A stretch of 34,754 bases of DNA from contig PWIL01000034.1 in NCBI GenBank assembly GCA_003560455.1, positions 1 to 34,754 on the forward strand, read 5' to 3'. A program made the position numbers and the translations under genes. The stretch is from Mollicutes bacterium (GTDB taxonomy: Bacteria; Bacillota_I; Bacilli_A; RF39; UBA660). Position 1 is the stretch's first letter. Each line of letters opens with the position of its first letter. Shown here piece after piece: positions 1 to 34,754 of the stretch. The notes beneath the pieces were generated by a model. The model saw nothing but the letters and a program-made list of their open reading frames with translations. It had not been told where the DNA came from and did not search any database.

Positions 1-485
1 TTGTTGCGGAAAAAATAGTAGTTGATTTACGGTATATTATTGCCGGAGTAATTTTTATAATAGCCGCTTTAACTGATTTTATTGATGGCTATATTGCTCG
101 CAAATATAATCAAGTTACTGATTTTGGTAAAATGCTTGATGCAATCGCCGATAAAATTTTGGTTAATTCTGTTTTAATTATATTAACGGCTTCAGGGTTT
201 ATTCATCCAATAATACCGGTTGTAATTATTAGCAGGGATACTTTAGTAAATAGTTTAAAAATGATTTCTGGTAATCAAGGAGAAGTAGTTGGTGCTAGTA
301 TTTTAGGAAAAATAAAAACCGTTTGTATGATGAGTGGAATTGTATTAATACTTTTTTATAACCTGCCTTTTGAATTATATAATATTCGAATAGCCGACTT
401 TTTATTAATCATTGCCGTGATCTTATCAGTTGTTTCAGGAATGCAATATTACAATCAAACAAAAAAATTTATTGAAGAAAAATAA
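1..485 (+). CDS. pgsA: CDP-diacylglycerol--glycerol-3-phosphate 3-phosphatidyltransferase, 5'-truncated by the window edge (first full codon at 3)
   Basis: The frame is open from the window edge. The translation ...LTDFIDGYIARKYNQVTDFGKMLDAIADK... matches the CDP-alcohol phosphatidyltransferase signature DG-x2-AR-x8-G-x3-D-x3-D. The rest is hydrophobic, and pgsA-recA-rny synteny is typical of Firmicutes. Confidence 0.85.
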   Translation, partial: VAEKIVVDLRYIIAGVIFIIAALTDFIDGYIARKYNQVTDFGKMLDAIADKILVNSVLIILTASGFIHPIIPVVIISRDTLVNSLKMISGNQGEVVGASILGKIKTVCMMSGIVLILFYNLPFELYNIRIADFLLIIAVILSVVSGMQYYNQTKKFIEEK

Positions 486-491
486 TTTGCC

Positions 492-521
492 AAAAAACCT
501 TATTTAAAAAAGGTTTTTTTT
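492..521 (+). terminator. Rho-independent terminator after pgsA
   Basis: The inverted repeat AAAACCT (494-500) / AGGTTTT (511-517) is followed by a T-run to 521. Confidence 0.6.
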
Positions 522-548
522 ATTTAGAAAATAAAACTTGACAAAAAA

Positions 549-562
549 CGAACATTTGTTTG
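549..562 (+). promoter_or_regulatory. LexA (Cheo/SOS) box-like operator upstream of recA
   Basis: CGAACATTTGTTTG differs at one position from the Gram-positive SOS-box pattern CGAAC-N4-GTTCG. It lies just upstream of the recA promoter and just downstream of a TTGACA at 538-543. Confidence 0.6.
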
Positions 563-571
563 CTAAAAGTC

Positions 572-600
572 TTGACTTTTCATTTTGGCTAAGATAAAAT
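572..600 (+). promoter_or_regulatory. sigmaA-type promoter for recA
   Basis: TTGACT (572-577), a 17-nt spacer, then TAAAAT (595-600). It is followed by SD GAGGAGG (612-618) and ATG 625. Confidence 0.6.
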
Positions 601-624
601 GAAAATAGAATGAGGAGGAAAAAA

Positions 625-1656
625 ATGACAAAAAAAGAAGAAAAAACAATTAAAACAGATGAAAAAACAACTAAAACAGACAAGACATTAGAATCAGTAA
701 TTAGTGATATCGAAAAACAATTTGGTAAAGGATCGGTAATGCGACTTGGTGATGGTGTGAAACGGGAAATAGCCGTTATTTCTAGTGGTTCTTTATCATT
801 AGATATTGCACTTGGAATCGGGGGCTATCCCAAAGGGCGAATCATAGAAATTTTTGGTCCCGAAGCAAGTGGTAAAACGACAATTGCCTTACATGCAATT
901 GCCGAGGCACAAAAACAAGGCGGACGGGTTGCTTTTATTGATGCAGAGCATTCACTTGATACTAAATATGCAGCTCGTTTAGGAGTTGATATTGAAAATT
1001 TAGTGTTATCGCAACCTGATAATGGTGAACAAGCACTAGAAATATGCGAAGCATTAGTACGGAGTGGAGCGATTACAACAATTGTAATTGATTCTGTTGC
1101 TGCTCTTGTGCCAAGAGCCGAAATAGAAGGTGAAATGGGCGATAGTCACATGGGATTACAAGCACGTTTAATGAGCCAAGCATTAAGAAAACTTTCTGGG
1201 GTAGTTAATAAAACTAACACAACGGCAATTTTTATTAATCAATTACGTGATAAAGTAGGAATTGTTTTTGGCAATCCAGAAGTCACACCTGGTGGTCGAG
1301 CGTTAAAATTCTATTCATCAATTAGAATTGATGTTCGTCGTTCCGAGCCCATTAAATCCGGAACTGATATTATTGGTGGTAAAGCAAGTATCAAAGTTGT
1401 TAAAAACAAAATGGCGCCACCTTTTAAAAGTTGTGCCGTTGATATAATGTATGGCATGGGAATATCACTCGAAGGTGAAATAGTTGACTTAGCAAATGAA
1501 TTAGGTATTATTGAAAAGAGCGGAACATGGTATTCATATAAAGGCGAAAAAATTGGCCAAGGTAAAGAAAATGTCAAGTTATTGTTAAAGAAAGATGAAA
1601 AGTTAAGTCAAGAATTAATTGCTAAAATCAAAGAAAACTTAAAAGAAAAAGAATAA
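625..1656 (+). CDS. recA: Recombinase RecA
   Basis: Motifs present: [15 protein letters not shown], Walker [39 protein letters not shown] and [11 protein letters not shown] chose ATG 625 (6 nt after GAGGAGG) over the ORF-track ATG 610, which overlaps the SD. Confidence 0.97.
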
Positions 1657-1659
1657 AGG

Positions 1660-1686
1660 GCACAAATTATTAATTTGTGCTTTTTC
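1660..1686 (+). terminator. Rho-independent terminator after recA
   Basis: GCACAAATT (1660-1668) / AATTTGTGC (1672-1680), followed by TTTTT. Confidence 0.75.
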
Positions 1687-1715
1687 TTGACATATTAGTT
1701 TTTTTTAATTAAAAT
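1687..1715 (+). promoter_or_regulatory. sigmaA-type promoter for rny
   Basis: TTGACA (1687-1692), a 17-nt spacer, then TAAAAT (1710-1715). Confidence 0.65.
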
Positions 1716-1774
1716 ATAAGTTATAGTGATTGAACTTACTATGATAATTTATATATTTGAAGGGAGGTATGTTT

Positions 1775-3328
1775 ATGGAAAATATAGCTATCTCCACTCT
1801 CTTAGTTTTAATTGGATTATTTGTCGGAATTATTTTAATGATTGTATTAAACAGTTTAAAATTATTTGGCGCTACTAAAAAAACTGATAAAATAATTGAA
1901 GAAGCAAAAAAAGAAGCCTCAAAAATAAAAAAAGATTATTTGTTAGAAGCTAAAGAAGAAGCACATAAAAATAAACGCGAAGTTGAAGAAGACATTAAAG
2001 AAAAGAAAAAAGAAATAAAAACAGCTGAAGAACGTTTAATGCAACGTGAATCGAACATTGATCGACGCGATGGTAATATGCAAAAAAGAGAACAATTATT
2101 AGATGAAAAAGATAATGAGTTAAACAAAAAACAAGAAATAATCCAAAAAGAATTGGCAGAAGTTGGAGAACTAAAAGAAAAAGAATTAAAAAAATTAGAA
2201 CAAATTACTAAAATTTCACGCGAAGAAGCTAAAAAACAATTTTTTGAAAAAGTTGAAGAAACACTGAATGTTGAACTTGCAAATTTCATTAAAGAAAAAG
2301 AAAGTGAAGCAAAAATAGTTGCTGATAAAAAATCACAACATATTCTAGTTGAAGCAATGCAAAGATATGCAAATGATGTATCAGTTGAACAAACTGTCAC
2401 CGTTGTAAATTTGCCAAGCGATGATGTGAAGGGGAAAATTATTGGTCGTGAAGGTCGTAATATTCGAACGATTGAAGCGGTAACAGGTGTTGACTTAATT
2501 ATTGATGATACCCCAGAAGCACTTGTTCTATCTAGTTTTGATCCACTAAGACGTGAAATAGCAAGAGTTACTGTTGAATCGTTAATTCGGGATGGCCGAA
2601 TTCACCCAGCAAGAATTGAAGAAATTTATGACAAAACTTGTAAAGATATTAAAGTTAAAATTCGCGAATATGGTGAAGAAGCATTATTTAATTTAGGAAT
2701 AACTAAAGTTGATCCAGCCTTAGTTGAAATGTTAGGAAAACTTCATTTTCGTTCAAGTTATGGTCAAAATGCTTTATTACATGCAATTGAAGTGGCTAAT
2801 TTAACCGGTATTTTGGCAGCTGAGTTAAATGAAAATGTTTTATTAGCTAAAAGAGCAGGCTTATTACATGATATTGGAAAATCAATTGATCATGAAATAG
2901 AAGGTAGTCATGTTGACATCGGAGTAGAAATTGCTGAAAAGTATAAAGAAGATCCAGTTGTTGTGGATGGTATAGCATCGCATCATGGCAATGTTGAACC
3001 GCAATCAGTTATTGCTAATTTAGTAGGTATCGCTGATGCATTATCAGCTTCTCGTCCAGGAGCAAGAAATGATTCATTAGAAAACTATATTAAAAGATTA
3101 CAAGAATTAGAAGCAATTGCCAATACAATGAGTGGCGTTGAAAAATCGTTTGCTATTCAAGCCGGACGTGAATTAAGGGTATTAGTTCAACCCGAAAAAA
3201 TAGATGATGTTGGTAGTTATAAAATGGCTCGTGATGTTAAAAATAAAATTGAAGAACAATTACAATATCCAGGTACAATTAAAGTAACCGTAATTCGTGA
3301 ATTACGAGCAACAGAAGAAGCTAAATAA
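1775..3328 (+). CDS. rny: Ribonuclease Y (membrane-anchored KH/HD endoribonuclease)
   Basis: An N-terminal TM helix is followed by a long E/K coiled coil, a KH domain ([26 protein letters not shown]) and an HD domain (LLHDIGK...ASHHG). ATG 1775 lies 7 nt after GGGAGG; the ORF-track TTG 1757 overlaps the SD. Confidence 0.96.
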
Positions 3329-3342
3329 GCTTCTTTTTTTAT

Positions 3343-3378
3343 GAAAAAAACACTAATTAAATTAGTGTTTTGTTTTTT
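3343..3378. terminator. Bidirectional terminator shared by rny (+) and the convergent coiled-coil gene (-)
   Basis: ACACTAAT (3350-3357) / ATTAGTGT (3361-3368) is flanked by an A-run upstream and a T-rich run downstream. The hairpin overlaps the stop codon (3362-3364) of the minus-strand gene. Confidence 0.7.
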
Positions 3379-4978
3379 CTTCATCTAATGATTTAACAAT
3401 GTTTTTTAAGTTATTCATTACATCATTCATTGATTTTTCAATTTCATCTAGTTGATCTAATAAAAATTGTTTGTCGGTTTTTGGTTCAACTAAAGGCTCT
3501 CTTGCAGGTTCAATATGATTTAAATCTTCATAGTCTTTAGCGGGTTGAAATGCTTGATTTATATCTTTTAAATTATCTTTTAGAATATCAGCATCTCGTT
3601 TAGCTTCTTGATTCTTATTTGCTTCTAATTCCTTAATTTGTTCTTGCATTTCAGTTTTTTTTGTTTCTAAGTTTTCTTTTCGTTCAATATTTCTATCTTC
3701 ATCTAAAATTTCTTTTGCCGGATTGCCCTGACTTAAATCTTCATATAAATCAGTTTCTTGTTTTTCAAAATTAGGAAGAGTTTTATCTAAATCTTTTAAG
3801 TGATCTTGCAAATATGCAATTTGTTTTTCGGCTTCAGGTGATTCTAGTTTTTTTAGTTTATCAATTTGCGCTTCGATGATTAATTTTTTTGCTAATAGTT
3901 GTTGTTGAGGGGTTCCTTTGGAATCTTTTAATACATCTTCACCTTCAAAATCCATTTCTTTTTCTTCCACATTGTTTTCTTTTGTTTCAAGACTTTCATT
4001 AGTATTTTCAATTATTTCATTATTTTGTGTTTGTTCAATTTCATTTTGTTGGCTGTCTAAATCAAAAACAGAGTCAACATTTATTTCTTCTTTTAAGTTA
4101 GTTATTTTGTCTTCAACCTCTTGTAATTCTTTTAACAATTTGGTTTTTTCAGGTGAAACCTCTTTTTCGTATTTAGATAATTTTTCAAAAAGAACCTCTT
4201 TTTCTTTTACATAAGCTTTTAATTCAGCTTCTTTTTGAATCTTCTCTTCATCGCTTAATGTCTTTTTTTCTTCCACTTTGGGTTCTTCAGTTTTTTGTTC
4301 CGGAATATTTTCTTCAACTTTAGGTTCTGGAGTCTTTTCTTCCACTTTAGGTTCTTCAACTTTTTGTTCTGGAATATTTTCTTCAACTTTAGGTTCTTCG
4401 CTTTTTGTCTCATAGTTTTCTGGAGTTGTTAACTCTTCTTGGTCAGGTGTTGGTGTTTCAACCATTTTTTCTTCTTGTTCATTCATTTTAATGTTGATGG
4501 CGTCAATTTTATCTTCTAATTCAACAATTTCATCAATTCGTTCATACATCACTTTCGGACCTAAGTTTTTTAATTCTTTTAACTCAGCTTCAAGAGCACT
4601 TTTTTGTTCGGTTAATGATTGTTCTTCCTTTTTAGGTTGTAATTCATTTATTTTTTGATCAATTTTAGCAAGATATTGATTTAACTCTTCTTTTTCCTCA
4701 TTAGTTAATTCATTTTCAAGTTTTTTTGCTTCAGCTAAAACATTTTCTTTTTCTCTTTTTAATTTTTCAATCATTCTTTTATTTTTGTCATTATCAATAT
4801 CTGGCGCTTCATTTTGTTTTGTTTCTGTATTTTGCCATTCTAACCACATGTTTTTATGTTTAATTCCTTCAAAAATTTCTTTTGGAATAGCACCAACTTT
4901 AGCACCCGTTAAGTTTATTGTTTGTTTTCCAATAGATTTAAAAATTATTTCTTGGTTATTGACATTAATTGAATTCAT
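3362..4978 (-). CDS. Hypothetical 538-aa Glu/Lys-rich coiled-coil protein with a short non-repetitive N-terminal domain
   Basis: AGGAGG lies 5 nt upstream of ATG 4978 and overlaps the stop of the upstream DUF1292 gene. About 90% of the protein has E/K/Q/L-rich heptad-like composition, plus a PKVEE repeat block. I recognise no family. Confidence 0.7.
   Translation of the reverse strand: MNSINVNNQEIIFKSIGKQTINLTGAKVGAIPKEIFEGIKHKNMWLEWQNTETKQNEAPDIDNDKNKRMIEKLKREKENVLAEAKKLENELTNEEKEELNQYLAKIDQKINELQPKKEEQSLTEQKSALEAELKELKNLGPKVMYERIDEIVELEDKIDAINIKMNEQEEKMVETPTPDQEELTTPENYETKSEEPKVEENIPEQKVEEPKVEEKTPEPKVEENIPEQKTEEPKVEEKKTLSDEEKIQKEAELKAYVKEKEVLFEKLSKYEKEVSPEKTKLLKELQEVEDKITNLKEEINVDSVFDLDSQQNEIEQTQNNEIIENTNESLETKENNVEEKEMDFEGEDVLKDSKGTPQQQLLAKKLIIEAQIDKLKKLESPEAEKQIAYLQDHLKDLDKTLPNFEKQETDLYEDLSQGNPAKEILDEDRNIERKENLETKKTEMQEQIKELEANKNQEAKRDADILKDNLKDINQAFQPAKDYEDLNHIEPAREPLVEPKTDKQFLLDQLDEIEKSMNDVMNNLKNIVKSLDEEKTKH
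4271..4396 (-). repeat. Tandem 69-nt (23-codon) coding repeat, two copies (EEPKVEENIPEQK[VT]EEPKVEEK..)
   Basis: TTCCACTTT..GGTTCTTCA..TTTTTGTTC.GGAATATTTTCTTCAACTTTAGGTTC occurs at 4271 and again at 4340 with a few substitutions. Confidence 0.85.
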
Positions 4979-4987
4979 TTTTTCCTC

Positions 4988-5266
4988 CTAATTTTCATCA
5001 CTTTCCGCTTGTTTTTTCATAATTACTTTTAATCGGTTCCATTCCTCTTCAGTTGCAATACTATCAAAAATATAATTATCATTTTCTGTTTTTAAAGTTG
5101 AAACCATAATTTTTTGGCTTTCGCCTTGGTCATCACTATATTTATAAATAACATATTCTTTTCCAAATTCTTTTAATTCTAAAACTGAGATAATCTCGAC
5201 TTCTTTTTCAGTCCCATCGATCTCAATTTTCATTAACTGTTTTTTTTCATCAGTCAATTGTGTCAC
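4988..5266 (-). CDS. DUF1292 (YrzB-like) small acidic protein
   Basis: The pattern ..IEIDGTEKEVEIISVLELKEFGKEYVIYKY....IFDSIATEEEWNRLKVIM.. fits the DUF1292 layout as I remember it. The start is ambiguous: GTG 5266 abuts the SD, whereas TTG 5257 lies 8 nt after GGAAGG and may be the true start. Confidence 0.65.
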   Translation of the reverse strand: MTQLTDEKKQLMKIEIDGTEKEVEIISVLELKEFGKEYVIYKYSDDQGESQKIMVSTLKTENDNYIFDSIATEEEWNRLKVIMKKQAESDEN

Positions 5267-5484
5267 CTTCCTTATTGATTTAATTATAACACAAAAAGAA
5301 AAAAAATAAAAACAAAAATATAAAAAAACTTAAATTTAATATTTTTTTCTAAAAAAAGGCTTGTTTTGTAAATCAACTTCTATTTTTTTTAAGTTTTAAA
5401 AAAAAAATATAAATTTAAATTAAATTAAAAAAACTTTTTTTCCTTTTGAAATAAAGGTTTTAGTTGTTTTGACAAAAAAATCTG

Positions 5485-5513
5485 TTGCATTTTTTTTTTG
5501 TTAATGATACGAT
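5485..5513 (+). promoter_or_regulatory. Candidate promoter for nrdDG
   Basis: TTGCAT (5485-5490), a 17-nt spacer, then TACGAT (5508-5513) with TG at 5505-5506. A TTGACA at 5469-5474 has no matching -10. Confidence 0.35.
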
Positions 5514-5574
5514 TTAGTTGCAAGGTAGTTAAAATAATTTTTGATTTTTTAAAGAAAAAATTGAAAATTCAACA

Positions 5575-5590
5575 GCAAACAAACGTTTGC
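5575..5590. promoter_or_regulatory. Perfect palindrome GCAAAC-AAAC-GTTTGC in the nrdD leader (operator or small attenuator hairpin)
   Basis: The arms are a 6+6 nt inverted repeat followed by TTTTGTTATT, 48 nt upstream of ATG 5638. The core CAAACAAACGTTTG matches the reverse complement of the recA box at 12 of 14 positions. Confidence 0.35.
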
Positions 5591-5637
5591 TTTTGTTATT
5601 GTGATATGCTATGATTAATGAAAATGAGGGAGGATTT

Positions 5638-8004
5638 ATGAAAGAAATTGAAAAAAAAGTAGCACAAATGCAAGTAATTAAACGAAATGGTCGTGGGGTG
5701 CCATTTGATGGTAGTAAAATTGCGATCGCCATTAAAAAAGGGTTTGACAGTATTGTCGATTTAGAAGATGATAATTTACAGCGTAAATATACTTCTAAAG
5801 ATATTGATAAAGTTTATCGTGGAGTAATTGGTGAGATAGCAAAAAAATATCAACCAAATGATCGAGTGAAAATTGAAGATATTCAAGATATGATTGAAAA
5901 CCAATTACAAAAATTGGATTATAGTGATGTTTATAGTTCTTTCGCTGAATATCGTGAGCGAAGAAATCAATCAAGACAATTATTTTTTGATCATCGAAAA
6001 CAACATAAATTTTTAAAGGTAATTGAAGATTTAGGTTTAAAATCATCATTAGAAAGTGATGATAAAAGAGAAAATGCTAATGTTGATGGTGACACAGCAA
6101 TGGGCAAAATGTTGCAATATGGGAGTACTATTTCGAAAGAATTTGCTAAATCTTATTTACTAAAAAGAAAATTTAGTGACGCTCATGATGAAGGTGACAT
6201 TCATATTCATGATTTAGATTTTTTATCAATGGGGACGACAACTTGTACCCAAGTAGATTTAGAAAAACTATTTAAAGATGGTTTTTCAACTGGTCATGGT
6301 ACGGTTCGGGAACCAAATGATATTATGTCATATGCTGCTTTAGCAGCGATTGCTATTCAGGCAAATCAAAATGATCAACATGGGGGACAAAGTATTCCAG
6401 CTTTTGATTATTATTTAGCGCCAGGAGTGGTTAAAACTTTTCGTAAGCAATTAAAACAAACTTTATTTGACTTATTGGATTATAGCGGGTTTTTATCTTT
6501 TGTTAATTTTAAAAAAATTACTAAAAAAATAGATGAAACATCAACCATTACTCTTAATGAAGATTATTTTAGCGAATTTATCAAAGATAGTGAGCAATTA
6601 GCAAAACTTTTTCAAAAAGCTTATCAAAAAGCAATTGAAAAAACTGAACGAATTACTTATCAGGCGATGGAAAGTTTTGTTCATAATTTGAATACGATGC
6701 ATAGTCGCGCTGGCGCGCAAGTTCCTTTTTCTTCAATTAATTTTGGAACTGATACCTCAGTAGAAGGTCGTCTAGTAACCCAAAAATATTTATTAGCCGT
6801 TGAAAGTGGCTTAGGACGTGGTGAGACAGCAATTTTTCCGATTTCTATTTTTAAAGTAAAAGAAGGCGTTAATTATCATCAAAAAGACCCAAATTATGAT
6901 TTGTTTGAACTTGCTTGTTTAGTTTCGGCTAAAAGATTATTTCCCAATTTTGCCTTTGTCGATGCTAGTTTTAATCATGAATTTTATCGACCAGGTGATT
7001 ATAAAACAGAAGTTGCTTATATGGGCTGTCGAACGCGGGTTTTAGGTAATGTCATTGATGAAAAAAAAGCAGTCACACCAGGGCGAGGGAATTTATCTTT
7101 TACAACTATTAATTTGCCAAGAATTGCTATTAAACATGGTTTGGTTAATAATGAAAAAGCTGATTTAGATAAATTTTATGAAGAATTAGAAAATAAAATG
7201 GAATTAGTTAAAAATCAATTATTAGATCGCTTTGCGATTCAATGTAAAAAAAGAGTTTATAATTTTCCTTTTGTTATGGGACAGGGGAATTGGATTGATT
7301 CAGAAAAATTAGGACGTGATGATAATCTCAGAAGAACTTTAAAACATGGAAGTTTATCAATAGGTTTTATTGGTTTAGCCGAAACTTTAGTGGCTTTAAC
7401 GGAAAAACATCATGGCGAAAGTAAAGAAGCTCAAAAATTAGGTTTAGAAATAATTGGCTTTATGCGTAAAAAAGCTGATGAATTTGCTGAAAAATATAAG
7501 CTTAATTTTACTTTATTAGCTTCACCAGCTGAAGGATTATCGTCAAGATTCACTAATTTAGACCGGGCGATATATGGAAAAATAAAAGGGATTACCGATA
7601 AAAAGTATTACACTAACTCATTTCATGTCCCAGTTAGTTATAAAATCAGTATTGCTGATAAAATAAAATTAGAAGCACCATATCATCAATTTACAAACGC
7701 CGGTCATATTACATATATCGAATTAACTGGAAACCCGCATAATAATTTAAAAGGTTTTATGAAAATTATTGATCAAATGAAAAAAGCAGGTGTTGGTTAT
7801 GGGGCGATTAATCATCCGTTAGATCGTGATCCAGTTTGTGGTTTTTCAGGCGTTATTACAGATAAATGTCCTGGTTGCAATCGGTTTGAGGAAGACGTTA
7901 AATTTGAACGAATTAGAAGAATTACCGGCTATTTAGTTGGGACAGTTGATCGCTTTAATGATGGTAAAAAAGCTGAAGAAAGCGATCGGGTAAAACATGA
8001 GTAA
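5638..8004 (+). CDS. nrdD: Anaerobic (class III) ribonucleoside-triphosphate reductase
   Basis: N-terminal ATP-cone (VIKRNGRGVPFDGSKI), a C-terminal Cys cluster (CGFSG...CPGCN) and the glycyl-radical motif RRITGYLVG. ATG 5638 lies 5 nt after GAGGGAGG. Confidence 0.95.
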   Translation: MKEIEKKVAQMQVIKRNGRGVPFDGSKIAIAIKKGFDSIVDLEDDNLQRKYTSKDIDKVYRGVIGEIAKKYQPNDRVKIEDIQDMIENQLQKLDYSDVYSSFAEYRERRNQSRQLFFDHRKQHKFLKVIEDLGLKSSLESDDKRENANVDGDTAMGKMLQYGSTISKEFAKSYLLKRKFSDAHDEGDIHIHDLDFLSMGTTTCTQVDLEKLFKDGFSTGHGTVREPNDIMSYAALAAIAIQANQNDQHGGQSIPAFDYYLAPGVVKTFRKQLKQTLFDLLDYSGFLSFVNFKKITKKIDETSTITLNEDYFSEFIKDSEQLAKLFQKAYQKAIEKTERITYQAMESFVHNLNTMHSRAGAQVPFSSINFGTDTSVEGRLVTQKYLLAVESGLGRGETAIFPISIFKVKEGVNYHQKDPNYDLFELACLVSAKRLFPNFAFVDASFNHEFYRPGDYKTEVAYMGCRTRVLGNVIDEKKAVTPGRGNLSFTTINLPRIAIKHGLVNNEKADLDKFYEELENKMELVKNQLLDRFAIQCKKRVYNFPFVMGQGNWIDSEKLGRDDNLRRTLKHGSLSIGFIGLAETLVALTEKHHGESKEAQKLGLEIIGFMRKKADEFAEKYKLNFTLLASPAEGLSSRFTNLDRAIYGKIKGITDKKYYTNSFHVPVSYKISIADKIKLEAPYHQFTNAGHITYIELTGNPHNNLKGFMKIIDQMKKAGVGYGAINHPLDRDPVCGFSGVITDKCPGCNRFEEDVKFERIRRITGYLVGTVDRFNDGKKAEESDRVKHE

Positions 8005-8545
8005 AATTCGGTTAGCCGAACCAATTGAAACTGATAGTATTGTTGATGGTCCGGGGTTAAGAACTGTTATTTGGTTACAAGGCTGCCCTCATCACTGTCC
8101 TGGTTGTCACAACCCCAAAACCCATGCTTATGATGGTGGTTTTGAAAAAACGATTTCCGAAATTGTTGATCAACTAAATAGTTTGAATTTACAAGATGGA
8201 ATTACTTTCACTGGTGGCGAACCCCTAGTTCAAGCTGAGGCAATGTTAGCAATTTTAAAAAAAATTGATAAAACCAATGTATGGTTATATTCCGGATTTT
8301 CTTTCGAAGAAATATTACAAATGGCTGAAAAAAAACAATCAGTCAAAGAATTATTAGCATATATTGATGTTTTGGTTGACGGTAAGTTTTTAATTAGCCA
8401 AAAAACATTACAAAGTAAATTTAAAGGTTCAAAAAACCAACGCATTATTAATGTGCCAGCAAGTTTAGCAAGAAAAAAAATTGTTAAAAAACGCTTCCGT
8501 AATGGTGAAAAAAATAAAAAAAACAAAAAAAGTGTCTACATTTGA
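7997..8545 (+). CDS. nrdG: Anaerobic ribonucleotide reductase activating protein (radical SAM)
   Basis: It overlaps nrdD by 8 nt. Motifs: SIVDGPGLRTVIWLQGCPHHCPGCHNP (CxxxCxxC cluster) and GITFTGGEP. It carries a Lys-rich C-terminal tail. Confidence 0.92.
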   Translation: MSKIRLAEPIETDSIVDGPGLRTVIWLQGCPHHCPGCHNPKTHAYDGGFEKTISEIVDQLNSLNLQDGITFTGGEPLVQAEAMLAILKKIDKTNVWLYSGFSFEEILQMAEKKQSVKELLAYIDVLVDGKFLISQKTLQSKFKGSKNQRIINVPASLARKKIVKKRFRNGEKNKKNKKSVYI

Positions 8546-8584
8546 CATTTTTTTTTATTAATTCTTTTTTATTTGTATTTAATA

Positions 8585-8593
8585 TGATATAAT
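8585..8593 (+). promoter_or_regulatory. Extended -10 element (TGaTATAAT) ahead of the first pilin-like gene
   Basis: TG at 8585-8586 and TATAAT at 8588-8593. No clear -35. Confidence 0.4.
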
Positions 8594-8618
8594 GCAAATA
8601 ATAAAGATAGGTGATATT

Positions 8619-9503
8619 ATGAAAAAAGGTTTTACATTAGTTGAAATGTTAGCAGTCATTGTGATTTTAGCATTATTGGTTATTTTGGTTATTCCCGCGG
8701 TATCGAATATTATTAGTAATTCGCGAACAAGATTGTATGATGTGCAAATCAAAAATATTGAGTTAGCAGCAAAAAATTGGGGAGCCGAAAATGTTGGAAT
8801 GCTACCAAGTGAAGAAGGCGGTAGTATTACTATTTATTTATATAATTTAAAAATGGGTGGCTTTATTGAAGATGACATTTTAGACCCGCTTTCTGGTGAA
8901 GAATTTCCGAATGATATTCAAATTGAGATAACTCGCGAACGCAATAGTTTTAAATATTTTGTATTAACTGATACGGGAACGCCAGGCGGGATTACTGGTT
9001 ATGATGAAATAGTTATTATTTTGATTGGTGCAACTGAAGATACGGTTGAAATTAATAGTGGTTTTCCCGGCGTCGGGCCTGATGATATTGTTGCCTATGC
9101 GGCAGATGGAACAATAATTGCTAATGCCTATATTTCTATTACCATAACCGAAAATGGCAGTCCAGTTGGCAGTGTTGATGTAACTGGATTTAATGATTAT
9201 GAAATATTATATGAAGTTAACTTTGGGGGCAAATCAGCTAGCGTTGAACGGACATTAGAAGTAGTTGATACAACACCACCAGAATTAATTGTCCCACCTG
9301 AAACAACGATTTCAGCTGCTGAATGTAATGCTCCGTATGATTTAGAAACAGATATTTTAGTTAGTGATAATAGTGGCTCATATAATCTTGAAATTAATGG
9401 TAGTCTTAATTGTACCGCGCCTTCAACGAATGTGATTGAATATGTGGCTACTGACGCTAGTGATAATGAAACAATTCGTGAACGAACAATTTATGTCGAG
9501 TAA
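8619..9503 (+). CDS. Prepilin-type N-terminal cleavage/methylation domain protein with a C-terminal Ig-like (DUF5011/HYR-like) module (modular pilin/pseudopilin)
   Basis: MKKGFTLVEMLAVIVILALLVILVIP is a class-III signal: G|FTLxE with E at +5, then a hydrophobic helix. The C-terminus DTTPPELIVPPETTISAAE...VIEYVATDASDNETIRERTIYV resembles DUF5011-type Ig-like domains. ATG 8619 follows AGGTGA. Confidence 0.8.
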   Translation: MKKGFTLVEMLAVIVILALLVILVIPAVSNIISNSRTRLYDVQIKNIELAAKNWGAENVGMLPSEEGGSITIYLYNLKMGGFIEDDILDPLSGEEFPNDIQIEITRERNSFKYFVLTDTGTPGGITGYDEIVIILIGATEDTVEINSGFPGVGPDDIVAYAADGTIIANAYISITITENGSPVGSVDVTGFNDYEILYEVNFGGKSASVERTLEVVDTTPPELIVPPETTISAAECNAPYDLETDILVSDNSGSYNLEINGSLNCTAPSTNVIEYVATDASDNETIRERTIYVE

Positions 9504-10630
9504 AAAGGATTTTTATCCTTTTTTTCTTGGGTGATATTAATAATCATCCCAACTAAGAAAAAATAACTTAGTAAGCTAGACCCCCCAGCACTAATAAAGG
9601 GAAGAGTAATTCCGGTTAGGGGCAGAAGGCCAAAAGTCATACCGATATTTTGGACTTGTTGATAAAATAAAATCCCAATAAAACCAGCAATTAAATATTG
9701 GTTTTTTTGTTTGGTAGTTAAGGCTATTTTGATCAGTAAATAATAAAACCAACCAAAAATAAGAAAAAGTAAAATAATGCCAATAAAACCAAAATTATTC
9801 GCAAAAACGGCAAAAATAAAATCAGTTTGTGGTTCTGGAAAATAAGGAGCAGTTTTCCCAATACCACTACCGGTTAAATGACCAGCACTAATTGCAATTT
9901 GGCCATGTTCTAATTGAAAACCAGCTTGTGATTGCCAATCTAAAAGCCGATCAACTCTTAAGAAAAAGTCAGTTCCAAGGAGCTTAATAAATAAATCGGT
10001 ATTCCAAAAAAATAAACTTAAAATAGTTGTAATTAATGCCACAAATGCGCCACTTAAATAAAAAAACCAGCGTAATCTAATGCCACTAATAAAAAGAATG
10101 ATTATTGTTGAAAATAAATAAATAATAACTATTCCAGTATCGGGCTGTAATAAAGTTAAAAGACTTGGAATACTAACAATTAAGAATATTTTAACTAAAA
10201 AAACAAACTCTTCTTTTGGTGTTGGTCGCTGATGCTTTTGATTAAAATTTGCAATTAAATTAGCGATTAATAAAATAAGAATAATTTTCATAAATTCGCT
10301 TGGTTGAAAGGTGCCGATATTAGGAATAATATACCAACGATAAGTATTATTAATTGGTTCGGCAAAAAATAAAAGACCAAGTAATAAAAAATTAAAAATA
10401 ACATATAAACCCCAACTTAAATTAAAAAATATTTTATTCTCGTTGTTCATAATTACTAGTATCAGTCCAAACCCCAATAAATACCAAACAATCTGTCGAT
10501 AAAAAAGATTAATATCAAAAATTGAAAAAGACAATTGGACACTATATAAAGTTATTAAACTAATTAAAAAAAACAAAAACAAAATAATAAAAATATTTTT
10601 ATTGGCCTTAATTTTATTAATTATTTTCAT
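9491..10630 (-). CDS. SEDS-family peptidoglycan glycosyltransferase (FtsW/RodA/SpoVE family)
   Basis: A protein of about 10 TM helices with motifs FQPSEFMKI, QPDTGIVII and TGITLPFISAGGSSLL. I cannot tell from sequence alone whether it is FtsW or RodA. Confidence 0.9.
   Translation of the reverse strand: MKIINKIKANKNIFIILFLFFLISLITLYSVQLSFSIFDINLFYRQIVWYLLGFGLILVIMNNENKIFFNLSWGLYVIFNFLLLGLLFFAEPINNTYRWYIIPNIGTFQPSEFMKIILILLIANLIANFNQKHQRPTPKEEFVFLVKIFLIVSIPSLLTLLQPDTGIVIIYLFSTIIILFISGIRLRWFFYLSGAFVALITTILSLFFWNTDLFIKLLGTDFFLRVDRLLDWQSQAGFQLEHGQIAISAGHLTGSGIGKTAPYFPEPQTDFIFAVFANNFGFIGIILLFLIFGWFYYLLIKIALTTKQKNQYLIAGFIGILFYQQVQNIGMTFGLLPLTGITLPFISAGGSSLLSYFFLVGMIINITQEKKDKNPFYST
9503..9526. terminator. 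Hairpin terminator in the convergent overlap of the pilin-like gene and the SEDS gene
   Basis: AAAAGGAT (9503-9510), loop TTTT, ATCCTTTT (9515-9522), with the T-run continuing to 9525. It lies inside the last codons of the minus-strand ORF. Confidence 0.6.
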
Positions 10631-10681
10631 AATCCTTCACCTAGATTTATCATACCTTAAAAAGGAATAAGTTGCAATTGG

Positions 10682-10710
10682 TTGAGAAATTTTTAAATTT
10701 GTAGTATAAT
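10682..10710 (+). promoter_or_regulatory. sigmaA-type promoter for the EIIB-like gene
   Basis: TTGAGA (10682-10687), a 17-nt spacer, then TATAAT (10705-10710). Confidence 0.6.
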
Positions 10711-10725
10711 GACTTTGGTGATGAA

Positions 10726-11040
10726 ATGGATTATTTAACTTACTTGATAATGATCATTTTTTTATTTGTAATTGCATTAGCAATCGTCCATACCCGTAAA
10801 AAAGATTTTAAAATAAAAGTAAATAAATTGGTTGACTCATTAGGCGGTCAAAATAATATCGTTGATTATGAATTTAACAAATCACGTTTTATCGTGACTT
10901 TAAAAGATGTTAATTTAGCTAATAAGAGTGCAATTCAAAAAATGGGTGCTAAAGGAATAGTTGAAATTGAAAATCAACTTAAAATTATTTTGGACAATAA
11001 TGCGATACAATTAAAAAAATATATCAAAGAATTAAAGTGA
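10726..11040 (+). CDS. Membrane-anchored PTS EIIB(Glc)-like domain protein lacking the phospho-accepting Cys
   Basis: One N-terminal TM helix, then LVDSLGGQNNIVDYEFNKSRFIVTLKDVN....IQKMGAKGIVEI. This aligns by eye with E. coli PtsG-IIB [29 protein letters not shown]...[11 protein letters not shown], and the catalytic C of the 'C-I-T-R-L-R' motif is N here. Confidence 0.65.
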   Translation: MDYLTYLIMIIFLFVIALAIVHTRKKDFKIKVNKLVDSLGGQNNIVDYEFNKSRFIVTLKDVNLANKSAIQKMGAKGIVEIENQLKIILDNNAIQLKKYIKELK

Positions 11041-11064
11041 AAATTCACTTTTTTTCTTTTGTCG

Positions 11065-11073
11065 TGTTATAAT
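11065..11073 (+). promoter_or_regulatory. Extended -10 promoter element (TGtTATAAT) for murG
   Basis: TG at 11065-11066 and TATAAT at 11068-11073. It is preceded by a weak hairpin with a T-run (about 11036-11056) after the EIIB-like gene. Confidence 0.5.
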
Positions 11074-11092
11074 ATTTTTAGGAGGATTGGTT

Positions 11093-12157
11093 ATGCGAAT
11101 AATAATTAGTGCTGGTAGTTCCGGTGGTCATATTTATCCAGCGCTTTCCTTAATAAAAATTATTAAACAACTAAACCCACAAGTTGAATTTTTGTATGTT
11201 GGTCGAAAAGATAGTTTAGAAGAAAAAGAGGTTAAGAGTTATGACATTCCTTTTTTTGCAATTAAAAGCTATGGATTTGATCGAAAAAATAAACTAAAAA
11301 ATCTTCGTTTAATTGGGTTATTTCTTAAAAATTATTTTACTTTACGAAAAAAAATTAAACAATATCAACCAGATGTTGTTTTGGGCTTTGGGGGGCATGT
11401 AACAATACCGGTTATTTTTGTTGCTTCAAAATTAAAAATTAAAACTTACATTCATGAGCAAAATAAAATTATTGGTAAAGCAAATCTTTTTTTAAGCAAA
11501 TATGTTGATGCTATTTTACTTTCATTTCCCGAAACTTTAAAAATACCTAAAAAGGTTAAAACAATTTATACCGGTAATCCGGTTATGGAAAACGCTTTAA
11601 AAATTGAAAAATTTTCCAAAACTGAATTAGGATTAACAAAAAACAAAAAATTAATTTTAATTATGTTGGGTTCACTTGGCGCCCAAAATGTTCATCAATA
11701 TTTAATGGCAAATTTAACAAAACTAACCAGAAACAATTATCAAATTGTTTATGTGACTGGACCGCGCCATTTTGATGAAAAAGCAGCGAATAACATGCCT
11801 AATGATATTATTGTGCTTTCGTATTTCAAAGATTTAGTTAGACTAATGAAAGAAGCTGATTTAATTGTTTCAAGAGCAGGTGCAACTACGTTAGCCGAAC
11901 TAATTGCTTTACGAAAACCAGCATTATTAATCCCCAGTCCCTTTGTTCCGGATAATCATCAAGAATATAACGCTAATTATTTGATCGATAAAAATGCAGC
12001 GGTGCTATTACCAGAAAAAGATTTAGAAAATTTAATTTCTAAAATTGAAAAATTAATTATGGATACTGATTTAATCAAGCAAATGCAAACAAATTTAGGT
12101 AAAATAAAAATTGACAATAGTGGTCAACTTATATATAATGTTTTAAAGCAAGGATAG
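11093..12157 (+). CDS. murG: UDP-N-acetylglucosamine--N-acetylmuramyl-(pentapeptide) pyrophosphoryl-undecaprenol GlcNAc transferase
   Basis: Motifs SAGSSGGHIYPALSL and SRAGATTLAELIALRKPALLIPSP...HQEYNA. ATG 11093 lies 7 nt after AGGAGG. Confidence 0.93.
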   Translation: MRIIISAGSSGGHIYPALSLIKIIKQLNPQVEFLYVGRKDSLEEKEVKSYDIPFFAIKSYGFDRKNKLKNLRLIGLFLKNYFTLRKKIKQYQPDVVLGFGGHVTIPVIFVASKLKIKTYIHEQNKIIGKANLFLSKYVDAILLSFPETLKIPKKVKTIYTGNPVMENALKIEKFSKTELGLTKNKKLILIMLGSLGAQNVHQYLMANLTKLTRNNYQIVYVTGPRHFDEKAANNMPNDIIVLSYFKDLVRLMKEADLIVSRAGATTLAELIALRKPALLIPSPFVPDNHQEYNANYLIDKNAAVLLPEKDLENLISKIEKLIMDTDLIKQMQTNLGKIKIDNSGQLIYNVLKQG

Positions 12158-12166
12158 GGGGAGCAG

Positions 12167-13063
12167 ATGGATTTAACAACAGAATTAGAAAAATTAAATT
12201 GTGGTTTAGTAAAAAAAGAAGAACCATTAACCAAATATACAACTTATCAATTAAAAGGAACAATTAAGAACGTTATTTTTCCGGAAAATATAGAACAATT
12301 AAAAAAACTTTTAAATTTTTTGCGCGAAAAAAAAGAACGGCACTTAGTTATCGGTAGCGGTTCTAATATTATATTTTCAGCTGATTATTATGATGGTGTT
12401 TTAATCAAACTAAATAAATTTCAAGATTTAAAAATCGAAAAAGACAAAGTATTTGTGGAAAGTGGCTATAATTTAAGTAAATTGGCTTATTTATTATCTA
12501 AAAAAGGTTTATTAGGTTTAGAGTTTGCAACCGGAATTCCTGGTACACTTGGTGGCGCTGTTTATATGAATGCTGGTGCTTATGGTTCCGCCATGAATGA
12601 GGTTATTGAAAAAGTTGTTGTTTTAACTCCAAAATTAGAAATAAAAGAACTATCGAATGCTGAACTAAAATTTGCTTATCGGCAATCATTTTTGCAAACA
12701 AACAAAGAATATATTTGTTTAGCGGTTACTCTCCAATTAAAATTTGGTGATATTGAAAATGCCCTAGCATTAATTGCAGATCGTAAACAAAGACGGCTTA
12801 ATTCCCAACCTCTTGATTTTCCAAGTGCTGGTAGTGTCTTTCGTAATCCAGAAAATGATTATGCTGGTCGTTTAATTGAAGAATTAAATTTAAAAGGCTA
12901 TCAAATTGGTGATGCCAAAGTAAGTTGCAAACATGCTAATTTTATTATTAATATTGGCAAAGCAAGTGGTCAAGATGTTCAAAAATTAATTCAGGAAATA
13001 CAAACAAGAGTATTTGAAAAATATGCTGTTAAATTAAAAGTAGAACAAGAAATAATCGAGTAG
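12167..13063 (+). CDS. murB: UDP-N-acetylenolpyruvoylglucosamine reductase
   Basis: FAD-binding region (VIGSGSNIIF), GIPGTLGGAVYMNAGAYG, the catalytic region PSAGSVFRNP, and the C-terminal KHANFIIN. Confidence 0.93.
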   Translation: MDLTTELEKLNCGLVKKEEPLTKYTTYQLKGTIKNVIFPENIEQLKKLLNFLREKKERHLVIGSGSNIIFSADYYDGVLIKLNKFQDLKIEKDKVFVESGYNLSKLAYLLSKKGLLGLEFATGIPGTLGGAVYMNAGAYGSAMNEVIEKVVVLTPKLEIKELSNAELKFAYRQSFLQTNKEYICLAVTLQLKFGDIENALALIADRKQRRLNSQPLDFPSAGSVFRNPENDYAGRLIEELNLKGYQIGDAKVSCKHANFIINIGKASGQDVQKLIQEIQTRVFEKYAVKLKVEQEIIE

Positions 13064-13071
13064 GTGATTAA

Positions 13072-13776
13072 ATGCCCAAGAAAAAAAAACGAGTCAAAAA
13101 AGCAAAAAAAACCAAAAAAATTAATCGCAAAAAGTTCTTTTTAGGATTAGTTGTTTTTTTATTTTTAGGAGTAATCGTTTTTTTAATCGGCCAAATACCA
13201 ACGAGAAATATTTTTATTTCTGGAAATTCATCTTTATCTGACCAAGAAATTATTGCTTTAGCAGAATTAGAAGATTATCCAAAACTTTTATTTTCTCGTA
13301 GTAGTGAAATTCGGCAAAAATTAATTAACGATGATTATATTTTAGAAGCCAAAGTTAAGAGACAAAGATTTATCGAGTTACATATTGAAATAAAAGAAAA
13401 CAAACCGCTTTTTTACATTGACTATGATCAAAAAACTATTTTTATTGATGGCTTAGAAATTGATAAATTTTACAATGTGCCTGTCTTATTAAATTATGTT
13501 CCGCAAGTTGTTTACGAAGGTTTTTTAGATGAATTTAATAAAATTGATGATAATATTCGGGCGAAAATATCGGAAATTCGTTATTATCCAACGGAAATTG
13601 ATGAAGAGCGGTTTTTATTTTATATGGTTGATGGTAATTATGTGTTTGTTAATTTGCAAACAATGTTAGATATAAATGATTATTTAGCCATTATGGAAAA
13701 TATTATTGCTAATTTTGGTTTGAAAAATGGAACTCTTTATTTAGATGCAGGGGGCTATTTTGAAGTAATTGATTAA
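13072..13776 (+). CDS. divIB: Cell division protein DivIB/FtsQ (POTRA-containing)
   Basis: A Lys-rich cytoplasmic N-terminus, one TM helix, then a POTRA-like region (IFISGNSSLSDQEII). Its position between murB and ftsA fits. Confidence 0.8.
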   Translation: MPKKKKRVKKAKKTKKINRKKFFLGLVVFLFLGVIVFLIGQIPTRNIFISGNSSLSDQEIIALAELEDYPKLLFSRSSEIRQKLINDDYILEAKVKRQRFIELHIEIKENKPLFYIDYDQKTIFIDGLEIDKFYNVPVLLNYVPQVVYEGFLDEFNKIDDNIRAKISEIRYYPTEIDEERFLFYMVDGNYVFVNLQTMLDINDYLAIMENIIANFGLKNGTLYLDAGGYFEVID

Positions 13777-13839
13777 AATCTGTCTTTTAATTTTTAAGAA
13801 AGTATAGTATAATAAAAAATGAATATAGGAGATGATAGC

Positions 13840-14997
13840 ATGAGGAAAATTTATACAAGCGTTGACCTTGGTTCTGATTATATCAAAGTCGTTGTTCTTG
13901 AATTACATCATAATAAATTAAATCTTTTAGCCGCTTCCTCTGTTAAATCTTCTGGTATAAAAAAAGGATTAATTACTAATGCAACTGCGGCATTATCTTC
14001 ATTACAAACAGCAATCGAAGAAGTAGAAGGAATCTTACATACTAAAATTAAAAGAGTTTTAACGTCGATTCCGGCTCATAATGCTGAATATATTTATGCT
14101 CAAGGAACAATCAAGATTGAACGGGAAGATAAAAAAATTAATAGTGAAGATATTAATGAAATTTTTCGAAAAGTAATTAAAGATCGGGTGCGGTTTGATT
14201 ATGAATTAATTACAATTCATCCCATTGATTTTACGGTTGATGATCGAACTGAATTAAAAAATCCGAAAGGATTAACTGGCGATGAATTAAGTGGCCGAGT
14301 TATTATTGTTGCTACGCCGAAAAAAAATATTTATTCAGTGGTTAGTTTAATTGAAGCCGCTAATTTAGAAGTAGTTGATGTTTCAATTAATAGTATTGGT
14401 GATAGTTATACTCTAAGAAATGAAAAAACGGCTACTGAAGTAGGGGCGATAGTTAATCTTGGTGCTGAGACAACAACAGTCGCAATTTTTAATAAAGGAA
14501 TTATTACTAATGCTTCAGTTATTCCCTTGGGTAGTCGAAAAATTGATAGTGATATTGCCTATATATTTAAATTATCTTTGCATAATGCTAATAAGTTAAA
14601 AGAAAAATTTTCAACCGCTCATCGTCGCTATGCGTCAGCAGAAAACATTCGTGAAATAGAAAATGTTGATAAAGAAGAAATAAAAATAAATCAATATGAA
14701 TTATCTGAAGTAGTCATGTTTCGAGCGGAAGAAATCTTAAATTTAGTAAAAAAAGAGCTTAAAGCTTTGACTAATAAAAAAATGCAGTATATAATATTAA
14801 CAGGTGGTGGTAGTCATTTAGCAAATATTACCGAGTTAGCAACTAATGTTTTAGAAGAAAAAGTATTGCTTGGTGATGTTAAAGTGGTTGGCGCTCGTAA
14901 TAATAGATTTTCATCAGCAGTGGGCAATATCGTATATTTTATTAATAAGTTAAATCTAAAAGGAAAACAATATTCAATGTTTAGTTCTAGTGATTAA
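13840..14997 (+). CDS. ftsA: Cell division protein FtsA (as written, lacks a C-terminal membrane-targeting helix)
   Basis: Actin-fold motifs: YTSVDLGSDYIKVVV, VNLGAETTTVAIF and ILTGGGSHLANI. ATG 13840 lies 8 nt after AGGAG. The ORF stops at TAA 14995-14997 inside the expected C-terminal linker (see findings). Confidence 0.92.
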   Translation: MRKIYTSVDLGSDYIKVVVLELHHNKLNLLAASSVKSSGIKKGLITNATAALSSLQTAIEEVEGILHTKIKRVLTSIPAHNAEYIYAQGTIKIEREDKKINSEDINEIFRKVIKDRVRFDYELITIHPIDFTVDDRTELKNPKGLTGDELSGRVIIVATPKKNIYSVVSLIEAANLEVVDVSINSIGDSYTLRNEKTATEVGAIVNLGAETTTVAIFNKGIITNASVIPLGSRKIDSDIAYIFKLSLHNANKLKEKFSTAHRRYASAENIREIENVDKEEIKINQYELSEVVMFRAEEILNLVKKELKALTNKKMQYIILTGGGSHLANITELATNVLEEKVLLGDVKVVGARNNRFSSAVGNIVYFINKLNLKGKQYSMFSSSD

Positions 14998-15081
14998 GAT
15001 AAAATTAGCGATGTTCATGGTGATGAAATATTAGGAAGTTCAACATTAGGAAAAGTATTTGGCTTTTTCACAAATGAATAA
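14998..15081 (+). other. In-frame post-stop extension of ftsA encoding a putative amphipathic membrane-targeting helix
   Basis: It reads [27 protein letters not shown], then TAA (15079-15081) embedded in the ftsZ SD. There is no start codon or SD of its own. Confidence 0.5.
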
Positions 15082-15091
15082 GGAGGATTAT

Positions 15092-16156
15092 ATGTTAGGT
15101 TTAGAAATGGATCAGTTGGCAAAAATAAAAGTATTAGGAATTGGTGGTGGTGGTAATAATGCTGTTAATCGCATGATTGAATCCGGAGTTAAAGGGGTTG
15201 AATTTATTGTTGCTAATACTGATTTGCAAGTTTTAAACAATTCAAAGGCACCAATTAAAATTCAATTAGGCGAAGAATTAACTAATGGTTTAGGTGCTGG
15301 TGCGGATCCAGAAATTGGTAAAAATGCAGCACTAGAAACAAAAGAGGAACTAAAAAAAGTTTTAGAAGGCGCGGATATGGTTTTTGTCACTTGTGGTATG
15401 GGTGGCGGAACAGGTACTGGTGCAGCACCGGTTATTGCTGAAATAGCTAATGAAATTGGCGCATTAACAGTTGGTATTGTCACTAAACCATTTTCATTTG
15501 AAGGCAAGAAGAGAATGGAACAAGCTTTAGTTGGTTTAGAAGAATTAAAAAAGCATGTTGATACATTAATTATAATTCCGAATGATCGTTTAAGAGATAT
15601 TATTGATAAATCAACACCATTATTAGAATCGTTTAAAGAAGTTGATAATGTTTTAAGACGTGGTGTTCAGTCTATATCGGATTTAATTGCCGTTGCTGGT
15701 TTAATTAACTTAGATTTCGCTGATGTTAAAGCGGTTATGGAAAAACGTGGAACTGCTTTAATTGGTATTGGGATTGGCGTTGGCGAAGGTCGAGCAATCG
15801 AGGCCTCGCGTGAAGCTGTTTCAAGTCCACTACTTGAAACAAGTATTAATGGCGCAACTGATGCAATTATTAATGTAACAGGTGGTTCTAATTTAACTTT
15901 ATTTGAAGTAGAAGAAGCCGCAGAAGAAATTCGTGCTTCAGCAAATACTGATATTAATACTATTTTTGGAGCAGTTATAAATGAAAATTTGCAAGATGAA
16001 ATTATTGTCACGGTCATTGCAACGGGATTTGATGATGGCGATGAAAATAAAGTTACTTATCATCAACATACAAGACGTGAGGGTTTAAAAGAAGATATTG
16101 AAGAAATCGAAGATGAAGAAGACATCCCCGCGTTTATTCGAAAAGGTAGAATATAA
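15092..16156 (+). CDS. ftsZ: Cell division GTPase FtsZ
   Basis: Motifs [16 protein letters not shown] and [16 protein letters not shown], plus the C-terminal peptide [14 protein letters not shown] 15092 lies 6 nt after AAGGAGG; the ORF-track TTG 15059 start was rejected. Confidence 0.97.
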
Positions 16157-16163
16157 AAAAATG

Positions 16164-16193
16164 TAAAGTTATTAATTTAACTTTATTTTTTTT
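16164..16193 (+). terminator. Rho-independent terminator after ftsZ
   Basis: TAAAGTTA (16164-16171) / TAACTTTA (16178-16185), then T8 (16186-16193). The stem is AT-rich. Confidence 0.6.
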
Positions 16194-16204
16194 AAAAAAA
16201 AATA

Positions 16205-16213
16205 TGTTATAAT
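16205..16213 (+). promoter_or_regulatory. Extended -10 promoter element (TGtTATAAT) for the GLUG-repeat prepilin gene
   Basis: TG at 16205-16206 and TATAAT at 16208-16213, about 40 nt upstream of SD AAAGGAG (16241-16247). Confidence 0.5.
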
Positions 16214-16252
16214 TAATTTGATAATAAGTTTTAAGAATAAAAAGGAGACTAT

Positions 16253-18531
16253 ATGAAAAAAAAGGCTTTACTTTAATAGAATTATTAGCAGTAATTGTAA
16301 TATTAGCAATTATTCTTTTAATTGTGATACCAATAGTTTTAAATGTTATTAATGACGCTAGAAAAGGAGCGTTTGAAGCGACAGCAATGGGACTTTTAAA
16401 AACAGCTGAAAATGAGTGTTTAGCAGAAATGTTAAAAGGAACAGGTTTAATTAAAGAAGTTGAATTTAATGATTGGCAAATAACTAGTGAAGATGAATTA
16501 GCTTTTTCAGGAAGAGGAGCTAAAGGTGGAGATATTCATGTCAATGCTCAATGTAAAATAGCAATGGCAATTCATAATGGTGATTGGTGTATTACAAAAG
16601 AATATGATAGTGATGAAATAGTGACAACACCTTATGATGGTGAATGTGGTTTGGGAGAATCATTTGTTTTTTCATGTGATAATGAAGGTTACCCTTGTCT
16701 TCAGTGGGAAGGCAATCCATCATGGGGGACTGTTATTCAAGATGCTGGTGTCCAAGAAATTGAAACACGGGTTGCTACTGGCGATGAAATTGAGATTCAT
16801 AATTGGCATGATTTGCGGGCAATTGATGCGAATGAAGAAAATTTGAACAAAGAATATATTCTTATGGCCGATTTAAATAGTGATAGTCCCGGTTATGAAG
16901 AATATGTTAGCAATCCTAGTGATGGTTGGGATCCAATTAGTGATATAACACTCGAATATATAGTTGATGTTTCATCAGCAACTGGCGGCGGTTTTGTTCT
17001 TAGTGGTTATTGTGAAAACTCAGATAACAATTTTGAAGTAGGCCCGATAGATTATGATATTAATCAAGAAGGGTTAGATAATCTTTTTGGTTGGAATCAA
17101 GAATATTGGGATGAAGTAAAATTTTCTACATATGAAGTGATAGAAGAAGGGCGTTATCGATTTGTTTTTAGTGGTCCAGGGGGAGGGATTAAACCGTTTG
17201 ATGCTGAATTAACAGTGGATGACCAAACTTTAAATGGGGAAGCTAATATAGAGCATAAACCGCCATTTACAGGTTCATTTGATGGTAATGGTTATACGAT
17301 AGATGCTTTAATTATTGATAAATCAAATTTAGACGGTATTGGATTATTTGGATTAGTAAAAGATGCTGAATTTATTAATGTAGCATTAAGTAATATTAAT
17401 ATAAATGGAAATGATCATGTTAGCGGGTTAATAGGTTATGGTAGTGGTGATGTTGATATAGTAAATTCCTATATTGAAGGAGAAGTTGTCGGAAATGAGG
17501 AAGTAGGTGGAATAATTGGGTTTTTGCGTGAAGGAAATATTAATCTTGAAAATTCATATTTTGCTGGTAATGTTTTAGGCGATAGTGAAGTAGGTGGAAT
17601 AATTGGGTTTAGTCGTGATTCAAATGTTAGCATTGAAAACTCATATTTTACCGGTGACATTGCTGCTGATGACGAATGTGTTGGCGGATTAATAGGTTAT
17701 GCTGATACTGGTAAAGTTGAAATTGAAAACTCTTATGTTGAAGGTGATATTTTAGCATCAGGTAGTTATATTGGTGGTTTAGTTGGTTATATTTATGAAG
17801 ATGAAGCAGAAAATCGCGCCCAAATAACAAATTCCTATTTTGAAGGAAATATTACAGGCGAACATTTAATAGGTGGTTTAATTGGTTTTTATTTTAATTG
17901 GCAAGAACCTCTTCAAGACGCTCAAATAATAAATTCTTACGTCAAAGGGAATCTTCAAGGAGAGTATAGTGTTGGCGGATTAATTGCTCAAAGTTTTCGA
18001 GATATTAAGATAACAAATTCCTATTTTGAAGGAGAAGTTTTAGGTGGTTTTAATGTTGGTGGTTTAGTTGGTGAAAGTTATAAAAATCTAGAAATAGAAG
18101 AGACTTATATAAAGGCTGATGTATTTGCAAATAATGATGTGGGTGGTATCATAGGTTATATTGATTCACTTGTAGACATCATAATAACAAATTCTTATGG
18201 AAAAATTAATGTTACTGGTTTATCAGGAACTGTTGGTGGTTTGACACCGATAATGTTGCATGATGTAAATTATTTACAGATAACCAACTTTTATTTAGTT
18301 AGTGATATAACTGGTGGCGATGATTCTGGAGTAATTATTGGGATCGTTTATAGCGAACCTAATATTACCATAAATTCTTCTTTTTTTAATGGTGATATCA
18401 ATGAAAATTTAGATGCAGTAGGTACTGGCGAGAGTGTCAATTTTATTAATTCTAATACAGAGGATATGTTAATAAAAAACACATATGAAGAAGAAGGTTG
18501 GGATTTTGAAGAAATCTGGCAGATAGAATAA
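16253..18531 (+). CDS. Large modular prepilin-type protein: class-III signal/pilin module plus GLUG-motif repeat domain. It requires a -1 shift (or one extra A) at the A8 tract 16256-16263
   Basis: SD + ATG 16253 + A8 gives MKKKALL-stop in frame 0. The -1 frame from 16264 reads GFTLIELLAVIVILAIILLIVIP... and continues for 756 codons to TAA 18531. Downstream motifs: W.PI, FTGSFDGNGYTIDALII, GIGLFG and about 11 copies of NSY.xG.v.g...VGGLIGy (GLUG motif). Confidence 0.6.
16258..16264 (+). other. A_AAA_AAG slippery heptamer / A8 homopolymer at codons 2-4 of the prepilin gene
   Basis: A AAA AAG sits in the ATG frame, and the initiation SD ends 10 nt upstream (16247). A -1 slip puts GGC (16264) in frame. 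Confidence 0.5.
17314..18432 (+). repeat. Array of about 11-12 degenerate 27-34-codon GLUG-motif coding repeats
   Basis: Protein-level periodicity follows the pattern NSY[FIV].G.[VIL].G...VGG[LI]IG[FY]. An exact 24-nt duplicate GAAGTAGGTGGAATAATTGGGTTT occurs at 17500-17523 and 17587-17610. ACAAATTCCTATTTTGAAGGA recurs at about 17827 and about 18011. Confidence 0.85.
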
Positions 18532-18693
18532 AAATTTAGATATTAATGTTTTATTTTTGTGCTAAACAAAACACATGAAAAATTAATGTGTCTTTTTTAA
18601 AATCACTTTTTTAACTAAACTGATACTTAAGTTCTTTTTTTGATGGACAATAGTATCAATAAATGATAAAATGTAACATAGAAAGTGAGGCGA

Positions 18694-20088
18694 ATGAACT
18701 TGAAAAAATATTGGCAGTTTATTCAAAAAAATAGTTTAGAAAGTGTTTTATTAGGAATATTATTAATTATAGTATTGTTATCTTGGTTTATTTATCCTGG
18801 TCGATTTCATGAAGGAGTTTTTGTTTTAGGTGATGAAAAAAAGATGATTGGTGTCTTTGATTTAATTAAGTTACCATATATAACGATTGCAACTTCAATT
18901 CATATTGTTTTATATGTATTGATTATCGGTGGTTTATATGGGGTTTTAAATAAAACGAAAGTTTATCAACAAGTAGTGATGTACTGGGCGGATAAATTAG
19001 GTGATAAAGTAGTTTTGATTGTAACTATTTTGTTAATATCTTTATCATCTTTAACTGGAAATCTATATTTATTATTTGTATTAGTGCCATTTTTTGTTGC
19101 TTTAATACTATACAATAAATATGACATGTTAACTGCTTTTGCGGCTACAGTTGGTGCGATTATAATAGGAAATTCAGTGGCATTATTCCATACAGTATTT
19201 TCCGCAGCTTTTAGTTATTATTATCGTGTTGATGTTTTTTCTTTTCTATTTGAAAAAATAATTGTTTTTTTGATTGTGTTAGCGGGCTATAGCTTGTGGG
19301 TTAATAAAAAGAAAAAAACTGCTAATGAACAGATTCCTTTATTTGAAAAAGTTCGCAAGAAAAAGCAGGAATTAACTACCGGTTTTTTATTATTTTCAAG
19401 TGTATTTGTTGGTTTTCTTTTTCTAGTTATGTATGATTGGGTGTATGTTTTCGGAATTTCTTTTTTTGAAGATTTATCTAAAAGAATAAAAGATTTACCT
19501 GTTTTAGGTAATTTATTAGGAGATATTCCAAACTTTGGTTTTTGGGGTATATATGAATTATTAAATATTATTATTATTTTTATAATTTTAATAGTATTTA
19601 TTTTTAATATTAAACTGAAAGATGCGTATCAAGGCTTTATTTCTGGAGTAAAATCAATGGTTAAACCAGCACTTTATATGGGCTTTGTCTTTTTCACGTA
19701 TTATTTAATTGCTCACTTACAAGGAGGCATCAATATTTATTATGCAATTGTTAATCAAATAATATTAATGACGAAAAACTTTGAATTAGTTGGTTATGGT
19801 TTAATTGGTTTTATTAGTCTTATTTTTTATAATAATCTTGCTGAATATGTTTATAATACAACCCTTTTTATAGATGTAGTTGAGGTATCAATTAAACCAG
19901 TAATTCCATTAGTTTTAAAAAGTTTTTATGCTTTAGGAATGTTTATATTGCCAACTAGTTTGTTTTTAGTGGGTGGTTTAGTTTATTTAAAAATAAATTA
20001 TTTTGATTGGTTAAAATATATTTATCGATTTGTTCTAATTTTATTTATTTTAAATATTGGTTTTTTGCTATTATTAGCTAATCTTTAA
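18694..20088 (+). CDS. YfcC-family (DcuC/ion-transporter superfamily) integral membrane permease
   Basis: It has more than 10 TM helices and aligns by eye with E. coli YfcC. For example, VLYVLIIGGLYGVLNKT aligns with MFMLVIGGAFGIVMRTG, and the C-terminal ILPTSLFLVGGLVYLKINYFDWLKY aligns with IYPTSASLMATLGVCRVDFRNWLKV. ATG 18694 follows GTGAGG. Confidence 0.65.
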   Translation: MNLKKYWQFIQKNSLESVLLGILLIIVLLSWFIYPGRFHEGVFVLGDEKKMIGVFDLIKLPYITIATSIHIVLYVLIIGGLYGVLNKTKVYQQVVMYWADKLGDKVVLIVTILLISLSSLTGNLYLLFVLVPFFVALILYNKYDMLTAFAATVGAIIIGNSVALFHTVFSAAFSYYYRVDVFSFLFEKIIVFLIVLAGYSLWVNKKKKTANEQIPLFEKVRKKKQELTTGFLLFSSVFVGFLFLVMYDWVYVFGISFFEDLSKRIKDLPVLGNLLGDIPNFGFWGIYELLNIIIIFIILIVFIFNIKLKDAYQGFISGVKSMVKPALYMGFVFFTYYLIAHLQGGINIYYAIVNQIILMTKNFELVGYGLIGFISLIFYNNLAEYVYNTTLFIDVVEVSIKPVIPLVLKSFYALGMFILPTSLFLVGGLVYLKINYFDWLKYIYRFVLILFILNIGFLLLLANL

Positions 20089-20712
20089 ATGATAGAAGAA
20101 TTTACTTATCGGGAATTAAAAATAAAAGTAATTCGCAAAAAAATAAAACATACTTATTTACGAGTTAATGAAAATAAAGAAGTAATTATTTCTACTTCTT
20201 TTCAAACCAAACAAAAGGAATGGCAAAAACTAGTCGATCAATATTATAATAAAATTCAAATAATGCGAGAAAAACAAATCGATAATGATATTTTACATCT
20301 TTTTGGTAAAAAATATCGCAAAATCAAAATGAGTGGGATTGCTAATGTTGAAATATTAGAAGACAAAATTTTTTATAGTAATGAAAAAAAATTACATAAT
20401 TGGTATTTACAAGAAACCAAAAACTACTTTGAGGAATTATTAATTTCTGAACAAAAAAAGTTTTCTAAAAAAATACCATTACCAGGATTAAAAATTCGCA
20501 AAATGAAATCGCGTTGGGGTGTTTGTCATCGTGGTAAAAAAAGAATTACCTTAAATCTTGACTTAATGCGGTTTGAACAACCAGCAATTCAATATGTTAT
20601 TATTCATGAATTAGCACATTTTATTTATCCTAATCATAGTCCTAATTTTTGGTCACTAGTTCAAGAAAACTGTCCTGACTATCAAAAATTAAGAAAATTA
20701 TTTCGGACTTAA
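20089..20712 (+). CDS. DUF45/YgjP-like (M48-related, SprT-like) zinc metallopeptidase
   Basis: The C-terminal motif YVIIHELAHFIYPNHSPNFWSLVQENCPDYQKLRKL contains HExxH and is characteristic of DUF45. The start codon abuts the upstream stop. Confidence 0.75.
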   Translation: MIEEFTYRELKIKVIRKKIKHTYLRVNENKEVIISTSFQTKQKEWQKLVDQYYNKIQIMREKQIDNDILHLFGKKYRKIKMSGIANVEILEDKIFYSNEKKLHNWYLQETKNYFEELLISEQKKFSKKIPLPGLKIRKMKSRWGVCHRGKKRITLNLDLMRFEQPAIQYVIIHELAHFIYPNHSPNFWSLVQENCPDYQKLRKLFRT

Positions 20713-20721
20713 GGAGTTTTA

Positions 20722-22371
20722 ATGAAAAAAAACAGTTTTATGGAAGGGGCGTTTATTGCCACTGCTTCAATTTTTTTAATAAAAATATTAGGAATATTAT
20801 ATATTATTCCTTTTTATCATTTGGTTGGAGTTAAAGGGGCGATTTTATATGGCTATGCTTATAGCATATATATTATATTTTTGGGTTTATCAACCCGTGG
20901 TATTACGGTTGCTATTAGCAAAATGGTTAGTGAATATAATGCTTTAGAGCAATATTACTTAAAAGAAAGAGCTTATAAAATAGCTGCTTTTTTAATTATT
21001 ATTTTAGGATTATTTTTCTTTGTCGTTTTAATGGCTTTTGCCCCACAAATAGCAGCCTTAATTTTAGGAGAATTGCAAGAGGGGAATACGATTGCTGAAG
21101 TTACTTATGTTGTGCGATTAATTGCAGTTGCCTTATTAATTGTTCCTTTATTAGCCGTTACTAAGGGGTATTTACAGGGACACCAATTTATTTATCCAGC
21201 GAGTTTCGCTCATTTGATTGAACAATTTGTTCGGGTATTAGTTATTGTGGTGGGAAGTTACTTGGTAATCAATATTTTTGCTTTACCAGTTGAAATTGCA
21301 GTTGGGGTAGCAGTTTTAGGAGCGTCAGCAGGTGCTTTAGTTGCTTTTATTTATTTATATCAAAAAATACACAAAAATCGGCAAAGTTTAAACAAGGATG
21401 AACCAATTACACAATCAGAATCGCAAGTATCGAATCGCGAACTTTTTTGGAAAATTATTTTTTACGCGATGCCGTTTCTTTTAATTGATGTTTTTAAATC
21501 GGGCTTTGCTTTAATTGATACTTTTACGGTTGTACGAACAATGGTTGCATTAGGTAGCGGTGAAATAGCTGAATTGACGCTAGGAGTAATCACTAATTTA
21601 GGAAGCAAATTAAATATGGTTATTATCTCAATTTCAATTGGCATAACCATCAGCCTAGTGCCCAATATAGCAGCCAGTTTTGCACTTAAAAAATACCAAG
21701 AAATAAATCAAAAAATAAATCAAACATTATTAGTAATTTTGTTTATTGGATTGCCAATGACAGTCGGCATGTATTTTTTAATTCAACCAACTTGGGTATT
21801 TTTCTATGAATATGATGCCATGGCGATTGCAATTTTTCGCCCTTATCTTTTACAAGCATTAATTTTTGCTTTTTTCTCGGTTTTATTAAGAACTCTTCAG
21901 TTGATGAATCATACCAAACTAGTTCTCGGAATTTTATTTACTATTTTTATGATTAAAGCATTTTTAAACATCCCGCTAATGCACTTATTTGATAGTTTGG
22001 GAATTGCTGTTTATTATGCTCCAATTTTTTTAACCTTAATTGTCCAGTTATCAGTAATTTTTATTCTATTAATTTATTTAAATAAAAAATATCAGTTTTC
22101 AATTTTCCATAATTATCGTCAATATATGAAAATTATTATTATTACTATTATGATGACATTAATTTTACTTACTATCGAAACAATTATTCCAATTAATGCT
22201 GTTACGAGAGACGCTGCTTTTTTTGAATTAATGTTTTTTGGTACAATTGGTACTATAATTTATTTTTTAATTGCTTATCATAGTGGTCTAATGCAAGAAA
22301 TTTTTGGGCATAAATTTATAAAAAAAATAGTTGATAAAATGCGGTTAGAACTTGTTTTTAGTCGAAAATAG
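20722..22371 (+). CDS. MOP-superfamily flippase (YtgP/SpoVB/MurJ-like putative lipid II / polysaccharide flippase)
   Basis: A 14-TM-type protein. The N-terminus GAFIATASIFLIKILGILYIIPFYHLVGVKGAILYGYAYSIYIIFLGLSTRGITVAISKMVSEYNA resembles B. subtilis YtgP/SpoVB. Confidence 0.8.
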   Translation: MKKNSFMEGAFIATASIFLIKILGILYIIPFYHLVGVKGAILYGYAYSIYIIFLGLSTRGITVAISKMVSEYNALEQYYLKERAYKIAAFLIIILGLFFFVVLMAFAPQIAALILGELQEGNTIAEVTYVVRLIAVALLIVPLLAVTKGYLQGHQFIYPASFAHLIEQFVRVLVIVVGSYLVINIFALPVEIAVGVAVLGASAGALVAFIYLYQKIHKNRQSLNKDEPITQSESQVSNRELFWKIIFYAMPFLLIDVFKSGFALIDTFTVVRTMVALGSGEIAELTLGVITNLGSKLNMVIISISIGITISLVPNIAASFALKKYQEINQKINQTLLVILFIGLPMTVGMYFLIQPTWVFFYEYDAMAIAIFRPYLLQALIFAFFSVLLRTLQLMNHTKLVLGILFTIFMIKAFLNIPLMHLFDSLGIAVYYAPIFLTLIVQLSVIFILLIYLNKKYQFSIFHNYRQYMKIIIITIMMTLILLTIETIIPINAVTRDAAFFELMFFGTIGTIIYFLIAYHSGLMQEIFGHKFIKKIVDKMRLELVFSRK

Positions 22372-22398
22372 TGTATAATGTTTTATAGGAGGTAGATT

Positions 22399-22944
22399 AT
22401 GATATTAGTAATTTTTGGTATTGTTGCCGTTCTTTTATTTATTGTAGTAGGAATTTATAATACTTTAGTTAAAAAGCGTAATCGTGTTAAAGATCAGTGG
22501 GCGCAAATTGATGTATTATTAAAAAGACGTGCTGATTTAATTCCTAACTTGGTTGAAACGGTGAAAGGATATGCAGCGCATGAAAAAGAAACTTTTGAAA
22601 ATGTAACTGAAGCAAGAGCAAAAGTTGTCAATGCTCCAAATGCTGAAGCAGAATTAAAAGCAAATGGCGAACTTAGTCAAGCCTTAAGTCGTTTAATGGT
22701 TGTGGCTGAAGCTTATCCAGAATTAAAAGCAAATGAGAATTTTCTTGATTTACAAAAACAACTACGGGAAACTGAAGATAAAATTGCTTATGCAAGACAA
22801 TTTTATAATGATGCTGTTTTAATGTATAAAAACAAGTTAGAAATGTTTCCATCAAATGTAGTTGCTTCGTTATTTAGCTTTAAACCTGAACCATTTTTTG
22901 AAGCAAGTGAACAAGATAGAACAACCCCACAAGTTAAATTTTAA
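22399..22944 (+). CDS. lemA: LemA family membrane protein
   Basis: An N-terminal TM helix, then [55 protein letters not shown], the LemA signature. Confidence 0.9.
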
Positions 22945-22967
22945 ACTTACTTCGGTAAGTTTTTTTT
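22943..22967 (+). terminator. UUCG-tetraloop hairpin + T-run between lemA and the DUF2207 gene (partial terminator/attenuator)
   Basis: AAACTTAC (22943-22950), loop TTCG, GTAAGTTT (22955-22962), with T's to 22967. It is immediately followed by GGAGG and ATG 22977. Confidence 0.65.
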
Positions 22968-22976
22968 GGAGGAATT

Positions 22977-24866
22977 ATGAAAAAATTAAAATATTTAATC
23001 TTTTTATTGCTTTTTATTTTTATCCCAACTTTAAAAGCTGATGTTATCAGTGATTATTATATGGATATTCAAGTTTTAGATGATGGAAATTTAAAAGTTC
23101 GTGAAATATTTATGCTTGAAGGTGAATATGAAAATGGCTATCAACGAGAAATTGTTTTTAATAATTTAAATTCACCAGCTTTTAATAATGATGTTGAATC
23201 GTTTAAACAAAGTGATATCTATAATATGTCTGGTGTGGAAGTTTTAGAAGTTCGTTTTTTAAAAAGAGATGGACAGTTATCTTTTGCTGATTTAGATCGG
23301 GATGGTGTAACGGCAGAATTAGATCAAAATGCTTATCGTGGTGAATTTGGCAAGTATAAAGTTGCTCGTCATGTGGATAGGAATAAACAAGAAAAACAAA
23401 TCACAATGTATAATCCCGGTTTAAGAAATCATCCGATTTTTTATGTTGAATATATTTTAAAAGATGCAGTTGTGCTTCATCAAGATGTTGCTGAAGTATA
23501 TTTAAATATTTTTACTGAACAAATGCGTGAAGCAGTTCGCAATATGGAAATAAGAGTTAATATTCCAGGCAATCAAGATGAAGTTCGACTTTGGGGTCAC
23601 GGACCTTTGCATGGGAGCAGTGAAATTGTTGATCAAGAAAATTTATTGTTTGAGATAAAAAATTTAAACGCCAGGACGCCATTAACAATTCGTTTTGTTT
23701 TTGATAAAGATGTAATTGCAAGTGCTGAAAAAACTACTGAAGTTGAAGCTCTGCCTTTAATTTTAGAAGTTGAGGAAATGCGAGCAGATGCTGCTAATCG
23801 GCAACGTCAACTTTTTCAGGCTTTAAACTTTGTTTTTTATATTGTTGTGGTTATTTGGTTGTATTTTGTGGTTCAAGCAGTCCGCAAAGCCTTTGAAGTT
23901 ACTAAACCATATCAAACAACTTTTCGGACAAGATATTTTCGGGATTTTCCCAATGATTATCCGCCAACAGTTGTTAGTTTTTTATTAAATGAGAAAATAG
24001 AACGAAGAGATATTTCAGCGACTATTTTAGATTTAATCCAAAGAAAAGTAATCGCTTATCGAACTGATAACAAAAAAAATTATATTTTCACCCGTAATAC
24101 CGGTCAGTTTGAATTAACCGAAAGTGAAGAATATTTACTAACATTTTTATTCAATGATATTGGAAAAGCAGGGTCGGCATCAGGGGTTAATAGCAGTGAA
24201 TTTACAATTCGTGATGTCAATTCTTATGCTAGAAAAAATAGTCAAACCTTTATCAATAAATATGATCGTTGGTGGACGCTTGCTACTTCGGAAGCTCGTC
24301 AATATGATTTTTTCTATGATACTTTTCCGGAAGAAAAAAAAGCCATGTGGATTTCGGCAATTGGATTTATCTTATTTTTTATCGCCATATATATTGAACA
24401 ATTTTTATTAATGGCGGTCGTGTTTATTATTCCGTTTGTTGTCAATATTTATTTTGGAATGCGGAAAAAAAGAAAAAAACATGCTAATGAAAGTTATGTT
24501 CGTTGGATGGGTCTAAAAAACTTTCTTGACGATTTTGGTAATTTTAAAGAACGGGAACTGCCCAAAATTGAATTATGGGAAAAATATTTAGTTTACGCAG
24601 TGGTCTTTGGTAATGCGCAAAAATTATCCAAACAAATGAAAATTAAATTTAAAGAGGTTCCAGATAATCAACATTTTAATCATCATTTACTTTATATTGG
24701 TACTTTTTCAGCTTTAAATAGCTCATTATCGACAGGCTTTACTAGAAGTTTTAATACGGCAAGATCAACGATTGCTTCTCAATCATCGTCTGGTGGTGGC
24801 TTTGGTGGCGGCTTTTCTGGTGGCGGTGGCTTCGGCGGCGGTGGCGGCGGCGGCGGTCGCTTTTAA
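22977..24866 (+). CDS. DUF2207 domain membrane protein with a Gly-rich C-terminal tail
   Basis: Signal peptide, large extracytoplasmic domain, TM segments, a cytoplasmic region, more TM segments, then the tail SSSGGGFGGGFSGGGGFGGGGGGGGRF. This architecture, and the pairing with LemA, is typical of DUF2207. Confidence 0.8.
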   Translation: MKKLKYLIFLLLFIFIPTLKADVISDYYMDIQVLDDGNLKVREIFMLEGEYENGYQREIVFNNLNSPAFNNDVESFKQSDIYNMSGVEVLEVRFLKRDGQLSFADLDRDGVTAELDQNAYRGEFGKYKVARHVDRNKQEKQITMYNPGLRNHPIFYVEYILKDAVVLHQDVAEVYLNIFTEQMREAVRNMEIRVNIPGNQDEVRLWGHGPLHGSSEIVDQENLLFEIKNLNARTPLTIRFVFDKDVIASAEKTTEVEALPLILEVEEMRADAANRQRQLFQALNFVFYIVVVIWLYFVVQAVRKAFEVTKPYQTTFRTRYFRDFPNDYPPTVVSFLLNEKIERRDISATILDLIQRKVIAYRTDNKKNYIFTRNTGQFELTESEEYLLTFLFNDIGKAGSASGVNSSEFTIRDVNSYARKNSQTFINKYDRWWTLATSEARQYDFFYDTFPEEKKAMWISAIGFILFFIAIYIEQFLLMAVVFIIPFVVNIYFGMRKKRKKHANESYVRWMGLKNFLDDFGNFKERELPKIELWEKYLVYAVVFGNAQKLSKQMKIKFKEVPDNQHFNHHLLYIGTFSALNSSLSTGFTRSFNTARSTIASQSSSGGGFGGGFSGGGGFGGGGGGGGRF

Positions 24867-24902
24867 GCAAACAATCATAAATATATTTTTGCAACATGAT
24901 AG

Positions 24903-24931
24903 TTGTTGTTTTTAGTAAAAGAAATTATAAT
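24903..24931 (+). promoter_or_regulatory. sigmaA-type promoter for trmB
   Basis: TTGTTG (24903-24908), a 17-nt spacer, then TATAAT (24926-24931). Confidence 0.5.
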
Positions 24932-24948
24932 TAAAGAGAGGTTTATCA

Positions 24949-25575
24949 ATGCGAGTTCGAAAAGTTCCTGATGCGGAAATAAAAATTTTTAATCATCCCT
25001 TAGTTATTAAAGATAGTCAACAATATCGAGAGGCACATTATAAATTATTTCAAAATCAAAATCCAATTCATTTGGAAATTGGTATGGGCAAGGGGGGGTT
25101 TATTCTTCAAAAAGCGATCGAAAATCCCCATCTTAATTTTATTGGTTTAGAAAAAGATGCAAGTATTTTATATCGAGCATTAGCAAAAATATCACCCGAA
25201 ATTAAAAATGTCCGTTTTATTTTGGCTGATGCAAATAAAATAACTGAAATATTTGATGATGAAATTTCTGTTTTATATTTAAATTTTTCCGATCCCTGGC
25301 CAAAAAACAGACATCACCAAAGAAGATTAACAAATTTAACTTTTTTGAAAAAATATCAGTTAATTTTAAAAAAGAAAGCAGTCATTATTTTTAAAACTGA
25401 TAATAAAAGTTTTTTTGATTATTCATTAGAACAATTTACAATAGGTGGTTTTAAAGTAATCGAAAAGAGCTTAAATTTGCATCAAAAGCAGATAACCCAA
25501 ATTATGACTGAATATGAAAAAAAATTTCATCAAAAAAAATTACCAATTTATTATTTAAAATTAAGCGTCAACTAA
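24949..25575 (+). CDS. trmB: tRNA (guanine46-N7)-methyltransferase
   Basis: Motifs HLEIGMGKGGFI, NFIGLE and NFSDPWPKNRHHQRRL. Confidence 0.92.
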   Translation: MRVRKVPDAEIKIFNHPLVIKDSQQYREAHYKLFQNQNPIHLEIGMGKGGFILQKAIENPHLNFIGLEKDASILYRALAKISPEIKNVRFILADANKITEIFDDEISVLYLNFSDPWPKNRHHQRRLTNLTFLKKYQLILKKKAVIIFKTDNKSFFDYSLEQFTIGGFKVIEKSLNLHQKQITQIMTEYEKKFHQKKLPIYYLKLSVN

Positions 25576-25641
25576 ATGTAAAGAGATTTTAATGGCTAGT
25601 ATTTTTTATAATTTATTGTTATAATAAAAAGGAGTGATAGT

Positions 25642-26235
25642 ATGCGGAAATTATTAGTAGTCTTATTTATATTTTTATTAGTTGGTTGTACGGCAGTCCG
25701 CATGGATGTAAAAAGCGTTGATAATATTATTAATGTCGTTTTATCAAAAGAAAATGATTTGTATAATCGAATTGGTAAGGGCTATAAATATTATATTCCG
25801 CGCGGTGTTACTTATATTGATACTTTTGATTTAAATGAAAAACTATATTCGCAAGGTTATAATTATTTTATTTATATTGATGCCGTAGCATATTATCATC
25901 AAACTGAGTTTGATTATCAAGAAAATCCTGAAGCATATTATTCTAGGGCGATTGATATCAATGGGAAACAAGGTTATTTAGAAATAAATGAAATAGATGG
26001 TTTATACTTTATTGAATATTTATATAATTATGCTAAAATTGAAGCAATGGTTTATTATGAAGATATTAATTTGACAGTTTTGAATATATCTTATATTTTA
26101 TCAACTGTTAAATTTAATAATAATGTAATTAGATTATTATTAGAAGATGATTATTTTGCAACAATTGAAGAAACATATGATGTTTTTGCACCAAAAGGAG
26201 AATCAGGAAATTTCTTAAAAGTTGAATATGAATAG
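25642..26235 (+). CDS. Hypothetical lipoprotein (Tyr-rich, 197 aa)
   Basis: The signal peptide has the lipobox LLVGC (MRKLLVVLFIFLLVGC|T), and SD AAGGAG lies upstream. I recognise no family. Confidence 0.7.
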   Translation: MRKLLVVLFIFLLVGCTAVRMDVKSVDNIINVVLSKENDLYNRIGKGYKYYIPRGVTYIDTFDLNEKLYSQGYNYFIYIDAVAYYHQTEFDYQENPEAYYSRAIDINGKQGYLEINEIDGLYFIEYLYNYAKIEAMVYYEDINLTVLNISYILSTVKFNNNVIRLLLEDDYFATIEETYDVFAPKGESGNFLKVEYE

Positions 26236-26246
26236 TGAGGTGTTTC

Positions 26247-27128
26247 ATGGGAGTGTTGGACAAAGTAAAACAATGGTTTGAAGACGAAGAAGAAGAAATT
26301 GAAGAAGAAATAGTCAGTTCAAAATCAAAAGTCGAAATAGCCGCCCCGCCAAAAGAAACTGAAGAAACAGATGAAATTGCTGACACAAAGGCGTTGCAAG
26401 AAGTAAAAAAACCAGCGTCTGTTATTTTTGATGAAAAGGATTTTGCAGAAATAAATAATACTGATGCGGTTAAAGAAGCTAAAAAAAGTTATGCAAGCCG
26501 CAGTAAAAAAGAAAAAGAAAAGGGCTTTCGGCCAACACCAATTATTTCGCCTGTATATGGCATTTTAGATAAAAACTATGCTAAAGATGATGTTACACCA
26601 AAGAAAAAAGCAGTTAAAAGAGATCAAAGCCAACCAGAAGATACAGGTAGTATAGATATTGATTGGATTCGCCGTAAAGCATATGGTAATCTTGATGAAG
26701 ATTTAGAAAAAGAATTATCCAAAGATCGACATGTCTTAGTTGATGAAAAATTTGTGGAAGAAAAAGAATTATTTGCTGATTTAAAAAATAAAGATCAAGA
26801 TTTGCTTGAAAATTTAAAAAGTGAGCAAGAATCGGCACCAATTCAAAGCGAATCAAATGTAGAAGAAACTAATAGTAATTTTGAAAATTTTACAAATGAT
26901 GATAAAATAAATAGTTCAGAAACAGATGAAGCAAAAGAAAAGATGTTAGAAGATAGTTTCTTTTATGAAAAAAGACATCAAGAAGAACCACCGGTAGAAA
27001 CAAACGAAGAAGAGAAACAAGAAGAAGCCGCAGAGGAAAAAGTTGAAAAACGAAATAATCATCAAAAAAACAATGAAGATTTATTTAATTTGGTAGACAC
27101 AATGTATGAGAAAGGAGACGATGAATGA
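26247..27128 (+). CDS. Hypothetical highly acidic protein with an N-terminal amphipathic helix and a conserved-looking FRPTPIISPVYGILD motif
   Basis: ATG 26247 lies 6 nt after GTGAGG; the ORF-track GTG 26235 is the SD itself. The protein begins MGVLDKVKQWFEDEEEEIEEE. The rest looks low-complexity E/K/D-rich and probably disordered, apart from residues encoded at about 26523-26579 and the C-terminal DLFNLVDTMYEKG. Confidence 0.65.
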   Translation: MGVLDKVKQWFEDEEEEIEEEIVSSKSKVEIAAPPKETEETDEIADTKALQEVKKPASVIFDEKDFAEINNTDAVKEAKKSYASRSKKEKEKGFRPTPIISPVYGILDKNYAKDDVTPKKKAVKRDQSQPEDTGSIDIDWIRRKAYGNLDEDLEKELSKDRHVLVDEKFVEEKELFADLKNKDQDLLENLKSEQESAPIQSESNVEETNSNFENFTNDDKINSSETDEAKEKMLEDSFFYEKRHQEEPPVETNEEEKQEEAAEEKVEKRNNHQKNNEDLFNLVDTMYEKGDDE

Positions 27129-27400
27129 TGGAATTGATGGAAATAATGCCCCTAGTTTTATACTTTTTAGGAGCAGTTGTTTTAACATTATTAGCAATCT
27201 TACTTTATCGGGTAATTAAAACAATGGAAATAGTTGATTTAATTGTTAGAGACACATATCAAAAAAGTCAAAAATTAAACGGATTATTTGATTTAACTGA
27301 AAAAGTAGAATTATTAAATGATCGCGTTATTAATGCTATTGTCAATGGCATTATGAAATTATTTAGCCGAAAAAAGGAAGGAGATGATATCGATGGCTAA
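27125..27400 (+). CDS. Small membrane protein, DUF948 (YtxG-like) candidate
   Basis: One N-terminal TM helix plus a coiled segment. It overlaps the upstream stop (ATGA) and precedes a YtxH-like gene, as in the B. subtilis ytxGH arrangement. Confidence 0.5.
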   Translation: MMELMEIMPLVLYFLGAVVLTLLAILLYRVIKTMEIVDLIVRDTYQKSQKLNGLFDLTEKVELLNDRVINAIVNGIMKLFSRKKEGDDIDG

Positions 27401-27800
27401 AAAAGGTTTAGGAAAATTATTAGCAGGACTGGCAATTGGTGTTGGTTTAGGTGTATTATTTGCTCCCAAAAAGGGCAGTGAGACTAGAAAAGAACTTAAA
27501 GAAAAGATTGATGAATTAGTACAACAAGCAAAAGAAACTGATCTTGATGAGGTTAAAGAAGCAATTGAAGCAAAAGCATTTGAAATTAAATTATTAGTCA
27601 ATGATTTAGACAAAGAAAAAACATTAAAAATTGCCAAAAGAAAAGCAAAACAAATTAATGACATGGGAGCTGAATTAGTAGACTATGCTAAAGAAAAAGG
27701 CACCCCTGTTTTGCAAAAAACTGCTGAAGATTTAAAAGCTAAAGCTTTAGAATCAGCGGAAGAAATTTTAGAAAATCTAAAAGAAAAAGACCAAAAATAA
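27393..27800 (+). CDS. YtxH-like protein
   Basis: MAKKGLGKLLAGLAIGVGLGVLFAPKKGSETRKELKEKIDEL is the YtxH-family N-terminus. ATG 27393 lies 9 nt after GGAG. It overlaps the upstream gene by 8 nt. Confidence 0.8.
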   Translation: MAKKGLGKLLAGLAIGVGLGVLFAPKKGSETRKELKEKIDELVQQAKETDLDEVKEAIEAKAFEIKLLVNDLDKEKTLKIAKRKAKQINDMGAELVDYAKEKGTPVLQKTAEDLKAKALESAEEILENLKEKDQK

Positions 27801-27821
27801 CCAACTTTCGTTGGTTTTTTT
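27799..27821 (+). terminator. Rho-independent terminator after the YtxH-like gene
   Basis: AACCAAC (27799-27805), loop TTTC, GTTGGTT (27810-27816), then TTTTT. Confidence 0.75.
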
Positions 27822-27823
27822 GT

Positions 27824-27852
27824 TTTACATTAATTTGAATTAATGCTATAAT
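27824..27852 (+). promoter_or_regulatory. sigmaA-type promoter (extended -10) for the SH3/DUF4015 lipoprotein gene
   Basis: TTTACA (27824-27829), a 17-nt spacer, then TGcTATAAT (27844-27852). Confidence 0.65.
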
Positions 27853-27867
27853 TTAATTGGTGATAGG

Positions 27868-29505
27868 ATGATTAAAAAAAGTCTTTTTTTGCTTTATTTT
27901 ATTTTTTTATTAGGTTGTAGTCTTTTTAATCAAGAAGCAAAAACTTTTTTTTTAGCGGCTGAAACTAATAATGTTGAAGTACTCAATAAAAATGAAAATA
28001 TTGCTTCGATACCAAGAGGTAGTGAGGTAACTTTTTATGGTCAAAGAAAAATTATTAATGATCAAGAATATTTATTAATTAAATTTTATGATGAAGAATA
28101 CTATGTATTAGAAGAACAATTAGTTTTAAAAAAAGAAAACACGGTGTTAGAAACAAAATTATTTGTTCGAACCTCAACAACCGTTTATCTTGATCCAGTT
28201 AGTTCAAAAATATTGGGTCTAGTAAAAAAAGGTGAATCGTTAGTAATAAATGGTTTTGACCGATTAGATGCCGATGGTTCAGTCAATATGTATCAAATAA
28301 GTTATCAAGATGAAATTGGTTATGTATATAGTAAATATTTAGTTGCTGATGAAGAAACAGCTCTAAGTCATTATGATGAAGAAGGGTTATATCAAATCCA
28401 TTTAGCGAGAACTAATCGCCTTGGTGGCGGTGGTGGTGGCGATTTAGATTATTTTCCCCGTGAAAAACCACAATTTCCCGATAACATCATGCCCAATGAA
28501 GTAAGAGCACTTTATTTAACAATTAATTCAGTCCGAGTGATTGATCGATATATTGATTTTGCAAAAGAAAACAATATTAATGGTTTAGTAATTGATATCA
28601 AAGATAACACCATGCCCGGTTATAAATCACCAGTTATGGAAGAATATTCACCAACTAATTATGAACGAGCGCCAACTAGTTTTGAAAATTATCAAACAGC
28701 AATTCAAAAAGCACTTGATGCTGATTTATACTTAATTGGAAGAATTACAATTTTCAAAGATTCTTTTTATGTTCGTGATCATCCGGAAAGTGCAATTTTA
28801 AATAAAGAAACAAAAGAACCATTATTACATAATAATTCCCACTGGCCCAGTCCCTTTCGGCGTGATGTTTGGGAATTTAATGTTAAACTAGCAAAAGAAG
28901 CAGTCCTAGAAATGGGCTTTCATGAAATTCAATTTGATTATGTTCGTTTTCCTGATCGAATTAACCGTTTAGAAGAAGAAGGCAAGATTGATTTGCGAAA
29001 TCAATATGATGAAGAAAAGGCAGCTGCTATTCAAACTTTTTTAATGTATGCAACTGATGAAATTCACCAAGTTGGGGCATATGTATCAGCTGATGTTTTT
29101 GGTGAATCAGCCCACACTTATGTAACGGCTTATGGTCAATACTGGCCAGCCATTTCTAATGTTGTTGATGTTATAAGTGCGATGCCATATCCTGATCATT
29201 TTTCGGCTTATGAATATGGATTTGAAGAAATAGTTTGGACAGTTCCTTATGAATTATTAACTACTTGGGGTGAGTTTGCAGAAAAAAGACAAACTGAAAT
29301 TCCAACCCCAGCAATTTCCAGAACCTGGATTCAAACCTATAATGCCATTAGAAGACCGTTTGTTGAATATGATGCTGAAAAAATAGCCGATCAAATTCGC
29401 GCTTTATATAAAACTGGTCATACCGGTGGTTTCATGACTTGGAATGCAGCCGCGAATTTAAAAAAATATGAAGAAGTTAAAGAAGCATTTCGAAAGGAGT
29501 ATTAA
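27868..29505 (+). CDS. Lipoprotein with N-terminal SH3b-like repeats and a DUF4015-type putative glycoside hydrolase (TIM-barrel) domain
   Basis: Lipobox FLLGC. The motifs VRALYLT...NINGLVIDIKDN...YLIGRITIFKD...W.SP....VWEFNVKLAKEAVLEMGFHEIQFDYVRFP match the DUF4015 family pattern as I recall it. Confidence 0.7.
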   Translation: MIKKSLFLLYFIFLLGCSLFNQEAKTFFLAAETNNVEVLNKNENIASIPRGSEVTFYGQRKIINDQEYLLIKFYDEEYYVLEEQLVLKKENTVLETKLFVRTSTTVYLDPVSSKILGLVKKGESLVINGFDRLDADGSVNMYQISYQDEIGYVYSKYLVADEETALSHYDEEGLYQIHLARTNRLGGGGGGDLDYFPREKPQFPDNIMPNEVRALYLTINSVRVIDRYIDFAKENNINGLVIDIKDNTMPGYKSPVMEEYSPTNYERAPTSFENYQTAIQKALDADLYLIGRITIFKDSFYVRDHPESAILNKETKEPLLHNNSHWPSPFRRDVWEFNVKLAKEAVLEMGFHEIQFDYVRFPDRINRLEEEGKIDLRNQYDEEKAAAIQTFLMYATDEIHQVGAYVSADVFGESAHTYVTAYGQYWPAISNVVDVISAMPYPDHFSAYEYGFEEIVWTVPYELLTTWGEFAEKRQTEIPTPAISRTWIQTYNAIRRPFVEYDAEKIADQIRALYKTGHTGGFMTWNAAANLKKYEEVKEAFRKEY

Positions 29506-29506
29506 A

Positions 29507-29776
29507 ATGATAATTAATAACCAAAAATATCGCGTATTAGAAAATTATAAAAATGCACTAGATGAAGAACAAGTTAAAGCTAAATTTACCGATTATTTTG
29601 AAAAATATGATTATGTAATTGGTGATTGGGCGTTTGGGTCTTTAAGATTAAAAGGTTTTTGTAAACCAAATAATAAAATCTTTAATAAAATTAACGATTT
29701 TAAAACTAAAGATGATTATTTAAAAGAACATTGTGTAGTTGACTGTAAATATTTTATTTTAGAAAAAGAAGTTTAA
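29507..29776 (+). CDS. yutD: YutD-like protein (DUF1027)
   Basis: YRVLENYKNALDEE....KYDYVIGDWAFGSLRLKGF is close to B. subtilis YutD (..YDYIVGDWGYGQLRLRGF..). ATG 29507 follows AAGGAG; the ORF-track 29468 start was rejected. Confidence 0.75.
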   Translation: MIINNQKYRVLENYKNALDEEQVKAKFTDYFEKYDYVIGDWAFGSLRLKGFCKPNNKIFNKINDFKTKDDYLKEHCVVDCKYFILEKEV

Positions 29777-29792
29777 AAAAATTTAAATAAAA

Positions 29793-29801
29793 TGTTATAA
29801 T
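29793..29801 (+). promoter_or_regulatory. Extended -10 element (TGtTATAAT) for prfB
   Basis: TG at 29793-29794 and TATAAT at 29796-29801. Confidence 0.45.
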
Positions 29802-29817
29802 GAAATAGGTGATAGTA

Positions 29818-30916
29818 ATGGAACTAAATGAAATCGAAAAAATATTAATTGATCATCAAGCAAGAGCTGATGAATTATGGAGGTTACTTTGAAGTAGCAA
29901 CCTTAAAAAAAGAAGTTGATGATTTAAACTTAAAAATGAATAGCGCAGATTTTTGGCAAGACCAAAAAGAAGCACAAAAAATTATCAATCAACGCAATCA
30001 AAAACAAACAATTATTACTGATATTGAAACATTACAAAAAGATATTAATTCTAACTTAGAATTGGTTAATTTATTAAAAGAAGAAGTAGATGAAGAAATT
30101 AAACAAAATGTTATCAATGATTTAGAAAGATTAACCAAAGAAATAGATAAATTAGAGATTAAATTGTTACTTAATCAAAAATATGATAAAAATGATGCTG
30201 TCTTTGAAATTCATTCCGGTGCCGGTGGTACTGAAGCTAATGATTGGGTTGCCATGTTATACCGGATGTATTTAAGATATTTTGAACATAATGATTATCA
30301 ATATGAGATATTAGGTGAAATCAAAGGCGATGAAGTTGGCTATAAAAGTGTCGTTATTTTAGTAAAAGGCTTATTTGCTTATGGCTATTTAAAATATGAA
30401 CATGGTGTTCATCGTTTGGTACGAATATCACCATTTGATTCAAATGCTAAAAGACATACATCTTTTGCTTCAGTTGATGTTGTTCCATATTTTAATGAAG
30501 AAATTGATTTAGAAATAAATGAAAAAGATTTAAAAATAGATGTTTATAAAAGTAGTGGTGCTGGTGGTCAATCGGTAAATACAACTGATAGTGCTGTACG
30601 AATAACTCACCTGCCATCAAAAATAGTCGTTACTTGTCAAAACGAAAGAAGTCAAATAAAAAATAAAGAACAAGCTTTAAAGATATTGAAAAATAAATTA
30701 TGGACGATTGAAGAAACCAAAAAAGAAGAATCATTAAAAGCGATTCGTGGCGATGTCATTGATATTAATTTTGGTTCACAAATCAGAAGTTATGTCATGC
30801 ATCCGTATTCAATGGTCAAAGATCATCGAACTAATACCGAAGTTACTAATGTTGAAAAAGTATTAGCTGGTGATATCAATCAATTTATCAATGATAATTT
30901 AAAAAGAAAGGACTGA
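29818..30916 (+). CDS. prfB: Peptide chain release factor 2, with programmed +1 frameshift: join(29818..29889,29891..30916)
   Basis: Frame 0 reads MELNEIEKILIDHQARADELWRLL, then TGA (29890-29892). The +1 frame continues EVATLKKEV...FWQD..., with SPF (RISPFDS) and GGQ (SGAGGQSVN) motifs. Confidence 0.95.
29879..29892 (+). other. RF2 autoregulatory +1 frameshift site
   Basis: GGAGG (29879-29883), a 3-nt spacer (TTA), then CTT TGA (29887-29892). This is the canonical internal SD + CUU UGA arrangement. Confidence 0.9.
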
Positions 30917-30920
30917 TTTT

Positions 30921-31604
30921 ATGGCATTAATCAAAATGTCCAGAGTAAAAAAAATATATAAATCGGGAGTTACCGCTGTCCACGAATTAAATTTAGAAAT
31001 AAAAAAAGGTGAATTTGTTTTTGTGATTGGGTCAACTGGTTGTGGAAAATCAACATTAATCAAAATGCTTTACCGTGAAGAAAAACCAACCGTTGGTTCA
31101 ATTGTCTTAGGCGGGATTGAAGTTTCTAAACTAAGAAACAATAAAGTTTTTAAAATTAGAAGAAAAATTGGCGTTGTTTTTCAAGACTTTCGCTTATTAG
31201 AAGGAGCGACTGTCTATGAAAATGTTGCTTTCGCCCTAGAAATATTTGGTTTGCCAAAAGCCGAAATTCATGAACGCGTAATTAAAGCCTTAGACTTAGT
31301 TGGTTTAAAAAATCGGGCGAAAAATTATCCCCATCAATTATCGGGTGGTGAACAACAAAGAACCGCCATTGCTAGAGCAATTATTAATGACCCAAAATTA
31401 TTAATTTGCGACGAGCACACCGGTAATTTAGACGAAGAAACAAGTCGTGAAATTATGGCTGTTTTAGAGGAAATTAATAAAATGGGAACAACTATTGTCA
31501 TGGTAACTCATGATCGCGATATTGTTAAAAGAATGAAAAAACGGGTTGTTTTAATGGATGCTGGTCGCGTCATTAAAGATTTTAAAGAAGGTGAATATCA
31601 ATGA
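30921..31604 (+). CDS. ftsE: Cell division ATP-binding protein FtsE
   Basis: Walker A GSTGCGKST, signature LSGGEQQR, Walker B LLICDEHTGNLD. It is followed by ftsX with a 4-nt overlap. Confidence 0.9.
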   Translation: MALIKMSRVKKIYKSGVTAVHELNLEIKKGEFVFVIGSTGCGKSTLIKMLYREEKPTVGSIVLGGIEVSKLRNNKVFKIRRKIGVVFQDFRLLEGATVYENVAFALEIFGLPKAEIHERVIKALDLVGLKNRAKNYPHQLSGGEQQRTAIARAIINDPKLLICDEHTGNLDEETSREIMAVLEEINKMGTTIVMVTHDRDIVKRMKKRVVLMDAGRVIKDFKEGEYQ

Positions 31605-32497
31605 AAGCATTACGAATTTTAGTTAGAAATATTAGAGATGCTTTTCGCAGTATTTGGCGCAATTTTGCTCTTTCTTTAGCATCGATAACCGCCATTACTG
31701 TTACTTTAATTGTCGTCGCTTTTTCACTAATTTTAACTTATAATGTTAATTATACAGCTGAAATTATGGCTAGTAATATTGAAATAATTGTTTTTTTAGA
31801 AAAAGAAATTGATGAAGAAACAATTGCCGAAGTTGAAAATGAAATAAATTCCTTAGATAATGTTGAATCATTTATTTTTAAATCAAGATTAGAAATAGCC
31901 GAAGAATATATGAGTGAATCAGATGTTTTTGCAGCGATTATGGAATCTTGGGAAGAAGATGAAATTCCGTTACAAGACACTTTTATTGTTAAGGTTAATG
32001 ACAATGAAAAAATAGGTGACACGGCGAATGAAATTAATGAATTAGAAAAAGTTGATTCAGTTAATTATGGTCGTGGAATGGTTGAACAATTATTTGGCAT
32101 TTTTGATATCATTCAAAGTGGTAGTTTAATTGCCGTTGGAGCTTTGATATTAGTAACTGGGTTTTTAATTTCTAATACAATTAAAATTACTATTTTTTCA
32201 AGAAGAAAAGAAATTGAAATTATGCGTTTAGTTGGTGCTTCGAATTTAAATATAAAAATCCCATTTATGTTTGAAGGTTTGTTTTTAGGAATCATTGGCG
32301 CGGTAATTCCGGTTGCTTTAACTTTCTATGGTTATCATCGTTTATATGAATATGATTTATCATTAATTATGCCAATTTTAACTTTAATTGAACCAACGCC
32401 ATTTGTTTATCAAGTAGCCGGTATTTTATTAATTATTGGGGTTGCAGTGGGTATGGTTGGTAGTTGGCGCGCTGTTTCAAAGCATTTAAAGATCTAA
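31601..32497 (+). CDS. ftsX: Cell division permease-like protein FtsX
   Basis: Topology is TM1, an extracellular domain, then three C-terminal TM helices. The motif RRKEIEIMRLVGASN is typical of FtsX. Confidence 0.9.
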   Translation: MKALRILVRNIRDAFRSIWRNFALSLASITAITVTLIVVAFSLILTYNVNYTAEIMASNIEIIVFLEKEIDEETIAEVENEINSLDNVESFIFKSRLEIAEEYMSESDVFAAIMESWEEDEIPLQDTFIVKVNDNEKIGDTANEINELEKVDSVNYGRGMVEQLFGIFDIIQSGSLIAVGALILVTGFLISNTIKITIFSRRKEIEIMRLVGASNLNIKIPFMFEGLFLGIIGAVIPVALTFYGYHRLYEYDLSLIMPILTLIEPTPFVYQVAGILLIIGVAVGMVGSWRAVSKHLKI

Positions 32498-32500
32498 TTT

Positions 32501-32529
32501 TTGACTTTATAAGGTAATAATGCTATAAT
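32501..32529 (+). promoter_or_regulatory. Near-consensus sigmaA promoter for engB
   Basis: TTGACT (32501-32506), a 17-nt spacer, then TGcTATAAT (32521-32529). Confidence 0.7.
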
Positions 32530-32559
32530 CTTATCGTTATATTGAAAAAGGTGGGTAAT

Positions 32560-33153
32560 ATGGAAATTAAATCGGTAGATTTAACGATTAGTGCAGTCCG
32601 TTGTAGTCAATATCCGGAAAGTGGTTTTCCAGAATTCTTATTAGTTGGTCGTTCAAATGTGGGCAAGAGTAGTTTTATTAATACGGTAATAAACCGAAAA
32701 AACTATGCGCGAACATCATCTGACCCGGGAAAAACGCAAACAATTAATTTTTATAATGTTAATAATCAATTTTTTATTGTTGATGCGCCGGGTTATGGTT
32801 ATGCTAAAGTTTCCAAAAAACAAAAAAAGAAATTTGGTTTAATGATGGAACGTTATTTAACTTCTCGTGATAATTTAAAACATGTTTTTATGTTAATTGA
32901 TTTACGACATAAACCAACTGGTGATGATGTGTTAATGTATAAGTTTTTAAAACATCATAATTTACCAGTCACAATTGTGGCTACAAAAGCGGATAAAGTT
33001 GGCTCAACCAATCATGCTAAACAACGACAAATAATTATTGATGAATTAAACTTAGTTGTTGATGATGAATTATTGCTTTTTTCTAATTTGACAAAATTAG
33101 GAAGAAAAGAAGTTCTTGATAAAATAGAGCGAACGATTATTGCAGAAAACTAG
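32560..33153 (+). CDS. engB: Ribosome biogenesis GTP-binding protein YsxC/EngB
   Basis: Motifs GRSNVGKSSFIN, DAPGYGYA and TKADK. ATG 32560 follows AAGGTGG. Confidence 0.93.
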   Translation: MEIKSVDLTISAVRCSQYPESGFPEFLLVGRSNVGKSSFINTVINRKNYARTSSDPGKTQTINFYNVNNQFFIVDAPGYGYAKVSKKQKKKFGLMMERYLTSRDNLKHVFMLIDLRHKPTGDDVLMYKFLKHHNLPVTIVATKADKVGSTNHAKQRQIIIDELNLVVDDELLLFSNLTKLGRKEVLDKIERTIIAEN

Positions 33154-33168
33154 GTAATCCTAGTTTTT
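33150..33168 (+). terminator. Weak hairpin + T-run between engB and der (possible partial terminator)
   Basis: CTAGG (33150-33154), loop TAAT, CCTAG (33159-33163), then TTTTT. The stem is only 5 bp. Confidence 0.35.
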
Positions 33169-33187
33169 ATTTTTCGGAGGTGAAAAT

Positions 33188-34507
33188 ATGCGTAAAGGTG
33201 TTGTCGCCTTAGTTGGGCGACCAAATACTGGAAAATCAACATTATTTAATGCAATTGCCGGCCAAAAACTAGCGATTACGGAAGATATTCCGGGAGTTAC
33301 GCGTGATCGGGTGTATAGTTTGGTTGATTTTAATGAGCAAATCTTTCACTTGGTTGATACTGGTGGTATTACTTTAGATAATGATAAATTTCAAAAAGAA
33401 ATTAAAATGCAAGCACAATTAGCGATTGATGAAGCAGATTTAATTGTTTTTGTTGTTGATGGCAAGTTTGGTTTAAATAGTGATGATTATTTAATTCGTG
33501 ACATGTTATTAAAGGTTAATAAAAAAGTGGTGGTGGCTATTAATAAAAATGATACTAAAGCTTATCGTGAGCAAATGTATGATTTTTATCAGTTAGGTTT
33601 TGAGCATTATTTTCCGGTCTCTGGTGAACAAAAAGATGGCTTATTTGATTTATTAACTTTTGTTGTTGATAATTTAGAAATTAGTCAAGAAGAATTTAAT
33701 GAAGAATATTTAAAGTTTGCCTTTATCGGTCGACCAAATGTTGGTAAAAGTAGTTTGGTAAATGCTCTTTTAAATGAAAAAAGAGTAATTGTTAGTGATG
33801 AACCAGGAACTACTCGTGATGCGATTGATATTTCTTTTTCTTATGAAAAACAGTCCTATGTAGTGATTGATACAGCTGGTATTCGACGCAAGGGCAGAAT
33901 ATATGAAAATGTTGAAAAGTATAGTTTAATGCGCACTTTAAAAGCGATTGATCGTGCCGATGTTTGTGTCGTTGTTTTAGATGCATCAACGGGGATTATT
34001 GAATATGATAAACATATAGCCGGTTTTGCTAAAGCAGCGGGCAAGGCAGTTGTTTTAGCAGTTAATAAATGGGATTTGGCTGGTGAATTAGAAATTAGCA
34101 TTCATGATTTTACTAATTTAATTAAAAGAGATTTTGCTTTTATTGCTTATGCCCCAATTGTTTTTTTATCGGCTTTAACTAAAAAAAGATTAGCAACTTT
34201 AATGCCAGAAATTTTAAAATGTTATGCTAATGCTCAAAGGGAAATTGCTACCAATGTTTTAAATGAAGTTATTAGAGATGCTTTTTATTTAAATCCACCA
34301 CCTGGTTATAAAGGGCGGCGTTTAAAAATTTATTTTAGTCATCAAGTTGGGATTAAACCACCTATTTTTAATATTCAAGTTAATGATAAAGGTTTAGTTC
34401 ATTTTTCATATTATCGTTATTTAGAAAATAAAATTCGTGAAAATTTTGATTTTCGGGGAACACCAATTGTTTTAAAGTTTAAAAATAAAGGTGAAGAACG
34501 ACAATGA
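33188..34507 (+). CDS. der: Ribosome-associated GTPase Der/EngA (tandem GTPase domains + KH-like domain)
   Basis: Two G domains (GRPNTGKSTLFN ... DTGG; GRPNVGKSSLVN ... DTAG ... NKWD) and the C-terminal part PPPGYKGRRLKIYFSHQVGIKPPIF. Confidence 0.96.
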   Translation: MRKGVVALVGRPNTGKSTLFNAIAGQKLAITEDIPGVTRDRVYSLVDFNEQIFHLVDTGGITLDNDKFQKEIKMQAQLAIDEADLIVFVVDGKFGLNSDDYLIRDMLLKVNKKVVVAINKNDTKAYREQMYDFYQLGFEHYFPVSGEQKDGLFDLLTFVVDNLEISQEEFNEEYLKFAFIGRPNVGKSSLVNALLNEKRVIVSDEPGTTRDAIDISFSYEKQSYVVIDTAGIRRKGRIYENVEKYSLMRTLKAIDRADVCVVVLDASTGIIEYDKHIAGFAKAAGKAVVLAVNKWDLAGELEISIHDFTNLIKRDFAFIAYAPIVFLSALTKKRLATLMPEILKCYANAQREIATNVLNEVIRDAFYLNPPPGYKGRRLKIYFSHQVGIKPPIFNIQVNDKGLVHFSYYRYLENKIRENFDFRGTPIVLKFKNKGEERQ

Positions 34508-34754
34508 AAAAGCTTTTATTGCATGTTTGTTGCGCTCCTTGTGCAATTTATTTTTTAGAAAATTTAAAAAAATATGAAATCACTTTATGGTTTTATAATC
34601 CTAATATAATGCCCAAAGAAGAATATGTGAAACGTTTAAATGAAGTAAAAAAAATTGCTAAGATTTATAATGTAGATTTAATTATTGAAGCATATGAAAA
34701 TGAATTGTTTTTTAAAAAAATCAAAGGTTTTGAAAAAGAAAAAGAAGGTCAAAA
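34504..34754 (+). CDS. queH: Epoxyqueuosine reductase QueH (DUF208), 3'-truncated by the window edge
   Basis: MKKLLLHVCCAPCAIYF....FYNPNIMPKEEYVKR matches the QueH N-terminal Cys motif. ATG 34504 overlaps the der stop (ATGA). Confidence 0.8.
   Translation, partial: MKKLLLHVCCAPCAIYFLENLKKYEITLWFYNPNIMPKEEYVKRLNEVKKIAKIYNVDLIIEAYENELFFKKIKGFEKEKEGQ

Follow-up and report, generated by a model that had tools for sequence, protein, structure and literature searches.

The window, a stretch of 34,754 nucleotides (contig PWIL01000034.1 of the Mollicutes bacterium assembly GCA_003560455.1), carries, within the dcw cluster, ftsA immediately followed by ftsZ. The gene order murG-murB-divIB(POTRA)-ftsA-ftsZ is the same in a contig of the same species (L001, see below) and in two more distant relatives (L024 and L026), and a spacing of 9–10 nt between ftsA and ftsZ is likewise found in all three. 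Direct reading of the sequence shows that the ftsA frame ends in QYSMFSSSD immediately before an in-frame TAA. It also reconfirmed what a preliminary description of this DNA had reported, namely that the frame starting at ATG 13840 is closed by this TAA, that the frame then stays open for 27 codons up to a second TAA, and that the second TAA overlaps the Shine-Dalgarno sequence of ftsZ, 10 nt ahead of the ftsZ ATG (Table 1).

Table 1. Features of the ftsA–ftsZ junction (positions in the window)
Feature	Coordinates	Strand	Basis or remark
ftsA Shine-Dalgarno, AGGAG	13827..13831	+	Direct reading; 8 nt before ATG 13840
ftsA codons 1–385, actin-like core and first three residues of helix 383–394	13840..14994	+	
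Premature TAA, from ancestral CAA (Gln386) by a single C>T at 14995	14995..14997	+	Comparison with L001, L024, L026 and L002
ftsA codons 387–413, remainder of helix 383–394, flexible linker and C-terminal motif	14998..15078	+	Homology; L001
Codons 403–413, predicted membrane-targeting amphipathic segment, 11 residues	15046..15078	+	
Ancestral ftsA stop, TAA	15079..15081	+	Same stop as in L001 (gene 3308–4549)
ftsZ Shine-Dalgarno, AAGGAGG, overlapping the ancestral ftsA stop	15080..15086	+	Direct reading
ftsZ, 354 aa	15092..16156	+	Pfam Tubulin and FtsZ_C; translation

The protein encoded upstream of the first TAA matches the Pfam families FtsA (PF14450, 89.5 bits; cut-off 31.8) and SHS2_FTSA (PF02491, 45.2 bits; cut-off 25.4). 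FtsA chains in the PDB align to its residues 4–366, with Staphylococcus aureus FtsA (3wt0/3wqt) matching residues 4–365 at E = 1.5e-39, and the AlphaFold (AF2) model of the protein has a mean pLDDT of 85.6. As judged from these matches, the gene product is an FtsA-type actin fold with an SHS2 (1C) insert. It has the same domains, the same position in the dcw cluster, and the same alignment to solved FtsA structures as the canonical FtsA proteins of Escherichia coli, Streptococcus pneumoniae, Bacillus subtilis, and Thermotoga maritima. The FtsA proteins of the relatives begin at an equivalent M(R/K)KIY, which matches ATG 13840, whereas the NCBI protein (P0001, 392 aa) starts at an upstream ATG, 13819; the deposited 392-aa FtsA is thus a truncated product whose start has been set 7 codons too far upstream. 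The stop had been described as falling directly after the actin-like core, but the AlphaFold model places the cut inside a confidently predicted helix, residues 383–394. If the stop is real, codons 1–385 are the whole translated product. Codons 387–413 are untranslated in the TAA allele.

The codons past the stop and the C terminus of FtsA

As the preliminary description had cautioned, the openness of the frame past the stop is by itself weak evidence. Chance would leave 27 codons open with a probability of 0.08 as calculated from base composition, or 0.04 as calculated from how often stops occur off frame, and 5 of the 32 other ORFs of the window also have at least 27 open codons past their own stops. 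It is homology, not openness, that allows the tail to be recognized as an FtsA C terminus. Read through the stop, the gene would give a product of 413 aa. The other homologues listed are 408–422 aa long in 119 of 119 cases and cover 99–100% of this product; among the homologues listed, the only short FtsA is the window's own P0001. No gaps are needed to align the tail with the conserved C terminus of every relative compared, and it is identical to the C terminus of the intact protein of the same species (P0121). These alignments and the intact allele bear out the earlier proposal that the 27 codons encode the linker and the C-terminal membrane-targeting motif belonging to FtsA itself.

In 27 sequences of 48–69% identity, Phe407 and Phe410 are invariant, and Glu413 is at least 90% conserved. 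Among the relatives, pN/pS is 0.39–0.77 in the tail compared with 0.31–0.39 in the core, and the tail is under purifying selection within the clade.

The amphipathic-helix pattern that had been proposed for the last residues holds in its spacing, with Leu403, Val406, Phe407, and Phe410 at i, i+3, i+4, and i+7; taken alone it is only moderate evidence. The hydrophobic moment of the segment spanning codons 403–413 is 0.54–0.57, and although 0.57 is the 96th percentile within the protein, this value is reached by 16% of tail shuffles (813 of 5000), and the moment was dropped as primary evidence. In the AF2 model, residues 402–407 form a short helix within a tail of low pLDDT, and a search of PDB sequences with the tail alone returned no match even at E up to 10. 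By analogy with the known role of the FtsA C terminus (PMC4252000), segment 403–413 would bind the membrane. The canonical layout of FtsA is found here as well, with a core, a low-confidence linker, and a short C-terminal segment with a hydrophobic face. This FtsA differs from the canonical ones in that the 11-residue tail motif is clade-specific and that, in one assembly, a TAA separates the core from the linker and membrane-targeting sequence (MTS). The C-terminal membrane-targeting amphipathic helix accordingly lies outside the translated ORF in the present assembly, where TAA 14995 excludes it, and inside the species allele encoding P0121. A separately translated tail peptide was considered and rejected, as 14998–15078 contains no in-frame ATG, GTG, or TTG and there is no Shine-Dalgarno sequence upstream.

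A same-species allele with a glutamine codon

The intact allele comes from a JGI contig from soda-lake sediment (L001), which belongs to the same species and is 99.72% identical to positions 10533–17992 of the window (7.46 kb). It was reached by a protein cluster look-up, P0121 being a member of the 90% cluster of P0001, and is the sole same-species comparator. L001 encodes an intact 413-aa FtsA with glutamine at the stop position. Across the 1242 nt of ftsA, window and L001 differ once, T versus C at position 14995 (TAA versus CAA, Gln); the tail DNA, 14998–15078, is 100% identical. In ftsZ there is one difference, which is synonymous. CAA at codon 386 is also present in three more distant relatives, L024, L026, and L002; the stop is not conserved. 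The sense codon that had been named as the finding that would turn the case into a coordinate correction therefore exists at 14995–14997 in this species, in another assembly rather than in the reads of the present one.

Apart from the change at 14995, the clean differences between the window and L001 number nine, eight synonymous and one missense, which shows that the divergence between the contigs is real and shaped by selection, not random noise. The private positions of the window nearest to 14995, relative to L001, are 15989T, 11902A, and 11890G. The lack of any change in the 84 nt past the stop is uninformative, because only about 0.1 change would be expected at 0.13% divergence. Further copies were looked for in several ways. 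A 28-mer spanning the stop, with 14995 left as N, had no exact match in metagenome contigs; protein-guided scans of genome and metagenome contigs gave no locus above 66% identity; look-up returned no other public contig encoding the truncated protein in its 392-aa or its 385-aa form; and look-up of FtsZ returned L001 again and nothing further. By these comparisons, the stop is very young and confined to this assembly, a single-base change behind which the downstream codons are the intact ancestral C terminus.

The ftsA gene of the species is ordinary, with 413 codons at 13840..15081, and the 84 nt that seem intergenic before ftsZ are coding sequence in the species' gene. In surveys of FtsA anchors in Tenericutes-like Bacilli, this entry should not be counted as tail-less. 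Of the possibilities that had been offered for the stop, the evidence picks out the first, an error of sequencing or a nonsense mutation of recent date; it speaks against readthrough and a tail-less FtsA as evolved features, given that the stop is absent from L001 and the three more distant relatives.

Origin of the premature stop

We favor, at a probability of roughly 0.5, the reading in which T at 14995 is a real nonsense allele that arose very recently in a strain or subpopulation and was placed in the consensus by the assembler. One C>T transition in the source population would have turned the conserved Gln386 codon CAA into TAA. The product would be FtsA 1–385, a natural FtsA-ΔCt in which the core for FtsZ binding and polymerization is kept. 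Without part of helix 383–394, the linker, and the membrane anchor, this product would probably not tether FtsZ to the membrane, and ftsZ itself would presumably still be translated by means of its own strong Shine-Dalgarno sequence. Cells with the allele might depend on another anchor such as SepF, or they might be unfit and short-lived. Within the 34.7-kb window, a search for sepF gave no SepF family match.

Several observations bear on the reality of such an allele. Only 11 stop-creating C>T or G>A changes are possible in ftsA, and the one at codon 386 is the most 3′ and so the least damaging, which weakly favors a tolerated real mutation. The other syntenic genes of the window are equal in length to their orthologues, so errors are not widespread in the assembly. 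In B. subtilis, cells without FtsA grow and divide, and FtsZ together with SepF suffices for the Z-ring (PMC11790237). A real truncation thus need not be lethal in a bacterium of the Bacilli, and because B. subtilis tolerates the loss of ftsA altogether, a real T allele would be only mildly surprising. On the other side, the MTS has been described as indispensable to FtsA in E. coli, and FtsA is an essential protein in S. pneumoniae (PMC4252000), which suggests that a fixed nonsense allele would be costly in a walled bacterium.

With a real stop, the product is predicted to resemble the core-only, anchor-less FtsA-ΔCt and FtsA-ΔMTS proteins that have been engineered. FtsA-ΔCt of S. pneumoniae forms cytoplasmic polymers that do not attach to the membrane (PMC4252000), and deletion of the MTS of E. 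coli FtsA has the same outcome (Pichoff and Lutkenhaus 2005, as cited in PMC4252000). Those truncations are laboratory constructs, however, whereas the one here would be a natural allele, known from one consensus sequence.

It is quite conceivable, at odds somewhat short of even, that the T is instead a consensus, base-call, or assembly error and that the organism has CAA and makes a normal 413-aa FtsA. Such an error accounts for exactly the same data as a real mutation. The T is a single-base difference from an otherwise identical gene of the same species, it is carried by one assembly only, all relatives compared have CAA, and a nonsense change is a priori suspect in ftsA, which many bacteria require for viability. 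Moreover, an NCBI MAG contig of a sister species differs from the JGI assembly at 2 bases per 10.7 kb, so small disagreements between assemblies do occur in this data series. Against an error, the window is otherwise the cleaner of the two same-species assemblies: it contains no Ns, and its other syntenic genes are as long as their orthologues, while L001 contains 5 Ns and a GLUG gene that is broken. The other differences between the two, with their excess of synonymous changes, also resemble real variation. Finally, the soda-lake study used Illumina HiSeq 2000 sequencing and MEGAHIT, a short-read de Bruijn assembler (PMC6146748), and substitutions in a consensus of this type are usually alleles present in the reads, if the contig was so assembled. 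The C>T change at 14995 also removes a GATC site (GATC to GATT); a systematic miscall at a methylation motif was rejected, since none of the 12 other GATC sites along the shared stretch is altered.

Should the T be an error, the sole consequence would be a coordinate correction, ftsA = 13840..15081. Ordinary nonsense polymorphisms and MAG consensus errors are likewise single-base, private to one assembly, and free of downstream decay. The present case is indistinguishable from these and belongs among them, with no new mechanism. We consider it unlikely that the T allele is real in a viable strain, that is, that a walled, Izemoplasma-like soda-lake bacterium divides with an anchor-less FtsA by means of another FtsZ tether such as SepF or rare UAA readthrough. 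If this were true, the MTS of FtsA would be dispensable in this lineage, and a T allele that is real and common would amount to a small natural experiment on anchor dispensability in a SepF-era Firmicute relative.

Functional low-level readthrough, in which a maintained UAA would yield a major soluble form, FtsA 1–385, and a minor full-length form that binds the membrane, is very improbable. The downstream frame is intact and ends at the normal junction, and nothing else speaks in its favor. A maintained stop should be conserved, but L001 and three relatives have CAA, and 0 of the 119 other listed homologues are truncated. That the change is so young, with no other difference across the gene, accounts fully for the intact tail. 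Of the stop codons UAA leaks least, and its context here, UAA then G, is said, after work by Poole and colleagues in 1995, to be a strong terminator in E. coli. Folding of 14980–15100 gave no stimulatory RNA structure better than shuffles (z = −0.49), and no tRNA genes were found in the window.

An FtsA that has evolved without its tail and depends on a different membrane anchor is a similarly far-fetched prospect. In some mycoplasmas the helix is absent from the ftsA gene, with compensation proposed by SepF or by a helix on FtsZ (bioRxiv 10.1101/2023.08.29.555414). The lineage studied here is Tenericutes-related, its relatives being titled Bacilli, Tenericutes, or Acholeplasmataceae MAGs, and it shares with those mycoplasmas an annotated FtsA without an amphipathic helix. 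In contrast to the mycoplasma genes, the helix-coding sequence is intact and without any decay, the same-species allele is full length, and the motif is conserved throughout the clade. FtsZ is canonical as well, ending in an ordinary C-terminal peptide, which we take to be the FtsA-binding peptide, and not in an amphipathic helix. No sepF lies adjacent within the window searched, and the presence of murG, murB, ftsW, and divIB points to a walled organism.

Reassignment of TAA to a sense codon, which the preliminary description had excluded, is of negligible probability and was ruled out together with code 4, as 21 of the window's 33 ORFs taken as genes end in TAA, its stops fall at positions matching orthologue lengths, and RF2 is encoded in the window with a UGA-dependent frameshift site.

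The C-terminus of FtsA

The FtsA of the window is of the ordinary kind, except that in a single assembly a change of one base introduces a premature stop. Re-reading the sequence and translating the frame confirmed all of the ftsA and ftsZ coordinates in the preliminary description. A search with the read-through product (413 aa, the stop taken as sense) returned 2227 homologues; among the matches listed, 119 others are 408–422 aa long and span 99–100% of the 413-aa query, and the only short FtsA is the window's own protein. When 20 and 27 sequences (48–69% identity) were aligned, the tail of 27 codons matched gap-free to the relatives' C-terminus, ...(M/T)LGK(V/I)FG(Y/F)Fxx E, with Phe407 and Phe410 invariant and Glu413 at least 90% conserved. 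Given these lengths and this alignment, the 27 codons are, as judged from sequence, the true C-terminus of FtsA in this family, as had been proposed.

Features at the ftsA/ftsZ junction, in window positions
Feature	Position	Strand	Basis
Premature TAA	14995-14997	+	ftsA frame ...KGKQYSMFSSSD then TAA
Open 27-codon continuation of ftsA frame	up to TAA 15079-15081	+	direct translation
ftsZ Shine-Dalgarno AAGGAGG	15080-15086	+	overlaps second TAA (15079-15081)
ftsZ start ATG	15092	+	read from sequence

The real signal is this homology, as neither openness alone nor the helix pattern alone exceeds chance. Openness had rightly been called weak evidence: 27 open codons have a chance probability of 0.04–0.08 in 30% G+C sequence, and 5 of 32 other window ORFs are open for at least 27 codons past their stops. 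The helix pattern is present but insufficient alone: the best tail 11-mer reaches a hydrophobic moment of 0.57, at the 96th percentile for the protein, and 16% of shuffled versions of the 27-residue tail attain this value. A separately translated tail peptide was rejected, with in-frame ATG, GTG, and TTG absent and no Shine-Dalgarno.

ATG 13840 is likely the ftsA start, because AGGAG lies 8 nt upstream and relatives begin at an equivalent M(R/K)KIY. ATG 13819 is where both the deposited protein P0001 (392 aa) and the longest ORF begin; AGGAG at 13827–13831 and the N-termini of most relatives favor 13840, and the annotation of a few relatives (P0003 and P0024) includes the upstream extension seen in P0001. 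The ftsA of this species should be taken as 13840..15081.

In the AlphaFold2 model of intact FtsA (27-sequence alignment, mean pLDDT 85.6, pTM 0.83), confidence holds up to about residue 393 and a helix spans 383–394; residues 394–413 fall below pLDDT 50, with a short helix at 402–407. Such a tail is typical of a flexible linker followed by a membrane-induced helix, and the stop at codon 386 would therefore take away most of helix 383–394 together with the linker and the segment that putatively targets the membrane. The core is unaffected, as solved FtsA structures match residues 4–366. A disordered linker joins the FtsA core to the membrane-targeting sequence, an essential amphipathic helix in Escherichia coli, and Streptococcus pneumoniae FtsA-deltaCt polymerizes without membrane attachment (PMC4252000). 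Bacillus subtilis lacking FtsA still grows and divides, FtsZ and SepF being enough for a Z-ring (PMC11790237). An allele making only the FtsA core would therefore lack the anchor, which would be costly but not necessarily lethal in a member of the Bacilli. No SepF gene was found in the 34.7-kb window.

An intact allele in the same species

The 90%-identity cluster of P0001 has one other member, P0121, a 413-aa protein that is identical to the read-through product and carries Gln where the window has its stop. It is encoded on JGI contig SL_9KL_010_SEDDRAFT_10003151 (L001, sample 3300000365), where the order murG-murB-divIB-ftsA-ftsZ is the same; L001 is 99.72% identical to window 10533–17992. 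Across the 1242-nt ftsA there is a single difference, T versus C at 14995 (TAA versus CAA). Elsewhere in the well-aligned stretch the two contigs differ unambiguously at nine positions, eight of them synonymous and one missense; on sequence grounds, they are therefore true strains of a single species that have diverged slightly.

A codon alignment took in the more distant loci L024 (P0002, 69%), L026 (P0007, 63%), and L002 (66%). All three carry CAA at the stop position, and pN/pS is 0.39–0.77 for the tail versus 0.31–0.39 for the core; thus, the tail is under purifying selection within the clade, less strictly than the core. By this comparison, which the preliminary description had proposed as a check, CAA is the ancestral codon and the T of the window a private C>T transition.

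Real allele or consensus error

Whether real or an error, the premature stop is private, young, and unprogrammed. We give a probability of about one-half to a real recent nonsense allele at 14995. That the T is an error, not present in the organism, is quite possible, at a little under an even chance: the T is carried by one assembly only, ftsA is an important gene, and the NCBI MAG contig and JGI assembly of the sister species disagree at 2 bases in 10.7 kb. Against an error, the window is the cleaner assembly: it contains no Ns and the rest of its syntenic genes equal their orthologues in length, whereas 5 Ns and a broken GLUG gene occur in L001. The window's other differences from L001 look selected, and of the 11 places in ftsA where a C>T or G>A change could create a stop, codon 386 is the most 3' and hence the least damaging. 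The transition turns GATC (14992–14995, present in L001) into GATT, and the remaining 12 GATC sites of the shared 7 kb are intact, so no motif-specific miscall is seen. GATC occurs in the window somewhat less often than base composition predicts (64 observed versus ~91 expected).

The first option of the preliminary description, sequencing error or recent nonsense mutation, is thus the one selected; its other two are not supported. An evolved tail-less FtsA is disfavored, as the tail DNA is undecayed, the same-species allele is intact, and FtsZ ends in what looks like the canonical FtsA-binding peptide (its last 12 residues), not in an amphipathic helix. Tail-less FtsA does occur in some mycoplasmas (bioRxiv 10.1101/2023.08.29.555414), unlike the window with its undecayed tail-coding DNA. 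UAA readthrough is disfavored because the stop is not conserved in the homologues listed, L001, or the three relatives. UAA followed by G, the context of the ftsA stop, is a strong terminator in E. coli. A stretch of 121 nt surrounding the stop and extending downstream folds no better than shuffles (z = −0.49), giving no sign of a readthrough-stimulating RNA fold, and no tRNA gene was found in the window. TAA reassignment had already been excluded, correctly, as TAA terminates 21 of 33 ORFs taken as genes (TAG 6, TGA 6) and an RF2 gene with a classical CTT-TGA +1 frameshift site is also present. This prfB (29818–30916) has ATG 29818, GGAGG at 29880–29884, and in-frame CTT TGA at 29887–29892, its long ORF (listed from 29849) running on in the +1 frame; the programmed site shows that this Tenericutes-like organism uses UGA as a stop codon.

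Organism and neighboring loci

Among named relatives, the nearest are MAGs from soda lakes and the gut, with Bacilli, Tenericutes, or Acholeplasmataceae in their titles, and the closest sister species is in NCBI assembly GCA_003559495.1 and JGI sample SL_3KL_010_SED. Siberian soda-lake sediments, sequenced by Illumina HiSeq 2000 and assembled with MEGAHIT, yielded 16 Tenericutes MAGs related to the NB1-n group, whose predicted lifestyle was compared with that proposed in a cited reference on Candidatus Izimaplasma (PMC6146748). The window may come from this series. The presence of murG, murB, ftsW, and divIB indicates a walled organism.

A 735-aa GLUG-repeat protein (16324–18531) lies between ftsZ and dcuC; in the sister species loci L024 and L026, dcuC directly follows ftsZ. 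The L001 gene (5792–7967) is split into 455 and 130 aa, with a difference cluster and 1-nt indel at window 17635–17651. Past 18042, window/L001 identity falls from 99.7% to 94%, which might reflect variation between strains in this region, a recombination boundary, or a chimeric join. An ftsW/rodA-family gene (9491–10630, minus strand), between a pilin-like (N_methyl) gene and a 104-aa gene upstream of murG, is missing at the equivalent position in L024 and L026. There, an amidase gene (579–585 aa) follows the DUF2207 gene (L024, 16406–18145; L026, 15526–17283), in L026 immediately preceding the Methyltransf_4 gene; at window 24866–24949 the amidase gene is absent, and an 82-nt spacer alone separates DUF2207 and Methyltransf_4.

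Follow-up and report, generated by a model that had tools for sequence, protein, structure and literature searches.

In the 34,754-nucleotide stretch of DNA analysed in this study (hereafter, the window), the start codon of a modular type IV pilin gene was found to be shifted by one base relative to the rest of the gene. On present evidence, this is an ordinary homopolymer frameshift. A genuine one-base deletion by replication slippage has probably produced an OFF allele or a young pseudogene, not an evolved recoding signal. The initial annotation had described an out-of-frame start, and direct reading of the window confirmed it. A Shine-Dalgarno (SD) sequence AAAGGAG (16241..16247, + strand) is followed by 5 nt (ACTAT) and the start codon ATG (16253-55, + strand), after which come exactly eight A residues and GG. 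The one-base deficit maps to this A8 tract (16256..16263, + strand), which encodes Lys residues of the leader. The ORF specified by the SD and the ATG (16253..16276, + strand) reads ATG AAA AAA AAG GCT TTA CTT TAA and is translated into MKKKALL, with its stop codon at 16274-76 and a TAG immediately 3′ of it. In contrast, the body of the gene (16264..18531, + strand; 755 codons plus a stop) is in the -1 frame relative to the ATG. From GGC 16264, it reads GFTLIELLAVIVILAIILLIVIP... and stays open until the stop codon at 18529-31.

The body-frame codons before GGC 16264 are GTT TTA AGA ATA AAA AGG AGA CTA TAT GAA AAA AAA. As had been claimed, this frame contains no ATG, GTG or TTG from the TAA at 16225-27 to the GTG at 16324. 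Non-canonical body-frame starts 3′ of the SD (CTA, TAT and GAA) were rejected as implausible, and termination-reinitiation from the 7-codon ORF at ATA 16276 or GTG 16324 was also rejected, as the cleavage site would be deleted. No canonical start precedes the GTG (16324..16326, + strand) in the body frame, and the public gene call (P0001; 735 aa, MIPIVLNV...) begins there, as does the call in a second assembly of the species (L080, described below). It is extremely improbable that this GTG is the true start of a 735-aa protein without a pilin signal. No SD precedes 16324, and the codon lies inside the conserved alpha1 helix (between ...LLIV and IPIVLNV...). Starting there would lose the invariant G↓F site and Glu5, and the strong SD and ATG located 71 nt upstream would serve the 7-codon ORF alone. 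Because it lacks an SD and would remove the cleavage motif together with half of the alpha1 helix, the GTG start is an annotation artefact; the initial annotation was right about the SD and the cleavage motif, and the loss of half the helix adds to its objection. The public gene call is therefore wrong, and the proper annotation is a frameshifted modular type IV pilin. An exact-protein look-up of P0001 returned no record.

The encoded protein starts with a class III signal G↓FTLIE and a hydrophobic alpha1 helix, followed by a pilin domain of ~130 aa, a linker, and a GLUG-repeat module. Its identification as a prepilin-type GLUG protein in the initial annotation is supported by Pfam Glug (8e-25) and by NCBIfam TIGR02532 (20.7 bits; cutoff 16.3). 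A class III signal is defined here by Gly at -1, Phe or Met at +1, Glu at +5 and then ~20 hydrophobic residues. The motif G↓FTLIELLAVIVILAIILLIVIP has Gly -1, Phe +1, Glu +5 and the hydrophobic helix. Pfam N_methyl scored 17.7, under its 21.2 cutoff, with a query lacking the leader. The short positive leader expected in frame with the start is out of place, as MKKK is encoded one base out of frame. The GLUG repeat region (17344..18364, + strand), delimited by Pfam Glug and a repeat list, has ~8-9 units with the motif xNSYfxG...VGGLiG. In an AF2 model, residues 1-150 (pLDDT 88.6) form a 54-residue helix (4-57) and a 5-strand sheet, a topology expected of the pilin fold with its long N-terminal alpha-helix against an antiparallel beta-sheet. 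A Foldseek search of the modelled pilin domain against PDB gave no match with E below 0.7, and a sequence-profile search of PDB found similarity to MshA, PilE1 and PilA5 that was in each case limited to the alpha1 helix.

This architecture resembles that of the modular type IV pilins PilB and PilC of Streptococcus sanguinis (Raynaud et al. 2021, PMC8179133), which have a class III signal, a small pilin domain, and a bulky functional module, presumably exposed at the tip of the filament (PMC8179133). The window protein likewise has G↓FTLIE, a pilin-like domain as modelled, and a C-terminal module. Unlike PilB and PilC, its module consists of GLUG repeats, a word absent from the main text of that report. 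The gene also differs in being out of frame with its start and in its surroundings, as no prepilin peptidase or assembly ATPase/platform is encoded within the 34.7-kb window.

A cassette of 2.5 kb, inserted in the ftsZ-dcuC interval, carries the gene. An AT-rich hairpin AAAGTTA / TAACTTT followed by T8 (16165..16193, + strand) was found by direct reading. It probably serves as the ftsZ terminator and marks the cassette's left boundary; the consensus scanner did not call it, as it has only one G-C pair. On the other side lies a hairpin ACACAT / ATGTGT followed by a T-run (18571..18598, + strand), which is probably the cassette terminator. The right edge lies just 5′ of TTTTTTTGATGGACAATAG (18635-18655), a sequence common to the window and the relative L081, and a promoter-like site of dcuC was predicted at 18644-18672 by a consensus promoter scan. 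The pilin gene has its own promoter element, an extended -10 TGTTATAAT (16205..16213, + strand). This element was pointed out in the initial annotation and was verified by direct reading. The consensus promoter scan demands a -35 hexamer and does not list it; the scan gave no -35 match at the pilin gene promoter. TGnTATAAT-like strings also occur 5′ of several homologous pilin genes (L050, L059, L072, L075 and L079).

The cassette is missing from three relatives whose FtsZ proteins are 85-91% identical to that of the window (L081, L084 and L087). Relatives at this distance wholly lack the gene, so that no orthologue was identified by synteny. Nor was an orthologue found in the collections searched, where the best full-length match has 29% identity. 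Since there is no orthologue and three relatives lack the cassette, this is a recently acquired accessory gene. Recently acquired accessory genes are the class most often lost or switched.

Is the frameshift real? The second assembly, the JGI soda-lake sediment contig SL_9KL_010_SEDDRAFT_10003151 (L080), was located through its identical FtsZ and is 99.7% identical to the window over 6.9 kb. The ATG-A8-GGC sequence is identical in L080 (A8 at L080 5164-5171). L080 represents a different SNP haplotype, with SNPs ~100 nt 3′ of the tract (16356 and 16359) and elsewhere. Across the 6.5 kb that the two have in common, each of the 26 long homopolymers (A/T ≥7, G/C ≥5) has the same length in both. 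An exact look-up of DivIB retrieved the same JGI contig alone and no third assembly. A scan of the metagenome_contigs collection with a 23-mer located 105 nt 3′ of the tract and with a protein-specific middle region gave 0 matches, a weak negative since this collection evidently does not contain L080. Within the window, uninterrupted ORFs contain 23 A/T runs of 8 or more (A9 13081-89 and A8 13104-11 among them), and only the run at 16256-63 breaks a frame. The in-frame runs that had been offered as internal controls thus hold.

These results bear on an assembly error, which was the first option of the initial annotation and is now disfavoured. It is very improbable that a sequencing or assembly artefact hides a true A9 (or GGG) and an ordinary gene, because L080 has the same ATG-A8-GGC and the 26 homopolymers agree. 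It is true that homopolymers are the commonest place for consensus indels, that the window is a contig of a metagenome-assembled genome (MAG), and that its ftsA has an odd premature stop missing from L080. The window assembly and L080 may also share reads, and they could be two assemblies of one two-strain sample. Nevertheless, L080 comes from a different assembler and a different haplotype and yet has the same A8-GG, and every one of the other 23 A/T runs (≥8 nt) in coding sequence keeps its frame. For related MAGs from these soda-lake sediments, Illumina 2x150 chemistry was used (PMC6146748).

Homologous pilin genes show how such leaders are normally encoded. In 97 of 97 non-redundant homologous leaders scored, the start is in frame, and none is out of frame at an A-tract. 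The one homologous leader lacking an in-frame start, L073:2104, was left out of the 97; it has a stop three codons upstream, no single-base change clearly repairs it, and coverage of its contig is low. Leaders typically read MKKG or MKKKG, with a modal A-run of 5-6, and a run of at least 8 is present in 6 of the 97. Since the homologous leaders are Lys-rich and in frame, the A-tract is accounted for by Lys codons in a genome of 30% GC. The N-terminal 130 aa are kept among the homologues while the C-terminal module is swapped (GLUG, InlB B-repeat, Flg_new_2 or Ig-like), and the G↓F cleavage site and Glu5 are invariant across all of them. The homologue L079:4904 has an SD and reads ATG AAA AAA AAG GGA TTT in frame (ATG-A8-G-GGA). 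This bears on the repair proposed in the initial annotation. A9 does restore MKKKGFTLIE, but it is not the sole one-base repair, as A8-GGG-C (AAG GGC) gives the same leader, and L079:4904 carries exactly the A8-GGG version.

The initial annotation had regarded the start as a dnaX-type -1 slippery site. The heptamer A_AAA_AAG (16258..16264, + strand) is indeed present in the ATG frame, as a zero-frame X_XXY_YYZ sequence and a potential site of unprogrammed -1 slippage, and 10 nt separate the end of the SD (16247) from its start (16258). However, the heptamer and the spacing are not independent coincidences. Both follow from the ATG and the Lys codons, since a Lys-rich leader stands behind a normal SD (SD - 5 nt - ATG - 2 nt). 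As a programmed device the site finds no support, with no 3′ stem-loop, no Rfam match, and 0 of 97 leaders out of frame. The MFE of 16220-16340 is -16.3 kcal/mol with a fold z-score of -0.66, and the only local hairpin near the heptamer is AU-rich and starts 25 nt downstream. A search of Rfam at a permissive threshold gave chance-level matches only. The conservation check suggested in the initial annotation was run and spoke against conservation of the out-of-frame A-tract; the arrangement was found in none of the 97 leaders and is common only to the 99.7%-identical L080 haplotype. The SD-like sequence ~10 nt upstream is the initiation SD itself. Thus, the case resembles the E. coli dnaX cassette in the heptamer and in an SD-type sequence ending 10 nt upstream, and differs in lacking a 3′ stem-loop, in using the SD of the gene itself, and in lacking conservation. 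Moreover, slippage would take place as early as codons 3-4, not far inside the ORF, and the zero-frame product is a 7-aa peptide rather than a second functional protein.

Functional recoding would mean that A8 is the maintained working state and that a set fraction of ribosomes shifts by -1 at codons 3-4 or RNA polymerase adds an A. The initiation SD would help the shift, and a small amount would be produced of a pilin that filaments require at their tips alone. Such recoding is unlikely here. The more specific scenario, in which a minority of ribosomes slip by -1 with the SD-antiSD pairing of initiation still engaged 10 nt upstream, or a minority of transcripts gains an extra A, and in which the low dose is deliberate for a bulky pilin required once at each filament tip, is improbable. 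What speaks for recoding is that the heptamer and the 10-nt spacing are truly present and that no heptamer shifts more readily than A_AAA_AAG in E. coli, in which one tRNA-Lys serves both AAA and AAG (PMC5009743). Near the start codon of the vector pDEST17, C_AAA_AAA causes 25-60% -1 shifting in E. coli and rescues one-base deletions (PMC1851650). This is another unprogrammed shift at a run of Lys codons close to initiation, although the pDEST17 result comes from over-expression in E. coli (PMC1851650). The human apoB A8 run gives ~10% of transcripts with an additional A (PMC1088944). On the other hand, the z-score of -0.66, the distance of the nearest hairpin and the Rfam result give no sign of a stimulator, no orthologue is available in which conservation could be seen, a scan for the tRNA-Lys repertoire found no tRNA genes in the window, and the identical ATG-A8-G is in frame in L079. 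Since it is in frame there and none of the 97 leaders is so arranged, the motif carries no information beyond a Lys leader.

Frameshifted genes of endosymbionts are rescued by transcriptional slippage at poly(A). The window gene resembles slippage-rescued genes with 9A/9T sites in that the A-run is one base short and one untemplated A would restore the ORF (Baranov et al. 2005, PMC1088944). Unlike these sites, its run is 8, whereas in most genomes evident slippage, and typically also selection against it, starts at 9 nt (PMC1088944). Should the A8 allele turn out to give protein, this would count among the rare examples of recoding right at the beginning of a gene, its signal made up wholly of the translation-initiation region.

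Placing a homopolymer early in the coding sequence of a pilus-associated surface protein is also the classic layout of translational phase variation (PMC5320596). In Neisseria pilC1 and pilC2 (Jonsson 1991, cited in PMC5320596), a poly-G tract in the first codons sets the frame and the OFF state yields a short peptide. Likewise, the A8 at codons 2-4 of this pilin-adhesin gene sets its reading frame, and the gene is accessory, has its own promoter, and has kept its ORF intact. It is nonetheless improbable that the tract evolved as a contingency locus, under selection for switching a surface adhesin ON and OFF at high frequency in the manner of the pilC genes. The pilC tracts span G9-G15 and demonstrably differ in length both among strains and within a strain (PMC5320596), while the tract here is an A8 of ordinary length and is the same in both haplotypes, a weak test with two haplotypes only. 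A8 is commonplace in the window, where 35 A/T runs reach 8 or more in 34.7 kb. With this number and 6 of 97 leaders at 8 or more, the tract does not rise above the genomic background. The homologous leaders show neither enrichment of long tracts nor, L073 aside, OFF alleles.

The deletion reading remains the preferred one. In this scenario, the species acquired the 2.5-kb cassette with its modular pilin (pilin domain and GLUG module) between ftsZ and dcuC. The MKKK leader is encoded by a homopolymer prone to replication slippage, and one base was probably lost at the junction of the A-run and the G-run (A9 to A8 or GGG to GG). Under standard decoding, the SD and ATG would then yield only MKKKALL, so no pilin would be made and the allele would be OFF. 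The loss would be heritable and shared by at least two haplotypes. A leak of full-length protein may occur by unprogrammed stuttering of RNA polymerase on the A8 or by -1 slippage of ribosomes on A_AAA_AAG. The base may also be regained by slipped-strand mispairing, which would make the locus in practice a reversible ON/OFF site. A reversible off-state seems slightly more plausible than a dead-end young pseudogene. The initial annotation had listed the main options correctly but named a pseudogene solely among its refuting outcomes. The anatomy of the start, its presence in L080, the lack of the cassette in relatives, the in-frame homologues and the missing 3′ stimulator are shown directly, and the direction of the mutation, its reversibility and its leakiness are what I infer from the sequences. 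Two observations sit uneasily with the deletion. Polymorphism of tract length, a hallmark of phase variation, is not seen, as A8 is present in both haplotypes. Furthermore, the codon-position bias of the SNPs and a frameshift common to two haplotypes would also be predicted by obligatory recoding, for which they and the intact body ORF count as evidence. More broadly, free-living relatives in soda-lake sediment, NB1-n/Izimaplasma-like Mollicutes, carry pilin families with exchangeable adhesin-like modules, and one recently acquired copy would here be switched off at the homopolymer of its leader Lys codons.

The body of the gene was also compared between the window and L080. A possible second frameshift in L080, at window 17635-51, may destroy an ENSYF repeat motif, and it would fit decay if real. 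The L080 body disruptions (window 17635-51 and 17993-18041) lie in a visibly poor assembly, with Ns and a 22-nt poly-A filler in place of 49 nt, and are no proof of decay. Five of the seven clean SNPs in the body are third-position synonymous (binomial p ~0.045 against 1/3 by my own arithmetic, on a tiny sample of n=7). As the body SNPs are mostly synonymous, the body frame seems to have been under purifying selection recently. Because the 755-codon ORF is perfect and the recent substitutions are mainly synonymous, the inactivation would be either young or intermittently reversed. An old pseudogene was rejected in view of the mostly synonymous SNPs and a frame that stays open for 755 codons at 31% GC.

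The window is the whole of a 34,754-bp NCBI MAG contig. Its forward strand, read directly, bore out all the coordinates of the initial annotation at the start of the pilin-GLUG gene. An extended -10 element, TGTTATAAT (16205-13), and a Shine-Dalgarno (SD) sequence, AAAGGAG (16241-47), precede ATG 16253, the latter by 5 nt, and exactly eight A residues (16256-63) lie between this ATG and GGC. The ATG frame encodes only MKKKALL, ending at TAA 16274-76 with a TAG immediately after it, while the body frame, GFTLIELLAVIVILAIILLIVIP..., is open for 755 codons from GGC 16264 to 18531. There is no ATG, GTG, or TTG in the body frame between TAA 16225-27 and GGC 16264. The first canonical start of that frame is GTG 16324, from which the public gene call (P0001) takes a 735-aa product; that this GTG is the true start is hardly credible. 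The out-of-frame start is genuine, and the public annotation of this locus is incorrect. The repair first proposed, one more A (AAA GGC), does restore the frame, but an added G (AAG GGC) repairs the gene equally well. Of the 35 A/T runs of 8 nt or more in the window, 23 lie inside uninterrupted ORFs, in line with the internal controls of the initial annotation, and only 16256-63 parts a start from its body.

Is the A8 tract an assembly error, as had been considered? The window FtsZ was matched residue for residue on an 11.6-kb JGI soda-lake sediment contig, SL_9KL_010_SEDDRAFT_10003151 (L080), a second assembly of the same species. L080 is 99.7% identical to the window over 11092-17992 and ~90% identical beyond 18042, and it has the same out-of-frame start (...AAAGGAGACTATATG-A8-GGCTTTACTTTAATAGAA). 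Since it carries SNPs elsewhere as well as 100 nt downstream of the tract (16356 C>T and 16359 T>C), L080 represents a distinct haplotype, not a second copy of one consensus. The long homopolymers of the two assemblies are equal in length in 26 of 26 cases (6.5 kb aligned without gaps). Because of this concordance, the shared A8, and the 23 coding runs in frame, a homopolymer miscall is unlikely, even if the two assemblies might not rest on independent reads, and an artefact is a quite improbable explanation of the start. The abrupt fall in identity, from 99.7% to ~90%, lies inside the DcuC-family transporter gene (window 18700-20188 versus L080 7577-9065), a pattern pointing either to a recombination breakpoint there or to chimerism of a contig.

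Seven clean SNPs separate the bodies of the two haplotypes; five are third-position synonymous and two non-synonymous (I>T and Y>H). Compared with an equal share for each codon position (p ~0.045 by my own arithmetic), they give weak evidence that the body frame was translated through most of the haplotype divergence. SNPs are denser in the pilin body, at 6 in 1.37 kb, than across murG-ftsZ, where there are 4 in 5.07 kb. In addition, the L080 body has Ns, a stretch where 22 nt of poly-A filler stand for 49 nt of window sequence, and a group of clustered mismatches with a 1-nt deletion that wrecks an ENSYF motif in one of the GLUG repeats (window 17635-51); together these lesions lie at L080 6082, 6114, 6543-6559, and 6900-6918. 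They look like poor assembly, because Ns lie nearby. If they are real, the gene is decaying in the L080 haplotype.

The identification of the product as a prepilin-type GLUG protein held (Pfam Glug, 8e-25; NCBIfam TIGR02532, IV_pilin_GFxxxE, 20.7 bits against a cutoff of 16.3). No orthologue was found among 5.8 billion proteins, the top full-length match being 29% identical. The first ~130 residues are common to many proteins at 45-60% identity, with N-termini such as MKKGFTLIELL and MKKKGFTLIELL, while the C-terminal modules differ (GLUG, InlB B-repeat, Flg_new_2, and Ig-like). In an AlphaFold model of residues 1-150 (pLDDT 88.6), a 54-residue helix is followed by a five-stranded sheet; a PDB profile search matched the alpha1 helices of MshA, PilE1, and PilA5, and a Foldseek search with the modelled residues gave nothing significant. 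Such an architecture is termed modular type IV pilin (PMC8179133), to which this protein adds a member. The relatives come from Mollicutes/Tenericutes/Bacilli MAGs, several from Siberian soda-lake sediments; sediment genomes of this sort have been assigned to an NB1-n/Izimaplasma-like group and were sequenced by Illumina 2x150 (PMC6146748). Many genomes of the group have several paralogous pilin genes (L031 3001-4300; L026; L078; SVAS01000001, with L027, L028, and L041; CABSFU, with L023, L035, L036, L038, and L052), some arrayed in tandem and nearly identical in leader and promoter, which points to expansion of a pilin family with exchangeable modules. Some MAG records titled 'uncultured Muribaculaceae bacterium' (L001, L004, L011, L014, and L016, among others; CAYGGG, CAYYCR, and CAZGXD) bear low-GC Mollicutes/Bacilli-type pilin genes, and one of them, CAYGGG010000045 (L086), has an FtsZ 85% identical to that of the window. 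These labels look wrong.

I surveyed representative genomes, where 79 loci supplied 99 gene starts of the GFTLIELL type; 98 of these have an in-frame start. The sole exception, L073:2104 (2060-2115, ...ATGAAAGAAGGAAAAAAATAATTAAAAAAAGGATTTACG), has a TAA, flanked by two A7 runs, three codons upstream of the Gly and shows no obvious single-base repair; its contig has low (~4x) coverage. The locus may represent another leader-region lesion in this pilin family. The longest A-run in 97 non-redundant leaders is typically 5-6, reaching 7 in eleven, 8 in five, and 9 in one, all in frame. L079:4904 reads ATG AAA AAA AAG GGA TTT behind GGAG, in frame, and equals the window string plus one G. Judging from these leaders, the A-run of the window, its heptamer, and the SD spacing are the ordinary look of a Lys-rich pilin leader in a genome of 30% GC. 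The heptamer A_AAA_AAG with an SD 10 nt upstream is indeed present, as first noticed, but adds no coincidence, since it follows from a normal SD at 5-nt spacing, an ATG, and Lys codons.

The start had been framed as a dnaX-type recoding site. It shares two of the four features of the dnaX cassette (heptamer and SD) and lacks the other two, a 3′ stimulator and conservation, and thus should not be filed under dnaX. No dnaX-like 3′ stimulator was found, as the fold of 16220-16340 is no more stable than those of shuffled sequences (z -0.66) and the sole hairpin near the tract is AU-rich and 25 nt downstream; an Rfam search gave no match, and the 97 non-redundant homologous leaders are in frame. 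Functional recoding of the A8 allele is therefore unlikely, even though A_AAA_AAG is the most shift-prone heptamer where a single tRNA-Lys reads both codons (PMC5009743). If it did occur, it would be of interest, with the initiation SD itself as stimulator. For comparison, prfB (release factor 2; 29819-30916) is a genuine recoding site in the window, a textbook +1 programmed frameshift with conserved signals (GGAGG TTA CTT TGA A, about 29880-29893). Its ORF0, MELNEIEKILIDHQARADELWRLL, ends tgGAGGttaCTT TGA a, and the body goes on in the +1 frame (YFEVATLKKEVD...). TGA therefore means stop in this DNA (genetic code 11).

The start is probably explained by a genuine one-base loss. Replication would have slipped where the A-run of the leader codons meets the G-run and dropped one base, and standard decoding would then yield only MKKKALL, leaving the pilin OFF. 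The OFF allele may be young, or may revert from time to time because a lost base can be regained at this tract; within the slippage explanation, a reversible off-state is favoured by a little over a dead-end young pseudogene. Leaky, unprogrammed expression is plausible, given the shift-prone heptamer. In E. coli, C_AAA_AAA beside a start codon compensated for one-base deletions at 25-60% (PMC1851650), and the A8 run of human apoB gives ~10% +A transcripts, while in bacteria selection against slippage generally starts at 9 (PMC1088944). A 5′ coding-region homopolymer indel in an accessory surface-protein gene is a very familiar kind of frameshift, and the mechanism is probably ordinary. The nearest analogy in layout is Neisseria pilC (PMC5320596), but the tract-length variability that defines pilC-type phase variation is missing at this A8. 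Taken strictly, an evolved contingency locus, a reading that overlaps the reversible branch of slippage, is accordingly unlikely.

The DcuC-family gene directly follows ftsZ in the related genomes L081, L087, and L084 (FtsZ identity 91%, 90%, and 85%), while the window has ~2.5 kb inserted between them (~16160-18634, compared with L081 6066-6110, L084, and L087). The insert begins at the ftsZ terminator-like hairpin and ends at TTTTTTTGATGGACAATAG, which L081 also has and which is part of the dcuC promoter region; an extended -10 element and a further terminator-like hairpin (18571-98) belong to the insert itself. Since the cassette is missing from all three related genomes, the pilin-GLUG gene is a recent, species-specific acquisition. 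A second prepilin-type gene (8592-9503, probable start ATG ~8619; leader MKKGFTLVEMLAVIVILALL, MKKGFTLVEML) encodes a bacterial Ig-like surface domain at its C terminus; its start is in frame (ATG AAA AAA GGx), and its synteny upstream of murG is conserved in L081 and L084. In ftsA, the window has a premature TAA (14995-14997) at a codon that is CAA in the 99.7% identical L080 and encodes Gln in L081 as well. The product of the window allele is cut short by 28 residues and lacks the conserved C-terminal, presumed membrane-targeting helix; the stop is either a true variant that disables an essential gene or a MAG consensus error.
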